Assembly: GCA_964635675.1 (NCBI GenBank)
Contig: CAZWPT010000003.1
Coordinates: forward strand, 3,672-67,671
From: an uncultured Nitrososphaerota archaeon
Lineage (GTDB): Archaea; Thermoproteota; EX4484-205; JAAOZP01
Length of the DNA: 64,000 nucleotides
Direction: 5' to 3'
The notes under the pieces are model-generated. The model was given only the letters and a program-made list of their open reading frames with translations, made no database searches and was not told the DNA's origin. The translations under genes were made by a program, and so were the position numbers. The first letter of the stretch is position 1; every line of letters begins with the position of its first letter. Below, one piece after another: positions 1 to 64,000 of this stretch.

Positions 1-271
1 GCCGACGGCTACGGAAGCGATGCTCAAACCATCATCGGCAGGCAACGCTAACACCCTCCTACCTGAGTGCAGGAGGCAACCGCGGTCCAAGCACGCCTTC
101 AATATAAGAATTATTCGCCTGAAGCATCATGCCTTCTTAAGAAGCAAGCGTAATCAGCTTAAAAGCTTTAAAAACCAGAATGTTCTTAACCCCATTCTAA
201 ACGCCCAGAACAACCTAGCAATGCTTATTACGGTTATTCTGAAAAAAGAATAAGGATTTAGATAGAGATTA

Positions 272-1318
<1,047 letters not shown>

Positions 1319-1392
1319 TCAGGGTGTTTAAAAACTTAACGCGATTCCATTATTGCTGAGGAAACTCTTTAATCTTAATCTATGCGAACACT

Positions 1393-2241
1393 TTGCTCAT
1401 GAGTGCCAGTGTCGAGGAGATTGTTAGGAGACGGGTTTTACGAGAGGTTGAGAAATACCGGTTTTTTAGGAGGGCTGCTGTCGCCCTCTCGGGTGGGAAG
1501 GATAGTGGGAGCCTTCTTCACGTTGTCAGAGAAGTGTGCCCAGATAAAGAGGTTATTCCCATCCATCTGAATCTTGGCATAGGTGGTTTCTCAGAGGCCT
1601 CTGAGCGTTTTGCGAGAATGCAGACTGAAAAAGCTGGTCTCCAGCTTGTGGTTTTCAACCTTCAGAGGGAATTTGGCTTCACAATTATTGATGCGGCGAA
1701 GGTTTACCCGAAGGTTTGCAGCGTCTGCGGAGGTTTTAAAAGATACCTTTTGAACAAGGTTGCCTACGAGCTTGATGCTGAAATTATTCTGACTGCTCAC
1801 CACCTGGAGGATTTTCTAGTGAGGATGTTAAAGTCTGTTTTGAACGCAGGGTTTGAGGAGTTCGCTAGGTTTAAAACATATCTCCCGAGGAATGGGAACC
1901 TGGTTGCTAAAGGCAGGCCGTTCTGCAGGGTTCCGGAGAGGCTCATAATGAAGTATGCCTCTGTCACGGGCATTCCGTTTTTACCTGAGAAATGTCCTGT
2001 CGGGAGGAAGGAGAATGTTGAAAGATTCAGGAAGGCGGTTGAAATCCTTGCTTGGAGGCAGAGTCAGAAGCTTCTTTATTTCTCGTCGTTGACGAAGCTG
2101 GCTGAGAGGCTTCAGAGCAGTGGAGCCATGCCTGTTTCAGAGTTGAGGCCCTGCTCGTCCTGTGGCTTTCTTGCTTCAAGCGAAACATGCTCGTTCTGTG
2201 CAAGGGTGAGAAAGATCAGGGCTTTTCTAGGCAGGGAGTAG
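1393..2241 (+). CDS. PP-loop ATPase of the TtuA/TtcA-like tRNA thiolation family
   Basis: 282 aa. SGGKDS PP-loop motif. Internal CSVCGG and C-terminal CSSCG...CSFC cysteine pairs are typical of Fe-S/Zn-containing tRNA 2-thiolation enzymes. Confidence 0.6.
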   Translation: MLMSASVEEIVRRRVLREVEKYRFFRRAAVALSGGKDSGSLLHVVREVCPDKEVIPIHLNLGIGGFSEASERFARMQTEKAGLQLVVFNLQREFGFTIIDAAKVYPKVCSVCGGFKRYLLNKVAYELDAEIILTAHHLEDFLVRMLKSVLNAGFEEFARFKTYLPRNGNLVAKGRPFCRVPERLIMKYASVTGIPFLPEKCPVGRKENVERFRKAVEILAWRQSQKLLYFSSLTKLAERLQSSGAMPVSELRPCSSCGFLASSETCSFCARVRKIRAFLGRE

Positions 2242-2319
2242 GCGTAATGGTCTTCACGAATACTTGTTTTAAGCCGGTTTCTAAGCAATTCTTTAAATAC
2301 GTTGCCTGCCTAAACATTT

Positions 2320-3438
2320 TTGGAAGCGGGATACTACATGAGGATCGCCTTCGTTTATGACGCAGTGTATCCCTGGATTAAAGGCGGTGTAGAGAGGAGA
2401 ATATACGAGATTGGAAGGAGGCTATCCCGCCGGCATGAGGTGCACTGGTTCGGCTTAGAGTGGTGGGGCGGTGGAGAGAGGGATATTGACGGTATCCGAC
2501 TTCACGGGGTTGGAGGGGGAAGACCGCTTTACGTCAATGGGAAGCGGTCGATAAGCGAGGCCTTATACTTCGGGCTTAAGCTACTCTCAGGATTCAAGCA
2601 TGATGTCGACTTCATAGATGTTCAAGCGTTCCCGTACTTCTCCTGCTTCACCTCTAAGGCCCGCTCCATGATGGCGGGGGCACGCATGGCAGTGACGTGG
2701 CACGAGCTTTGGGGAAGCTACTGGTTTGAATACTTGGGTATTAAGGGGCTCGCGGGCTGGGCTGTTGAAAGAGCCGTCCCCAAGCTTACATCCATGCATA
2801 TTGCTGTATCAAGCGTGACGAGGAGAAGACTGGAGGCAGTTGGTGTTCAAGCCGAGGTGATCCCAAACGGAATAGACTTTGAGCATATAGCGAGAGTCAA
2901 CAGAAGTTGTGAGGAGTCTGACCTTGTTTTCGCAGGAAGGCTGGTGAAAGAGAAGAATGTTGACTTGATTATAAGAGCTGTTAGGATCCTGAGGAAAAGT
3001 GTTCCAGACGTTAAATGCGTAATAATAGGCGACGGGCCGGAGAAACAGGCTCTAGTAAGACTATCAGACCGCCTTGGAGTAGGCGGGAACATTGTGTTTA
3101 AAGGATTCCTTGATAATCACGACGATGTTATAGCTTGCATGAAGTCCTCCAAGGTTTTTGTACTCCCCTCGACCCGGGAGGGTTTTGGAATCGTTGTGTT
3201 AGAGGCGAACGCGTGCGGAATTCCTGTCGTCACGGTTAGGCACGAGAGGAACGCTGCTTGCAGCCTAGTGGAAGAGGGTTTAAATGGTTTCACATGCGCC
3301 GTTTCACCTGAGAAAATCGCGGAGAAAACTCTGGAGGCCATGTGTAGGAACATGAGGCAGGAGTGTTTTAACAATGCTTCCAAGTATGACTGGAGCAAAA
3401 TAGTAAGCCTTTACGAGAATCTTCTGGAAAGGATCTAA
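2320..3438 (+). CDS. GT4-family glycosyltransferase
   Basis: 372 aa. C-terminal EGFGIVVLEANACGIPVV (E-x7-E motif of GT-B/GT4 retaining glycosyltransferases). Confidence 0.8.
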   Translation: MEAGYYMRIAFVYDAVYPWIKGGVERRIYEIGRRLSRRHEVHWFGLEWWGGGERDIDGIRLHGVGGGRPLYVNGKRSISEALYFGLKLLSGFKHDVDFIDVQAFPYFSCFTSKARSMMAGARMAVTWHELWGSYWFEYLGIKGLAGWAVERAVPKLTSMHIAVSSVTRRRLEAVGVQAEVIPNGIDFEHIARVNRSCEESDLVFAGRLVKEKNVDLIIRAVRILRKSVPDVKCVIIGDGPEKQALVRLSDRLGVGGNIVFKGFLDNHDDVIACMKSSKVFVLPSTREGFGIVVLEANACGIPVVTVRHERNAACSLVEEGLNGFTCAVSPEKIAEKTLEAMCRNMRQECFNNASKYDWSKIVSLYENLLERI

Positions 3439-3463
3439 AGTGCCATAGGCAGCCGGTTGTTTC

Positions 3464-3877
3464 CTACTGGCGCTTCTCCCCCGAGATCTTTAAAACGGTG
3501 CTTGTGTTAAGGTATGGCGGGACCCTGCCGGCCAGCAGCATGGAGCAAACCTCTGAGCCAAGCCCTTTTGAAACAATCCTGTTGAACGCCCTCCATGTAA
3601 AAACAGATACTGCAAGCATCCTCCTCGTGTCCACAACGAGAACCCTCCACTTCCTGCAAAAGTTTGCAGCATCCCTAGAAACCTCCACCCCGCCGAAGTG
3701 CGTCGCCCTGGCATACATTCCCCGTCTAGACCTTACTCTTGCCCTTGATAATGCCACTACGCATATGAACTCCCTGTTCCCGGGGCTGATCCTCCAGTAT
3801 TTATCATGCTTTACAGCATTTACAAGGTCCTCCGCCTCCCTCTTTGTCAAACCTTTGAAAACACTGTTCTTGAACAT
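3464..3877 (-). CDS. Hypothetical protein (uncertain ORF in a 487-bp gap between convergent genes)
   Basis: 137 aa with a plausible charged composition. An overlapping +strand ORF (3498..3929) looks less protein-like. No recognisable domain. Confidence 0.25.
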   Translation of the reverse strand: MFKNSVFKGLTKREAEDLVNAVKHDKYWRISPGNREFICVVALSRARVRSRRGMYARATHFGGVEVSRDAANFCRKWRVLVVDTRRMLAVSVFTWRAFNRIVSKGLGSEVCSMLLAGRVPPYLNTSTVLKISGEKRQ

Positions 3878-3925
3878 CTTGATTCACGAGAGCTGGAGGG
3901 AGATGATGAGTGCCCAGGACAATCC

Positions 3926-5173
3926 TTAAGAAGACTGTAGCTCAACCACCCTGATCCCGTAGAAACCGGCTAGTTGCCTCGCGTCATCTGTCAGCTTCGG
4001 CTTAACTATTAAAGTCGACCCGCTAATCATCTCCTCAACATCATTCCTCTTAGTGTAGAAGCCAACTATGGATGTGACTGGAACATCAGTCACGTCGAAA
4101 ACAATGTCACAGACAATCGGCTTATCCCCGTTTAAAACACCTATGTCGAACGCATGCGTGATTCCAGATTTACCGGTTATCTTAATGTCCTCCTCAATCT
4201 GCAGCCCAACCATTGAAAGGTATTGAGAGAGCTGTTTTTTAAAAGAAGCATACTCCTCCTCCCTCATCTTCAACTCCTGCTCAACCGGGAGCATCCTAGC
4301 CGATACTTCCTCAGGCTGCATCATGCTTCTGAACAGCTTCTTGAGAGACTGTACCAAAGCATCGCTATTAGTCCAGATCGCAGTGGCCTCTTTTCTCTCA
4401 GCCCGGCTTACACCCGGCGGCTTAGTGAACAGGAGAAGCTGCTTATTGTCAACGATTACGAAGCACGGTGCTGAAAGACTCATCGTCTTAACCTCTATCA
4501 CCTCGGCATGCTTCTTGAGGAACGACGTGATGCTTGACGTGCCTGAAATACCGTGTGTAAGTATCTGGATGCGAACATTATCTTTGCTCAAGTTGCGAAG
4601 CTTCTGAAGGATCCCCGCGTTATACGCTCTGACGAGTTCAGTCCTGAGAGCCACTATGTTAACCTCCTCCTTAGCCTCGTCAAGCATGTCTGCAAACCTG
4701 GCGTAAATCTGCTCTATCCCCTTTAAAAGCTGAAGCTTCTCCTGCTCCTCCACTTTAGAAGGTACGCGGACCGTCTTCCATATTTCCATAAGCTCCTCCT
4801 TGCTTTTCTCCATCGTCATCACTCTTCTCTTCTCAGCCTCTATCAGAATGTCTAGAGCCTTTTCGAAGCCTATTGCTGAAAATCTGGCGGGACGGTCCAG
4901 ACTGGCTTCAATAATACCCTTGTTCTGGAGGCTTGTCAGTATGTTGTATACCTCTGTCCTGGAAATGCCTAGTGATAACCCTATTTCACTGGCCTTCATC
5001 GGCCCTAGTTTTAAAAGATGCATGAAAACCTTGGCCTCATTATCCGTTAAACCGTATTCGCCAAGCTCCTCCCGAAGCTTTTCAAACTCTTGAGATCCCC
5101 CTTCTAGAGCAACGCGACTCTCTCCCTCAGTGGAAGCCATCGCTGGATTTAAACATATGTGTGTCAACGGCAC
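3926..5173 (-). CDS. TrmB-family transcriptional regulator with an extended C-terminal domain
   Basis: 415 aa. N-terminal winged HTH (KVFMHLLKLGPMKASEIGLSLGISRTEVYNILTSLQNKGIIEA) typical of TrmB sugar regulators. The C-terminal about 250 aa is unassigned. The start may be the downstream M (MASTEGES). Confidence 0.65.
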   Translation of the reverse strand: MPLTHICLNPAMASTEGESRVALEGGSQEFEKLREELGEYGLTDNEAKVFMHLLKLGPMKASEIGLSLGISRTEVYNILTSLQNKGIIEASLDRPARFSAIGFEKALDILIEAEKRRVMTMEKSKEELMEIWKTVRVPSKVEEQEKLQLLKGIEQIYARFADMLDEAKEEVNIVALRTELVRAYNAGILQKLRNLSKDNVRIQILTHGISGTSSITSFLKKHAEVIEVKTMSLSAPCFVIVDNKQLLLFTKPPGVSRAERKEATAIWTNSDALVQSLKKLFRSMMQPEEVSARMLPVEQELKMREEEYASFKKQLSQYLSMVGLQIEEDIKITGKSGITHAFDIGVLNGDKPIVCDIVFDVTDVPVTSIVGFYTKRNDVEEMISGSTLIVKPKLTDDARQLAGFYGIRVVELQSS

Positions 5174-5271
5174 TAATTAAGCTTTTTTAAAAAGCCTGGG
5201 AAATACGCCTAGCAATCTTTAGATCCTCAGCCCATATAGGCTGAGAATGCTTAACGCAAAACCCTTAAGTA

Positions 5272-6084
5272 TTGAAGCCCGACTCATGCTTAAGGATGAT
5301 CGGGTTAATCCTGGCGGCTGGAAAGGGCACTAGAATGCGGCCTTATTCCAACGCGATAAACAAGGAGATGTCCCTAATCGGGGAGAGCCCCGTCATAGAG
5401 TATAACGTGAAGGCTCTTGCAGACGCCGGAATTAGAAAGGCGTTCATAGTGCTCGGAGAAGGCAAGTGGCAGATATTCGAGTACCTTAGGGACGGCTCCA
5501 GGTTTAACATTGCACTCTCCTACATCTATCAAGACCTGGGTGAGAAGGAGGAGAAGAAGGGTACGGCGAAGGCGATACAGGTTGCTGAGGAATGGGTTAA
5601 CGATGATTTCATAGTTATCTATGGCGACTCGTTTTTCTACCCGTATGATTTCCTCAGGAGCGAGATTGAGCTCCACCAGATGGAAAAAGCCGATGTCACA
5701 ATGGGGATCTACATGATGAAAGAGTATAAGGATTACGGTATTGTTCAGACGCACGGCGGGAGGGTTGTCGACATTCTGGAGAAGGCGACCGAGGAGGAGG
5801 CTGAGAAGACTAAGGTCGACGACATGTTTGCAGTCAACTCCGGCCCACTGGTTTTCACGCGTGGAGTCTTCCCCTATATTAGGCGGACTCCTGTTTCGCC
5901 AGCCGGAGAATACTGGATAACTGACACAATCAGGCTGATGATTAAAGACGGTAGGAAAGTATTGGCGTACAGGATACCCGAGGGAGTCTTCTGGAGGGAC
6001 ATTGGGAGAATGAAGCACAGAATGGAGGCTGAAGCATACCTCTTGAGCAAGCATTCCGACTACAACATGCTAAACAGGAAGTGA
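5272..6084 (+). CDS. Sugar-1-phosphate nucleotidyltransferase (glucose-1-P thymidylyl/uridylyltransferase-like)
   Basis: 270 aa. GLILAAGKGTRMRP signature. The likely true start is M at 5296 (MIGLILAAG). Confidence 0.75.
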   Translation: MKPDSCLRMIGLILAAGKGTRMRPYSNAINKEMSLIGESPVIEYNVKALADAGIRKAFIVLGEGKWQIFEYLRDGSRFNIALSYIYQDLGEKEEKKGTAKAIQVAEEWVNDDFIVIYGDSFFYPYDFLRSEIELHQMEKADVTMGIYMMKEYKDYGIVQTHGGRVVDILEKATEEEAEKTKVDDMFAVNSGPLVFTRGVFPYIRRTPVSPAGEYWITDTIRLMIKDGRKVLAYRIPEGVFWRDIGRMKHRMEAEAYLLSKHSDYNMLNRK

Positions 6085-7035
6085 ACAGCCTGAGCCCTCG
6101 ACAGCCATCCTGATAAGGCGTAGCGCGTCTTCAAGCTTAATCTCCTGTTTAAACTGGATGCCACCAATATTTGCCCTGCCTCCCGCGTTCACACCATTGT
6201 TTTTCAAGAGTTCAGCGTAAACCTTGCTGAGGTCTATGCCTCTCGCAGCTATTGTTGCGGAAACCGGTTTGCCCTTCCTTAAGCCTATGCAGACAACCAC
6301 TTTCTCACTCTTCTCCAGCTCGAACATCAACATTCTTCTAGCAGCGGCCTCAAGCTGGTCGGTAACATCATACGTGAAGTAGGTGACTACACCTGTTCTG
6401 GCCAAGGAGCTTCTGAGCTTCTCAACCCTGTTCTCCACGAGGCTCCATCTGCCTATCTCGTTTTCAACCCACTCCAGAACACTGCTCCAATCCATCTCGT
6501 AAACCATGCGCGTGAGGCTGGTTCTAACATCTTCCCTCATGCTGTTCAAGAGAAAAGCCTTATTCATCTTCACAGACAGCTCTGAAACCATGTTTCCAGA
6601 GTCTATCTCGTCAACAGCCTCGAGAATCCTGACACCGTTCTCGTTTAACTCAAGGAAGTCTTTGAAAACATTGAAAACAAGCCTTGAAACACTTCTAATC
6701 CCGCTGTTAAAAAGTATTTCCCTGGTTTTCCTAGAGCCGTTGTAAAGCGCTATTACAGGTGCTTGACCATGGTGGTCTATCAAAACGTTGCTGCCAACAT
6801 AAGTCAAGCCTTTACTTAAAGGGAGTTCTATGAGTATGCTTCTAGAGGCTTTCACAGTGTCGATCTCGCTGGGCTTAGGATATTGGATTCTTGAAATATC
6901 CGCGCCCAGAGCCTTCCCAGTTATTGAGGCGGCGAAAATACCGTCTAGATCAGGGTCGCTCAATATCATGTACTCCGGATTGTCTTCAACGAAGCGGAAG
7001 AGTATTTGCCTCCCCTCCTCGTTTTCAAAGCTCAA
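6070..7035 (-). CDS. DHH-family phosphoesterase (NrnA/GAN-like)
   Basis: 321 aa. DHH motif in VLIDHHG, with DHHA1-like GGxxxxGG near the C-terminus (AGGRANIGG). Overlaps the convergent 5272..6084 gene by 15 nt. Confidence 0.65.
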   Translation of the reverse strand: MSFENEEGRQILFRFVEDNPEYMILSDPDLDGIFAASITGKALGADISRIQYPKPSEIDTVKASRSILIELPLSKGLTYVGSNVLIDHHGQAPVIALYNGSRKTREILFNSGIRSVSRLVFNVFKDFLELNENGVRILEAVDEIDSGNMVSELSVKMNKAFLLNSMREDVRTSLTRMVYEMDWSSVLEWVENEIGRWSLVENRVEKLRSSLARTGVVTYFTYDVTDQLEAAARRMLMFELEKSEKVVVCIGLRKGKPVSATIAARGIDLSKVYAELLKNNGVNAGGRANIGGIQFKQEIKLEDALRLIRMAVEGSGCSLPV

Positions 7036-7132
7036 GCCTTGTTTCCCTCTTTTTCAGAGTACTGGTGGAGTTTTCCGGAGCACCCTTATTTAAAACTATT
7101 TTTAAAAACTACTACGGCTAGACCATCCCTGG

Positions 7133-8035
7133 TTAAAAGATTTGAAGCATGCTTAAGAGGATAATAATTGCTCCAAATGCTAGGCAGTAGTAGGAAAACT
7201 TGTGGAAGCTATGTTTAGCAACGTACTTCCTAACCGTCCCTAGGGCAAGGTAGCCGACGACAGCGGTTACCAGAATCCCTAGGCTAATCATCCAATACTC
7301 CTGCTCGAAACTAATTTCTTGAAGCTTAACTAGGCTTCCGCCTATTATGCTCGGGATTGATAAGAGCAGGGAAAACCGGTAGGCCTCTTCTTCCCCAACC
7401 CCTCTAAGTAGACCGGTTGAAACAGTCATCCCGGTTCTGGATATTCCAGGCGTGATTGAAGCAGCCTGAGAAACCCCTATCAGAAAGGAGTCTAAAGCAC
7501 CCAGTTTCCTACTTGGTTTAGCATTCCTCGTCGAATACAGTATTAAGCCGTTGAGAAGCATTGCAACACCGGTTGCGAAAAGGCTTTGAAACAAAGATTC
7601 GAAGAAGCTTTTAAGAAAGAAGCCCGCTAAGCCAATGGGAATTGTGCCGAGAGCAATGTACACGAGCATCCTGCCCTCTTCCCCTGAGAAATCTAGCTTT
7701 AACGCTGCTCTAAGGATTGATTGTAAATCCTTTCTTAGAAACAGTATTACCCCAATGAGGGTTCCTAGATGAAGCACTATGTCGAAAGCAACGGAGACTT
7801 TTATGTTAAACAGCTCCTGCACTATTACTAGGTGCCCAGTGCTTGAGACTGGAAACCATTCTGTTAAACCTTGAACGAGGCTTAGGCAAACCGTCTCCAG
7901 AATTCCCGCCAAGCCGGTTCTTCCCTGTTTGGAAAAATCGATGGTTAAAACTGCCTCGGCGAAGATAACTAGCGTTTGAATAAACAGGTAACTAGTGATA
8001 ATAAACGTTAGCAACTGACGTTTTCTCTTATCCAC
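7133..8035 (-). CDS. uppP: Undecaprenyl (polyprenyl)-diphosphatase UppP/BacA
   Basis: 300 aa polytopic protein. LTEWFPVSSTGHL and PGISRTG motifs are characteristic of the BacA/UppP family. Confidence 0.8.
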   Translation of the reverse strand: MDKRKRQLLTFIITSYLFIQTLVIFAEAVLTIDFSKQGRTGLAGILETVCLSLVQGLTEWFPVSSTGHLVIVQELFNIKVSVAFDIVLHLGTLIGVILFLRKDLQSILRAALKLDFSGEEGRMLVYIALGTIPIGLAGFFLKSFFESLFQSLFATGVAMLLNGLILYSTRNAKPSRKLGALDSFLIGVSQAASITPGISRTGMTVSTGLLRGVGEEEAYRFSLLLSIPSIIGGSLVKLQEISFEQEYWMISLGILVTAVVGYLALGTVRKYVAKHSFHKFSYYCLAFGAIIILLSMLQIF

Positions 8036-8092
8036 AGCCTTTCATAGCAACCACCTTATAAAAGTTTTACAGTTGATAAGACTCTCTACGAG

Positions 8093-11000
8093 TTAAGATT
8101 TTTCAACAAACTTTCTTGCCGATATCTCATACATCTTTCCTTCAGCATCGAAAGTTATGATGTTTTTGTTCAGCCGTATTGCTGCTATTGCGAGCGCTGA
8201 GCTTAACAGGCCGTCGTCCGAGTCTAAACATACAGCGTCTATCGTGAGGATTTCTTCAGAAAGCCTTTCGACAAGCGTATTCACGTCTCTTGATTCAACC
8301 CTCCTAACCTCGATCGTCGGAGGCCAGATGCCTTCAGACCTAACTCTCCTCCGCAATTCCCTTACCTTGCCACTTACATCCGATCTTGAATAGATGATTA
8401 AAAATTGAGGCCGGTATTTTCTAACAACTGTTGCAGCATACTCTATTGATTCACCTATTACTACAGCCACGTTAAATCTTAGCGTAGACCATTCTAGGAC
8501 GAGCTTCCTAACATGAGTTATAACTTCATGCGCATTCGACTCAAGCATAACTGCGTAAAGGGATTTCGTATGAACGTAAGCCGCATACTCTTCGCCATCC
8601 TTCTTAACCTCGATCGCAGTTAGGGCTGTAAACGGCCTATTGCCCCCCTTTCCATACCTGAAACTCACCGAATAAGAGATATTCCCGTTCTCATCCAGTT
8701 TTTCCTCGCGCGCAACATCTGAAATTACTAGCTCTAATGCTGTACTGCTTTGAGGCAATCTTTCATAAAGATAGTTAACAAACGTTTCAACCTTCTCCGA
8801 AGGAATCCTCACCGGGATTCGAACCGTCCACACTCCTTCTTTAACTACTTTTTCTTCCATTCTCCACCTTCTCAAAAGCGAGGGGGTTGCTATTTTCGCA
8901 GCCTTTAAGGCAGGGATTGTTGAAGAAACCATGGCTGTCAGAAATGCCATCATTATCAGGGAAAGCATATCTATAGGAGTAGTTTTCACGTCTATAGGTA
9001 TGATCATATTAGAGACGTCAAACACTTTGAATATAATCATGCTCAATATATAGCCAATACCGCCGCCGATGAAACCGAATACCCCTGCCTCCACTATGAA
9101 CAGGCTTGAAATATGAGTAGGGTTTAAGCCTACAGATGAAAAAATGAATATTTCATTCCTCCTTTCATAAACTAGCGTGTAGAATAGCAGCATAATGTTT
9201 AACACGGTAATGATCATTGGAATAAGAACTGTCGCGCCAAAGACCTCGACAGAACCTCCTCTGAAGTAGTAGGTTATGCCCTCTGAACTAGGCATAGTTA
9301 TGACTGAATAGTTTGCTAGCAAAGCTAATCTTCTCGAAACCTCCCTTGCCTGCGCATTGTCTTTGAATGTGCAGTAGAGCGCGGAAACGTAGCCGCCTAA
9401 TCTTTGAGCGGTGAAAGCATCCGTTATCAAGAGGTTGTCAGCGGGCACAGGCTGGGGGCCATTTTCAAAGCCCGGAAGAATATACATGGGCAGGAAATGA
9501 CTGCCATCTGGCTCTTTTATCACGTTAACAAGCCCACCGTCAAATATGCCGGCTACCTTTAGCCTTACCCCTCTGAAAACTATGGTCATGCCTATGTCCA
9601 CGTCTGCTCTGGCTGCCAAATACCTGCTTATAAGAACAGTATTACTATTGTTGAACAGGCTTTCTATTGCATGCTCCGGGTATGTGGCGCTCTTAATCAA
9701 GCTTAGAGACGGGTCTCCCTCGGAAACCCCCCTGACCCCATAGATCGGTACCTCGCTAACATAGTCTAGGGCGCCGTACGCAACAGGAGTTATCACCTTA
9801 TAGTCTATTCTCGAAACCTCTCTCTGCGCGCCTATGAAACTAAAATCTTCAAGCGTGAGGGGGCCGGAAGGCTTGATCACCATCGACACTGGAGGCTTAT
9901 CGGCTGGCCACGTTTTTGCCACCATTATAGCGTTAGTCGTTAGAGACACCCTTATTGAAGTCAACGTTGATATTGCTATAATCATTATTGTAATTGAGAC
10001 GAGAGTTAGCGTAGTCCTTAGCTTTCTCTTTTTCAAGTTTCCAATAGAGTATGAAATAGCGATCAATAAGGCGGGTATCAATGAAACTCCTCGCTCGCTC
10101 TTTATTTCAAGAAAGTAGGGAGCTAAAAATACGAGTAGAAACATGATTATAACAATATAGATTCCTGTCTGAAGCTCTAAAGTTGTAATTCTTGAAAGAC
10201 CCGGGAACACCTGGTAAGCTATAGTCATTAAAACTATGAATGTAATCGCTGTAAACATCGCGTATTGATCCTTCCTCTCTGCAATTATCGAGCCGATGGA
10301 TAAGGATAGAATCGCCACGATCACGAATACTATAATCTGGTTGGTCCGTGTTTCCCTCACAATATTTTGAATAGCATTGATTATTAATACACTGCTCATC
10401 ACGGCTTCTTGCTGATACGCCAGTATCTTAATTGGGTCAGAGGTGTTTAAAACAGCTAAACTGGATCTTTCAATCTGCTCCAACCTGTAAAGCTCCAAGC
10501 CCACGTAGAGCCCAATGTTCCTGGTTTCTTCTACATGTCTTTCAGCAGATTCAACTGTTTCATTGACGAGAGTTTGGTAAGACTTTACTTGGAGGAAAGC
10601 AGGTTGATCCAGGTAGATTTTAGCATTTTTGCTTAATCTAATCGGCTGCGTACTATTCCCTATTTCCACTACTGTTCTTCTCCCACCGACAGTGATTGAA
10701 ACCAGTATCGACAAGTTTGTTTCAGAAGGAACTATAAGGGTATTTCCAGTTATGTTTAGCAGGCCAAGTAGCGGCAGATGGCTTGAATCATAATTCAGCA
10801 TTAATTGATTAAGCCGCGTCTCATTAAGTAGAAGGACATACATTTCCTGCGTTGGAATCGTCAGGTCAAAGGGAGAGGGAACAACAGCCAGGACTTTTGC
10901 GACCGCTCCTGGACATAGGTTTATTTCTATGTTCCTGGTTTCTCTGACTGACAGTTTTCCTAGGCTTATTATTTGAGGCACATAAGTATCTTTTTCGTTT

Positions 11001-13525
11001 AGCGAGGGACCTATGATCCTTATTTCTGAGCCGGAGGGCACTGCCATCGTTGTTTCATCCCAAACCCTGGTCACCATGTATGTCTCGTTCACGAACACTA
11101 GGAACAACTGGGGTTCCCTAGGCTTCGGGTTCAACGTTATTTTAAGCATTGACGACGGTTTTACGACGAAGCGTTTAGAATTAGTGTCGATCCTAGTGCC
11201 GTTTGCTAGGAGCAGCTCCGTTGAAACCTCCAGCACATGCTCGGAGTCAACATGGTGTGGCGCCTCGAAGACACGTTTTACGGCAAGATAGGCAGGTGAT
11301 GATGAAGATGGTATTTCAACGCTTATGTTCTCACTGACTAGAGTTTTATTGGAGGTTATATCGTTCAACCTCCAGCTTAGCACTGCGTCGAAAGGCTCCT
11401 GAAACACGTCGTTCACAAGCCAGAGCGCAATCCTAACTGTTGAGCCTGGAAGAAAGAATAGGGATGTCAGATTATGCCTATAGTCCCCGTCAACCATTAT
11501 TACGGTATGCACAGGGTTGAAAGCGTTCCTAACCTCGTAGTAAGACTCTTTCTTAAAGCCGTAAGAATCTATGATTGAGCCGCTGACGAGCAGGGGGTAG
11601 TCTGTAAGCGGAAGAACATTAACACCTATAGAAATATTGTACCTAAGTATTCTAACCCTATCTATCGCATGCCTCAAAACCAGAGATTGGTACTTCTGGC
11701 TTAGCTCAATTAAGCTGGAGAGGTTCTCAGCCGCATCCCTCCAGTAGGCGTTTTGGAAATCCGGGTCAAGCCCTTCCGCCTCGAGAAGCTGAAGAACCTG
11801 CTCATAAGGCAGGGTTTGAACCTCTTCCCAGAATGGAGAGTTTAAACTGGGCAAGCCCACTGGACTAATTACGTTTGGAAAAGATTCCTTGTAATGCAGG
11901 TAGTCAACCCAGCTGCCCGTTCCCCAACCGTAGTCTACGAACCTGTCAACATAATCGTATGCCTCAACGTATGATAGAACTATGATTCCCTTATTCACCT
12001 CTTTAACCAAGACGTTCAGATCACGGTCAAGGTAGAAATTGGTTCCAGAACCATAGTATGGTGACTCCTTGTTCAGCCACGGCGGGAGGGTGTGGGGGCA
12101 GACTATTGTTATCGAGGGATAGTTGTACGTTAGCAGTAACAGTTCAACGAGCTGCATCTTCACGAGCCTAGCATAGTTTTCAGAGTAGTCTAGGGCAGGG
12201 TAAGCGCCTATCAGGGGGAAGTCCAGCTGGACGATGAAGCCTTTCAAAGAGGTTAACTCATAGAACTCTTTCGGCTCAACATGCGCGAACGACCTTAAGA
12301 AATTGACATTGGCCCCTCTCAGCAGGCTGAGCGTCTCATTCATTTTGACGCTACGACTTGTGTCGATAAGCCATTCGAGCCTAGAGAAATACGACCCGCC
12401 CCTCAGAAAAACATTCCTACCGTTTACTTTAACGTAAGGATTCTTCTGGGAAATCGAACCCTCTAAGAAACGTATTCCAAATAATGTTTCAACCGACCCG
12501 GCGTACTCATCACCATGGTGCAGACTAATGTTGAGAAGGTAAACGTTTGGAACACCAATATCCCATGGGAACCAGTATGCTGGGTCCCGGAGGGAGATGC
12601 TTAACGTTTCCCACCTTCTTTCCCCAGCAGAAAGCTGTATGCTGAACGACTGTTCTAAGCCGGTTGTGTTATTGGAGCCAAGGTCTTTTATTCTTACGGA
12701 TGCTAGAAAGCTATCGTCAACACTCCCCTTGTTCTGAAGTAGAATACGCAGGTTTAAGGAGGCAGGGTTCGAGTACTGTGCTGCATCAACTAAGACCAGG
12801 TTAATAACGGGATCCAGCGTCCCGACGAGGGTGACGCCTCCAGATATCCCGATGTAACTGTCGTGGAGGTTTGGAAGAACTTCTGAGAAAGAGTATATGC
12901 CCATCGGGTGAACCCTAGATTCATACGTTTCCTGGACTGGAGACTCTAAGTATAGGGTCAGTAAGTTGACACTGTCGCGAACAACAATTCCATCTATGTC
13001 GAAGAAGAATTGGGAAAAATAACCCACGTGCTCCCCCAGATAGAAGCCGTTCAACCAGACTTTCGCAGCAACCCAGACTCCTGAGAAAACAAGCCTCAGC
13101 CTCTGCCCCCTCATTTCACTAGGCACTGTGAATGATGTTCTCACCCATAGCGAGCTGTTTGATCTAGTTGACTTAAAAAGGAAGGGTGCTTCAACCCTGC
13201 TCCAGGAAGAATCATCATAATAAGGATCATAGTAAAGATTAATGTTTCCAGGGTCAAAAGCGTCAACCTTGTAACTCCACTTCCCAGTCAATTCATGTTT
13301 AGAGAGATAGAAGTAGTCGAAAGGCGCCAAGTATGCAGAAGCCTTGTCAACCAAATTTTCAGAGGGCTCTACGAAGAAATATCGTAAACCAGGCAGAATC
13401 AGAGCCGCTATCAAAAACGATACTGAGACTATTGTTAGAAGCGGCTCTACGATTCTCCTCGACGCCATCACCGGATTGCTTCCAATTGAAGCACGATATA
13501 AGTTTTTACTTAATGTTTTAACCAT
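8093..13525 (-). CDS. Giant membrane protein fusing a GH2-like glycosidase ectodomain, an FtsX/MacB-type permease module and a C-terminal cytoplasmic domain
   Basis: 1810 aa in a single ORF. The N-terminal signal-anchor TM is followed by a GH2 sugar-binding jelly-roll (WSRVEAPFLF...RLVFSGVWVAAKVWLNGFYLGEHVGYF...DIDGIV). Next come an Ig-like domain and a TIM-barrel-like region (VKVNGRNVFLRGGSYF...). Further beta-rich domains are dense in N-x-S/T sequons. At aa 1064-1547 there are about 8 TMs with two FtsX signatures (LKKRKLRTTLTLVSITI; LLFYTLVYERRNEIFIFSSVGLNPTHISSLFIVEAGVFGFIGGG) and a MacB-PCD-like extracytoplasmic loop. A 263-aa cytoplasmic tail of unknown function follows. Confidence 0.7.
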   Translation of the reverse strand: MVKTLSKNLYRASIGSNPVMASRRIVEPLLTIVSVSFLIAALILPGLRYFFVEPSENLVDKASAYLAPFDYFYLSKHELTGKWSYKVDAFDPGNINLYYDPYYDDSSWSRVEAPFLFKSTRSNSSLWVRTSFTVPSEMRGQRLRLVFSGVWVAAKVWLNGFYLGEHVGYFSQFFFDIDGIVVRDSVNLLTLYLESPVQETYESRVHPMGIYSFSEVLPNLHDSYIGISGGVTLVGTLDPVINLVLVDAAQYSNPASLNLRILLQNKGSVDDSFLASVRIKDLGSNNTTGLEQSFSIQLSAGERRWETLSISLRDPAYWFPWDIGVPNVYLLNISLHHGDEYAGSVETLFGIRFLEGSISQKNPYVKVNGRNVFLRGGSYFSRLEWLIDTSRSVKMNETLSLLRGANVNFLRSFAHVEPKEFYELTSLKGFIVQLDFPLIGAYPALDYSENYARLVKMQLVELLLLTYNYPSITIVCPHTLPPWLNKESPYYGSGTNFYLDRDLNVLVKEVNKGIIVLSYVEAYDYVDRFVDYGWGTGSWVDYLHYKESFPNVISPVGLPSLNSPFWEEVQTLPYEQVLQLLEAEGLDPDFQNAYWRDAAENLSSLIELSQKYQSLVLRHAIDRVRILRYNISIGVNVLPLTDYPLLVSGSIIDSYGFKKESYYEVRNAFNPVHTVIMVDGDYRHNLTSLFFLPGSTVRIALWLVNDVFQEPFDAVLSWRLNDITSNKTLVSENISVEIPSSSSPAYLAVKRVFEAPHHVDSEHVLEVSTELLLANGTRIDTNSKRFVVKPSSMLKITLNPKPREPQLFLVFVNETYMVTRVWDETTMAVPSGSEIRIIGPSLNEKDTYVPQIISLGKLSVRETRNIEINLCPGAVAKVLAVVPSPFDLTIPTQEMYVLLLNETRLNQLMLNYDSSHLPLLGLLNITGNTLIVPSETNLSILVSITVGGRRTVVEIGNSTQPIRLSKNAKIYLDQPAFLQVKSYQTLVNETVESAERHVEETRNIGLYVGLELYRLEQIERSSLAVLNTSDPIKILAYQQEAVMSSVLIINAIQNIVRETRTNQIIVFVIVAILSLSIGSIIAERKDQYAMFTAITFIVLMTIAYQVFPGLSRITTLELQTGIYIVIIMFLLVFLAPYFLEIKSERGVSLIPALLIAISYSIGNLKKRKLRTTLTLVSITIMIIAISTLTSIRVSLTTNAIMVAKTWPADKPPVSMVIKPSGPLTLEDFSFIGAQREVSRIDYKVITPVAYGALDYVSEVPIYGVRGVSEGDPSLSLIKSATYPEHAIESLFNNSNTVLISRYLAARADVDIGMTIVFRGVRLKVAGIFDGGLVNVIKEPDGSHFLPMYILPGFENGPQPVPADNLLITDAFTAQRLGGYVSALYCTFKDNAQAREVSRRLALLANYSVITMPSSEGITYYFRGGSVEVFGATVLIPMIITVLNIMLLFYTLVYERRNEIFIFSSVGLNPTHISSLFIVEAGVFGFIGGGIGYILSMIIFKVFDVSNMIIPIDVKTTPIDMLSLIMMAFLTAMVSSTIPALKAAKIATPSLLRRWRMEEKVVKEGVWTVRIPVRIPSEKVETFVNYLYERLPQSSTALELVISDVAREEKLDENGNISYSVSFRYGKGGNRPFTALTAIEVKKDGEEYAAYVHTKSLYAVMLESNAHEVITHVRKLVLEWSTLRFNVAVVIGESIEYAATVVRKYRPQFLIIYSRSDVSGKVRELRRRVRSEGIWPPTIEVRRVESRDVNTLVERLSEEILTIDAVCLDSDDGLLSSALAIAAIRLNKNIITFDAEGKMYEISARKFVEKS

Positions 13526-13539
13526 GAGGCGAAGATAGA

Positions 13540-13549
13540 TTTATAAAAA
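13540..13549. promoter_or_regulatory. Archaeal TATA box (TTTATAAAAA) in the 49-bp divergent intergenic region
   Basis: AT-rich box 26 nt upstream of ATG 13575 (+ gene) and 15 nt from the minus-strand start at 13525. This suggests leaderless or very short-leader transcripts and a shared bidirectional control region. Confidence 0.5.
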
Positions 13550-13574
13550 GGCTGGGTTTCGAGATAGGTGAGAA

Positions 13575-15911
13575 ATGCCTGTGAAAGCACCCAGCCGGAT
13601 TATAGAAACATTTAAAAAACACTATTACATGCTATCTCTGCTTCTGCTCTTCCTATACGCATTGCTTTCTGTGAAGACAATTTTTCTAGAAGGCGTGATC
13701 CCGGGCTGGGACAATCCTGTGCACTACGTGAACTCCTATCTCACAGCGCTCCACATGTTTCCCAAGCTGGATATTCTAGGCTGGGACCCTTTCAACCAGT
13801 TCGGCTGGGTCTTCAACCTATACTACAACTCGGGCATGAGCATCTTCGTCGCGTCCATCCACAGCCTTTTCCTAGGGCGTATGGATCCTTTAATGGCTTA
13901 CAAGATTGCGTTTTTCCTAGCGTATTTCCTACTGGCCCCCGCCACATTCATGTTCGTCCACGCTTTAACAGAGGATAAAATCGCACCCGTAGTCGCCTCA
14001 CTGCTTTCAATAACAACCTTCACCGAAGAATCAGCATGGTTTGACGCTGGTTTAAAGCAAATGTACTACATAGGCATGTGGCCAGAGAGACTGGGCTTAG
14101 TCTTTCTGTTTTTCAGCATAGCCCTCTTGGCCTACTCCTTTAAATCTAAAGCGCTTTCAAAAACCCTGCTTTTCACTGGACTGGGCTCCCTGTTTTTCAC
14201 CATGGCTGTCCTAACCCATGTAATGATGGGGATTTCAGCGGCTTTAATGGCATTATTACTATGGCTATTTGTCTCCGCCAGAATATTGACCGACCTTTGT
14301 TCCGTTGACAAGCTTAAGCCGATCTTGAAAACCGAGGCCGTTGTCTTGGCGAAGTTTGCATCCATAGGCTTGCTTTCTATAGGGATGGCTGCTTTCTGGA
14401 TGGTCCCGTTGTTTCAAACAATAGACGCGTATCATAGTTTTCCAGCCGTCACATGGGCCACTGGACCATATATTTTTGGAGAAATATTTGCCAGTATACC
14501 GTGGTACTTGCTGGTTTTTTATTGTCTAGGCGCTTTCACGCCCGTTTACGCGAGAAAGAAAGTCTCCTATTCATCCTTAGCCGCCTCTGCAGTCATCCTT
14601 ATATTGCAGTTCCTTAACCTGGTTAACCTGTACGATGGCAACATCGGGCTGAGGCTTATTTTCGCATTCACGGCATCACTGGTTTTACTGGTTTCCTCCA
14701 AGGATCTCTATGTGCCGTTCCTGCTTGCATCCATATCCATCCTCGGTTTTCTGGCAACCGGCCCGGATACGTATCTTGTCTACTTCGGCCCGTTTAGGCT
14801 AGACCTACTTAGCCTAATACCTTTCGCAAGGAGCTTCGGCTACGCTAAGTTTAACGCTCCAGTCAGAATTCTAATACTCAGCTTAGCGGCCCTTGGTTTC
14901 TCGAAGATTTTGAGCAAGCTCTACGCGCTCTCCAAAACAACAAGGTTTCCAGCAGTTTTCTCAATAGTCTCCGGATTACTAGCGTTCTTGATTCTCAACT
15001 CTTCGCTTAGCGCTCAACTGCAGAACACTGATCTCGTCTACCCGTTTTCCAAGGAGAAGGTTTTCAAGCTAACCTCAGACTACCCCGGCTTCGAAAAGGT
15101 TGACGAGCTTATAGGCTGGGTGGAGAACAATGTTCCCAAAGACACTTACATACTGTTTCAGGATACTTTGGATTTCGGCGACAGCGAGGACTTTCAGACA
15201 TCGCACTATGTCTATATTGCTTCAATAAGGCTAAAAAGACCTATTATCGGCGGTTGTTTTGGGACCCGCTACATAACTAATACCTATGCCCTTACCGAGG
15301 GAGGGTATCTTCTAAGTTTCTCCGTTGAAAAGCTGATTAAGAACAATCTGATTCAGCGGCTGATGGATGAGCTTGGAATCGGCTACATCGCTATCCACGA
15401 TTCGAGACTAATAAATTTCTTAAACTCCTCCGCCGATTTTTGCCTTGAGTACTATAATGAGCTGTACGCAGTTTTTCGGAAAACTAATTTCTCAAAGATC
15501 GTTTTCATCCAGGGAGAGGGGACAGTTGAATCAGTAGATTTCACTATAAATAGAATTGAAGTCACGGTATCCAACGTGTCTGGAAATACTTCATATCTGA
15601 TAGTTAGGCAGGTGAACTTTCCAGGCTTCACCGCTGAGGCAGATGGGGAAATTATCCCGATAGACACGTACTATCCGAAGCTGCCAAACGTAATAACGGG
15701 TTGGCATGGAATCCAGCCAGTATTCAACTGGAGGATACCGTTCATTAGGGTGAAAATACCAGCCGGGTCTAATAGGGTAACGCTAAGGTTCAGTATGCAT
15801 ACTGTGGGAAGCGATGTATCAAAAATAGCCTGGGCAGTGTTTCTCTGTCTTTTGATCTCCGGCATAGCCCTGCCGATAGTGAGGAAGCTACGTGGAAAAT
15901 GGCGAAAGTAA
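13575..15911 (+). CDS. Polytopic membrane protein, putative GT-C-type glycosyltransferase (polyprenyl-phospho-sugar dependent)
   Basis: 778 aa. About 13 predicted TM helices in the N-terminal 480 aa with aromatic/Asp-containing extracytoplasmic loops (GWDNPVHY, GWDPFNQFGW). A roughly 300-aa C-terminal soluble domain ends in a TM anchor. The 3' end overlaps the UbiA-like gene by 13 nt. Confidence 0.45.
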   Translation: MPVKAPSRIIETFKKHYYMLSLLLLFLYALLSVKTIFLEGVIPGWDNPVHYVNSYLTALHMFPKLDILGWDPFNQFGWVFNLYYNSGMSIFVASIHSLFLGRMDPLMAYKIAFFLAYFLLAPATFMFVHALTEDKIAPVVASLLSITTFTEESAWFDAGLKQMYYIGMWPERLGLVFLFFSIALLAYSFKSKALSKTLLFTGLGSLFFTMAVLTHVMMGISAALMALLLWLFVSARILTDLCSVDKLKPILKTEAVVLAKFASIGLLSIGMAAFWMVPLFQTIDAYHSFPAVTWATGPYIFGEIFASIPWYLLVFYCLGAFTPVYARKKVSYSSLAASAVILILQFLNLVNLYDGNIGLRLIFAFTASLVLLVSSKDLYVPFLLASISILGFLATGPDTYLVYFGPFRLDLLSLIPFARSFGYAKFNAPVRILILSLAALGFSKILSKLYALSKTTRFPAVFSIVSGLLAFLILNSSLSAQLQNTDLVYPFSKEKVFKLTSDYPGFEKVDELIGWVENNVPKDTYILFQDTLDFGDSEDFQTSHYVYIASIRLKRPIIGGCFGTRYITNTYALTEGGYLLSFSVEKLIKNNLIQRLMDELGIGYIAIHDSRLINFLNSSADFCLEYYNELYAVFRKTNFSKIVFIQGEGTVESVDFTINRIEVTVSNVSGNTSYLIVRQVNFPGFTAEADGEIIPIDTYYPKLPNVITGWHGIQPVFNWRIPFIRVKIPAGSNRVTLRFSMHTVGSDVSKIAWAVFLCLLISGIALPIVRKLRGKWRK

Positions 15912-16759
15912 AGGATTTTTTAGTGGAAGCAAGGATTCTAGACTGGTATAAGAATCTACTTATACTGCTTGCACCATTCTTCGGCGGAAAGCTTCTACTC
16001 CCAGTCTATTATCCTAGCCTTTTATTGGGATTTCTAGCCCTGTCAGCGACCTCCAGTGCTTGCTACGTGATTAATGATATTAAAGATGCTGCTCAGGATG
16101 CTTATCATCCTAGGAAAAAAAATAGGCCTGTGGCTAGTGGGAAAATGAGTAGGGCTTCAGCGTTAATCTTCTCGATTATCCTACTGGGTTTTTCCCTCTT
16201 CGTCTCATACCGGGTGAGCATCCCCTTTCTAGTACTGTGCATCTCCTTATTCCTAAACTCGACCACTTACACTTTTTTCCTAAGGGATATAGCATGGTTA
16301 GACCTGCTTAGCATATCTCTTAATTACATCATTAGGTCGCTAGCAGGAGGCGAAATAGTTAATGTGTATATTTCACCATGGCTGTTGATTAGTGTCTTCT
16401 ATGTTTCAATGCTCTTTGCATTATCGAAAAGAAGGGAGGAATTAACCGCTTTAAATAAACCTGAACATCATAGAAAGTCTTTCAAGCATTATGACGTGGC
16501 TCTTATAGATCAAGCGATCACCGTCTTCTCAACCCTAATAATAATCTCTTATTCTCTCTATACTTTTCACTCGCCGTATGCAGATGGTCTCCTGCCTTTC
16601 ACGATTCCGATAATAACGCTAATAGTATTGCAGTTCATTTCGATTTCGAAAAAAACCGTGGAGGCTGGAATTATAAGAAGACTCCTGTCCAGCAGGATCA
16701 TATTTATAAGCCTCCTTATTTGGCTTGCAATAATGTTTTACTTAATATATTTAACATGA
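15899..16759 (+). CDS. UbiA-family prenyl-phosphate phosphoribosyltransferase-like (DPPR synthase-like)
   Basis: 286 aa, multi-TM. YVINDIKDAAQDAYHPRKKNRPVASG matches the NDxxDxxxDxxHPxKxxRPxAxG first Asp-rich motif of decaprenyl-phosphate 5-phosphoribosyltransferase (Rv3806c family). Confidence 0.7.
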   Translation: MAKVKDFLVEARILDWYKNLLILLAPFFGGKLLLPVYYPSLLLGFLALSATSSACYVINDIKDAAQDAYHPRKKNRPVASGKMSRASALIFSIILLGFSLFVSYRVSIPFLVLCISLFLNSTTYTFFLRDIAWLDLLSISLNYIIRSLAGGEIVNVYISPWLLISVFYVSMLFALSKRREELTALNKPEHHRKSFKHYDVALIDQAITVFSTLIIISYSLYTFHSPYADGLLPFTIPIITLIVLQFISISKKTVEAGIIRRLLSSRIIFISLLIWLAIMFYLIYLT

Positions 16760-16836
16760 GTCTTTCCAAATAATTGCTTGAAACAAGATTTTAGAGAAAT
16801 GAAGATTTATTAGTAGAGCGAGAGGAGTTTATCAGC

Positions 16837-17967
16837 ATGGTCCATATTTATGAACGAGACTGGGCGAGGGATGATATTCTTAAACGAGTTGGCAGCATGG
16901 AGCAGATTGCTGGGGTGAAAATAGCGGAATTCTCCAACGGTTTTGAACGCGGTGTAAAAGTTGCCGTAGTCAGAAACGGGGACCTAAATTTTCTAGTGGC
17001 AATAGACCGAGGTATGGATATAGTGAATGCAGAGTATAAAGGAGTACCGTTAAGCTGGATTAGCCCTACTGGGATAGTTGCACCCGGTTTCTACGAGCCG
17101 GAAGGGCTCGGGTGGCTCCGCGGCTTCCCAGGCGGATTAATGACGACATGTGGCCTAACCTATATGGGTGCACCTACTTTCGACGATGGCGAGAGCCTGG
17201 GGCTGCATGGACGCATATCCTACTCGCCGGCTAATCTGCTGAATGCCGATTGCTGCTGGGAGGGGGAAAAATACAAGATTGTTTTAGAAGGGGAGGCTAG
17301 AGAATCCAAGGTGTTTGAGCCAAACATCGTGTTGAGACGGCGAATAACAACGTTCCTAGGGGAGAGGCACATAGCAATACGTGACCTTGTGACGAACCGC
17401 GGGTGGAAAACACAGCCTCTGATGATACTATACCACATCAACATAGGTTTCCCCCTGCTGGATGAGGGTGCCAGGTTCTTGTCGACAACCGGCTGCCTCG
17501 CCCCGAGAGACCGGGATGCCTTAGAAGGTGTTGAAGACTTTGCAAGTGTCCATGGGCCAAGGCCCGGCTATAGGGAAAAAGTATACTTTCACAGCATGCT
17601 GAGTGATAGTGATGGGAACGCCTACGCTGCCATATTGAACCACAGGCTTCTCGGAGGCTTGGGAGTATACGTGAAGTATAACACTAGAGAGCTTCCAAGA
17701 TTCGTTCAGTGGAAAATGCTTGGCGAGGGGACATACGTTATGGGCATGGAGCCTGCGAACAGCCTCGTCTTGGGAAGAGACAAGGAGCGAGACTTTAAGA
17801 CACTGCAACATATTAAGCCTCAGGAAACAAGAGAATTCAACATTGAGATAGGTGTTTTAGTTGGAAGCGAACTAGCTGTTTTTGAAGAAAGGATAAACAG
17901 TGTGACAGGCATGAGGAGGCCTCGGGTGTTTGAAAACCTGGAAAGCTTCATCGAACTCTGCAGCTAA
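16837..17967 (+). CDS. Hypothetical protein, possibly galactose-mutarotase-like (DUF4432-like)
   Basis: 376 aa soluble protein. Assignment is by weak family resemblance only. Confidence 0.35.
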   Translation: MVHIYERDWARDDILKRVGSMEQIAGVKIAEFSNGFERGVKVAVVRNGDLNFLVAIDRGMDIVNAEYKGVPLSWISPTGIVAPGFYEPEGLGWLRGFPGGLMTTCGLTYMGAPTFDDGESLGLHGRISYSPANLLNADCCWEGEKYKIVLEGEARESKVFEPNIVLRRRITTFLGERHIAIRDLVTNRGWKTQPLMILYHINIGFPLLDEGARFLSTTGCLAPRDRDALEGVEDFASVHGPRPGYREKVYFHSMLSDSDGNAYAAILNHRLLGGLGVYVKYNTRELPRFVQWKMLGEGTYVMGMEPANSLVLGRDKERDFKTLQHIKPQETREFNIEIGVLVGSELAVFEERINSVTGMRRPRVFENLESFIELCS

Positions 17968-18212
17968 AAAGCAGGGTGGTTTCTAGCGCCTGTTTCTCAG
18001 CCAGTACTGAAGCTATTTCTCTCGAGAAAGCCTCTAGCGCGCTAGGCAGGCTCCAACGATACTCCCTACTGCAATTACCGTTATAAGCACGAGTACACGT
18101 TGCCTACGCATAATACTGTCTTCCACATGGGGAAACGATTTAAAGATTAACCGGAAGCTTTTTGAGCCTTAGCAGATAAACATATGAGTACCGGCCATTA
18201 AACTATGAGGGG

Positions 18213-21074
18213 ATGAATGAAGCTCCCCTGCCCCAGAAATCCTTGGAACTGCTTCCAAAACCCATTAGGACAGCCATGAAACGTATGGGGATAGAAGAAT
18301 TAACGGAGCCCCAGGAGAAAGCTATTCCAGCCATCGTGAATGGGAAAAACATCCTTTTAATAGCTCCGACTGGAAGTGGGAAGACGGAGGCAGCGATCCT
18401 GCCAGTTCTGGGTAAGCTGTTCAGCATTAACGGCAGAAGGGGGATCTCACTCCTCTACATCACTCCATTAAGGGCTTTGAATAGGGACATGATGAGAAGA
18501 ATAGTGAAATGGTGTGCCCTGCTAGGCTTGTCTGTAGACGTGCGGCATGGGGACACACCGTCATCAACGAGGAGGAAACAGGCTTTAAAGCCCCCCGATA
18601 TTTTGATAACGACTCCTGAGACTCTTCAAGCAATCCTCCCGGGTAGGAGAATGCAGGACAATCTTAAGAGGGTTAAATGGGTAATTGTAGACGAGATTCA
18701 TGAAATAGCTGAAAGCAAGAGGGGTGTTCAGCTCGCAGTAGCCTTGGAAAGGCTGAGGGAAATCACTGGCCATGATTTTCAGAGGATAGGTCTCTCAGCA
18801 ACCGTCGGGACGCCGGATAAGGTTGGAAGGCTTCTCGCAGGCAGCAAGAGACCGTTTGAAATCCTCAAGGTCCGTGTGCCGAAAGGCTACAGGTATTGGA
18901 TAGAATGGCCTCAGCCTAATGAGGAGGATTTCGACCTTTCAACTACTCTCTACACTTCTCCCGAGGCTGCCGCGAGAATAAGGACAATAAAGGATCTTTG
19001 CGACTCTTATACTTCTACCCTTGTCTTCGTAAACAGCAGGCAGGTGGCTGAAATGCTTGCTTTAAGACTGGGTCTACTAGATCCTAAGATAGGCATCCAC
19101 CACGGCTCCCTATCAAGAGAGGAGAGGACAAAGATTGAAGACGGTTTCAAAAAAGGCTTGATTAAGGCTATTGTCTGCACTTCAACACTTGAACTCGGCA
19201 TAGATATTGGTACTGCTAACCTGGTGATACAGTATCTTTCCCCGCGTCAAGTGGGGCCTTTCATCCAGAGAGTAGGTAGGTCTGGTCATAGGCTTGGATT
19301 AACGTCTGAAGGAGTAATACTAACCGCCTTCATAGACGACGCTCTCGAATCAACAGCCGTTGTGAATAGGGCGCGGAGCGAAAAGGTTGAGCCTACCCGG
19401 ATCCATGAGGGGGCTCTAGACGTTCTTGCACACCAGCTAGTTGGGCTCTCCCTAGACCATGGGAGCATAAGCATTTCTAAGGCGGTTGAAATAGTGTCGA
19501 GGGCATACCCTTTCAGAAGGCTGGATGAGGAGGAGCTTCGGAGGGTAGCGGGCTTCCTTTCCAAGCTTGGCCTAATAAGGCTGGAAGGAGACAGCATAAC
19601 ACATACTAGAAAAGCCAGGAAATATTATTTCTCGAATCTCTCAATGATACCTGACGAGAGGAGATATCCCGTTGTCGACCTTACGTCGAACAGGACAATA
19701 GGAATAGTTGGTGAAGAGTTCGTAATGCTTAGAGCAAGGATAGGGCTCCACTTCATCTGCAGAGGAATGGTTTGGAATATTGAGCAGATTTCTGACGATG
19801 GGGTGTACGTGACACCGGTTGAAGACCCTAGAGCCGCCCTACCCGGATGGGATGGCGAGATTCTTCCAATACCCTACGAGCTGGCTAGGGAAGTCGGCAG
19901 GCTTCGGAGAAAAATCAGCGTAAAACTCCGCAGAGGCGAGAATGAGCAAGCCGTAAGCTGGCTTTGCAGAGAGTTTCAGATAGATAGTAATGCCGCTAGG
20001 AAAATAGTCGGTGAAATCCGGGAGCATATGGAGATGAGGGCTCCAGTCCCCTCTGACAACCTTATCTTAATAGAGGGTTTCGATAGGTATTTGATTGTGA
20101 ATTGCTGCCTGGGAGAGCTGGCGAACAGAACACTCGGATACGTTATTGACCAGAGGCTTTCCAGAGACGGGCTCATTAGAAACTGGTGGGCAGACGGGTA
20201 TAGGATCCTGATCGAACTACCGGTTGAGGTATCAGAGTCCAACTTCAAACACCTTGTCGAAAAAGTATTGCCTAGAGGCCCTGAGGAGGTTGAGAGGGAT
20301 TTCTACGCTAGGATTAGGGAAAGGTTTCCATTCGGATATTACATGAAGTTCATCGCCGAAAGGTTCGGTGCGATTGAACGTGGCCTGTCGCTGGGGAAAG
20401 AAAAGCTGCTCGACTTGTACAGCAGGTTCAAGCAGACACCGATATACGATGAAACTATACGGGAAGTTCTTCAGGAGAAGGCTGATGTCGAAACGGTGAA
20501 AAAGGTGGTTTCAGCCATTGGAAGTGGGAAAATCAGGGTTGAAACCCAGATCTCAAGCGAGAAACCCACTCCAATATCATACCACATACTGAACAAGTAT
20601 GCTGAGATTCCCGAGATGATCGCACCGGAGCAGGTTCAGGCCGATACGGTGGAGAGAATGAGAAACGCCATAATGCATACTAATGTTGAGTTTATATGCA
20701 TGGAATGCGGGAGGAAGCAGGAGCCGATTCCTATTAGGGATCTTCCGCAGAAGCCAAGCTGCTCCTGCGGCTCAACTCTTCTAGCGGTACTGCCCGGGTA
20801 TAGGGGGTATCTTGCGGGAATCGTGAATAAGAGGCTGAACGGTGAGAAACTGTCTGAAGACGAGTTGAGGCTTCTTGCCGACTTGAGGAGGACTGCAGAC
20901 GTTATTCATTCTTATGGGAGAAGAGGAGTTATCGCGTTATCCGTCTACGGAATAGGGCCACAGACCGCTCTAAGAATACTTTCGAAAATGCATTACAGTG
21001 AGGATGAATTGCTCAGGGATCTTCTGGAAGCAAAATTGCAGTACATAAGGACTAAGCCCTACTGGAAGACCTAG
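18213..21074 (+). CDS. lhr: Lhr-type ATP-dependent helicase (DEXH box)
   Basis: 953 aa. Walker A APTGSGKTEAA, DEIHE box and helicase C domain (ATSTLELGIDIG). A long Lhr-like C-terminal extension carries a Zn ribbon (CMECG...CSCGS). Confidence 0.85.
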   Translation: MNEAPLPQKSLELLPKPIRTAMKRMGIEELTEPQEKAIPAIVNGKNILLIAPTGSGKTEAAILPVLGKLFSINGRRGISLLYITPLRALNRDMMRRIVKWCALLGLSVDVRHGDTPSSTRRKQALKPPDILITTPETLQAILPGRRMQDNLKRVKWVIVDEIHEIAESKRGVQLAVALERLREITGHDFQRIGLSATVGTPDKVGRLLAGSKRPFEILKVRVPKGYRYWIEWPQPNEEDFDLSTTLYTSPEAAARIRTIKDLCDSYTSTLVFVNSRQVAEMLALRLGLLDPKIGIHHGSLSREERTKIEDGFKKGLIKAIVCTSTLELGIDIGTANLVIQYLSPRQVGPFIQRVGRSGHRLGLTSEGVILTAFIDDALESTAVVNRARSEKVEPTRIHEGALDVLAHQLVGLSLDHGSISISKAVEIVSRAYPFRRLDEEELRRVAGFLSKLGLIRLEGDSITHTRKARKYYFSNLSMIPDERRYPVVDLTSNRTIGIVGEEFVMLRARIGLHFICRGMVWNIEQISDDGVYVTPVEDPRAALPGWDGEILPIPYELAREVGRLRRKISVKLRRGENEQAVSWLCREFQIDSNAARKIVGEIREHMEMRAPVPSDNLILIEGFDRYLIVNCCLGELANRTLGYVIDQRLSRDGLIRNWWADGYRILIELPVEVSESNFKHLVEKVLPRGPEEVERDFYARIRERFPFGYYMKFIAERFGAIERGLSLGKEKLLDLYSRFKQTPIYDETIREVLQEKADVETVKKVVSAIGSGKIRVETQISSEKPTPISYHILNKYAEIPEMIAPEQVQADTVERMRNAIMHTNVEFICMECGRKQEPIPIRDLPQKPSCSCGSTLLAVLPGYRGYLAGIVNKRLNGEKLSEDELRLLADLRRTADVIHSYGRRGVIALSVYGIGPQTALRILSKMHYSEDELLRDLLEAKLQYIRTKPYWKT

Positions 21075-21126
21075 AGAAAAACCTCCGTTATAATTCGAAT
21101 GAAAAAAACATGGGGAATTACGGGTT

Positions 21127-21666
21127 TTAGGGCTTCTCGATTACTGTACGAGTTATTATCTCAATCCTAGTTACTTTACTGTTCTCAACATCCACCCATA
21201 CAAATGCCAAGCTAGAGCTGTCTTTACGCAGCGTGAGGATGGCGCTCTTAGCCTTAGCTACCACGCTTCCATCAGCCTCAACAACGGTTTTTATAATCGG
21301 TTGAATACAAGTTACGTTGTAGCCTTCTGAGAGTAGATTCTGCACATCAGAATCGCTCTTAGCTATATTAACGACATTGTTCTTAAACTCCTCACTGATC
21401 TCGATAGGGCCCCATCCTCGCTTGATGCGACCACAGTATGTTTGAGCCCTACTAAGATTCGCCTCGACCTTGGCAGAACCCCATTTGAAACGGTCCAGCG
21501 GGCCGCGGAACGGTAGCCAAGGCAAGGGTGTTTCTGAAGATTCACCAGTCTGTGCAACGACGTTTGTCAGGCTAACGTATATGGCTATGCCTAGTAGGAG
21601 GACGAATATAGGTAAAGAGATCTTGAGAGCGCTGGTCATCATTGCTACTATTGAATATAGTAGCAA
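21127..21666 (-). CDS. Hypothetical membrane-anchored/secreted protein
   Basis: 179 aa. N-terminal hydrophobic segment followed by a soluble domain. No recognisable motif. Confidence 0.4.
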   Translation of the reverse strand: MLLYSIVAMMTSALKISLPIFVLLLGIAIYVSLTNVVAQTGESSETPLPWLPFRGPLDRFKWGSAKVEANLSRAQTYCGRIKRGWGPIEISEEFKNNVVNIAKSDSDVQNLLSEGYNVTCIQPIIKTVVEADGSVVAKAKSAILTLRKDSSSLAFVWVDVENSKVTRIEIITRTVIEKP

Positions 21667-21765
21667 TATATAAATGTTACGTTCCTCTTAAACGGGCATA
21701 AAAACCGATCGGGCTGGAGACGGGGCCAGGATAATCTTTTTACCCGGGTTTAATAAGGCTCTTCC

Positions 21766-22302
21766 ATGAAAAAAGAGATTGGCCTAGGAGAGTCATATAA
21801 GCTACTGCATCCTAGACCAGTAGTTCTTATATGTGCAAGAAGCAAGGAGGGCAGGGTTAATATCATGAGCTGCTCCTGGGTTACCCCTGTGAGCGACGAC
21901 CCTCCGCTTATAGCGATGTCTCTATGGGAGAAGGGATATACTCATACTTTGATAGACGAGACCAGAGAATTCACAGTAAACATCCCCTCTTCAAAGCTGC
22001 TTAAACAGGTTTGGCTGGCAGGCACCAGAAGCGGTAGTAAAATGGATAAGGCTAAGCTTCTAAAAGTTAGCTTCACAACCTCTAGCACCATTAAAGTGCC
22101 CGGAATAGAGGAATGCTTAGGGATCCTTGAATGCAGAGTCAGAGATAGAATGAAATTCGGAGAGCAGATACTATATGTCGCTGAAGTCAAAAGAGCATGC
22201 GCTGAAGAAGGCTTGTTCAAAAAAGGTGTATGGAGTAGTAAAGCAGAACCCCTGCTTCATCTTGCCGGCAAAGCCTTCTCAATACCCAGGCCGGTTGATT
22301 AA
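21766..22302 (+). CDS. Flavin reductase-like FMN-binding split-barrel protein
   Basis: 178 aa. LLHPRPVVLICARSKEGRVNIMSCSWVTPVSDDPPLIAMSL is typical of the flavin reductase-like domain. Confidence 0.75.
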   Translation: MKKEIGLGESYKLLHPRPVVLICARSKEGRVNIMSCSWVTPVSDDPPLIAMSLWEKGYTHTLIDETREFTVNIPSSKLLKQVWLAGTRSGSKMDKAKLLKVSFTTSSTIKVPGIEECLGILECRVRDRMKFGEQILYVAEVKRACAEEGLFKKGVWSSKAEPLLHLAGKAFSIPRPVD

Positions 22303-22439
22303 ACGGCAAACCCTGTCATTTTTCCCATTTCCTCTGACCATCATTCTTTTCTGCTTCCTTTACCAAATCGTTCAAACCGTTCAAAAATTTTCTAATAGAA
22401 TTTGTATTGCATGTTCTTTAAGAAAAATAAATATTAGGA

Positions 22440-22472
22440 AAAGCTCCGCGCCACGCGCTTAGTTGGAGCTTT
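22440..22472 (+). terminator. Stem-loop (8-bp stem AAAGCTCC/GGAGCTTT, 17-nt loop) followed by a T-rich run
   Basis: A perfect inverted repeat is seen directly, followed by CTATTTTTAG. It could be a transcript 3'-end structure downstream of the flavin reductase gene, or part of an ncRNA. Confidence 0.35.
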
Positions 22473-22486
22473 CTATTTTTAGAAAA
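22470..22486. promoter_or_regulatory. Palindrome TTTCTA-TTTT-TAGAAA(A), candidate operator (copy 1)
   Basis: Palindrome seen in sequence. A more complete copy CTTTTCTA-TTTT-TAGAAAAG lies at 22749-22768. Both are in the long AT-rich region upstream of the first URO-D-like gene. Confidence 0.35.
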
Positions 22487-22748
22487 CTCTGAAACACCCT
22501 TTTTGACTTTTCTAAATAGGGTGTGAGGCTTTTGTAAACAATACTTATATTCATTCTTTTTCGAAGCGTCTCACACCTAACGTTATTCGTAGACAATACT
22601 TATGGAGGCATCTTGTAGCAATGAAGCCGGCTTAATCATCAAAAGTTATTCAAGGCCGCGCTCTTAAATACAACAACACTAATAGAACACGGATATGAGG
22701 CTAAGCTATAAGAACCAGAGAGCACCATTAGATCATGCGGTAAGACCT

Positions 22749-22768
22749 CTTTTCTATTTTTAGAAAAG
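22749..22768. promoter_or_regulatory. Perfect 20-bp palindrome CTTTTCTATTTTTAGAAAAG, candidate operator (copy 2)
   Basis: Perfect palindrome seen in sequence, about 210 bp upstream of ATG 22980. Related to the copy at 22470-22486. Confidence 0.35.
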
Positions 22769-22948
22769 TCCACATAACGGCTTTCCGCTTTCAGTATTTT
22801 TGTCCAGCATCCCGATTTTCTTTTTCTTTAAAATTTTGAAATAGACTTTCTATAAGAAAAATATTGAAAAAGTTTTTACGAGTTTTTACTTTCATATCAA
22901 CCGGCGAGATTGAAAGAGTTTTGGAAAAATAATAAGGACATAATGAAT

Positions 22949-22958
22949 GTTTATATAA
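22949..22958 (+). promoter_or_regulatory. TATA box (GTTTATATAA) plus GGAGG upstream of the 22980 gene
   Basis: TATA-like box about 22 nt upstream of the ATG. GGAGG at 22971-22975. Confidence 0.45.
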
Positions 22959-22979
22959 CCCAATTTAGAGGGAGGCCCT

Positions 22980-24107
22980 ATGAACTCTTGGGAAAGAGTC
23001 GTAAAAGCTATGCAGCTTTCAGCACCCGATAGGGTTCCAATCTACGAGATGCACATCCCTCCTAAAATATCTTCAGTAATATTGAATAAGAACGTGAATG
23101 AAATCATGTATGCTAATGCCGAGGCCTTCTATAACCTGATAGTGTCAAAGGCAGAGATTAATCTAGATAAGTTGAATGCGCAAGTGGCGGAGGAACAGTT
23201 AACCCTTTACAAGAAGCTTGGGTTAGATTGGATAAGAGTTGGCGGAGCCTACACCGGCATTCCAAAGAATGTTAAAAAGCTTGAAGACAACGTGTGGCAG
23301 ATAAATGGCGGACGCTACAAATGGACAGGAGATACAGCTTGGTTTCTGGATGAGCCTAAAGAATACGATCCCGATGAGGTGATAAGGGCTTGCAAGAAGA
23401 GCAGTATAAGGGTGAACACCGGTGTTTTCGACGTGTTGAAGCGGATTTCCAAAAAAGTTAAGGGCGAGGTCTTTCTATCCTTTGACGCTGACGGAACTTG
23501 GGGGCCAATAGTTTCAAATCCAAATCTGCTTAAGCATGTTCTCGTCTGGGTGTATAGAAGACCTGATGCTGTTGAAGCTCTGATCAACTATCATACTGAA
23601 ATTGCAATAGAATACGGGAGGTATGCAATCGATGAGGGTGCTGATGCGATTCAGCTCTGCGTTGACTACGGTAATAAAAATGGTCCTTGGCTTTCTCCGC
23701 CGATGTTCAGAAGATTCGTGAAACCGGCCTTAGAGAGGCATGTGAATGAATTCAGAAGAAAAGGGGCTTTTGTAGTGGTTCATTCAGACGGTTATATCAT
23801 GCCGCTGCTGGGCGACATGGTGGATGCAGGGATTAATGCCTATCAGGGTATAGATGTAATAGCAGGCATGAACCTCAAGGAAGTCAAGGAGAAGTATGGG
23901 GATAGGATTTGCCTGGTTGGGAATGTCGACCCGAGGGTAATCGAGTACGGTACGAAGTCTGATGTGGAGAGAGAGGTTGAAAGGTGTCTCAGGGAGGGCG
24001 GAAAAGAGGGGTATATACTGTCAGCATCTGCCAACATTTCTATTAACACGAATGCTGAGAACTTCATGCATATGGTGGAGTATGCTAAGAAAATGTCGTA
24101 TGCTTAG
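22980..24107 (+). CDS. URO-D/MtaA-superfamily protein, paralog 1 (uroporphyrinogen decarboxylase-like / methyltransferase-like fold)
   Basis: 375 aa. N-terminal MNSWERVVKAMQLSAPDRVPIYE. Central ...AFVVVHSDGYIMP... and C-terminal GNVDPRVIEYG...GGKEGYILSASANI resemble the URO-D/MtaA family. About 65% identical to the 31485..32612 product. Confidence 0.65.
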   Translation: MNSWERVVKAMQLSAPDRVPIYEMHIPPKISSVILNKNVNEIMYANAEAFYNLIVSKAEINLDKLNAQVAEEQLTLYKKLGLDWIRVGGAYTGIPKNVKKLEDNVWQINGGRYKWTGDTAWFLDEPKEYDPDEVIRACKKSSIRVNTGVFDVLKRISKKVKGEVFLSFDADGTWGPIVSNPNLLKHVLVWVYRRPDAVEALINYHTEIAIEYGRYAIDEGADAIQLCVDYGNKNGPWLSPPMFRRFVKPALERHVNEFRRKGAFVVVHSDGYIMPLLGDMVDAGINAYQGIDVIAGMNLKEVKEKYGDRICLVGNVDPRVIEYGTKSDVEREVERCLREGGKEGYILSASANISINTNAENFMHMVEYAKKMSYA

Positions 24108-24603
24108 CTGCTTCACCTATTTTTCCGAATCTCCGAAGCGCCTCGCATTCCTGTTGTTGAATCTCGATAACACCGTGGACTTATGACGAGGAGACAGTTA
24201 AAAAGCAGGAGATACCCTCTTCTTCACGTTTACCTTGGGGACTATTATGTATATCCTGAGGATGAGAACTGTATGTTCATAAACGATGAATACCTGGTAG
24301 GAAACCTTTTAGTGACCCAGTGGTTAAAAGCGGTTGCAATGAAAGAAGCATCTACATACTCGAGACGCATGATGCAGAGCTGGCTACAATAATTAGAAAG
24401 ACGAGGAGGGAAATCTTCAACCTGTAAAGAAAAGGATTGGGCAATGTGTGGCGCGCTAGAAGAAACCCTGTGAAACAAGTCGGTTACGAATATTTCTGAA
24501 ACGCTCCGTAATCTTAGCTATAGGCATGCTGGGTAAAAAAATGGGTAAAAAATCGCACAAGTCTTATAAACCATGGCGTTACCTTAGTTGACGGTGGTGT
24601 GAA

Positions 24604-24975
24604 ATGGAGGAAGAGAGAAAAGAAGTTGAGCTGCCTGAAGCAGAGAAGAAAAGAGAGATGACGCATCACGCTGAGGATGTTGAAGAATTGCGAGAAGTTT
24701 TGAAGACTGTTAGAGAGGAAGTACCTGGCCTCTTAAAGGATATCGTTGGTCCTCTTAAGGAGTTGATGGGTACATCATTAACGGAGGAGCAGGCGAGGGA
24801 AAGGGCTAGGGCAATAGCGACTTTCTATAAAGAATTAGTAGCGGCGGGAATGAAGGAGGATGTTGCTATCGAGCTGGTTAAAAACCAGTTTATCAGCCCA
24901 GCAGAATTAATCAAAAACGTGCTTGGGCAAACCGGCAAGATAAGAAGAGAAGAAGAGAAGGTTTTAGAGAAGTAA
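24604..24975 (+). CDS. Hypothetical charged protein
   Basis: 123 aa, rich in Glu/Lys, helical. No motif. Confidence 0.35.
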   Translation: MEEERKEVELPEAEKKREMTHHAEDVEELREVLKTVREEVPGLLKDIVGPLKELMGTSLTEEQARERARAIATFYKELVAAGMKEDVAIELVKNQFISPAELIKNVLGQTGKIRREEEKVLEK

Positions 24976-24985
24976 GAGATTCGAA

Positions 24986-25288
24986 ATGGGAAAGGCGTTG
25001 CAAATAGTCCTAATCGTAGTGGAGGCTTTAATAACTCTCATTGTATTAACCCCCGTTTTTTTATGGCTTTTGTTGAATGTTTATCTAGTCAATTACAGGA
25101 TAGGAAAGAACAGGAAGAAGATGGTGAAGATGTTGAGGAGGGAAGGCTTACCGGAGGATACTTCCATCAAGATAGCTGAACACATGTTTCCTAAAATGGA
25201 GTTTTCCCCTTGGAGGCTTAGATCCATAATGAGTGGAGGAGAATCCGGTGGGAGGAAAGAGGGGAAAACTGATTGGAAAGCAGGATAG
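24986..25288 (+). CDS. Hypothetical small membrane protein
   Basis: 100 aa, with one or two N-terminal TM helices. Confidence 0.3.
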   Translation: MGKALQIVLIVVEALITLIVLTPVFLWLLLNVYLVNYRIGKNRKKMVKMLRREGLPEDTSIKIAEHMFPKMEFSPWRLRSIMSGGESGGRKEGKTDWKAG

Positions 25289-25677
25289 ACGAGCTTGTCA
25301 GGAAGATCAATCTTCTTGAAGAAGAGCTTAGGAAAGAAAGGGAGTTGAACAGGGATATATTGCGAGAGTTGGCTGTCGTTAGAAGCATCCTCTCCTTAAG
25401 TTCAGATGCCTATAAGACTTCTAAGAAAATAAGCCTCCTCTCAGAAAGCCTAAGAGCAGGACCATTAGCTAGAGATATAACTGAAATATTGATAGCTGAG
25501 GGGCCATTAAACATATCTCAGCTGACTAATCTACTGAGAGAAATTAGAGGAAGGGCCTCTCGGAAAACGGTTGCAAAGAAGCTTAGAGAATTAATGGAGC
25601 TAGGGATTGTAGATGCGATAGAAGGAAAAAAGAGTGAAAAGCTCTTTAAAGTACGAAGCGAAGATTCAAGCAAGTAG
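25273..25677 (+). CDS. Putative winged-HTH transcriptional regulator
   Basis: 134 aa. An N-terminal coiled-coil is followed by an HTH-like segment (ITEILIAEGPLNISQLTNLL...LMELGIVDAIEG). Confidence 0.4.
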   Translation: MESRIDELVRKINLLEEELRKERELNRDILRELAVVRSILSLSSDAYKTSKKISLLSESLRAGPLARDITEILIAEGPLNISQLTNLLREIRGRASRKTVAKKLRELMELGIVDAIEGKKSEKLFKVRSEDSSK

Positions 25678-25881
25678 CTGCGACAGTTTTTTGTAAAAAG
25701 CTTCATCCTCTCTAAAGGAGCTAACTCCTCGTATCTGGCGGGTTTCCCACACCTTTGTAAGAATAATGATACCCTGCTGCAACATCAGAGCATTCAACTT
25801 ACAACTGAGAAGTTATATCATTTCTGGACTCTACTCTAACGCTGATGCTCATAACTATGGTTTTGAAAGACTATTCAATGT

Positions 25882-26715
25882 TTAAAGAGTAATATTTCCG
25901 TATTCTCTGAAAAATTTTTTTAAGTTTTCCAGACTTCTAACAGCTATAGTTTCCGCATTCGGTTTATAGTCAAAAACCTCAACAGACAGGTATCCGGAAT
26001 AGTCGGTTTCAATCAGACCCTGAACTATTTCTTTATAGTTAGCGGAGCCGGACCCTGGAATATACCCATTGCAGTCATTCGCATGAAAATGCTTCAGGTA
26101 GGTTCTTCCTTCTTTTATTATGTCTTTGAAAGATCTTTTTTCCTCACACATGCTTCTCACGTCGAGAATAAGTCTGATGTTTTCATGATTAACGCCCGTT
26201 ATGAATTTGATTGCTTCGCTAACATTGTTTATGAAATTTGTCTGATCTTTAGATAAGGGTTCGATGCAAAAGACCACCATTTTTTCCTTAGCAGAATCCC
26301 CAATATCTCTGAAGGCGGAGACAGCAGAATCCCATGCTCTTTTAAAAACCTCCTTTGATGGGATGCTTCTTTGCTTTGGAGAACCAAAAACCACTATTCT
26401 TCCGCCTATTTCGCTTGTAAACTCTATTACTTTAGCTAGATACTCTACGGCCTCTCTACGCACTTCTCCCGAGTCATTAAAAAGGTTCACGTTCTTGTCG
26501 CAGACCAAGACCCAATGAGTGCCAACTACTTCAATACCGCTTTCGACCGCTTTCCTCCTTATCTCCCATCTCCTATCCATGGAAATTTTCTCAACATTGC
26601 TAGCTATGGTGAAAGGGGCGACTTCGACACCGTGATATCCGAACCGCTTAACGTGAAGAAAGACTTCAGTAACATCCATCCCTGAAAACACTTCGTTGCA
26701 TATGGAAAGCTTCAT
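25882..26715 (-). CDS. Sugar phosphate isomerase/epimerase (xylose-isomerase-like TIM barrel)
   Basis: 277 aa. MKLSICNEVF...GYHGVEVAP N-terminus and overall pattern of the AP-endonuclease-2/xylose-isomerase-like TIM-barrel family. Confidence 0.7.
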   Translation of the reverse strand: MKLSICNEVFSGMDVTEVFLHVKRFGYHGVEVAPFTIASNVEKISMDRRWEIRRKAVESGIEVVGTHWVLVCDKNVNLFNDSGEVRREAVEYLAKVIEFTSEIGGRIVVFGSPKQRSIPSKEVFKRAWDSAVSAFRDIGDSAKEKMVVFCIEPLSKDQTNFINNVSEAIKFITGVNHENIRLILDVRSMCEEKRSFKDIIKEGRTYLKHFHANDCNGYIPGSGSANYKEIVQGLIETDYSGYLSVEVFDYKPNAETIAVRSLENLKKFFREYGNITL

Positions 26716-26787
26716 TTGTACCGAAAAATTGAATCAGGCTAATAAGTTTTTAAAGACCAGCATAATGGTTTAAAAAGTGTTGTTTCA

Positions 26788-27939
26788 ATGAACTCAATAA
26801 AAATGAGTAGGAAGATAGCTGAAGTCAAGATAGAGGCCGGTGTTCACGACAGGGTTGATACTCCGGTTTGTTTCTCGTTGCAGAAACTGGCTTCATTCCT
26901 TGAGGACAAAAAGGACGTTCATCTGGAGATAGATGGTGTAAAAATACCTTTGCAAGTTGCGGAGCAAGAAAACTCGCTTCAAGGTTGCTTCATCCTTCCT
27001 TATGCGAAGGCCGGGGGAACCTTAAGGGGAGATATTGTTCTGAGTGAAGAAGAGGAAGAAACCGGTTTCTCATACTACTTGAAGGAGGGCACTCTGATTG
27101 TCAACCATGGGGAAAACATGGTGGCAGGCTATAATTATGGAAAATTGCTTAGCAAACCTTATCTGTATCCGGTCTTCAGCACGAATGGCGTCAGGGTTAC
27201 GGAAGACAGGCCTAAGGATCATGTGCATCACAGGTCGCTATGGGTTGCACATGGGGATGTGAATGGATATGATTTCTGGGCTGAGTTTAACGATAGTGGA
27301 AGGATTGAAGCGAAAAATGTTAAAGTGAATAGTTGTGGGAAAGTTTTCTTAGAATTCAGCAGTAGCAATGTTTGGATTACCAAGTCAGGAAGCATTGAGC
27401 TATATGAGGAGAGGACAACGCGTATCTGGAGGCTTAAAAGAGATGTGCTCCTAGACCTTGAAATAATTCTCTCTAACCCTGAGAAAGATGTTAAATTCGG
27501 AGATACTAAGGAAGGTGGAATTCTTTCAATAAGGGTTAACGAAAAGATTAAGGTTGACAACGGTGGTAAGATTGAAAACTCGTTTGGTGGGATTAACGAG
27601 GCGGAAACATGGGGTAAGAGAGCAGCTTGGTGTGACTATAGCGGGATCGTTGATGGAGAGAGTGTTGGAATAACTGCTTTTGATCACTTGGGCAACTTCA
27701 GATACCCAACCTACTGGCATGTAAGGAATTACGGACTGATGACTGCAAATATGTTCGGCGTCTCAGTCTTTACGAATATGTCTAAGAACAGAGGGGACTA
27801 TAAGCTTCCGAAAGGAGAGAAATTGAGATTTAAGTATAGGGTTCTTGTGCATGAGGGCAGAGACTCCAGCTACATAAAAAGTAAGTATATTGATTTTATC
27901 TATCCGCCCAGGGTGGAAGTTTCAGAGGTTAAAGCATAG
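26788..27939 (+). CDS. DUF6807/PmoA-like family protein (function unknown)
   Basis: 383 aa. HHRSLWVAHGDVNGYDFW resembles the conserved core of the PmoA-like DUF6807 family, which is often adjacent to Gfo/Idh/MocA oxidoreductases. Confidence 0.4.
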   Translation: MNSIKMSRKIAEVKIEAGVHDRVDTPVCFSLQKLASFLEDKKDVHLEIDGVKIPLQVAEQENSLQGCFILPYAKAGGTLRGDIVLSEEEEETGFSYYLKEGTLIVNHGENMVAGYNYGKLLSKPYLYPVFSTNGVRVTEDRPKDHVHHRSLWVAHGDVNGYDFWAEFNDSGRIEAKNVKVNSCGKVFLEFSSSNVWITKSGSIELYEERTTRIWRLKRDVLLDLEIILSNPEKDVKFGDTKEGGILSIRVNEKIKVDNGGKIENSFGGINEAETWGKRAAWCDYSGIVDGESVGITAFDHLGNFRYPTYWHVRNYGLMTANMFGVSVFTNMSKNRGDYKLPKGEKLRFKYRVLVHEGRDSSYIKSKYIDFIYPPRVEVSEVKA

Positions 27940-27983
27940 GTCCTCTAAATGAATTTTACACTCATACCGCTGCTAGTCCTACT

Positions 27984-29138
27984 TTACTCCTTATAGAGGC
28001 CGATTTTCTTCAAAAGCTCGTAGGTGAAGTTAAGGTGTTCCACGGGAGTGTTCGGAGCCACATTGTTAGCGTCTCTGAAAACAAACTTTTTCCCTTTTGT
28101 AACTCCAGAGTCCAATACGGTTTTAACCTCCTCTTCAATCTTGCTTAAAGGACCCTGTTTAAGTGTTGTAACTCTAACACCACCCTGTATCACCACGTCT
28201 TCTCCAAGTATCTCTCTAGCCCTTCCCAAGTCTAGTGGAAACCCAGTGTCGATCGAGGAAATATTAAGCTCCTCCTTCAGGGTTTTCAGATGCTGTATAA
28301 CTGCTCCGCATAAGTGTATGCTTGGTCTTCCAGAGCAGAAAGTGTTAACTATCTTCTTATGAAGAGGGAGAACGAATTCTCTATAGGCTCTTGGAGACAG
28401 AAGCTGAATAGAGTCATCTGCAAACCCGAATCCTTCATACGGAAATGAAATCTTAAGCAATCTATGCCAAGCCTTCATTCTCTCAATTATGGATTCCGTC
28501 ATAAACCAGAGGAATTCCTCAGCTAAACTCCTGTTTAGATAGAGCATTTTAACCACGTAGCCGCCCGTAATGTTAGTCGCTATAGTGAAAGGCCCGTCTG
28601 TACCAATCGGTGCGGAGATGCTTCCAATAGGTCTTCCAAAGTAGGTGTAGCCTTCCTCCTTCTTCTTAAGGAAATATTCGTAGAAGCTTCTTACTCTTGC
28701 CATAAAGCCGGTGAAAGGCTCCGGTATGCCTTTTTTCATAAAGGTTCTCAAGTCATCAGCACTCTTCAGAAAAGGAATTATATCTGGAACACTATAGGCA
28801 GAGAAGTAGAGAGGTGCTCCGAACCATGCTGATTCATAAACGTTTTGAAACTGTACTGGAGTGGGCCATTCTCTGGGCAAACCCATTTCCCAGTCGGCAT
28901 AAACATTATGCCTCTTCCAGTATTCGAATTCGAGTTCAACCTGCAACATAGTTTCAGGATCGTTGAAAATCTTCTCATAAGTATAGTTCCTAATATTTAG
29001 CTCCTTGTTTAAAACAATCATTCTATCGTTCATTCCCCATATGACCGGGATTCTTTTATGCCTGTTTAGCTTGAAGTCTTTCCATAAGCGCAAAACCATT
29101 TCGTTGTGCTGCTCAAAACTATTGGTAGTATGCAGCAT
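27984..29138 (-). CDS. URO-D/MtaA-superfamily protein, paralog 2 (has an H-L-C-G motif)
   Basis: 384 aa. ...SGRPSIHLCGAV... sits at the position where paralogs 1, 3 and 5 have H-S-D-G. The H-x-C is reminiscent of the Zn-binding motif of MtaA-type methyltransferases. Lies immediately downstream of GH36 on the same strand. Confidence 0.6.
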   Translation of the reverse strand: MLHTTNSFEQHNEMVLRLWKDFKLNRHKRIPVIWGMNDRMIVLNKELNIRNYTYEKIFNDPETMLQVELEFEYWKRHNVYADWEMGLPREWPTPVQFQNVYESAWFGAPLYFSAYSVPDIIPFLKSADDLRTFMKKGIPEPFTGFMARVRSFYEYFLKKKEEGYTYFGRPIGSISAPIGTDGPFTIATNITGGYVVKMLYLNRSLAEEFLWFMTESIIERMKAWHRLLKISFPYEGFGFADDSIQLLSPRAYREFVLPLHKKIVNTFCSGRPSIHLCGAVIQHLKTLKEELNISSIDTGFPLDLGRAREILGEDVVIQGGVRVTTLKQGPLSKIEEEVKTVLDSGVTKGKKFVFRDANNVAPNTPVEHLNFTYELLKKIGLYKE

Positions 29139-29227
29139 TGTTCAAAAGCTTAACTTAGTATACATATTTAAGCCTTATTCTGAAAACGCTTTTCAAAGAT
29201 GTGTAATCACATCTATTTCCTGTCGGA

Positions 29228-31351
29228 CTATCTTACCAGCTTTAACCGGATCCTCTGCCCACAGCACCGGATTTTCAGTAAAGGCTCCTCCTGCACAGGC
29301 TCTCCTCCTTCAACCATTACTTTACCCTTAGACTTTGCAACGAGTATTCCAGGCTCTCTAAGCTTAAGAAACGCTTCGTCTTCATAAACAACCGCGTAAT
29401 CAATGCCCCGCGGCATAATATAGATGCCCTTCAATCCTATCAGTGTCAGCCAGTCGCTCCACGGTGCGAATATGAAGAGCTTCACACCCATGGGGTTAAG
29501 CTCAAAGCTGACAGATTTCTCCCACAACTCCTCGCTGAAGTATTCGAAAACTGCATACCTCTCATCCGGAAGCATTGCGTCGAAGGGGGTTACACTTCCT
29601 TTAACCGGTATGTCGTCCTTTGTGATGTTGAAAGCAGCTACCACACCGTATACTCCCACATCGCTCAAGCTAACCTTGGTGAAAACTTTAAGCGGTACTG
29701 CTTCATTGTAAGGATCGCGCATCAGTATATCTTTAGTGGGCAGTGCAGGCCCATCGGGCAACGGAAGGAAACCGTCGGTGAATGCAAGGGGTTTCACTAG
29801 TTCCGCTACGCTTTTTCCAGCTTCATCAGTAAGGTATATTGGACCGCCACTCACAGCTCTTGCTACCGCCTGCTGCAGAGCCCAAGGATCGTGACTCTGA
29901 AACATATCCCAGTCGGGCCATACGATCTGAGACATGAAAAGCGCATTGTATGCGTTAAAATAGAGGTGTAATTTGTTTCTGGATTTTTTATGAGGTACGA
30001 TGTAGTCCACACAATTTCTAGCTATCGTTGACCTAAACCAGCTGAATGCATTCTCTGGTTGCTGAGCCATACAGTTAAGAACCTCCAGTGAATTGATGTA
30101 AGCCGCTGCTTCCAGCCCCTTGTGGAGCATCTCGGCCGCCTCTCCAACAGGTATTTTAGCGGAATACGTATGGCCGACGGAAGACTGGTTATCAACCTTC
30201 ACGAAGTCGAAGCCCCATTCTCTGAGCTTAGAGTACCAGTCCCTGAAAAGATCGAATGAATCAGCGGGTTTTGGTACTAGGTTTCCCTCCACCTCCATCA
30301 AATGTTTTCCCCATCTCTCTGCTAGCTGGCTTCCCTTAGCGATTCCTCTCCAATGTATGTTAAGCGTGTGCCAAAGCCCAACGTATCTCGCCCCCATGCT
30401 CTTCAGTTTGCCAACGACATCCTCAAAACCTCCTGGAAACTTTCTCACACTGGGCTCCAAACCCTTCATACTCATATCCTCCTCGTCTTGCCACCCATCG
30501 TCAATCAAGGCAAAACCGGGTTTGATACCCTTCTCTAATAAGGACTTGAACGTAACCACTATTTTCTCCTCCGTAGGGTCACGCCAGCAAGCATTCCAAG
30601 AACACCAGCCAAGGTACTTGAAGATCTCTGGTAACGCCTTATTCTTCCTAAGTACGTCATGCTTTCCTGTAAGCGTGAAAGCGGACTCGTATGCAGATTC
30701 CACTGCTCTATAGGGGTTGCTCGAGGTCGCAAACGCGAAAAGAGGCACCCGACTCCAAGCTCCTGCTACCATCCTGTTCAGCAGGATGCTGAACTCACCC
30801 TGTTCGAACCGTGAGACGTAACCACGAGCACCCGAGTTCGAAATTGGAAGCAAGAACGCATAACTTCCTGCACCTTCGGCAATGAGTTGAGAAACCTTGA
30901 TATTCCTCGGCAAGCCTTTAAAGCCTGAAGCATGGATTGGGTAGCTCCATGCGCAATACTCGAACTCCTCCGCCTCTCTTAGCTGTGGATACTGATATGG
31001 TTCCTGTGATTCACCAAAGTATTTGTCAGGATCGTAAGTGAAGTGGAACAGGAGAAGACTTTTAAAACCTTCAAAGCTTGACCTTAGCTCAACTAGAAGA
31101 CCATTATCGCTCAGTCCATCGGCCTCAGCTGTCACAACGATGGCCTCCGGCCCCCATTCTTCGAATACCAGTTTACTCTTTCCCTCAGGGTATTTGACGT
31201 GCGCAGTACTGGCATGCAGCTCTACGGAAAGAGGATTCGAAAGCTCACCGGCGAGAGCCATCAGTGGCCTAAAGATAAGTCTAAAGCCCTCCTTTTCCAT
31301 AAGGATCTCCGAATCTCTAACCCTAAAGGATGCTGGACCCATGGAAAACAC
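29228..31351 (-). CDS. GH36-family alpha-galactosidase (raffinose-synthase-like clade)
   Basis: 707 aa. ALIDDGWQDEE (DDGW motif) and FDFVKVDNQ (K-x-D nucleophile motif) are characteristic of GH36/GalS-like enzymes. Confidence 0.7.
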   Translation of the reverse strand: MFSMGPASFRVRDSEILMEKEGFRLIFRPLMALAGELSNPLSVELHASTAHVKYPEGKSKLVFEEWGPEAIVVTAEADGLSDNGLLVELRSSFEGFKSLLLFHFTYDPDKYFGESQEPYQYPQLREAEEFEYCAWSYPIHASGFKGLPRNIKVSQLIAEGAGSYAFLLPISNSGARGYVSRFEQGEFSILLNRMVAGAWSRVPLFAFATSSNPYRAVESAYESAFTLTGKHDVLRKNKALPEIFKYLGWCSWNACWRDPTEEKIVVTFKSLLEKGIKPGFALIDDGWQDEEDMSMKGLEPSVRKFPGGFEDVVGKLKSMGARYVGLWHTLNIHWRGIAKGSQLAERWGKHLMEVEGNLVPKPADSFDLFRDWYSKLREWGFDFVKVDNQSSVGHTYSAKIPVGEAAEMLHKGLEAAAYINSLEVLNCMAQQPENAFSWFRSTIARNCVDYIVPHKKSRNKLHLYFNAYNALFMSQIVWPDWDMFQSHDPWALQQAVARAVSGGPIYLTDEAGKSVAELVKPLAFTDGFLPLPDGPALPTKDILMRDPYNEAVPLKVFTKVSLSDVGVYGVVAAFNITKDDIPVKGSVTPFDAMLPDERYAVFEYFSEELWEKSVSFELNPMGVKLFIFAPWSDWLTLIGLKGIYIMPRGIDYAVVYEDEAFLKLREPGILVAKSKGKVMVEGGEPVQEEPLLKIRCCGQRIRLKLVR

Positions 31352-31454
31352 GCTTCACGGTTACTAATTAACGTATCGCAGCATTTTTAGCCAAAATGTA
31401 AACTAACTCCCAGTAAGCACCTAAAGAAATTGAAAATAGAAGCCGTCTTAAAAT

Positions 31455-31464
31455 TTTTATAAAC
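31455..31464 (+). promoter_or_regulatory. TATA box (TTTTTATAAA) upstream of the 31485 gene
   Basis: AT-rich box 21 nt upstream of ATG 31485, implying a leaderless transcript. It lies in the 133-bp divergent region shared with the GH36 operon. Confidence 0.45.
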
Positions 31465-31484
31465 TGTGTTCTGCCTCTTTTCGA

Positions 31485-32612
31485 ATGAACTCTTGGGAAA
31501 GGGTAGTAACGGCTATGCAGATTTCAATACCGGATAGGGTTCCGATTTATGAGTTGCACCCCTCCTTGAAAATATTTTCCACCGTGCTTGGTAAAAATGA
31601 CGACAGTATCATGGCTCATAACCCTGAAGCGTTTTTCAACCTAATAGCTTCTAAGGGAAATATTGATCTAAACAAGGTTAACGAACAAATTGCGGAAGAA
31701 CTTCTAAACCTTTATGGAAAACTCGGGCTAGATTGGATTCGCGTTGTAAAAGCTTATGTCAGCATCCCGAGGGAATTGAAGAGGATTGGCGAGCATACGT
31801 GGCAGGTAGACGGGAAAATATACAAGTGGTCGGGAGAAACCCTTTGGAACATGAGCGAGCGTAGGACCTATGACCCGGATGAGGTGATAAGAGAGTGTAG
31901 GAATAGTGATGTTGAAATAGATCCGTTAGCGTTTGAAGTGCTTAGGAAACTAGCAGCCAAGGTGAAGAAAGACATGTTCCTGTCTTTTGACGCTGACGGA
32001 ACATGGGAGCCCATAGTGTCTAATCCAAATCTCCTCAAACACGTCCTACTATGGGTTTACAGGAGGCCTGATGCTGTAGAGGCCTTAATCAACCATAATA
32101 CTGACGTTGCCATCGAGTACGGCAAGTGGGCTATAGATGAAGGTGCTGACGCAATTCAACTCTGCGTTGACTATGGGAACCAGAACGGTCCTTGGATGTC
32201 AATCGAAATGTTCAGGAAATTTGTTAAACCAGCTTTGAGAAGAGAAGTGGATGCTTTCAAGAGAAAAGGCGCATTTGTAGTTCTTCACTCCGACGGGTAT
32301 ATCATGCCCATTCTCCCCGATATTGTTGACACGGAGGTAGATGCTTACCAGTGCATCGACGTGATCGCCGGTATGAAGATGTGGGAGGTTAAGGAAAAAT
32401 TCGGAGACAAAATTTGCCTAGTTGGGAATGTGGATCCTAGGATAATAGAATACGGGACTAAAAATGACGTAGAGAAAGAGGTTGAGAGATGCTTAAGAGA
32501 AGGGGGGAGAGAAGGCTACATTCTTTCGGCTTCAGCAAGCTGTGCGCTTAACAATAACGCAGAGAATTACATTTATATGATAAACTACGTTAAGAGAAAA
32601 ACATTACAGTAA
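31485..32612 (+). CDS. URO-D/MtaA-superfamily protein, paralog 3 (close duplicate of paralog 1)
   Basis: 375 aa. MNSWERVVTAMQISIPDRVPIYE...AFVVLHSDGYIMP...GNVDPRIIEYG...GGREGYILSASASC. The DNA is also clearly similar to 22980..24107 (identical first 17 nt). Confidence 0.65.
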   Translation: MNSWERVVTAMQISIPDRVPIYELHPSLKIFSTVLGKNDDSIMAHNPEAFFNLIASKGNIDLNKVNEQIAEELLNLYGKLGLDWIRVVKAYVSIPRELKRIGEHTWQVDGKIYKWSGETLWNMSERRTYDPDEVIRECRNSDVEIDPLAFEVLRKLAAKVKKDMFLSFDADGTWEPIVSNPNLLKHVLLWVYRRPDAVEALINHNTDVAIEYGKWAIDEGADAIQLCVDYGNQNGPWMSIEMFRKFVKPALRREVDAFKRKGAFVVLHSDGYIMPILPDIVDTEVDAYQCIDVIAGMKMWEVKEKFGDKICLVGNVDPRIIEYGTKNDVEKEVERCLREGGREGYILSASASCALNNNAENYIYMINYVKRKTLQ

Positions 32613-32661
32613 GCAGCACCCTAACACCAGTAAGAAAACAAAACTTATATATGAAAAAGAC

Positions 32662-33666
32662 TTGGAGACAAGGGGATTGGGTGGAAAGTTTGACGTAATC
32701 GGATTGGGAATGAGTTGTGTCGATTGCATTCTAAAGGTTGAAAGCGTTGAGAATCTGAACCGGGTAAGTGTACTCGACTGGACTATCCAGGGAGGGGGTA
32801 AGGCCTCTACCGCCATGGTGGCCGCGGCCCGTCTCGGGGCAAAAACCTCCGTGATAACGAGGATTGGGCAGGATGAGGCTGGAGAACTCATCATCTCAGA
32901 GTTTAAAAAGTATGGGGTAGACACTAGTAGAATCATTGTGCAAGAGGGATATAGTACTCCAATACTCTTCATACTTGTTGATGCCAATGGTAGTCCTAGA
33001 TGGATTGATGCTAAAGTATTAAAAGACCGTGTTCTTCCAGAGCCAGTAAAGCATATGGTTAAGTTAGCGGAAGCAAAGAACCAGTTTGTGAACAACATTA
33101 CAAGAAAACATGTTGAGGACGAGCTCGACTTCGTAACTGAAGGGAGAATACTCCTCCTGGATTGTTTTGAGCCCGAGTGTTTAGATGCGGCTATAGCTGC
33201 CAGGAAGAATAATGTTGAAACTTGTCTCGATATGTATTTTCACCCAAATCTGACAGAACTTCTCCGAAACATAACATACTGTATACCATCTAGGAGAGCT
33301 GCTGCTAATTTTACTGGAGAAACTGATCCTGAAGCCATGTGCAGAAAGCTTCTTCGCCTAGGGCCTGAAGTAGTGGGAGTGACGCTCGGCGAAGAAGGTT
33401 CTGTGTTCATGACTCAGAAGGGGGAGGTGGTGAAGCAGAAAGCCTTCAGGGTTCAGGTGGTGGATACAACTGGAGCCGGTGACGTGTTTCACGGTGCCTT
33501 CTGCTACGGCGTGGCGCAAGGCTGGAGTCTTCCTAAGACCGTGGAATTTTCAAGTGCAGTTGCAGCGCTAAAATGCAGAAGACTCGGCGGCAGGGCAGGG
33601 ATTCCCTCTCTGAACGAGACTGAGGGATTCTTAAGAAGATTTAAACAAAGCATAAATATGACTTGA
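32662..33666 (+). CDS. PfkB-family carbohydrate kinase (ribokinase-like)
   Basis: 334 aa. C-terminal DTTGAGDVFHGAF signature of the PfkB family. Confidence 0.8.
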   Translation: METRGLGGKFDVIGLGMSCVDCILKVESVENLNRVSVLDWTIQGGGKASTAMVAAARLGAKTSVITRIGQDEAGELIISEFKKYGVDTSRIIVQEGYSTPILFILVDANGSPRWIDAKVLKDRVLPEPVKHMVKLAEAKNQFVNNITRKHVEDELDFVTEGRILLLDCFEPECLDAAIAARKNNVETCLDMYFHPNLTELLRNITYCIPSRRAAANFTGETDPEAMCRKLLRLGPEVVGVTLGEEGSVFMTQKGEVVKQKAFRVQVVDTTGAGDVFHGAFCYGVAQGWSLPKTVEFSSAVAALKCRRLGGRAGIPSLNETEGFLRRFKQSINMT

Positions 33667-33700
33667 GTTTATACTTTCCTCTAAGGAGGTTTGTCTAAAC

Positions 33701-35065
33701 TTGGAAGGTCAAAACACTAGGGTGAAACTTGGTTTTGTCCCATCTCATAGACGGATGTTCAAAAGGTCTGAATCATGGGCAAAGGAGCTGCGTGACAGGA
33801 CTCTGCAAATACTTAGAGAAATTAGTTTCTTGGAAGTTATAGCCCCTGATGAAAACCTTACTGGGAACGGTCTGGTGCAGACTGATGAAGATGCAGAGAA
33901 AGTAATACGGCTGTTTAAGGGAAACTGCGTAGACGGGATTATTATTGAAGCTGTAGATTTTGGCGACGAGGTTTCAGCAGCACTCGTAGCATCTGCTTTG
34001 TCTAAACCCGTCATATTATTTGCAACAAGAGAACCGCCTTTCACTGCTGAGGGGGAACGAATCTCGGATTCCTTCTGTGGAACAATATCAATAGGTTCTG
34101 CGCTTTATAGAAGAAAGATACCGTTCGTCTGGGGAGGAGTAGTTTTTCCGGAGGAAAAAGAGTTCAGGGAATCCATTGAGAATTTTGCTAGAACATGCAC
34201 CATAGTTAATGGTTTCTTAAAGGCCAGGATAGGTCTGGTAGGTCCTAGGCCAGAGAGCTTCGAAACCTGCGCCCTGGATGAGGTCACCCTAATAAGAGCA
34301 TTCAATCAAAGAGTGATCCCCATTTCTCTCGTTGAAGCCGGAGCATTGGCAGAAAATATTAATGTTCAGGAGATTAATAGAATTATGCAGTCCATTAGGA
34401 GCGAAGCCGATACGTCGACGATAAATGAAGAAACTCTGGTTAAAATAGCGAGGCTCGAATTCTGCTTGCTGGCACTGGCCGATAAGTGGAGGCTTGACGC
34501 TATGGGAATCCAGTGCTGGGGGCCCATGCACCGTGTCTTTGGAATTGCTCCGTGCCATGTAAGCGGTAGACTTGTCGACCAAGGCATTATGGTGTCCTGT
34601 GAGGCAGATATCCTTGGTGCTTTAACAATGCTGATTCAATATTTGGCCTCCTTTAGAAAGACTCCTCCTCATTTCGTCGACTGGACGGTGCAGCATCAGG
34701 AGAAAGAGAATGTTTTCTTAGCCTGGCATTGTGGAAACGCTCCGCCGTCTCTTGCAAACGATAAGGCCAGGATTAATCAGAACGGCATGGGAACCTTTCA
34801 GCTTAAGCCCGGTATTGTAACCATTAATAGGTTAGCGGAATATGAAGGTAAATTCAAAATGCTGATGACGATGGGAAGAATTTTAGAGAGCCGTCAGAAT
34901 CTTCAAGGCACTTGGGCCTGGGTTGAAGTGCCCGATTTGAAGAGGCTTTACGAGGCTATTCTTAAGAACGGCTTTACTCATCATGCTAGCATGATTCATG
35001 GAGATTACACTAGGCCGATTCAAGATGCTTGTGAAATACTTGGAATAGAAATAGTCAAGGTCTAA
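33701..35065 (+). CDS. L-fucose/L-arabinose isomerase-family sugar isomerase (tentative)
   Basis: 454 aa. The N-terminal VKLGFVPSH...R and overall size are consistent with FucI/AraA-like isomerases. Assignment is tentative. Confidence 0.45.
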   Translation: MEGQNTRVKLGFVPSHRRMFKRSESWAKELRDRTLQILREISFLEVIAPDENLTGNGLVQTDEDAEKVIRLFKGNCVDGIIIEAVDFGDEVSAALVASALSKPVILFATREPPFTAEGERISDSFCGTISIGSALYRRKIPFVWGGVVFPEEKEFRESIENFARTCTIVNGFLKARIGLVGPRPESFETCALDEVTLIRAFNQRVIPISLVEAGALAENINVQEINRIMQSIRSEADTSTINEETLVKIARLEFCLLALADKWRLDAMGIQCWGPMHRVFGIAPCHVSGRLVDQGIMVSCEADILGALTMLIQYLASFRKTPPHFVDWTVQHQEKENVFLAWHCGNAPPSLANDKARINQNGMGTFQLKPGIVTINRLAEYEGKFKMLMTMGRILESRQNLQGTWAWVEVPDLKRLYEAILKNGFTHHASMIHGDYTRPIQDACEILGIEIVKV

Positions 35066-35163
35066 TCATGCTGTTTTGTTAAGCATGCTGCCGAACCCGT
35101 TGCTAATCCTCTAAAGTAGACTTTCTAAAACGTTTTTAAACAGTGTTAACACCATAGGGTTTC

Positions 35164-35571
35164 ATGCATGAATGGGCTTTAGCCGAATCGGTGATAAAAA
35201 CAGTTCTAAGAATAGTTGATGAAAAAGGGATTAGAAAAGTCACCGAGATTAAAATAAAAATCGGGGAAATGCAGCAATTGGAATATGAAGTGTTCAGAGA
35301 AGCACTGGTGCAGTTGAAACCTGTTGAGTTGAAGGACGCTGAGTTCATTATAGAGGTTGCGGAGACAGAGTTTAAATGCAGAGCCTGTGGGTTCAAATGG
35401 CTTTTTCCAAAGAAGGACCTTGGCGAAGACGTGCTGGAAGCCATACACTTTCTCCCGGAGGTTTCTCACGCCTACTTAAAGTGTCCTCGGTGCGGAAGCC
35501 CGGATTTTGAAATAACCGGGGGCAGAGGGGTTTGGATCGAGAGTATAAGCGGAGTGGAGAAGAATGGTTGA
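35164..35571 (+). CDS. hypA: HypA-like metallochaperone (hydrogenase Ni-insertion factor family)
   Basis: 135 aa. N-terminal MHEWALAES (the MHE Ni site) and two CxxC pairs (CRACG, CPRCG) forming the Zn site. Confidence 0.7.
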   Translation: MHEWALAESVIKTVLRIVDEKGIRKVTEIKIKIGEMQQLEYEVFREALVQLKPVELKDAEFIIEVAETEFKCRACGFKWLFPKKDLGEDVLEAIHFLPEVSHAYLKCPRCGSPDFEITGGRGVWIESISGVEKNG

Positions 35572-36289
35572 TCCGAGAATAAGCGTGATTGACGATAGGA
35601 TGAGGAAAGTAGGAAGGATAATTGCTGTTTCAAGCGGTAAGGGGGGCGTGGGTAAGAGCCTACTGGCTTCTACGCTCGCGTTGATCTTGGCAGGAAAAGG
35701 CTATAGGACCGGGTTGTTCGACTTGGATTTTACAAGTCCTTCTACGCATGTCATTCTGGGTTTTAAAGAAGCTCGGCCTGTGGAGGACAGGGGGATTATT
35801 CCACCACTTGCCCATGGCTTAAAATACATGACGATAATCTACTATTCGGGTGAGCGTGCAACGCCGCTGAGAGGCATGGATTTTTCAAACGCGTTTATCG
35901 AGCTGCTTTCTGTTACTAATTGGGGTGAATTGGATTTCCTAATACTGGATATGCCTCCGGGTATTGGCGATGCTACTCTCGACGTCATACGTTTAATGAG
36001 AAAATCTGAATTTCTAATAGTTACAACCCCGTCTCCACTAGCTTTTGAAACAGTTGAGAAGCTAGTAGGAATGCTGAGGGAGCTCGATGTTCCTATAGTG
36101 GGTGTAGTCGAAAACATGAAAACAGGGTTGAGCAATATTCAGCAGGAATCTCGAAAACTCAATGTCAGGTTCCTAGGAGAAATACCGTACGACCCGGCGG
36201 TTGAGGAGAATCTTGGGAACGTAGATGGATTGTTGAAGACAGTTTTCGCAAAAGAGGCTGAGAAGCTGCTCGAGCATCTAACAGGGTAG
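35564..36289 (+). CDS. Mrp/MinD-family P-loop ATPase, ATPase-type HypB-like partner of HypA
   Basis: 241 aa. Deviant Walker A SSGKGGVGKS. The 8-nt overlap with the hypA-like gene suggests translational coupling. Thermococcales-type HypB belongs to this ATPase family. Confidence 0.65.
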   Translation: MVDPRISVIDDRMRKVGRIIAVSSGKGGVGKSLLASTLALILAGKGYRTGLFDLDFTSPSTHVILGFKEARPVEDRGIIPPLAHGLKYMTIIYYSGERATPLRGMDFSNAFIELLSVTNWGELDFLILDMPPGIGDATLDVIRLMRKSEFLIVTTPSPLAFETVEKLVGMLRELDVPIVGVVENMKTGLSNIQQESRKLNVRFLGEIPYDPAVEENLGNVDGLLKTVFAKEAEKLLEHLTG

Positions 36290-36333
36290 TGGTGAAAAAC
36301 GCATCACCCTGTTTCCTCAGGACGCCGGATATA

Positions 36334-37800
36334 CTAATCTTTGTTGCATATGCAGTGACCCTTATATCCATGGCAAACAGGACAAGTAGCCACGTTTTGC
36401 CCACTAGGATACCATCCGGCTTCTCCAGGCCCCAAGATTACGAAGCTTGCTATCCTATTTTCAAACTCTATATTAAGCTCATTTACGTTTTCGACTTCAG
36501 GCGCTTCGACAAGGAAGCGCTTCTGACCGAACAGGCCCTTTAATTCAGTCACTTCCCACCTAGGGGGAGTTCTCAGCCCTATTTCCGGTTCCACCTGTAA
36601 ATTGTTCTTAAAGACTCTTATACCTAGGGTTTTTCCTACATGCGGGTAGATGACTGGCTCCCCATTGTAGTGCAGCCACACTTCACAGTCGTCAATGCTT
36701 CTTACAGAGGAATGGACATCGTTTTTCAAGGAGCCTATTGCCAGCTCGTTTCTCATAAGGAGCGATACATGGTTCTCAGGCAGAATTGTGCAGTCTCCGA
36801 GTTTTACTTCCCGGTTTTTCTCCAGAACCTTTTCCGCTACAGCCACCACTCTATCCGTCAATTCAGACACTGTCTTAGGAGCATTATCCAGCCTGGTATA
36901 CTTGTGAAGGATAATCTTCTCGCCAACCCCCTTTCTCCAATCATCCGGAATACCCTTGGTTCCGAGGATTATTCCAAGCAGAGAGCCCAGAGTTGCCCCA
37001 GTGCAATCAGTATCATAACCACAGTTCACAGCCTTACACAGCTTGTCGCCGAAATCCTTCCCGTAGAGCAGGCCAAGTACCGTGAACCCGTGGTTCTGCA
37101 CAGCGTGGCACGCACTGTTATGCCCATACCAGTAGACTATTCTCTCCCTGGCTTCAGCCCACCTGACGTTATTCCTATAGCACCATAAGGCTTCTCTTAT
37201 AACTCTCGATATCTGGGAATATACTGGGATCATGTTTAAACCTATCCTTATTAGTGCCTCAGCATCGCTTACCAGGAAGGCTGCGCTCTCTACAGCAGCC
37301 CAAAACATCTCCCCGTACATGCCTTCGCCCCCAGAATGATCCAGGCAGGAGTCTTTCCAAGCGTAGGAGGCTGCGAGCTGCGGGTTACCGGGGGCGATGC
37401 AGGCCCATATTTCACTCCTTATTGGCGATCCCATCTCGTCCACGTAGTAGTTTTCGAAGCATCCTGAAACAGGAGGAAGGAGGCCTCTTCTGAGGTTCCT
37501 CTGGCAGAACCCATACTCGTTCCAGGGGTATGCTGAGAGGTGCTTAAGCCAATATTCTGCAAGTGTTTCAAGCTTGACCTCTATCCCATGGTCTTCAAGC
37601 ATCTTCAGCCAGACTAGTTGAAAATCAAGATCATCATTCGGAGCGGCTTCGCCAACCGGTTGAGCGTAGAACTCCAGGTTATTCACAAACTTCTTTCCTT
37701 CGAAGGGCGCGCCCAAAGTGCCTCCGATGTTCTTTCCAAGCCAGCAAGCGTTGACCTTGTCCCAGTATTCTGACCTTGAAAGTATTATAGGCTTATCCAT
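36334..37800 (-). CDS. ADP-ribosylglycohydrolase (ARH) family protein with a C-terminal beta-rich extension and Cys/His-rich tail
   Basis: 488 aa. N-terminal IGGTLGAPFEG and later GYDTDCTGATLGSLLG match ARH family motifs. The C-terminal extension of about 150 aa ends in CPVCHGYKGHCICNKD. Confidence 0.65.
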   Translation of the reverse strand: MDKPIILSRSEYWDKVNACWLGKNIGGTLGAPFEGKKFVNNLEFYAQPVGEAAPNDDLDFQLVWLKMLEDHGIEVKLETLAEYWLKHLSAYPWNEYGFCQRNLRRGLLPPVSGCFENYYVDEMGSPIRSEIWACIAPGNPQLAASYAWKDSCLDHSGGEGMYGEMFWAAVESAAFLVSDAEALIRIGLNMIPVYSQISRVIREALWCYRNNVRWAEARERIVYWYGHNSACHAVQNHGFTVLGLLYGKDFGDKLCKAVNCGYDTDCTGATLGSLLGIILGTKGIPDDWRKGVGEKIILHKYTRLDNAPKTVSELTDRVVAVAEKVLEKNREVKLGDCTILPENHVSLLMRNELAIGSLKNDVHSSVRSIDDCEVWLHYNGEPVIYPHVGKTLGIRVFKNNLQVEPEIGLRTPPRWEVTELKGLFGQKRFLVEAPEVENVNELNIEFENRIASFVILGPGEAGWYPSGQNVATCPVCHGYKGHCICNKD

Positions 37801-37866
37801 TTATTTCCAATTTAGCCCGCAGGATCTGATTTTTAAAGTTTTAAACATTAATGGTCCTCTGGCTGA

Positions 37867-38973
37867 TCATTTTTTCGCAGCAAGTTCATCAAGCAGTTGT
37901 GAAACCATTCTTACCCTCTCGATATCTGCAGGAGGGGGAAGCTCATCCGATATGCCAAGTATGAGCCGTGGAATAGCCTTCACTATTTTTCTTACCAGTT
38001 GCTCCAAAGTTTCGAAAGGCACGTTCGGAAGGAAAAGTAGGAAGGGTATGCCGTCTAAGACGACGATCTCATCCTTAAACTCTCCTGCAATATCTTCGAC
38101 TGTCATGTCTCCAACGGGCTCAGGGGTTAAGGCTTCAACCCCATCAACCCCAGACCTCCAGAGTAATGGGAGAAGAGGCTTCGCATAGCCGTCAACATGT
38201 ATATGCACGTACTTGCCTCTTTTATGCAAGTATTCGCACCTCTTCTGATAGATCGGCAGACAGAATTTCTCGAACAGCCTTGGAGAAGTTAACCTAACAT
38301 CAATGTTTTCCCCCAAGTTAAATATTTCAATCGGAGAATTGCCCATCAGCTCAAAGAACTTATCATTATATCTTTCAATAGCATCCATAATCTCCTCAAG
38401 CCTATTATACCCTTCAATGTATAGGAACCTCATTGTCCGAGTGAAACCCATGTAGTCCAGTATTAGAGCCTGAAGAGGCGAGTGTGGAAAGAAGAAGGAA
38501 ACTATTCCTTGCTCCTTTACGTTCCTCTCCAACTCCTCGTAAACCCCCTGGTTGAACCTGACTTCAGCACTGTCCAGCAGGTAGGATAAAGCCTTAAAAT
38601 CCTCAGCGGTTTTCAAAAGATACTCTAGTTTTCTCGAGGACAGGCCCCATTCGTCAGTCTTAGCTACTTCCTGAAGCGAGCCGACGGGCGTTTTAATCCT
38701 TGTCCTAACCATGTTTCCGTTTCTCGTAACATTAAACTGAACGTCATCCCCGTATGATACTTCCACAGCGCTTTTCACGAAGTATCCCGAGTAACACCTC
38801 CAGCTTGCTCCAAGATCTATGCAAACATCTGCGAGACTAACTCCCTCGTATTTTTTAGGAAGCTTTCCACTCTTCTTCGCCACGTAATACCAGTATTCAT
38901 GCCTTATATTCCAAGGGACCTTGTCTACCTGTCTTCCCTGGAAGACCGCTAGGATTCTTTCATGAGCGTTCAA
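37867..38973 (-). CDS. URO-D/MtaA-superfamily protein, paralog 4
   Basis: 368 aa. N-terminal MNAHERILAVFQGRQVDKVPW aligns with paralogs 1 and 3. The central motif is VHIHVDGYAKP. The called start codon is TTG (caa on + strand at 38971-38973). Confidence 0.6.
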   Translation of the reverse strand: MNAHERILAVFQGRQVDKVPWNIRHEYWYYVAKKSGKLPKKYEGVSLADVCIDLGASWRCYSGYFVKSAVEVSYGDDVQFNVTRNGNMVRTRIKTPVGSLQEVAKTDEWGLSSRKLEYLLKTAEDFKALSYLLDSAEVRFNQGVYEELERNVKEQGIVSFFFPHSPLQALILDYMGFTRTMRFLYIEGYNRLEEIMDAIERYNDKFFELMGNSPIEIFNLGENIDVRLTSPRLFEKFCLPIYQKRCEYLHKRGKYVHIHVDGYAKPLLPLLWRSGVDGVEALTPEPVGDMTVEDIAGEFKDEIVVLDGIPFLLFLPNVPFETLEQLVRKIVKAIPRLILGISDELPPPADIERVRMVSQLLDELAAKK

Positions 38974-39017
38974 AGCAGCATGTTTTTGCTAAAGGGCATT
39001 ATAAATTTAGCGCTAGC

Positions 39018-42000
39018 CTATTTCCTTAGTCTGATCGTTTTTATTTCCCACGGTCCAAGTTTGACTTTGAGCGAGCCTTCTTGAAGCTTAAGCCTCGACA
39101 GGTTTCTTTCAAGCAAATCGGTCTCAACAGCCTCTCTAACGGGAAAACCTGGAGTGATTTCTGCTTCGCTGCCTTCCCCAGTCGCGTCGTAAATTCTGAT
39201 TATGATGCCGTCCGAATCCTCAGCCGTCTTTAGGCAGGACAATACTATGTTTTCAGGATTTATTCTCATGAACGACGCTTCCTCTGGAAGATTTCCCTGG
39301 GAGGCTCTAACAGTCACAACAACTGTTTCGAGTGGATGGTTCAGTTCGTATCCTCTTCTGAAGGTAAGCGCCTTCCTCCAATCCTCTCTGTGAGGATACA
39401 AAGAATACTTAAGCTCGTGACGGCCCTGATCCGGATTTGGGTCTGGACTATAACTCGTCCTGAGAATCGTCATTCTCATTGTATTACCCTGCACATCAAA
39501 CCCGTACTTGCAGTCGTTCAGCAAGCTGACACCATACTCGCCGTCTGAGAGGTCAACCCATCTTAAAGCAGGAAACTCTCTTCCATCAGCAATTCTTGAA
39601 ATGCTTCCAAAAGGTATTTCAAAGGTTGCGGTTGAGGTTCCTAAGATTGGTGTGAAAGAGACTTTCAACATGGGGGCGTCAGTGAACTCGTCAGACACTT
39701 CATGCCAATCAACAGTTGTGTGAAAATCAATCCTAGGGATCCCTGCGTAAAGCATTATTTCTTGGGTTATGGTTGAATCCCTATATCTCCTTGTAGTATG
39801 GATCCTCGACACCACTGGGCCTTTCTCAACCGCTTTTACCTCAGCCCCAGTAAGCAGGTTCTCCACCTTAGTTATAGGCCCTATTATCCAGGCAGACATT
39901 CCATGAGGAGCCTCGTGAAACACTTGAAACAGGTTGCTGAACTCTGGCCGTGTAGCCTCATGTCTAAAAGCCTTAGTCACAAACCTGCCTTCCTTCTTAT
40001 CGTAAACCGACTCTATTGCTCCAGAATCCTGATCTACCTCAATCTTGAAAAACTCGTTTTCAAGCACTGTCTGCTTTGGTTCAGGTTGATAAGACTCCTC
40101 TTCCCCTCCTTCTACTAGATAGTAGGTTGAGTAGCCTAGACTTGGTACTTCAGCGATGAAAACCAGCTCATCGCCATTAATCTGAACAGGGTGTTTCTTT
40201 CCACGCACATCCCTAACAACCGGGTTTTCAGGAATTATCTCCCTAGGTATTTTAACTCTTACAACATCCTTTCTATCCCAGGCAAGAGTATTGAATACTA
40301 TTATTGCCAACCCTTCTTGAGAGAATTTTATCCTTTCAGCTGTCTTCTTCATGGATTTATCTAAGATTTCCTTTGCTGTTGCAAGAACCTCCTCAGCTAG
40401 ACGGTTAGAGTATGAGTAGGCGTCGTGAAACGCACTTCCATCCAGAATGTCGTGGAACTGGTTGAACAGTGTTTTCTTCCATGCTTCTTCAAGTTTTTCT
40501 CCAGGATATTCGCTAGCGATTGCTGAAAGCTTTTCAGCATCAACTAAATATCTTTCACACAACCTGTTGTAACGCTTAATGTCAGCATGAGTCGTGTAGC
40601 AACCGTCGAAAGTAAAGTTGAGCTCATCCCTAACTACTGGTAACTCTAGTTTCTCCTTCGAAACCTCGTCGAAAAACCGGTGCGTCGAACTGAAGACTAC
40701 GTCAGGAAGAACTGGCTTCTCCCGTATTTTGATCGCAGCCTTAATGTCCTCAATAGTTGCACCACCACCATGATCCCCAACCCCGTAAACGAACATGCTT
40801 GTTTTCAATCCGTATTTCTCATGCAAGAGTTTCGCGGTTTCAACTATGTTTTTAGGAGTGATCATGTTATTGTAAACACTGTTGAAGGCAAGCAGTCTTG
40901 AGCCATCTGGTCCCTCCCAACAAAACATTGGATATCCTTTTCCACATCTTGTGAAATAATAGTATTCCACTCTGGCTTTCTTTAAAACCTGCGGGAGTGT
41001 CCAAATGTGGCCGAAAGTATCAGGCTCCCATCCTACCTTTATTTCGAAGCCGAATTTCTCCTCCACGTATCTTTTTGAATACATTATTTGTCTAACCAGC
41101 GTCTCTTCCCCTATCATGTTGAGATCTGCCTCAACCCACATGGAAGCTGTAACATCCCAGTTTCCAGAGCGGATTTTCTCCCTTATTTTCTCGAAAAGAC
41201 CAGGGTTCTTCTCCTCCACTACTCTGTATGTTACTGCCTGGCTTTGAGAGAAGTGGAAATCCGGATAGCGATCCATTAGATCCACCATTGTTGAGAAGTC
41301 TCTCTCTATGACTTTCACAGTGTCTTCCCAAGGCCAGAGCCAATTCATATCTATGTGAGCATGCGCTACAAGGTGAACTTTAAACTCTTTAGCATACTTA
41401 GACAGAACCTTTAGCTTCTGTCTCGCCTCCTCTATTTCTATCAGAACGCTTTCGGCATTACGCGAAAAAACACCGAAGTCAAATTCTCCAACAACCCTGT
41501 TCAATGTTTCAGGCCCACCAGGCAGGATTTGGGCAAAACCCAACTCTTGAATGAAAGACTCTATTTCGAACGCGACGTTGTCGACAACATCATATGCTAG
41601 TTGAAACAAGGGTATTCCTTTTTTCTCCCCCCTTGAAAATGGTCTTTTTTCATACGCGTGTATAGCCACCACATGAATGTCGCCAGGTCTCGCTTTCTCC
41701 GCAATAGTTATTCTCGGTCCTCGAAAATCAGTCCAATAATCCTCCTTCAAGACAAGCCTGGAATCAACATAGACCTCGCCGCCGGTTATCATTGCTGAAG
41801 AATACATTTCAACCTTCGAGCCTGAAACCTTAAGCCCTTCTATCTCATCAGGAATCCTGATTTTACATCTCAGCCATACATCGCCTTTAGAAGGATCCCA
41901 TTGAAAAGGCAGTGAAACAGTCTCCCATGAGGAATCGTCAAAATCCCTCATGTAGGCTTCTTTCAAATCCCCTTGGAAAAACCTCCAGGATAATTTAGAT

Positions 42001-42080
42001 CGGTAGTCGGTTAGCATCCGATAGACGTTTTCCAGGTTTGCTTTAAGCTCCTCAAACTCGCCGACATCGGGTTCAGCCAT
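39018..42080 (-). CDS. GH38-family alpha-mannosidase
   Basis: 1020 aa. HAHIDMNWLW motif (the GH38 H-x-H-x-D metal/nucleophile region), plus GH38 central and C-terminal domains. Confidence 0.85.
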   Translation of the reverse strand: MAEPDVGEFEELKANLENVYRMLTDYRSKLSWRFFQGDLKEAYMRDFDDSSWETVSLPFQWDPSKGDVWLRCKIRIPDEIEGLKVSGSKVEMYSSAMITGGEVYVDSRLVLKEDYWTDFRGPRITIAEKARPGDIHVVAIHAYEKRPFSRGEKKGIPLFQLAYDVVDNVAFEIESFIQELGFAQILPGGPETLNRVVGEFDFGVFSRNAESVLIEIEEARQKLKVLSKYAKEFKVHLVAHAHIDMNWLWPWEDTVKVIERDFSTMVDLMDRYPDFHFSQSQAVTYRVVEEKNPGLFEKIREKIRSGNWDVTASMWVEADLNMIGEETLVRQIMYSKRYVEEKFGFEIKVGWEPDTFGHIWTLPQVLKKARVEYYYFTRCGKGYPMFCWEGPDGSRLLAFNSVYNNMITPKNIVETAKLLHEKYGLKTSMFVYGVGDHGGGATIEDIKAAIKIREKPVLPDVVFSSTHRFFDEVSKEKLELPVVRDELNFTFDGCYTTHADIKRYNRLCERYLVDAEKLSAIASEYPGEKLEEAWKKTLFNQFHDILDGSAFHDAYSYSNRLAEEVLATAKEILDKSMKKTAERIKFSQEGLAIIVFNTLAWDRKDVVRVKIPREIIPENPVVRDVRGKKHPVQINGDELVFIAEVPSLGYSTYYLVEGGEEESYQPEPKQTVLENEFFKIEVDQDSGAIESVYDKKEGRFVTKAFRHEATRPEFSNLFQVFHEAPHGMSAWIIGPITKVENLLTGAEVKAVEKGPVVSRIHTTRRYRDSTITQEIMLYAGIPRIDFHTTVDWHEVSDEFTDAPMLKVSFTPILGTSTATFEIPFGSISRIADGREFPALRWVDLSDGEYGVSLLNDCKYGFDVQGNTMRMTILRTSYSPDPNPDQGRHELKYSLYPHREDWRKALTFRRGYELNHPLETVVVTVRASQGNLPEEASFMRINPENIVLSCLKTAEDSDGIIIRIYDATGEGSEAEITPGFPVREAVETDLLERNLSRLKLQEGSLKVKLGPWEIKTIRLRK

Positions 42081-42149
42081 TACTCTACAAAAATAAATTA
42101 CATATATAAAGTTTGAGGCAAAATGGCTATTGATTAGATACGCTGCATG

Positions 42150-43235
42150 TTAAGTCTTAATCGGGTATCTGCCGTATTTTTCTGCAGCCATGTACATTGC
42201 TAAGGCGTTCTCAGGCGGCACATACCTGGTTAACACATTAGTAGTGCTTAAAATGTAGCCTCCTCCTGGAGCCACTTCCAGCATGAGGCGTTTCACTTCA
42301 GCTTCCACGTCTTCCGGTTTACCAAACGGCAGTAGATAGTCTAAGTCAACGTTTCCCATCAAACACAGCATGCCCCCCCAACTCTTCTTGATATCAACGA
42401 TGTTAACGCCCGCACTTGGTTGAAGACTATGTAAACCGTCAAACCCAGCCTTAGCTATATCCTCCATTAATAACGTGATATTACCGTCTGAATGCAGCAT
42501 AACTGGGAGATTGCGCTTGTGTGCAGCCTCAGCCTCACCAGCCAAGTAGGGGAGCACGCATTTCCTGAGAAGGCTTGGAGGGATGAAGGGGCCGTTATCA
42601 TACGCTAGATCATCACCAACCAGTATCACGTGCGCCCCGGCCTCGGCAAACATCTTTATGACTTCTAGGTTAAACCTGTAGACTTCTTCGATCACATGTC
42701 TCAGAGCATTCGGATAGAGGTAGAGGGCTTTAACGTAATTTGTAAAGCCCATATGGGGGTAAATCGAGTCGAATACGCCGCCTACTTGAGCGAAAACGCA
42801 AAAATCAGTCTGCTCAACCCACTTCCTTATGCTTGAAGTGTTGAAGAGGCTTATGTCAGGCATGTAGAATTGCTCCATGTCTCCAGGAGTGTGAGGAGCA
42901 TATTTCAAGTAGCGCCGCGTTTTTCCACTTTCAACCCATTCTGCTCCAAGCCAGTTTCGATATATTGGATATCCCTCCTTCGTTGTCCCTATGGTTTCAA
43001 CTTTAGGCCCACCACCTAATCCGAGGTTTACCAGATCCATATTGAGCAATTTTCGAACCCTTACATGAGCCTCAAAAGAATCATCAATGGGCTCCCTTAG
43101 AAGAGCTGAGACAAGTTCATCATGTATTCCTAACTCTCCCTTAGGTACCTTATCAGCCTCTTCAATGTTCAAAGCTCGATAGACTCTTTCAACCTTATCC
43201 AATGATACCACCTGCGGCAACGTGGAACCGTACAA
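42150..43235 (-). CDS. URO-D/MtaA-superfamily protein, paralog 5
   Basis: 361 aa. ...PVMLHSDGNITLL...CLMGNVDLDYL...GGGYILSTTNV. The called start is TTG at 43233-43235 and the N-terminus aligns with the other paralogs. First gene of an apparent minus-strand operon with GH38, paralog 4 and ARH. Confidence 0.55.
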   Translation of the reverse strand: MYGSTLPQVVSLDKVERVYRALNIEEADKVPKGELGIHDELVSALLREPIDDSFEAHVRVRKLLNMDLVNLGLGGGPKVETIGTTKEGYPIYRNWLGAEWVESGKTRRYLKYAPHTPGDMEQFYMPDISLFNTSSIRKWVEQTDFCVFAQVGGVFDSIYPHMGFTNYVKALYLYPNALRHVIEEVYRFNLEVIKMFAEAGAHVILVGDDLAYDNGPFIPPSLLRKCVLPYLAGEAEAAHKRNLPVMLHSDGNITLLMEDIAKAGFDGLHSLQPSAGVNIVDIKKSWGGMLCLMGNVDLDYLLPFGKPEDVEAEVKRLMLEVAPGGGYILSTTNVLTRYVPPENALAMYMAAEKYGRYPIKT

Positions 43236-43382
43236 CTGATTGCATCAAGCCTATTAACCCTTTGATAGCCATATCCATCACGTTCAGAACCTCCGAAGCT
43301 TCTTTTAGTTGTTTTTCCAGCCATATGTCCATGCTTAGAAATGGTTCGTGCTATTTATTAATTTAATGACGGCGGAAAGATA

Positions 43383-43850
43383 GTGCTATCCATGCGTGCG
43401 CTCGCCTTCATTATAGGCCGGATTCTTAAAACTTTAATAATGGCCTCTGAATATTTTCTCGTAATGCCGCGTATTGATGAAGTGAGGCTTTTGAGGAAGA
43501 GGGCAAAATCCTTTTTCGTAAGAGCCCTAGAGAGCTTAAATTCAGGGGATTATGACTTAGCCGCCTTCTTATCTGAGCAGTCGGTACAGCTTTATCTTAA
43601 ATCGATATTACTGGAAAAAATAGGTGATTATCCCAGAGTACACTCGATCCTAACTCTTGCCTTTATCCTTAAGAAACTACCTGATTGCAAAGACCTTGCA
43701 GAATTTCTCGACAAAAAGAAAGCCGAGGTTCGCTTGCTGGAAGACGCGTATATAGCTTCAAGATACTTATTAAGGGAGTATGTTAAAGAAGAAGCTGAAA
43801 TGCTCGTAAACGTTGCAAGCGAGGTTTTAAAGTATGGAGAACTATGTTGA
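43383..43850 (+). CDS. HEPN-domain protein (toxin-antitoxin partner of MNT)
   Basis: 155 aa, helical. Gene order and 17-nt overlap with the downstream MNT gene are typical of archaeal HEPN-MNT pairs. Confidence 0.55.
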   Translation: MLSMRALAFIIGRILKTLIMASEYFLVMPRIDEVRLLRKRAKSFFVRALESLNSGDYDLAAFLSEQSVQLYLKSILLEKIGDYPRVHSILTLAFILKKLPDCKDLAEFLDKKKAEVRLLEDAYIASRYLLREYVKEEAEMLVNVASEVLKYGELC

Positions 43851-44175
43851 CATTCTCATAAAGAGGGCCGAAATGGTTAGAAACTGGAGAGAGTATATAA
43901 ATAGTATAGTGGAAACTGTGAAGTCTGTTCTACCAGATTCGAAAATTTATGTTTTTGGAAGTGTAGTGAAAGGCGAATCCACCGGTGGGAGTGATGTAGA
44001 TATACTGGTGGTTTCAGAAAGAATCCCAAGGAACAATCTAGAAAGGGCAGGATTAAAGATAAGAATAGAGGAGCTTTCAAACCTTCCGCCATATCATCCG
44101 TTTGAATTTCATTTGGCGGATAGAGAAGAAGGAGAATGGTACTTTAAGAGAATTAAAGAGCTAATAGAATATTAA
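43834..44175 (+). CDS. Minimal nucleotidyltransferase (MNT) of a HEPN-MNT pair
   Basis: 113 aa. GSVVKGESTGGSDVDILVV equals the GSxxxGxxxxxSDxD nucleotidyltransferase motif. Confidence 0.8.
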   Translation: MENYVDILIKRAEMVRNWREYINSIVETVKSVLPDSKIYVFGSVVKGESTGGSDVDILVVSERIPRNNLERAGLKIRIEELSNLPPYHPFEFHLADREEGEWYFKRIKELIEY

Positions 44176-44333
44176 ATCAGCAATAGATCGTGCATTGCGG
44201 AGATTGTTGGTTAATTTGTAGATTGCTTTGCTTTCTTCATTCTTAGCTTATCCGCTTTTTGACGTATTTTTGAATACCGTACCTTCACCATTTTTCATAA
44301 ACCCCTATTGAAACTTCCTCATGATTTATTCTT

Positions 44334-44795
44334 TTAAGTTTCCCTGTTTGCGTCGTGGAAATCTTTGTTGACACTAACCCCTCGATATATTTCAATAAGG
44401 TTTTTGATAATTATTAAGCTTGCGGGAGCTATTACTATTAAAGCTATCAGAGACTCCAAGGGCGATCTGGATCGATGTATGTCATATAGAAACTGGTCAT
44501 ACATAAAAAGAGAGAAACCCAGAAGAAGGAATATTAAAGCACTGTACACCGCCATCCTTCTGTTTACACGGGACCGCTCCGCTAGGAACATGGAAAGCCA
44601 GACGCAGAAGACAAAAAAGAGGCTTGCAGTGGAGTAAGGAGGATAAGGAGTTGGAGAAACAAGACGAAGAAAGATGCTGATCAGCACAAGTATCATGAGG
44701 AATATGAGCGAAAATTTAGACACCTTGAATTTCTTTTGCAGATGCCCCGATCTTACATATCTAGGCACCTTTTTAGCGTGCGCGCGCTCTCCCAT
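44334..44795 (-). CDS. Hypothetical membrane protein (about 4 TM)
   Basis: 153 aa, hydrophobic. No motif. Confidence 0.35.
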   Translation of the reverse strand: MGERAHAKKVPRYVRSGHLQKKFKVSKFSLIFLMILVLISIFLRLVSPTPYPPYSTASLFFVFCVWLSMFLAERSRVNRRMAVYSALIFLLLGFSLFMYDQFLYDIHRSRSPLESLIALIVIAPASLIIIKNLIEIYRGVSVNKDFHDANRET

Positions 44796-45032
44796 TACCC
44801 CCTAAATAAAGAGGAAAGAGGAGGTATTTATTTTTTTTAATGCATGTAAAACAGGTTGATTTACGTCCATAAGAATAAAAAATTTTTCGGTTTCCCATGC
44901 CCAATTTCTGGCAAGGTATTTTTAAGTTCTCGTAAATACTTATTTTCGGATCCTAAATCTGCGAGGGGCTGGCACCCGCTTAGTTTCTAAGACGCATTAT
45001 GTTTCGTCTTTCAGCAAAGCTTTAGGGCTGTT

Positions 45033-46151
45033 TCATACATGGTCTAAAGAAGGCATGTGTACTGGTAAGGGAAGCAGCACGCTAAGTTCCCTTAGTTTCC
45101 CGATGCTTACCGCAGCACCGCCGAGGAAGATGCGTACGGCTTCACGCTCATCAAGCTCTACGTAGTTTCTTGAAAAACTGCCTTTTTCAATGTCAACCTT
45201 ACCGTTGTTTACATAAATTGTGGCCGTATCGACATCAACGCCAAGCTTCAATCCGATGGAGAGTTCAAAGTCCCTCACCATCTCTGCTCTGCCGGACATA
45301 AACTCTTTAAAAGCTTCGAGCAGGCCAGTTATGTCGATTATCCTGAACAGTCCTTCAGGAACTATTTCCCAGTATGAGGCTGCTTTAAGCAGGTGTTCAA
45401 GCCTTTCAGTGTCAAACGCGTTGACCTCTATGGAGGCGGAGTCTCCGAAGCAGCGTTCCATAACGCCTCCAACTAATTCTGCCTCTTTTCCCTCTAGCGA
45501 TGCAACTTCAAGTATCCTTGGCGGGCCGATTTCGCCGGAAGAAATAGCATATCCTTCTTTTCCAATCCATATTCTTATCCCTTCCTTCTTCAAAATCAAA
45601 GCATGATGCCTACGTTCAACCCTCATCTTGAGGGAACTGTGAAGTTTCTCCACTTTGAGAGCGGCATCCTCGGGGAAAACCTCCTCTACTTTAACAGGCT
45701 TCACATGCGCCCTTTCAAGAGAACGAGCCGTTATGTTTATCGAGTATTTTAAGCCAGCAATATCCCATCCAAAAGGATAGTATCTTTGCCTGTCCCCCCA
45801 GAGGACTGACAGCGGCAAACCCTTCTGCTTCATCAGATTGCCCACATGCTTCAGAAGCATCGACATATAGCCTTTCTTCCTTTCTTCCGGCAGGGTTGCG
45901 ACGCCGCCTATTCCACCAATCTTTATACGGGTCCCTAAGCTAAATAGCTCGAGGGGAAACAGTCCTACGTGTGAAACTATTCTCCCGTTTTCCTCCAGAA
46001 CTATGAATGATGAAAGAGCCTCTTTCTCTTGCCTGTAGAGCTGCGGATAGTAACGGGGAAAATAGTTTCTAGAATGCCCGTAGCTTCTTTCAAGAAATCG
46101 CATGAAATCATCCCACTCCTCCGGTTTTAAGCTTCTTATAGCAGGAGTCAT
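45033..46151 (-). CDS. GNAT-family N-acetyltransferase, Eis-like (with C-terminal SCP2-like domain)
   Basis: 372 aa. N-terminal acetyltransferase core (VGLFPLEL...IGGVATLPEERKKGYMSMLL) with a downstream domain arranged as in Eis-type enzymes. Confidence 0.6.
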   Translation of the reverse strand: MTPAIRSLKPEEWDDFMRFLERSYGHSRNYFPRYYPQLYRQEKEALSSFIVLEENGRIVSHVGLFPLELFSLGTRIKIGGIGGVATLPEERKKGYMSMLLKHVGNLMKQKGLPLSVLWGDRQRYYPFGWDIAGLKYSINITARSLERAHVKPVKVEEVFPEDAALKVEKLHSSLKMRVERRHHALILKKEGIRIWIGKEGYAISSGEIGPPRILEVASLEGKEAELVGGVMERCFGDSASIEVNAFDTERLEHLLKAASYWEIVPEGLFRIIDITGLLEAFKEFMSGRAEMVRDFELSIGLKLGVDVDTATIYVNNGKVDIEKGSFSRNYVELDEREAVRIFLGGAAVSIGKLRELSVLLPLPVHMPSLDHV

Positions 46152-46353
46152 TTCAGATATTTTTGTAATTCTTATTTATTAAGTTTAATCTAAGAATTGG
46201 CTTACTCCGGGTTTTAATGAACTCGAGAAGACTATTTTGAATTGAACAATAGAAATACGATTTAACACATGTGTTAACTCAGATTATAAAGACCCTTGCA
46301 ACTGATACTGGCTACATTTTGAAGATTCGGATTCGAATAAAGCTTAATAATGA

Positions 46354-47712
46354 TTGGTGAAATGTTTGTTTATGAGTAATTTTCTGAAAATAGTAGTGGT
46401 TGGCGGTGGTGCTGCAGGCATGGCTGCCGCCGCCAGTGCCAGAAGAGTTAACCCAAGTGCAGAAATAACCGTGCTGGAGGCTTCCAGGTATGTTTCCTAC
46501 GGATCATGTGGTATCCCGTATTACCTAGGGGGCCTTGTGGAAGACGTTTCAAGACTTGTGACCTATACTCCTGAAGAATTCAAAAGAAGCAGAAGAGTTG
46601 AAGTCCAGATAAACTCGTATGTAAAGAGTATCAACGCTAGGTCGAAAACCCTCGTGTACGTTTCTGAAAAAGGAGAAGAGAAGGAAATAGGCTTCGACGT
46701 TCTTATTCTTGCAACCGGTGCTAAACCGCTCGTTCCAAAAATGGAGGGTCTTGGTCTCAAGGGTATCCATACTGTTCGTTTTCTCGATGGTGCCGTTAAG
46801 CTGAAAGACGACCTGACCCATTCAAAGAGAGTTACAATAATAGGTGCTGGCTACATAGGTTTAGAGTTAGCTGAGAACCTTAGGAGGATCGGTAAAGAGG
46901 TTACGATTCTCGAGCTACTGCCACGTCCAATGCCTAATGTCGACCCGGAGTTGTCCGCAGTAATAAGCAGGGAGCTTACTAGAAACGGTGTGAAACTTGA
47001 GCTTAATAAAAGGGTTATCGGCTTTAAGGGTAGTGAAAGAGTCGAGAAGGTGGTTGCTGAGGACGCTGAATACGAGACTGACCTGGTGGTTATAGCTGTC
47101 GGCGTGAGGCCAAATGTCAGCTTAGCAAGGCAGGCAGGTGTTGAACTGGGTGAAAGCGGAGCGATAAAGACTAATAGCAGGATGGAAACAAGTGTTAAAG
47201 GAATGTTTGCCGCAGGAGATAATTGTGAAGCCCAACACATTGTGTTGAACAAGCCTGTCTACATTCCTCTTGCTCAAACAGCCAATAAGATGGGTTACGT
47301 TGCCGGTGCAAACGCTGCCGGAGGAGATGAAGAGTTTCCCGGCGTCGTGGGAAGCGCCATAACTAGAGTTTTCAACCTTGAAGTAGGCAGGACAGGGCTT
47401 GGCGAGGAGGAGGCTGAGAAACACGGTTTTGAAACCAAGAGTGTTTTGATTAAGGCGAGGTCGAGAGCAGGCTATTTCCCGGGGGGTGGAGACATATGGG
47501 TTAAACTCATCATAGAGAAGCCCAGTGGGAGAATTGTTGGGGGGCAGATCGTTGGTTATGAGGGGGTTTGGAGCAGGATTGCAGCATTATCATTAGCGAT
47601 TACGAGCAGGCTTACTGTAAAGCAAATAGTGTTTTCAGACCTGCCTTATGCTCCCCCGTTCAGCCCCGTTTGGGATCCGTTGATAACTGCTGCGAGAGTA
47701 GCCTTAAGATAG
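46354..47712 (+). CDS. NADH oxidase / CoA-disulfide reductase family flavoprotein
   Basis: 452 aa. FAD motif VVVGGGAAGMAAA, redox Cys in SYGSCGIPY, second Rossmann TIIGAGYIGLE. The likely true start is M at 46372. Confidence 0.8.
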   Translation: MVKCLFMSNFLKIVVVGGGAAGMAAAASARRVNPSAEITVLEASRYVSYGSCGIPYYLGGLVEDVSRLVTYTPEEFKRSRRVEVQINSYVKSINARSKTLVYVSEKGEEKEIGFDVLILATGAKPLVPKMEGLGLKGIHTVRFLDGAVKLKDDLTHSKRVTIIGAGYIGLELAENLRRIGKEVTILELLPRPMPNVDPELSAVISRELTRNGVKLELNKRVIGFKGSERVEKVVAEDAEYETDLVVIAVGVRPNVSLARQAGVELGESGAIKTNSRMETSVKGMFAAGDNCEAQHIVLNKPVYIPLAQTANKMGYVAGANAAGGDEEFPGVVGSAITRVFNLEVGRTGLGEEEAEKHGFETKSVLIKARSRAGYFPGGGDIWVKLIIEKPSGRIVGGQIVGYEGVWSRIAALSLAITSRLTVKQIVFSDLPYAPPFSPVWDPLITAARVALR

Positions 47713-47714
47713 TT

Positions 47715-49679
47715 TCACATAGAGGCTTCTTGCGGAAGCAATTCGTCCACAGCCTCGTATAGACTCTGCCTGATTTGGCTGGACCTTTTTAAACTGAAAA
47801 GAGCCTCATTAAGCAGGCGCATCGCGAAGACGGAGGCGATCCAGCTGTTTGTCCAGCCTGACTCAACGCTCCAAGCCCCCCATCCTGTGTCTGAAGAACT
47901 CCCCCAGTACTCCCATTTCTCATAGTCGAAACCCCGCATCCAGCAGCCATCCAGATACGGTTGCTCCTCTGAGCGAAGCTGTATCCTGCATAGGAACCCT
48001 GCCAGCTTGTCCTCCGCCTGTTTTAAACTGGCACTTCCGTAAGCGGAAGCCAGCTCGTGCAGACCGAGGAAGGCGAAGTTTAAGGTGTAAAGCAGGTCGC
48101 ACGCGGGGTCTCCGTTCTCCTGGATTACCGGAGCCTCGGTCGTACCGTATTGTTCGTTCGAGCTGGGAGGCGGGTATTGGCCGTTTCCCACCGGCCCCAA
48201 CGTTTCCCTGATGGCGCCGCACGCCTGCTGCTGAGAAACCAGGTCTCCAACAATTCTGTCAACCCACATCCTGTATTCAGCCCTGTCTTCAACCCGGATG
48301 AGAAAGGCGAGTGGCAAGGCCATCCTTGCCAGTTCCTGCGTAAGCCCGTTTGTCCACTTCCAATCCGGGTATTTCTCAATAGTCATGCGAACCGCGTTAA
48401 CGGTTCTCTCCAGAAACCTCGGGTATCCTGCTAATAGAAAACCCCATAGGAAACAGGCCCACAGGTAAGCCTGGTAGTGAGGCGAATAAGAAACAATAGG
48501 GGTTTTCCAATAGTATTCCCACCCGTTTCTAAGTAGATCTGGAAGGTCTATCCTGTTCTTCCTAAACCCGAGGGGACCCGTAGTCCGGAGATTAGCGATC
48601 AGGCAGAGGGCCAGAGCCTTGTCCCACCGGTCATCCTCCAGATTGCTGCTTGCGGAAAGCGTTGAAAGAATGACCCTCGCATTATCATCCCCGTAGAAGA
48701 CTGGGAGGCCATCCATCCAGTTAACCAGCCCGTACGCAGGACTGTTCTTATCGGTTTGCTGGAAGGACCATACGTAGTCGAGGATGCTGGTGGCGATTAG
48801 CCTGCTCCTCGGGTTGCCTGTAAGCCTCCAATCGTACGCAAAAACCATCGCCGCCTCAGCCAAGCAGTCTGAACGTATCACCACCCTCTTGAGTTGATGC
48901 CCCTCGTAATCTATATTTGACTGATAGCCTTCAATAACACCTCTGTTTCTCTCAACGCCGAAAAGAACGTGTTTACGAAACCATTCTACAGACCTCCGGT
49001 AAGCCTCCTGTTCCGCATTATCAGGCAGGGGCTCGCTATTCTCGAACATGGTTCTAACGGTCGGAACCCAAGATAAGTCGTAGGCTTCCCCCGTTAACCA
49101 TTTCAACAACTTCCTCCATACCTGTCTCCAAGCATTGCTAGGAGCATACCTTCCTGTTCTAAACTGGCTCAGCTTACTCGTGGAGACCATGGTTCTATCA
49201 GAATACTCGAACAGAATAGGGTGGAACTCTCCGGGCAGGCCGAAAACCGCTTTATCATACCCTGCAACCCTTGCCAACACCATGTGAGAAACACCCTCCT
49301 TTTTATAGAGAGGCAGAAACCAGCAGTCATGCATGTTCAGTATAGTCATACGGGGAAGCTCGGGCTCGAAGAAACTTGAAGTGACGACCACTCTCTCCCA
49401 CTCTACTGTCCGTGGCTCTTCGAATACAATGTTCGGAAGACCTGATGGATATTCTAAGTAGAGCCTTAAATTTTTCTCCACGGCCTTATTTAAAATGACC
49501 GGCCCGATTGTCAGTTTCGGAACAGGATAAGAGTCCGCTAAGGCAAGCACACCGTCTCCATGGGAAGCATTGTTAACAGCCTCTTCTAACAGCTCATAAC
49601 GCATTAAGGTCCTCCCAGATTCCGCTAGAACCTTGTACAAGTCGTTTTCAGGAGAGCAGCACAGTATCAGCCTTCCCAT
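47715..49679 (-). CDS. Hypothetical 654-aa protein, possibly an (alpha/alpha)6-type glycoside-hydrolase-like enzyme (unverified)
   Basis: Long soluble ORF, rich in Trp/Tyr in its C-terminal half. Divergent from the LmbE-like gene and adjacent to GH38. No diagnostic motif recognised. Confidence 0.45.
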   Translation of the reverse strand: MGRLILCCSPENDLYKVLAESGRTLMRYELLEEAVNNASHGDGVLALADSYPVPKLTIGPVILNKAVEKNLRLYLEYPSGLPNIVFEEPRTVEWERVVVTSSFFEPELPRMTILNMHDCWFLPLYKKEGVSHMVLARVAGYDKAVFGLPGEFHPILFEYSDRTMVSTSKLSQFRTGRYAPSNAWRQVWRKLLKWLTGEAYDLSWVPTVRTMFENSEPLPDNAEQEAYRRSVEWFRKHVLFGVERNRGVIEGYQSNIDYEGHQLKRVVIRSDCLAEAAMVFAYDWRLTGNPRSRLIATSILDYVWSFQQTDKNSPAYGLVNWMDGLPVFYGDDNARVILSTLSASSNLEDDRWDKALALCLIANLRTTGPLGFRKNRIDLPDLLRNGWEYYWKTPIVSYSPHYQAYLWACFLWGFLLAGYPRFLERTVNAVRMTIEKYPDWKWTNGLTQELARMALPLAFLIRVEDRAEYRMWVDRIVGDLVSQQQACGAIRETLGPVGNGQYPPPSSNEQYGTTEAPVIQENGDPACDLLYTLNFAFLGLHELASAYGSASLKQAEDKLAGFLCRIQLRSEEQPYLDGCWMRGFDYEKWEYWGSSSDTGWGAWSVESGWTNSWIASVFAMRLLNEALFSLKRSSQIRQSLYEAVDELLPQEASM

Positions 49680-49763
49680 GGGTCTTCGCTTTCCAAGTCT
49701 TATTTAAACATATTCTCGAGTTATCAACATAAGATTTTTAATTCACCCCGAATCTGTCTAACC

Positions 49764-50522
49764 ATGGCACATGTGAAAACGAGCAGGGTGTGGAGGAACG
49801 GTGACAGGATTCTAGTTATTCAGGCTCATCCTGATGATGCTGAGTATTATGTTGGCGGAACAATAGCGAGAATGACTGGAGACGGATGCGTCGTGAATTA
49901 TGCCACTGTAACCGACGGTAGCAAGGGGACCTTCGACGTGAACATGGACCCTGCTGCTCTAAGCGAGATTAGAAAGAGAGAGCAGAGGGCTGCGGCAGAT
50001 GTGCTTGGGGTGAAGGAGCTCTTTTTCCTAGGTTATCCCGATGGCGACCTATATCCCTCTCTCGAACTGAGAGGGAAGCTTGTAGAATTGATAAGAAAAG
50101 TGAAGCCTAATATTGTTATGACGCTTGACGCTTGGCTGCCTTACGAAATACATCCTGACCACAGGGTTACTGGACTAATGGCATCTGAGGCAACGGTTTT
50201 CGCGGGCATGCCTAACTTTTACAGAGAGCAGACTCTTTCAGGAATTCCGCCTCACAAGCCCGACATAATACTTCTGTTTGCTACAGGCAACCCGAATCTC
50301 TTCGTCGACATCACCAAGCTTATAGAGAAGAAGGCTGAAGCCATTATGAAGCATGAGAGCCAACTACCCCTAGCCTTCCGAGAAGGCTTTGGAAAGGGGA
50401 ACTTGGAAGAAGTAAGAAAGGAACTGGTAAAAAGCCTCAGGAAAAGAAGTAGAAAAGAAGGAAGATACGTGGAACCCCTTAGAATGTTTAAAGTGGGAGC
50501 AGGCCATTTTGTAAGAGAGTGA
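49764..50522 (+). CDS. PIG-L/LmbE-family N-acetylglucosaminyl deacetylase
   Basis: 252 aa. ILVIQAHPDDAE zinc-binding motif, plus the HPDH motif region (EIHPDHR). Confidence 0.8.
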   Translation: MAHVKTSRVWRNGDRILVIQAHPDDAEYYVGGTIARMTGDGCVVNYATVTDGSKGTFDVNMDPAALSEIRKREQRAAADVLGVKELFFLGYPDGDLYPSLELRGKLVELIRKVKPNIVMTLDAWLPYEIHPDHRVTGLMASEATVFAGMPNFYREQTLSGIPPHKPDIILLFATGNPNLFVDITKLIEKKAEAIMKHESQLPLAFREGFGKGNLEEVRKELVKSLRKRSRKEGRYVEPLRMFKVGAGHFVRE

Positions 50523-50600
50523 ATGCTTAAAGCTTTAATCATGCGAATCTGTGTAGACGCTTTCAAAAGATTTATATAAATCCTGAAACGGAAAAGCTTC

Positions 50601-53531
50601 ATGCGGACGATTCAGGAGCTTGAAGCAAGACTAGCCCTTTTGTACGCCGCTTCCTTCAAAAACATCAGGATCCTTGACTGGGATTCCTTCACCGGCAATA
50701 AGGCGACGATAACCTTGGACGCTGCCGGAGAGAATTTTCAACTCGCAGTGTTGGATTACAAGGGTTCTGCACTTGTGAAGCTGGATTCAAAACCATATTT
50801 CGCCCTAGACGGCTACCATTATGCCATACCGATTCCACAGGGTCATCACGTGGTGGAGGCGGAGTTCTCGCCTTTCCTTGCATTCGGCGAGAAGGTGGAT
50901 GTTCACCCGGGTAAGCCTGTAGGCGTCAACAGAAACATGGAGGCGTTGAAGCTCTGGGCGTATGGAAGGTCGATTTTGGAACTAGCACGTGCAACTAAGG
51001 ATGAGGAGCTAAAATCTGTTCTCCTAAGGGCTTTAAGCAACTCCCTTAAGGAAGCTCCTTTCGAAACCGTTTCTAAAGAGCAGGTTCTCCTGGCCACTTC
51101 TTTCAAGGCTATGATAGGAGGGCTAGATAGTGTTCCAAGACTATTATCTGAGGATATTGCATCGCTATACGTTGAGGAGCAGGGCATAGAGAAATACGGG
51201 AGAGCGCTAAACCTGCTTAGGAGCATACTTAGTAATCTTGTTGGAAAATACGGGAAGAGGGGGGAAATGGTTGCGCTTGCCCATGCGCACATTGACACTG
51301 CTTGGCTCTGGCCCTTCGAAGAGACTAGGAAGAAGGTTTACAGAACATTCTCCACGGTGTTGACTCTAATGGAGCATTACGATTTTAAGTATATTCAGAG
51401 CGCTGCTATATATTACAATTGGATCAAGAAGGAGGAGCCTTCGATCTTTGAAATGGTCAGGGAGAAAATCAAGGAGGGGAAATGGATACTGGGAGCAGGC
51501 TGGGTGGAGTTCGACACTCAAATGATATCCGGCGAGTCGTTGGCTAGACAACTCTTATACTCTCAAAGGTTCTACATGGAGAACTTCGGGAGGACTGCTG
51601 AAGTACTTTGGCTCCCGGATACCTTCGGATTCTCGCCAACCCTCCCCCAGGCAGCGAAACTCGCCGGGGTCAAGGTTTTTGCAACCCATAAGGTTTTCTG
51701 GAATGATACGAACACTTTTCCATATAACGTGTTTCTCTGGGTCTGTCCAGACAACGCTAGGCTTGCGGCTGTAGCCTTTGGCCATGGCAGGGGAGGCTAT
51801 AACTCTGATTTCACTGCAGACAGTGTTTACGAGCAGTGGCAGAACTGGGTTGACAAGGATCGCCCCATGCTTTACTCCTACGGCTATGGAGACGGTGGGG
51901 GAGGACCTACTGAAGAAATGCTTCTGAGAGCTGAAGCAGTAGACTCGCTTCCAATCCTGCCGAGAGTGGATCTGAAAGGATCATTTGAATCAGTCGTCAA
52001 GCCTCCTGTTTATGAAGAATGGAGGGGAGAACTCTATCTTGAGGACCACAGGGGTGTTTTCACGTCGCATTCAAGGATGAAGCTGTTAAACAGGAGGGCG
52101 GAGCTAGCTTTAAGGGAGGCGGAAACATGGGCGACTTTCGCCGGAACGTATGATGGAGAAAGGTTTTCAAGCCTTTGGAAAATCCTTCTTAAAAACCAGT
52201 TTCACGATGTTCTGCCAGGCTCCTCCATAAGGGAGGTTTACAGCGAGGCTTACCCGGAGCTTGAGAAGGTGATTTCCGAGGCAGAGGAGATTGCTGAGGA
52301 AGCCATGAGGAAAATAGCTGGGAAAGGCCGTACGACGCTGGTTTTCAACTCATTACCCTGGGAGAGGGAGGACTATGTGGTGCTCAACAGACAGGTTGAT
52401 GGTTCCCAGAGGGTTCCCGAGGGCTTCTTAATAAGGGTGAGGACACTCTCAGCAGGGTATGCTCCGCTTAACAAGGCTCAAACGACCCAGGTGAAAATCC
52501 TTGAGGAGGATGATTCCTACATTGTTGAGAACAGGTTTTTCAAAGCCAGGATTGCTAAAAACGGGAGGCTGCTTTCAGTATTCGACAAGGAGGCGGGTAG
52601 GGAAGTCTTGAAGAGTCCGGGGAACAGGCTTGTTGCCTACGAGAACATCCCGGGGTGGGCTGACGCGTGGAATATAGAGAAGGGCTATAGGGAGACCTCT
52701 TTCGAAATATCTTCCTCGAAAAGCATGGTTGTCTGCAAAGGCCCGTTGATGGCTTCCGTCTGCTTCACCTACCCGTTCAGAAGATCCGAGATAAAGCAGG
52801 AAATCAGGGTCTACTCCGACTCTAGAAGAATAGACTTCAAAACAACTGTAAACATGAAGGATAGGGAGTTGCTGGTTAAAGCATGGTTTGATCTAGATTT
52901 GAACGCTGAGAAAGCCGTTTCAGACACCCCCTTCGGCGTTATTGAAAGGCCCACTACTGGAAACACTTCCTGGGAGAAAGCCAAGTATGAGGTGGCGATT
53001 CAGAAAATGATAGACCTCTCTGAGCACAATTATGGCGTTGCATTGCTGAACGACGGGAAATATGGAGTTTCAGTAGAGGGTTCTTCAATAGGTCTTTCAA
53101 TAACGAGGACCCCCGTCTTCCCAGACCCTTCTACCGACTTGGAGGAGACGGCCTTCACCTACTCTATCTACCCCCACGTAGGAGACTGGAAGGAGGCGGG
53201 AGTATTAAGGAGGGCTTACGAGCTTAATGTTCCGTTGAGAGCGTTAGAGGGGAAGAAGGGGAGTAAAAGCTTCTTGAAAATAGACTCCGGCAACCTGATG
53301 CTTGAGGCTGTTAAAAAGTCCGAGGATGGGGATGATGTTGTTCTAAGGCTTTACGAATTCTGGAATGCACGGGGCAAGGCACGCGTCAAACTTTCTTTTA
53401 ACGTTAAGAGCGTGGAATCAGTAGACATTCTTGAATCAAACAGTGTTGAGAGAGACATTAGCATAAGCAGGACTGCTTTAGACTTTACGTATCGCAATAG
53501 GGAAATAATCACTTTAAAAATACGCAGGTAG
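50601..53531 (+). CDS. GH38-family alpha-mannosidase (second copy)
   Basis: 976 aa. LAHAHIDTAWLWPF motif. Moderately diverged from the 39018..42080 copy. Confidence 0.85.
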   Translation: MRTIQELEARLALLYAASFKNIRILDWDSFTGNKATITLDAAGENFQLAVLDYKGSALVKLDSKPYFALDGYHYAIPIPQGHHVVEAEFSPFLAFGEKVDVHPGKPVGVNRNMEALKLWAYGRSILELARATKDEELKSVLLRALSNSLKEAPFETVSKEQVLLATSFKAMIGGLDSVPRLLSEDIASLYVEEQGIEKYGRALNLLRSILSNLVGKYGKRGEMVALAHAHIDTAWLWPFEETRKKVYRTFSTVLTLMEHYDFKYIQSAAIYYNWIKKEEPSIFEMVREKIKEGKWILGAGWVEFDTQMISGESLARQLLYSQRFYMENFGRTAEVLWLPDTFGFSPTLPQAAKLAGVKVFATHKVFWNDTNTFPYNVFLWVCPDNARLAAVAFGHGRGGYNSDFTADSVYEQWQNWVDKDRPMLYSYGYGDGGGGPTEEMLLRAEAVDSLPILPRVDLKGSFESVVKPPVYEEWRGELYLEDHRGVFTSHSRMKLLNRRAELALREAETWATFAGTYDGERFSSLWKILLKNQFHDVLPGSSIREVYSEAYPELEKVISEAEEIAEEAMRKIAGKGRTTLVFNSLPWEREDYVVLNRQVDGSQRVPEGFLIRVRTLSAGYAPLNKAQTTQVKILEEDDSYIVENRFFKARIAKNGRLLSVFDKEAGREVLKSPGNRLVAYENIPGWADAWNIEKGYRETSFEISSSKSMVVCKGPLMASVCFTYPFRRSEIKQEIRVYSDSRRIDFKTTVNMKDRELLVKAWFDLDLNAEKAVSDTPFGVIERPTTGNTSWEKAKYEVAIQKMIDLSEHNYGVALLNDGKYGVSVEGSSIGLSITRTPVFPDPSTDLEETAFTYSIYPHVGDWKEAGVLRRAYELNVPLRALEGKKGSKSFLKIDSGNLMLEAVKKSEDGDDVVLRLYEFWNARGKARVKLSFNVKSVESVDILESNSVERDISISRTALDFTYRNREIITLKIRR

Positions 53532-53535
53532 TTGA

Positions 53536-54819
53536 CTATTCCGAGTTTTCAGCCCTCCAGACAGCGTAGAGCTCTCTTAGAACATCTTTCTCAGCGCCGT
53601 CAAAGTTCCAGTACACTAGGCCGTCAGCATGGCCGCGCACCGCTGATTTAACGCTTTCCACGAAAAACTCTCTGCCAACCATAGACAAGTTTGAGATGCG
53701 TTCCCCAAGGAGGCTGTGCATCGTGTCGGTTCGGACGACGAGTATGACTGGCCAGACCCTAGCGTTCCCAATGTTCCAAGAGGAGATTTTTCGTAAGCCT
53801 GCTTCAATCGAGCTTGATGGTAGCCCTGAGAGCCTTGTCTCGTCGAAGCCGCGTGGCTCAACAATGGTGCTTAAGCCCGTTGCAACATAGTAGAACTTGG
53901 TGAGAAGATCCTTGTCGACACCGTAGGCACGGCTGAGCTCCTTGACCGCTGTTAAACCCTCCCACTGCATCCAGTCGAAGTAAAGCATTGGTTCGACAAC
54001 GTCGAGAACACGGCTGAGAGCCCTGTAGCTCTGGCCCGCCAGCAGGCTCCACCATGGGGATAAAAGGTTGGCGCCCACCACTGTACCCCGGCCACCCTCC
54101 TCCTTAACCGCTGAGGCGAAAGTCGTAACAACATTCTCAATATACTCGTTCCTATACCTGAACCATTCGAACACACCTGGAAACTCGTTGTAAAGATCCA
54201 GGATGTCAGGAGTGCTTAAGCCCCCCTGTTCAACCATCTCCTTCGGGAAAAGTCCTTTGCCGAGGAGGCCCGCTAGGCTTAACCAGTCTCTCCTAATGGA
54301 GCCCGGGTCGTAGCCCAGCCGCCTCATCTCCTCGCAGCAACTGGGGCAGAAGCATGTGAGAAAGTAGTCGAAGCCAGCCATCGGGCTTTCGAACCTTATG
54401 AAGTCGAGCACAACTCCCTCAACCCCGTATATTCTGACTAGGCATCTTAGGTCGGCGACTATTCTCCTTAAAACATCAGGGTTGGTGGGGCAGGCTCTAG
54501 CGGAATGAGGCTTCCCCAGTATTGTCCACGCAGAATACTCCGCCCCTTTTTCGGCGATATCAGGCCTGCTGAAAACAGGGTAGCTCGCGAAGAACTTTAA
54601 GCCTGCTCCGCGAAGCTCCTCGACAATCCTCTTTAGCTCCCCGTATGATTCTTTCCCAGCGTCTTCTGGAAGACACTTCACCCCTTTATAGAGCTCTTCA
54701 GCCTCCTCTGGGAAAACAGGAAGATGCGTATGCACGTACTCTATGCCGTATTCTTCGAGAAGACGACCACCGTATTCCCTCAGAGCCTTTTGACTGATGA
54801 AAGCTCCTATCGGCTTCAT
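53536..54819 (-). CDS. GHL-type (glycoside-hydrolase-like) TIM-barrel protein with a CFCPSCC motif, paralog A
   Basis: 427 aa. VVLDFIRFESP resembles the DYIRYP motif of GH-like families such as GHL10, followed by a FLTCFCPSCCEEMRRLGYD Cys cluster. Confidence 0.45.
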   Translation of the reverse strand: MKPIGAFISQKALREYGGRLLEEYGIEYVHTHLPVFPEEAEELYKGVKCLPEDAGKESYGELKRIVEELRGAGLKFFASYPVFSRPDIAEKGAEYSAWTILGKPHSARACPTNPDVLRRIVADLRCLVRIYGVEGVVLDFIRFESPMAGFDYFLTCFCPSCCEEMRRLGYDPGSIRRDWLSLAGLLGKGLFPKEMVEQGGLSTPDILDLYNEFPGVFEWFRYRNEYIENVVTTFASAVKEEGGRGTVVGANLLSPWWSLLAGQSYRALSRVLDVVEPMLYFDWMQWEGLTAVKELSRAYGVDKDLLTKFYYVATGLSTIVEPRGFDETRLSGLPSSSIEAGLRKISSWNIGNARVWPVILVVRTDTMHSLLGERISNLSMVGREFFVESVKSAVRGHADGLVYWNFDGAEKDVLRELYAVWRAENSE

Positions 54820-55958
54820 TTTCCAAGCGCCTCCGAGACCCTGAGGATCCGGTTCTTCTCCTCCTCTCGGAAAGCGAAGAAATCCAGCCCGTCTAAGCCT
54901 GTTTCAACAGCCAGCTTGACAACCTCCTCGATCTGCGGATCGTCAAGCATCACGATAGGGTGAAGCTCGCTTCGGCCAGCCAGAAGCCTTTTGGAGGCGA
55001 GAAACTCCATGCTTAGAGAGGATAATGGGAGGCAGTCTTCGAAAAGCCTGTTAATGCTTAGAGGATAACCCTCCCCGGAAAAACCGAAAAACCGGTAAAT
55101 TGCCTCTAACAGCTCGCTCTCAACCAGCCAGGGATTCCGCCTTAGAAGGTCCTCAGCGATTTTAGCCAGCTCGAAGTTGAGGCAGGCGACTCCCCGCCCC
55201 TTTCTGTAGACCATGGGTTTAACGAAATCCAGGTAGCGCCAAAGCTCCTGATAGTTCTGGCCGACGAGGAAGGCTAGTGAGGGGGTGAACACGTAGGCAC
55301 CTAGGCCCGCCTTCTTGTTGTAGGACCTGATTATGTTTCTAACTTCAAGTATTAACTCTGTTACACTACGCTCCCTGAACCTAAGCCAGTCTAAGAGAGG
55401 GCTTAACCCTGCGGCAATATCCAGGATACCCGCTGGAGAAGAACGGTATGCTTGCAAAGCTTCCCAAACGTTTTTAAAATCGTAGAAGGCGTCGAGCATT
55501 TGCTTAGCAGACTTCCTCATTTCTTCGAACCGGTAGCCGTATTCCGCAGCCTTGCTCCTACAATTGTCGCAGAAGCATGTCGCAAAGGCTTCGATTCCAC
55601 TGCCCATTGAGGCAAACCGTATTCCGTCGAGCAAAACGCTGTTAACATCGTATTTCTCAACGATCTCAGAAACCTGGCTAAGAGTCCTACGTCTTATCTC
55701 AGGGTTATTCGGGCATCCTGATCCGAACCATATGTGTCTCCTCCCGTACGGGTCCTCAGCTAGAAACTGCGGGGCTTGAAACTCCTTGTCCAGCCTGAAA
55801 GCCCCGATTACAACGTGGACGTTGAAACCCTTATCTATCAGCCCCTTGATGAGCCCAGGCTCGTAGCCAACAACGATATTCTGAAAACCGTTTTCAAGGA
55901 GAAAATCAGCGTAGTTGAGATTCGGGATCCCGAACATCCAGAGCCTCAGTTTTATCAC
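54816..55958 (-). CDS. GHL-type TIM-barrel protein with a CFCDNC motif, paralog B
   Basis: 380 aa. VLLDGIRFASM and FATCFCDNCRSKAAEYGY. The stop overlaps the start of paralog A by 4 nt (tandem, co-directional). Confidence 0.45.
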   Translation of the reverse strand: MIKLRLWMFGIPNLNYADFLLENGFQNIVVGYEPGLIKGLIDKGFNVHVVIGAFRLDKEFQAPQFLAEDPYGRRHIWFGSGCPNNPEIRRRTLSQVSEIVEKYDVNSVLLDGIRFASMGSGIEAFATCFCDNCRSKAAEYGYRFEEMRKSAKQMLDAFYDFKNVWEALQAYRSSPAGILDIAAGLSPLLDWLRFRERSVTELILEVRNIIRSYNKKAGLGAYVFTPSLAFLVGQNYQELWRYLDFVKPMVYRKGRGVACLNFELAKIAEDLLRRNPWLVESELLEAIYRFFGFSGEGYPLSINRLFEDCLPLSSLSMEFLASKRLLAGRSELHPIVMLDDPQIEEVVKLAVETGLDGLDFFAFREEEKNRILRVSEALGK

Positions 55959-55990
55959 CGTGCAGTAAGCGTTGGAGACAATATTTAAAC

Positions 55991-58768
55991 GTGTCCTTTA
56001 GGCTAATGGGAAAATTTTTTAGCACGTGTTTCAATGTTTCTAAGAAAAGGTGTCTGCTCGCTATGGAGAACTGGATCTTGGGAACCGAGGTCAGGAGCGT
56101 CGCGTCGAACGTTAGGCTCCCTTTTAACCGCCTCATAGTTCTCAACGATGGATGGATGTTTACAACCGATTCTGAGGAAAAGCTGACACATGAGGCAGTC
56201 AGCTCCGTGAAGGAAGCCAGGAGGGCTAGAGCGGGCCTACCTTGGGAAGCACAGTTCCCGGATCTCATAGACTACGACGGGGCTGCATGGTATTGGCGGG
56301 ACTTCAGCATCCCCGAGAGTCTTAAGGGTAAGAGGATAATCCTAAGGTTCGACGCCGCGGACTATGAGGCCACAGTATGGTTGAATGGGGTTGAGCTCGG
56401 CTCCCATAAGGGAGGCTACACTCCCTTCGAATTTGAAGCGACGAGTATCGTCAAGTTCAACGGTGAGAATAGGCTGGTTGTCAGGATTTACGACCCTAAG
56501 GATTGCTCCGAGGTTCCGAACGGCAAACAGTCCCATTACTGCAATATCGGCGGCCTCTGGCAGGGGGTTAGCATCCTTATCAGAGAGAAGGTTTACGTGC
56601 ACTCAGCCTTCGTAGTGCCGGATGTTGATAACTCTAGGATTATGGTTCGCCTAGTTCTTTCCCACGCTGAGGAGGCTCCTGGGGAAGGGCTTAGGCTAGT
56701 CCTCAGGGTTTCTCCAACAGGTGAGGAAAGGATTGTTGAAGTATCGAGGGGGAGACCTGTCTACGACGTGGAGATACCTATCCGTGAACTGAGACCATGG
56801 TCTCCAGAATCCCCATTTCTATACAGGCTTGAGATAATTCTCTTCGGGGAAGGGGTTGAAGACGCTTGTTTCGTAGACTTCGGAATGAGGAGGATCGAGG
56901 CGCGGGGGAACATAATCCTCCTTAACGGTGAACCCTTATACCTTATGGGAGCGCTCGACCAGGATTTCTACCCTGACGTGGTATACGGCACGCCCCCGGA
57001 CGAAACTCTTAGAGACCAGTTCCTGAAATCTAGAGAACTGGGGTTAAACTTTCTGAGGACCCATATTAAAATCCCGTGTCCAAACTACCTTGACTGGGCA
57101 GATAGGCTTGGAGTCATGCTTTGGATCGATTTTCCGAGCTTCTACAAGTTCACCGAGGAGGCGAAGAAAAGGATGAGGAGGGAGCTTGAAGAATGGATTT
57201 GGAGGGATTTCAATCATCCCTCAGTCTTCTGCTGGTGCCTTGTCAACGAGGAGTGGGGTGTTCCGCTTGCTGAAAACCCGGAGGCTAGACAGTGGCTTAA
57301 AGAAATGTGGCTGCTGGTTAAGAAGCTAGACCCCACTAGGCTTGTCGTAGACAATTCTCCCGCGAACGCGGGTCACATCGTTAGCGACATAGAGGACCAG
57401 CATGTCTACAAGGCTATACCCGACCATGCTTGGGAGTTCGAAGAGTGGGTTGAGGATTTTTCTAAACACCCAGCCTGGACTTTCAGGTTTCCCGAATCTG
57501 AGAGAAGGGGTTTTGAACCCCTGATGGTTTCAGAGTTCGGCAACTGGGGGCTTCCGGATGTTGAGGAGATTCTCCGTTACTATGATTGGATAGACCCATA
57601 CTGGTTTAACCAGGCGAGCTACGGCGGGCCAATTCGTACAGGTATTAACGAGTTCTTTAGGCTAAGGTTGGATGAAGCTTACGGCTCGTTGAAAAAGCTT
57701 TCGGAAGCTACTCAAAAGCATCAGCTTGACTCCCTGAAGTTTGAGATAGAAACAATGAGGCTTCATCCCGAGATAGTTGGCTACGTAATAACCCAGTTTA
57801 CAGATTTGAACAGTGAGAGCAACGGCCTCATGGATATGTGCAGGAGAGAGAAATTTTTACACCGTTTCATGAGATTATTCCAAGCGCAGGATGTTGTCGT
57901 AATAAGGCCTAGAAAATGGAGTTACCTCGAGGGTGAAGAAGCCAGGGTGAAAATATATGTTTCAAGGTTTTCAGCTGTTGAGCCGAAGACTGTGGAATGG
58001 TGGGTTGAAAACACTCCTCTGAGCGGTGTATTAAAGAAGGTTGAGGTTAAAAGGGCTGGTTGCGTTGAGGTTGGAGAGGCGTGTTTCAAGGTTCCAGAGG
58101 CCCACCATCCGGGGAAGCTAACCGTATGGGCAAGGCTGCTGGACGACGGTGGGAGAGAGGTCTCTCGAAACTACCAGGAGCTTCTGGTCCTACCGTCATG
58201 GTCCGTCAGGACCAGTGGGGAAATACGCGTGTTCGGAGTGGAAGAGAACATTGTGGAGAAGCTTAAGGAGACGGGCTTAACCATCGCTGAACCCGGTGAA
58301 TCCAGCATAGCCGTATCTTTAGGGCTTGTTGAAGAGGCTATTAGCCTTGTTGAGAAAGGGGGTAGGGTACTCTTTCTCCTAGAAGAGGTGGAGGCGGGGT
58401 CGTTATTATTCAGCAGATTCCGACTGGCCGATAGGAGGGAGAAAGGACGCTGGGGGGACTGGTGCACATCATTCCTCTGGCTTAAGAATAATGTTACGGG
58501 CAGGCTTTTTTACGAGGGACACTTGGGAATGCCGTTCATAGAATGTGTTCCAAGCATGGTTTTAGAAGCTCTAAGCCCCGGCGACATGAGGAACGCTCTA
58601 GGCGGGATTTTCCTCGGCTGGATGCGGGAGCCGGCTGCTACAATAGTTACCGTCAAACTGGGCCTCGGCCTCGCCGTCCTCTGCACTTTCAGGCTGATTA
58701 AGAACCTCGTTAAGGACCCTGTTTCAACCGCACTATTCTGCTCGCTGGTTGACCTAATGGTTTCATAG
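55991..58768 (+). CDS. GH2-family glycosidase (beta-galactosidase/beta-mannosidase/beta-glucuronidase-like)
   Basis: 925 aa. GH2 sugar-binding domain (AAWYWRDFSIPESLKGKRIILRFDAADYEATVWLNGVELGSHKGGYTPFEF) and TIM-barrel region with WCLVNEEWG. The true start could be 56006 (TATA-like AATATTTAAA 26 nt upstream) or 56063 (MENW). Confidence 0.8.
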   Translation: MSFRLMGKFFSTCFNVSKKRCLLAMENWILGTEVRSVASNVRLPFNRLIVLNDGWMFTTDSEEKLTHEAVSSVKEARRARAGLPWEAQFPDLIDYDGAAWYWRDFSIPESLKGKRIILRFDAADYEATVWLNGVELGSHKGGYTPFEFEATSIVKFNGENRLVVRIYDPKDCSEVPNGKQSHYCNIGGLWQGVSILIREKVYVHSAFVVPDVDNSRIMVRLVLSHAEEAPGEGLRLVLRVSPTGEERIVEVSRGRPVYDVEIPIRELRPWSPESPFLYRLEIILFGEGVEDACFVDFGMRRIEARGNIILLNGEPLYLMGALDQDFYPDVVYGTPPDETLRDQFLKSRELGLNFLRTHIKIPCPNYLDWADRLGVMLWIDFPSFYKFTEEAKKRMRRELEEWIWRDFNHPSVFCWCLVNEEWGVPLAENPEARQWLKEMWLLVKKLDPTRLVVDNSPANAGHIVSDIEDQHVYKAIPDHAWEFEEWVEDFSKHPAWTFRFPESERRGFEPLMVSEFGNWGLPDVEEILRYYDWIDPYWFNQASYGGPIRTGINEFFRLRLDEAYGSLKKLSEATQKHQLDSLKFEIETMRLHPEIVGYVITQFTDLNSESNGLMDMCRREKFLHRFMRLFQAQDVVVIRPRKWSYLEGEEARVKIYVSRFSAVEPKTVEWWVENTPLSGVLKKVEVKRAGCVEVGEACFKVPEAHHPGKLTVWARLLDDGGREVSRNYQELLVLPSWSVRTSGEIRVFGVEENIVEKLKETGLTIAEPGESSIAVSLGLVEEAISLVEKGGRVLFLLEEVEAGSLLFSRFRLADRREKGRWGDWCTSFLWLKNNVTGRLFYEGHLGMPFIECVPSMVLEALSPGDMRNALGGIFLGWMREPAATIVTVKLGLGLAVLCTFRLIKNLVKDPVSTALFCSLVDLMVS

Positions 58769-58811
58769 GAGGCTTTCAATCTGTTTTGCCCGGGCACGCG
58801 TGAAAATCGGT

Positions 58812-60326
58812 TTAGAAAGACAGTAACACTTGCCAGATGAACAAGTATCCGAGCGAGTCGATCTCCTCCCAGACCCTTTTTAACAGACCCTCGTCCCCAG
58901 AGATCTCTGCAATCTCCCTGCGTTTCTCATCCCAAGGAATGCAGGAACCAGGTTTCACCCCCGGCTTTTTCAGCGTGGCTTCCGGCATACTAGCAACCCT
59001 TTCCAGACTAGAATGCTTCAAGCCCTCGGAGCCTCGTTCATACTTGCCATAGTTGCGTGTAAAATCAGTCATCGCCTTCACGTTTTCCACCTTGGCATCA
59101 TTCTGAATAATCGCTGACGCATCCATGATGTATCCTCCGTCTGAAGAAATAGTGTCAATGATCTTCTTGCAGTAGCGACGAACCTCGTCAGGCGTCCCGA
59201 TGGTAAGCAGCCAGTTGGGCAGGCCTCCGCTTAAACAGAACCTACGGCCTAGTTTCCTATGTGTTTCCGAGACATCGCTTCTATCTATGTGGAAGACTAT
59301 GCTGCCCTCGGGCAGTTCTGCAAAACTGTCTAAGTGTGGTGTCCAGTCTCCTTCAGCGTAGAAAAGCACCCGGTGCCCGTGGGACCAGAGCTCCTCCACG
59401 ATAGGCTTCAGAGTACGCCAATGAATGTTTTTAAAATGGTTCATGCTGATGAACGGTATAGAGGTGCGATGCATCCAGAAGCCTATGGGTATTTTCTTCT
59501 CAGGGTCGGCGGTCATGCGTGCAACCTCTGCCAAGTGTGGGGCGAGTGCTTCACAGGCTTCAAGCACCTTTCCAGGCTGCCTGTGTAGATCCTTAGCTAA
59601 GCCAACATAGCCGCGCAGCTTATCGGCAATAATATCAAGAGGGGCTTTGAGAATACCGGCTATAGCGGATACGGTTCCAGCCTCCCTCCTCATTCTCTCC
59701 ACCTGGGGTCCAAACGCGTTAAAGTATTCACTCATCGCCATGGCTCCCTTTACAAGCGCAAGCCTGCTCCGATATTGGCAGCCAGACGCTTCCGCACCTA
59801 TATCGCTTGAAACACGTGGCAGCCAGACGTTGTACAGGAACGCCGTAGGGTCGTCGATCAGCAAGTTATACTCATTTGGCTTCATAAACGCTTTCTCCTC
59901 AGGAGGCTCAAGATACTGGAATGCCGTCTCGGGAGGAATGTCTACGCCGGGTATAGCATAGTATTTCAGGCCCAGGGCCTGCGTCAAACCCGTCCAGACG
60001 TAGACCATGTTGGCGACCATCGCATCCCAGTCGAAATCCCTGGCGCATTTCAACACTGCTTCAAAAGCCTTCCTGTAGTCGTGCGTCACCTCCTGACAGG
60101 TATAGCCGGCATACTTCGCGGTAAACTCGGCGACGAAAGGGCGAATCGGGATGCAATCAGGTTTTTCATTACACATAGCGGTTAAATAGCGTTTTAACCT
60201 CTCCTGGTAAAGCTGCTCTTTTTCACCCATCTCAACGGCCCCCGTCAGTCTCAGTATTTCAACCAGCCTCATCCTTAAATGCTTTGCACCGTTGGAAGAA
60301 GAATTAGAAGGCTCTCGACTTTTCAT
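58812..60326 (-). CDS. Distant URO-D/MtaA-superfamily-like protein, paralog 6 (longer, with N-terminal extension)
   Basis: 504 aa. The C-terminal ...CLSGGLPNWLLTIGTPDEVRRYCKKIIDTISSDGGYIMDASAIIQND parallels ...CLVGNVDPRVIEYGTKSDVEREVERCL..GGKEGYILSASANISIN of paralog 1. The H-x-[CD]-G position reads FYAEGD here. Confidence 0.45.
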   Translation of the reverse strand: MKSREPSNSSSNGAKHLRMRLVEILRLTGAVEMGEKEQLYQERLKRYLTAMCNEKPDCIPIRPFVAEFTAKYAGYTCQEVTHDYRKAFEAVLKCARDFDWDAMVANMVYVWTGLTQALGLKYYAIPGVDIPPETAFQYLEPPEEKAFMKPNEYNLLIDDPTAFLYNVWLPRVSSDIGAEASGCQYRSRLALVKGAMAMSEYFNAFGPQVERMRREAGTVSAIAGILKAPLDIIADKLRGYVGLAKDLHRQPGKVLEACEALAPHLAEVARMTADPEKKIPIGFWMHRTSIPFISMNHFKNIHWRTLKPIVEELWSHGHRVLFYAEGDWTPHLDSFAELPEGSIVFHIDRSDVSETHRKLGRRFCLSGGLPNWLLTIGTPDEVRRYCKKIIDTISSDGGYIMDASAIIQNDAKVENVKAMTDFTRNYGKYERGSEGLKHSSLERVASMPEATLKKPGVKPGSCIPWDEKRREIAEISGDEGLLKRVWEEIDSLGYLFIWQVLLSF

Positions 60327-60398
60327 TAGAACGAAGAGAGGCGACGGTTCACGAGGAAAGACTAATATCCTTTAACTTCTCTCTAAAAGCGGTTAAAA

Positions 60399-61229
60399 AT
60401 GGGGAGCCTGAAAATAGGTGTAGCATTATGGTCGTTAGGATTGACTAGGAACGAGTCGGAGTTTAAGGCGGCTCTTAAAACCGCGAGTAGAATCGGCGTC
60501 AAAGGTGTGCAACTCTTTTGCGTCGACTACTCGCCTTCGGAACCATGCTTCCTGGATCCGGATAGGTGTGTAGGCGTTGAAAGGAGGAGGATTCTGGAGC
60601 TGGTGGAGTCATATGGGCTTGAGATAACCGGGTTCTGCGCTCAACTCACAGGACCAATGGACCCCGGTATGCCATGGCCGGGCTCCGCTCTCGGAGACCC
60701 GAGGGGTCTTGAGAAGAGGATTGAAAAAACAATGAGGGCTCTGGAGCTGGCTTCAGACATGGGCTCGAAAGTGGTTACGACCCATCCCGGTGAAATACCT
60801 TCAGACGCATCGAGCAATAAGTATAGAGTGATGCTTGATTCCTGCAGGATTCTTGCTAAGCATGCTGAACAGGTTGGCGCCGCATTCTGTATAGAGACGG
60901 GGCAGGAGCCGGCTGAGGTCCTCAGGCGTCTGCTAGAGGAAGTCGGCAGCGAAGGATTGAAGGTTAACTATGATCCTGCAAACATGCTTCGCTACGGTGT
61001 GGTTGAGGGTGTGAGAACCCTGGCCCCATGGATTGTACATACTCATGCTAAGGATTACAACCCGGTAACGAAGCGTGCAACAGTAGGCGAAGGCCTAGTG
61101 CCCTGGGATGATTACGTAAACGCGTTGAAGTCGATAAACTATTCAGGATGGTTTGCGATCGAGGATGAAACCGGTATTGACGTTGTCGAATCCATTAGGC
61201 GTGGCAAAGCATTCTTAGAAAAATACTAG
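60399..61229 (+). CDS. Sugar phosphate isomerase/epimerase (xylose-isomerase-like TIM barrel)
   Basis: 276 aa. LKIGVALWSLG...GVKGVQLF N-terminus and ...VHTHAKDY... pattern of the PF01261-like family. Confidence 0.7.
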   Translation: MGSLKIGVALWSLGLTRNESEFKAALKTASRIGVKGVQLFCVDYSPSEPCFLDPDRCVGVERRRILELVESYGLEITGFCAQLTGPMDPGMPWPGSALGDPRGLEKRIEKTMRALELASDMGSKVVTTHPGEIPSDASSNKYRVMLDSCRILAKHAEQVGAAFCIETGQEPAEVLRRLLEEVGSEGLKVNYDPANMLRYGVVEGVRTLAPWIVHTHAKDYNPVTKRATVGEGLVPWDDYVNALKSINYSGWFAIEDETGIDVVESIRRGKAFLEKY

Positions 61230-61269
61230 CCGGGATGGCTCAGCCTTAACGCCTAACGCTTTTTCCGTC

Positions 61270-62424
61270 CTACTTAAAACTCGATAAAACCCTCAGCCTG
61301 TTTCCAGTTCTCGAGGACTGAATCGACTTTATCATTATTTCACTGACATGCATACCCCATTCTAGGCTTGGCAGAGGCTCCTTATCGTTCAGTATGCAGT
61401 TGAAAAAGTGTTCAGTCGACGCTTGATAGTAGTTCCAGGGTGGGAAATCCTGCTTGGGAATACAGTACCAGCCTTCCGGCGAATAGTACTTGCTCTCCTT
61501 ACGCTTCGTCATTACGGATATCGCTGCCGACCCGCCTAGGAGTAGAGCACCATCACTACCGTAAATCTCTATATCAGGCATGTTTCCAACACCATTCCTG
61601 AGGCCGTCTGGAGTAACGAAGTTGGCTATGACACACCCTAGGCTCCCGTTTCTCATGCTTAACAGCGTGAACGTGTTGTCCTCCGCCCCCATCTTTATCC
61701 GTTTAGTGGGCTTCGCGGTGGCAAGCTTCTTCCAGAACGGCTCGTAGGGCTTTTGGGAGAGGTGCTCCGTGAAGAATTCTTCCGGAACTATGAACCTCTC
61801 CAGTATGGATATCTTCGCCATTCCAGCCACCGATGAAGCCGGGCCTAAAAGGAAGGTTAGCGCAGCTATCTGGTATACTCCGAGGTCGAAAAGAGGTCCT
61901 CCTGCCTGCCTGGTGAAGAAGGTTTCCTCACCCCAGGTGGGTGGGCCTCTCCCCAGTCCTGCTCTAAACCAGTAGACCTCTCCTATGGCTCCCTCCTCAA
62001 GTATGCTTTTAGCCTTCAGGTATAAAGGGTTCATCTGCACGTTTGGCTCGACAAGCGCCTTAACACCGGCCTTTTTAATCGCATTGAAAACTTTCCTTGC
62101 ATCCCTCATGCTCGTCGCCAACGGCTTCTGAATCAAGAGGTGTTTCCCAGCCTTCGCCGCCCTCGTTGCATGGTCTGCATGCATACCCATGCCTGACAGT
62201 ATGAAGACAGCTTCGATATCGGCTTTTCTCAGCATCTCGTCGATATCCGTGTAGTACTCTTTAGCACCCCACAGCTCCATGCTTCTCTTAGCCCTTTCCT
62301 TAATCCTGTCGCACGTTGCCACAAGCTCACCCTTCTCCACTATAGCTGGAAAATAGGCCTCGTTGGCAACAACGCCGCATCCCACGACTCCGCATTTCAC
62401 CTTCCGGTCCCCCATCGCCTTCAC
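61270..62424 (-). CDS. Gfo/Idh/MocA-family NAD(P)-dependent oxidoreductase
   Basis: 384 aa. N-terminal Rossmann VKCGVVGCGVVANEAYFPA, with size and layout of the family. Confidence 0.8.
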   Translation of the reverse strand: MKAMGDRKVKCGVVGCGVVANEAYFPAIVEKGELVATCDRIKERAKRSMELWGAKEYYTDIDEMLRKADIEAVFILSGMGMHADHATRAAKAGKHLLIQKPLATSMRDARKVFNAIKKAGVKALVEPNVQMNPLYLKAKSILEEGAIGEVYWFRAGLGRGPPTWGEETFFTRQAGGPLFDLGVYQIAALTFLLGPASSVAGMAKISILERFIVPEEFFTEHLSQKPYEPFWKKLATAKPTKRIKMGAEDNTFTLLSMRNGSLGCVIANFVTPDGLRNGVGNMPDIEIYGSDGALLLGGSAAISVMTKRKESKYYSPEGWYCIPKQDFPPWNYYQASTEHFFNCILNDKEPLPSLEWGMHVSEIMIKSIQSSRTGNRLRVLSSFK

Positions 62425-62568
62425 CTCTCAGCGTGCAATCTCAAAGGATTCATTTAAAGTTATCTCTATTGGCAGCAAAAATAAAAAACATCTAATACAG
62501 GTTGCAATGGAACGAGTATTTGCATACCGACTTAAAAATTTAAGTAGTATGTTGAAAAGATTCAACCT

Positions 62569-63297
62569 ATGAAGACTAGGTATGAGGAAATGACTCCCAG
62601 AGAGTTTCTAGAAGCGGTTGAAAAGATGCCGGTCTTCATAGTTCCAACGGGTCTTCTCGAATGGCATGGTGACCATCTTCCTCTTGGACAAGACGCGTTA
62701 AAGGCTTACGGCATATGTCTGCGAGTCGCTGAGAAGCTTGGAGGCGGCATAGTTCTCCCCCCTAACTATTGGGGGAGGCCGGGCTTTTCAACATACGTAG
62801 GAACCTTAACGTTCAGCGACGGTTTGATTCGAATGCTCTTCTGGGAGCTCTTTGAACAGCTGAGGAAGGTTGGGGCGAAGCTGATACTCGTCGTCACAGG
62901 CCACTACGGCCCTTGCCAAGTCGACTGCCTAAAGGGAGTGGCGGATGATTTTAACAGGTGTCACCCGGATGTTCATGTGACCGTCCAGCCTGAGTATGAG
63001 GGCGTTGAGGTCGACGGGGAAACGCCTGCGGATCATGCTGGCAAGTGGGAGACCTCGATGTTCTGGTACATGTATCCCCACCTCACGGTGCTCGAGGACT
63101 TCAAACCCGGGAGAATTGAGGTATATAACTATCCTGATGCGCCATACAACTATTATCGTGAAAACTCGGTGTGGGAGTGGCGGGAGGACCTTAGAACGGT
63201 TGCCTCGCGGGAGCTTGGAAGAAAGGCTGTAGACATCATAGTGGACCATCTGGTTGAACTGGTTAGGCGAAAGCTGGAAGAGCGGGAGGGACGCTGA
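62569..63297 (+). CDS. Creatininase/ArfB-family amidohydrolase
   Basis: 242 aa. PTGLLEWHGDHLPLGQDAL matches the creatinine amidohydrolase family metal-binding motif. Confidence 0.65.
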   Translation: MKTRYEEMTPREFLEAVEKMPVFIVPTGLLEWHGDHLPLGQDALKAYGICLRVAEKLGGGIVLPPNYWGRPGFSTYVGTLTFSDGLIRMLFWELFEQLRKVGAKLILVVTGHYGPCQVDCLKGVADDFNRCHPDVHVTVQPEYEGVEVDGETPADHAGKWETSMFWYMYPHLTVLEDFKPGRIEVYNYPDAPYNYYRENSVWEWREDLRTVASRELGRKAVDIIVDHLVELVRRKLEEREGR

Positions 63298-63302
63298 GGC
63301 TG

Positions 63303-64000
63303 TTAAGCTTTCCTTCTTATCCCGATGACAATGATGAGGCACGCTATAAGCATTAAAACACCCATAGTGCTGAAAGTCAACCTATACCCGTAGGCTTGGC
63401 TAAGCAGGCCGATCGACATCGGGGTGAGCATGCTCGCTATGTTCCAGGAAGAGTTGAACAGGCCCATGGCAACACCCCTTTTATCCTGGTCGACAAGCTC
63501 GGAGGCAAATGCTGAACTAGCCCCGGAGAAAGATCCCCAGACAAAGCTGTAGAGCACCATGGCGAGCAGAGCCCCTTCAAAGCCACTGGCCATGGAGTTG
63601 GCAAACATGTATGTTGCGCACAACACGTAGGCGACCAGCACTATTGTCTTACGCCCAAGCCTATCCGAAAGGTGGCCGAAAAACACGTTAAGCGGTATTT
63701 CTAGCCAGCTGGTGAGACTCAGCAACAGCGTGGCTGTCACCATGCCGAGCCCCAGCTCAAACGCGTAGAACATCGGCACATACACGTTCTTCGTGAAATC
63801 AGCCATGAAGAAGAGCATGCTTCCGGAGAGAAACGCTAGAAAAGGGGCTCCCAGCCTGGAGATCGGGCTCGCGGAACCGCCTCCGATCCTCTTCCTCGTA
63901 TTGGAAGCATGGCCTCTAACCCTTAAGCCGAGGTGAACTATAGTGAGCGAGGCGAAATAGAGGAGTGAGCAAAGTCCGAAAAAGTAGCCTCCCCCCAACT
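63303..64000 (-). CDS. MFS transporter (partial; N-terminal half lies beyond the window end)
   Basis: At least 231 aa and about 6 TMs. GHLSDRLGRK MFS loop motif. The ORF runs to the window edge, so the start is not observed. Confidence 0.6.
   Translation of the reverse strand, partial: LGGGYFFGLCSLLYFASLTIVHLGLRVRGHASNTRKRIGGGSASPISRLGAPFLAFLSGSMLFFMADFTKNVYVPMFYAFELGLGMVTATLLLSLTSWLEIPLNVFFGHLSDRLGRKTIVLVAYVLCATYMFANSMASGFEGALLAMVLYSFVWGSFSGASSAFASELVDQDKRGVAMGLFNSSWNIASMLTPMSIGLLSQAYGYRLTFSTMGVLMLIACLIIVIGIRRKA

Follow-up and report, generated by a model that had tools for sequence, protein, structure and literature searches.

Two adjacent genes in the window (the whole stretch of DNA analysed, 64,000 nucleotides) would, in the reading that we favour with a probability of roughly 0.6, form an operon of two anciently duplicated barrels related to glycoside hydrolase family 42 (GH42), which carry a structural zinc site, rely on a chemistry other than that of GH42 and share a substrate. 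The host appears to be a Brockarchaeota-like (Thermoproteota) archaeon, in which the two genes, here called B and A, would be carried on a single transcript, translated in a coupled manner and inherited as a unit. We regard the pair as modestly new rather than strange, its cysteine cluster being apparently the zinc site known from family-42 beta-galactosidases.

Organisation of the gene pair

The two co-directional, overlapping open reading frames described in the sequence-only reading were recovered with a 4-nt ATGA overlap; both lie on the minus strand, with the 380-aa frame upstream. The features of the locus are as follows.

50601..53531, plus strand: GH38 alpha-mannosidase gene, converging on gene A with 4 nt separating the gene ends (Pfam)
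53536..54819, minus strand: gene A (427 aa), diverged paralog of B, second gene in the operon (ORF list, BLASTP, AF2, Foldseek)
54816..54819, minus strand: ATGA stop/start overlap from B to A, a translational-coupling arrangement (sequence)
54816..55958, minus strand: gene B (380 aa), predicted single-domain (beta/alpha)8 glycosidase-like protein, first gene in the bicistronic operon (ORF list, AF2, Foldseek)
54830..54834, minus strand: GGAGG, Shine-Dalgarno-like motif within the end of gene B, 10 nt 5' of the gene A ATG (sequence)
55982..55989, minus strand: TTTAAATA, archaeal TATA-box-like element, 23 nt 5' of the gene B GTG (sequence)
55991..58768, plus strand: GH2 enzyme gene, divergent from gene B (Pfam GH2 N, Ig-like and TIM domains)

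The start of gene B is ambiguous between the GTG at 55958 and an ATG at 55937, and the aligned N-termini of its homologs read either MFGIP or MRLWMFGIP. The 4-nt overlap between B and A is also found in seven homologous loci (L001, L002, L003, L006, L007, L010 and L075), and the junction GGAGG, which probably functions as a Shine-Dalgarno sequence, is likewise present in L001, L002 and L006. Upstream of the pair, the TTTAAATA element falls within the short divergent region common to gene B and the GH2 gene, and GCTTAAATATT is kept at the equivalent position in L001-L003. Judged by the archaeal TATA consensus, on which its promoter-like character is called, TTTAAATA is a candidate promoter of gene B.

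BLASTP aligned A with B at 25% identity over 341 residues (E=1e-23), in keeping with their earlier description as divergent paralogs; by this comparison, A and B are true paralogs, and the duplication that gave rise to the two barrel copies would be ancient.

Predicted fold and relation to known barrel families

AF2 returned confident models for both proteins (pLDDT 95.6 and pTM 0.93 for gene B, pLDDT 92.8 for gene A), each with eight strand-helix units forming one barrel and no further domain. When the models were searched against the PDB with Foldseek, the top 40 matches of B were all GH or GH-like barrels with a probability of 1.00, and the same held for nearly all of the top 50 of A and B, the few exceptions ranking 42 or lower. 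The best matches of both proteins were the C-terminal GH153 domain of PgaB, the GHL10 protein Cwp19 and more than ten GH42 structures (E 1e-8 to 1e-11, TM 0.5-0.65). The models support the assignment of A and B to glycosidase-type (beta/alpha)8 TIM barrels, and the GHL-like barrel proposed from the letters alone is upheld.

Curated profiles gave a more divided picture of the suggested kinship with GHL families and DUF4015. No Pfam or NCBIfam model reached threshold on either A or B, and the NCBIfam scan returned nothing for both. The Pfam GH42 model PF02449 (Glyco_hydro_42) scored 19.5 bits on B against a cut-off of 21 (E=7e-4), and the GHL10 model PF02638 14.2 bits against 27.9; on A, PF02449 gave no match at E<=0.1 and GHL10 none, and DUF4015 (PF13200) matched neither protein at E<=0.1. 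While A and B themselves thus stay below every Pfam threshold, members of their family graze the DUF4015, GHL10, GHL6 and GH42 models with sub-threshold or barely threshold scores, distant members reaching 17-33 bits on PF13200 against a cut-off of 27 (27.8 bits for P0084, for example). Our literature search on DUF4015 and GHL5/6/15 found nothing relevant to function.

Searched against the PDB as a single sequence, B retrieved only Cwp19 (E=1.6) and A nothing; with a profile, the Cwp19 sequence was the best sequence-level PDB relative (E=0.02). Using hhalign, a 24-sequence profile aligned to the GH42 enzyme 1KWG with E=2e-4, and a 154-sequence profile aligned to three PDB GH42 sequences with a probability of 95.3% and E=2e-8 over 207 columns. 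These alignments argue that the B family and the catalytic barrel of the GH42 beta-galactosidases are distant homologs. With GH42 (Thermus thermophilus A4 1KWG; Bacillus circulans 3TTS) the proteins share barrel homology across strands 1-5, the same positions of four cysteines (Cys4, below) and a long helical excursion after strand 4 that bears an LLDxxRF motif in both; in a low-confidence greedy extension of the alignment they also share a strand-6 L-D-F-x5-Y with a conserved Tyr, LDFVKPMVY251 standing opposite LDFASWDSY of GH42. In contrast to the single barrels of A and B (427 and 380 aa), the GH42 PDB chains comprise 645-712 aa, with trimerisation and C-terminal beta domains.

Two further barrels resemble A and B in part. 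The GH153 domain of PgaB (4P7O, 6AU1) gave the best Foldseek E for both proteins (about 1e-10, TM 0.52-0.65) and is likewise a GH-like barrel relying on a strand-4 Asp, but it shows 9-13% identity, no detectable sequence homology and no Cys4, and it resides in the periplasm as part of a fusion with a deacetylase. A profile alignment below threshold shows 4S1A, an uncharacterised protein of the DUF4015 family (PF13200), to share D-x-IRF-P/S after strand 4 and the GQ...D...SPM-Y of strands 5-6, whereas the 4S1A segment that it covers shows no Cys4 insertion.

Family distribution and pairing

The family to which B belongs is uncurated in Pfam and NCBIfam and sizeable: clustering at 50% identity gives 248 to 787 clusters, with 248 at E<=1e-30 and about 2000 at E<=1e-3. 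It spans the archaea and many bacterial phyla. All homologs found are hypothetical proteins from MAGs, with no characterised member among them. A fairly large GH-like family is thus far missed by carbohydrate-enzyme annotation. Close homologs of gene A, by comparison, number only 12, all from Thermoproteota.

The sequence-only reading had raised the conservation of both the Cys cluster and the paired arrangement in homologs. The former is kept; the latter is not, most homologs being single. Of the 74 loci sampled, about 60 had a single gene, and only one Thermoproteota/Brockarchaeota clade has conserved the coupled pair, whose members co-diverge. There, the A-type genes are monophyletic with a topology matching the one obtained for their B partners, a B-type gene lies upstream of the A-type gene in all of 10 loci, and the ATGA coupling with GGAGG persists where identity has fallen to 40% for B and 28% for A.

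We propose that B and A would share one substrate, which they would attack jointly as a hetero-oligomer or in turn as enzymes of consecutive specificity, and give each of these two arrangements slightly less than an even chance. An A-B heteromer is plausible; it would not be a property of the family, since most members function without a partner gene.

The alternative that survives best, whose odds we place a little short of even, takes A and B as independent enzymes: having gained a different glycosidic specificity after the duplication, A would cleave one glycan in succession with B, the two co-transcribed proteins forming no complex. Consistent with this, A looks catalytically competent from its sequence, keeping D139, R142, Y280, E287 and Cys4, and it differs from B in ways typical of a specificity change, lacking the B-type W77, R252, C259, N261 and D340 at the barrel rim and carrying two extra insertions, one after strand 2 and one after strand 7. 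Most family members, moreover, work alone. However, the available data contain no A that stands alone or apart from B, and the tight 4-nt coupling has been held over a long evolutionary distance.

Conserved residues and candidate chemistry

In the gene B family D111, R114, F115, S117, W191, G233, Q234, D244, M249, Y251 and E263 are invariant, and gene A retains D139, R142, F143, S145, W219, G262, Q263, D273, M278, Y280 and E287. The motifs VVLDFIRF/VLLDGIRF and TCFCPSC/TCFCDNC, to which attention had been drawn earlier, are indeed present, and part of them (D111, R114, F115, S117, C128, C130 and C133) is invariant or nearly so across 154 sequences. Four of the family-invariant residues are polar (D111, R114, Y251 and E263), and the candidate active site would be built from these at the C-terminal face of the barrel, where Asp111 terminates strand 4 and Tyr251 strand 6. 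Such a site would resemble those of GHL10/Cwp19 and GH153/PgaB, in which the strand-4 Asp is key. For A and B we infer the catalytic residues as well as hydrolase activity and the substrate class.

The GH42 catalytic glutamates could not be matched. In the hhalign alignment D111-G112 stands opposite D139-N140 of 1KWG, and the GH42 acid/base (E141 in 1KWG, E148 in Gal42) falls opposite a 6-residue insertion (IRFASM), a Gly or Phe following D111; position 112 is G, F or Y in 152 of the 154 sequences. Where GH42 has N-E, A and B have G(F/Y)-IRF-x-S together with the 6-residue insertion. The confident hhalign alignment stops at strand 5, and at the position of the GH42 nucleophile, E312 of the M-E motif in 1KWG, greedy extension and inspection by eye place the end of strand 7 (P-I-V-M-L), which is L, I or V, so that no strand-7 nucleophile Glu is seen in A or B. 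The conserved acid nearest to strand 7, D340, is confined to the B type (123 of 154 sequences). Since neither glutamate has a counterpart, the strand-7 case lying outside the confident alignment, the proteins would not use the GH42 Glu/Glu mechanism.

Two other proposals were rejected. A has R at the B-type D340 position and could on that account be a dead pseudoenzyme, but all family-wide invariants are kept and A has a conserved Asp of its own two residues later. GH18-like chemistry of the D-x-x-D-x-D-x-E type, suggested by L-D-G-I, finds only its first Asp in place.

A bolder view, for which we see perhaps a small chance, is that the B family constitutes a new GH or transglycosylase family combining the GH42 barrel and a zinc staple with Asp111/Glu263 catalysis, and that in one archaeal clade it gave rise to an obligate two-subunit enzyme of B and the faster-diverging A, acting on a glycan outside the reach of known families.

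As both clan GH-A glutamates appear to be absent, A and B may not be hydrolases. We nevertheless consider it doubtful that, in the manner reported for Cwp19, they are instead lyases or lytic transglycosylases, or else non-catalytic carbohydrate-binding barrels. No conserved acid occupies the positions of GH42 E141 and E312, the latter beyond the confident alignment, and Cwp19, the nearest sequence relative with a structure, has no strand-7 Glu (PMC5765458) and is called a lytic transglycosylase in the title of PMC6016235. Against this stands the absolute conservation of D111, R114, Y251 and E263 in 154 sequences from many phyla, which favours catalysis over mere binding; the archaeal versions, furthermore, are cytoplasmic and sit among exo-glycosidases, where a peptidoglycan substrate is not expected. 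Like A and B, GHL10/Cwp19 of Clostridioides difficile (5OQ2; PF02638) keeps the strand-4 Asp and the strand-6 Tyr, and it lacks the strand-7 Glu, as A and B seem to do; the Cwp19 paper describes the GHL10 type as having the strand-4 Asp, the strand-6 Tyr and a replaced strand-7 Glu (Gly328 in Cwp19), with PgaB retaining its strand-7 Glu (Glu607) (PMC5765458). Unlike A and B, Cwp19 lacks Cys4, reads HFDDYFYP in place of LDGIRFAS and is an extracellular cell-wall protein.

The cysteine cluster and the GH42 zinc site

Beyond the CxCxxC motif, the alignment contains a fourth conserved Cys, lying upstream, that had been missed earlier (C82 in GSGCPNNP of B, C110 in A). The full Cys4 set is C82, C128, C130 and C133 in gene B and C110, C156, C158 and C161 in gene A. 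With 1KWG, hhalign pairs the residues of B one-to-one: C82/C106, C128/C150, C130/C152 and C133/C155. Cys clusters had been thought unusual in glycosidases, a view not supported by this residue-for-residue alignment with a known structural Cys4 zinc site, that of the GH42 beta-galactosidases. The GH42 site has been described as structural, and the cluster is not conserved throughout GH42 (PMC8573354). We conclude that Cys4 is probably the same site as the GH42 zinc ligands and is likely to bind zinc.

According to this model, the putative Zn(Cys)4 would take one Cys from after strand 3 (C-P-N-N-P) and three from after strand 4 (C-x-C-x-x-C), bridging the beta3-alpha3 and beta4-alpha4 loops in the GH42 manner, and would steady the barrel with no part in the chemistry. 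Cys4 is present in 138-139 of the 154 family sequences. Another 14, forming a bacterial subclade, carry S-D-S-S/A at all four Cys positions and retain D111, R114, W191, G233, Q234, Y251 and E263. This all-or-none loss, with the presumed active-site residues staying, makes a catalytic or redox role of Cys4 unlikely and points to a structural one. The cluster in A and B has a known precedent and does not represent a new kind of glycosidase metal chemistry. The zinc-staple segment would link the GH42 barrel to the GHL10/DUF4015 group, which bears on the exchange of catalytic machinery within a barrel that is itself conserved.

The same observations render improbable an obligate A-B heterodimeric glycosidase in which the Cys cluster, as a metal or disulfide centre, contributes to catalysis or redox regulation. 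Such an enzyme would agree with the ATGA overlap and internal GGAGG being conserved over deep divergence, with the constant placement of a B-type gene before the A-type gene and with the congruent A and B trees, but not with the alignment of Cys4 to a non-catalytic structural site, with the block swap in 14 homologs that keep all other invariants, or with the prevalence of single-gene loci. Least of all do we expect Cys4 to hold iron (rubredoxin-like) or an Fe-S cluster as a redox sensor in anaerobic thermophiles: four invariant Cys in proteins of anaerobes and the Tat (twin-arginine) signals of some bacterial homologs (P0041, P0046 and P0049), typical of exported cofactor proteins, would suit this very unlikely case, but the spacing and position of Cys4 match the crystallographic GH42 zinc site, the block swap to Ser/Asp fits a structural role, and C-x-C-x-x-C plus one distal Cys is, to our knowledge, not a standard 4Fe-4S motif.

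Neighbouring genes and substrate context

Pfam domains on both sides agree with the earlier placement of the pair between GH38 and GH2 genes. The GH38 gene encodes the GH38 N, middle, C and C2 domains (E=2e-70) and is syntenic in L002, L003, L005 and L006, and the GH2 gene is syntenic in L001-L006. Also co-located with A and B are a PIG-L deacetylase gene and sugar isomerase/oxidoreductase genes; a GH42 gene, sought for direct comparison, was absent from the window. The pair adds two more candidate enzymes to a glycan-degradation island of Brockarchaeota-type hot-spring archaea, a metagenome-only lineage. No signal peptide was found in the archaeal A and B proteins, which would cleave an imported oligosaccharide in the cytoplasm.

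A pathway for the N-glycan core, combining GH38, a GH2 beta-mannosidase, PIG-L as chitobiose deacetylase and A/B as glucosaminidase, was considered and downgraded, because the nearest solved relatives of the GH2 neighbour are of the beta-galactofuranosidase and beta-glucuronidase types, not beta-mannosidase, and because the single-copy homologs have different neighbours. Beyond the Brockarchaeota synteny block the context varies, with xylose-isomerase-like TIM proteins and GFO/IDH/MocA oxidoreductases as the commonest neighbours, and gives little grip on the substrate of A and B. The true start of the GH2 gene is probably the ATG near 56066 (MENWILG).

A bicistronic unit of two paralogous genes

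The sequence-only reading had described two co-directional ORFs that overlap by 4 nt between a GH38 α-mannosidase gene and a GH2 gene, and both the overlap and the location were borne out. On the minus strand, gene B lies upstream of gene A:

50601-53531, GH38 gene, convergent with gene A, 4 nt from its end
53536-54819, minus strand, gene A, 427 aa, start ATG (ORF reading)
54816-54819, minus strand, ATGA overlap of the B stop TGA and the A start ATG (sequence)
54816-55958, minus strand, gene B, 380 aa, start GTG (ORF reading)
55982-55989, minus strand, TTTAAATA element, 23 nt upstream of the B GTG
55991-58768, GH2 gene, divergent from gene B

Gene B has a second possible start, an in-frame ATG at 55937, and GGAGG lies 10 nt 5′ of the gene A ATG. 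GCTTAAATATT is also present 5′ of the B orthologs in L001-L003, three of the homolog-bearing loci from our genome scan. Given the overlap, the pair's own upstream element and its convergent GH38 and divergent GH2 flanks, B-A is a self-contained bicistronic unit. BLASTP aligned A and B with 25% identity across 341 residues (E=1e-23), so the paralogy proposed from sequence is real; a search for a third copy within the 64-kb window found none.

An uncurated barrel family derived from GH42

AlphaFold2 models built on an 84-sequence alignment confidently predicted a single-domain (β/α)8 barrel for both B (pLDDT 95.6, pTM 0.93) and A (pLDDT 92.8, pTM 0.91), each with a long helical excursion behind strand 4. 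Foldseek against the PDB returned for both the PgaB C-terminal domain (GH153), Cwp19 (GHL10) and more than 10 GH42 β-galactosidases, followed by β-amylase, GH156, GH164, GH191 and GH18 (E 1e-8 to 1e-11; TM-scores only 0.5-0.65; identity 9-15%). The predicted fold class is clear, and the solved structures are all distant.

The earlier proposal of a GH-like TIM barrel holds at superfamily level. Membership of GH42, GHL10 or DUF4015 was rejected on thresholds and catalytic motifs: in Pfam, B matched GH42 over residues 71-253 at 19.5 bits, short of the cut-off of 21, and GHL10 faintly, A matched no model, and neither protein matched NCBIfam. Among 1.84 billion cluster representatives, a B-family profile matched 248 proteins at E<=1e-30, a number that rose to 787 at E<=1e-10 and to 2013 at E<=1e-3. 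Taken one by one, the distant members give marginal matches to DUF4015, GHL10, GHL6, GH42 or GH18 models, and some match none. Profile search of PDB sequences found Cwp19 (E=0.02) and, at a non-significant E of 0.17, 4S1A, an uncharacterised protein in whose alignment the motifs FDYIRFP and GQ...D..SPMVY resemble those of the B family. We place A and B in a barrel family derived from GH42 that curated collections lack and whose catalytic residues are changed; a duplication within one archaeal clade gave rise to the coupled pair.

A Cys4 site shared with GH42

Alignment of the two paralog families confirmed the reported C-x-C-x-x-C cluster and extended it, since the conserved cysteines number four, not three. 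In B, C82 follows strand 3 (G-S-G-C-P-N-N-P) and C128, C130 and C133 follow strand 4 (T-C-F-C-x-x-C); the A counterparts are C110, C156, C158 and C161. Such a cluster had been thought unusual in glycosidases, but GH42 β-galactosidases provide a precedent that explains it: a crystallographically defined Cys4 zinc site of the same pattern, which stabilises the catalytic domain, takes no part in the catalytic cycle and is not conserved throughout the family (PMC8573354). The four zinc ligands of the GH42 enzyme 1KWG (sequence checked against the PDB, 100% identity, residues 1-387) match the B-family cysteines one-to-one, pairing C82/C106, C128/C150, C130/C152 and C133/C155 both when a 24-sequence B profile was compared with 1KWG (E=2e-4) and when the 154-sequence family alignment was compared with three PDB GH42 sequences (probability 95.3%, E=2e-8, 207 columns; B 14-235 against 1KWG 17-257).

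Cys occupies each position in 138-139 of 154 family sequences, while 14, from Hydrogenedentota, Nitrospirales and Spirochaetes MAGs, carry S-D-S-S/A at all four together. In these 14, W191, G233, Q234, Y251 and E263 remain, residues with 100% conservation, and so do D111, R114 and S117, conserved to at least 98%. A site replaced as a whole or not at all, independently of the other invariant residues, is what marks a structural metal site; we infer that the metal would be zinc, and a catalytic or redox role appears unlikely.

The bacterial subclade lacking the four cysteines comprises L023, L030, L032, L035-L038, L041-L043, L045, L046 and L062, with protein P0069. Because S-D-S-S/A sequences are scattered among Cys4-bearing ones in the neighbour-joining (NJ) tree, the site may have been lost more than once, each time with the same outcome.

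A proposed non-classical catalytic machinery

Profile alignment identified no family counterpart of the GH42 acid/base E141 (N-E motif). D111-G112 lies opposite GH42 D139-N140, followed by a six-residue insertion (I-R-F-A-S-M) and a Gly opposite E141. Strand 7 (P-I-V-M-L) ends hydrophobic where GH42 has its nucleophile Glu (V-M-E), a low-confidence correspondence. In a low-confidence greedy extension, L-D-F-V-K-P-M-V-Y251 lies opposite GH42 L-D-F-A-S-W-D-S-Y; an invariant strand-6 Tyr hydrogen-bonds the nucleophile in GH42 (PMC8573354). A corresponding constellation is described for GHL10: in Cwp19, an Asp pair ending strand 4 is the equivalent of GH42 N-E, the strand-6 Tyr is conserved and the strand-7 Glu is replaced by Gly (PMC5765458).

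Given the absent E141 counterpart, the apparent lack of a strand-7 Glu and the likeness to GHL10, we propose that D111, R114, Y251 and E263 form the core of a putative active site whose chemistry would be non-classical. It might, as proposed for PgaB, combine a single carboxylate with assistance from the substrate. Gene A is no obvious pseudoenzyme, since it keeps all family-wide invariants; it departs from B at B-specific rim positions and carries two insertions. D340 is conserved in the B type only; at this position A carries Arg, followed two residues later by a conserved Asp of its own.

A probable single duplication and co-inheritance of A and B

Every close homolog is a hypothetical protein from a MAG, with 71 word-indexed matches spread across archaea for the B type and only 12, all Thermoproteota, for the A type. 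Scanning one genome for each species yielded 74 loci. B-then-A tandems occur in Brockarchaeota-like MAGs (L001, L002, L003, L005, L006), where the whole island is syntenic (xylose-isomerase-like TIM, URO-D-like, GH2, B, A, GH38, PIG-L and an unknown 654-aa protein), in Thermoproteales (L007, L008), in Thermoprotei (L010, L011; A only 28% identical) and in L075; seven of these loci retain the 4-nt overlap. B stands single in L009, L012 (Bathyarchaeota), L013 (another Brockarchaeota MAG), Hadarchaeota, Thermococci and every bacterial locus. Among homologs the Cys cluster is largely conserved and the pairing is not, being limited to one archaeal clade.

In the NJ tree the A type forms one long-branched clade whose branching order, (L010,L011),(L008,(L007,Brockarchaeota)), is repeated among the partner B genes, which indicates a single duplication followed by co-inheritance. 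B of L009 is unpaired on its contig yet nested among paired lineages. A and B may form the heterodimer suggested from sequence; their conserved coupling and co-divergence favour a functional linkage, though most relatives are solitary.

In L005 (8001-8924) and L006 (8043-9131), B appears truncated or split into two ORFs upstream of an intact A, which would reflect a frameshift introduced in assembly or else pseudogenisation of B. Several bacterial B-type versions carry twin-arginine signal peptides; N-terminal extensions of this type on P0041, P0046 and P0049 (e.g. MNRRTFLGVTAAGAMG) would mean that these enzymes fold before export, whereas the archaeal proteins have no leader.

Genomic neighbours

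Across phyla, xylose-isomerase-like TIM proteins are the commonest neighbours (13 loci), then GFO/IDH/MocA oxidoreductases (9) and GH2 (7), with GH38 occasional: a carbohydrate context, but a non-specific one. The GH2 in the window is nearest to β-galactofuranosidase/glucuronidase types. The role that can best be inferred for A and B is to break down an imported hetero-oligosaccharide in the cytoplasm.

The window has xylose-isomerase-like TIM and GFO/IDH/MocA oxidoreductase genes at 60399-61229 (plus) and 61270-62424 (minus), and such neighbours recur in archaea and bacteria (L031, L033, L041, L045, L048, L055-L057, L061, L067), which may hint at an oxidative (keto-sugar) route of glycoside processing. 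Between GH2 and the TIM gene lies a 504-aa URO-D-family protein (58812-60326, minus; Pfam E=4.5e-24), syntenic in L001-L006; its uroporphyrinogen-decarboxylase/methyltransferase-type fold is puzzling within a sugar cluster. The 654-aa protein (47715-49679, minus), which had no Pfam or PDB sequence match, keeps ~80% identity beside the PIG-L deacetylase in Brockarchaeota-like L003, L005 and L006 and forms an uncharacterised part of this glycan island. In Omnitrophota, Ratteibacteria and Vermiphilus-type loci (L040, L047, L049, L053, L073), a conserved 713-aa protein comes directly after the B type (about 1251-3392 for the stretch in L047); to the eye, its sequence resembles a GH20-type hexosaminidase barrel, which it may prove to be.

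Elsewhere in the window, a 1810-aa ORF (8093-13525, minus) has an unusual architecture. Its N-terminal part is glycosidase-like, with GH2-type sugar-binding and Ig-like domains at residues about 120-350, and is joined to an ABC-type permease module formed by MacB periplasmic-core and FtsX permease domains towards the C-terminus (residues about 1170-1545). The adjoining 778-aa ORF (13575-15911, plus) had no match in Pfam. A second GH38 α-mannosidase (39018-42080, minus; 1020 aa) is 33% identical to the one adjacent to the pair.
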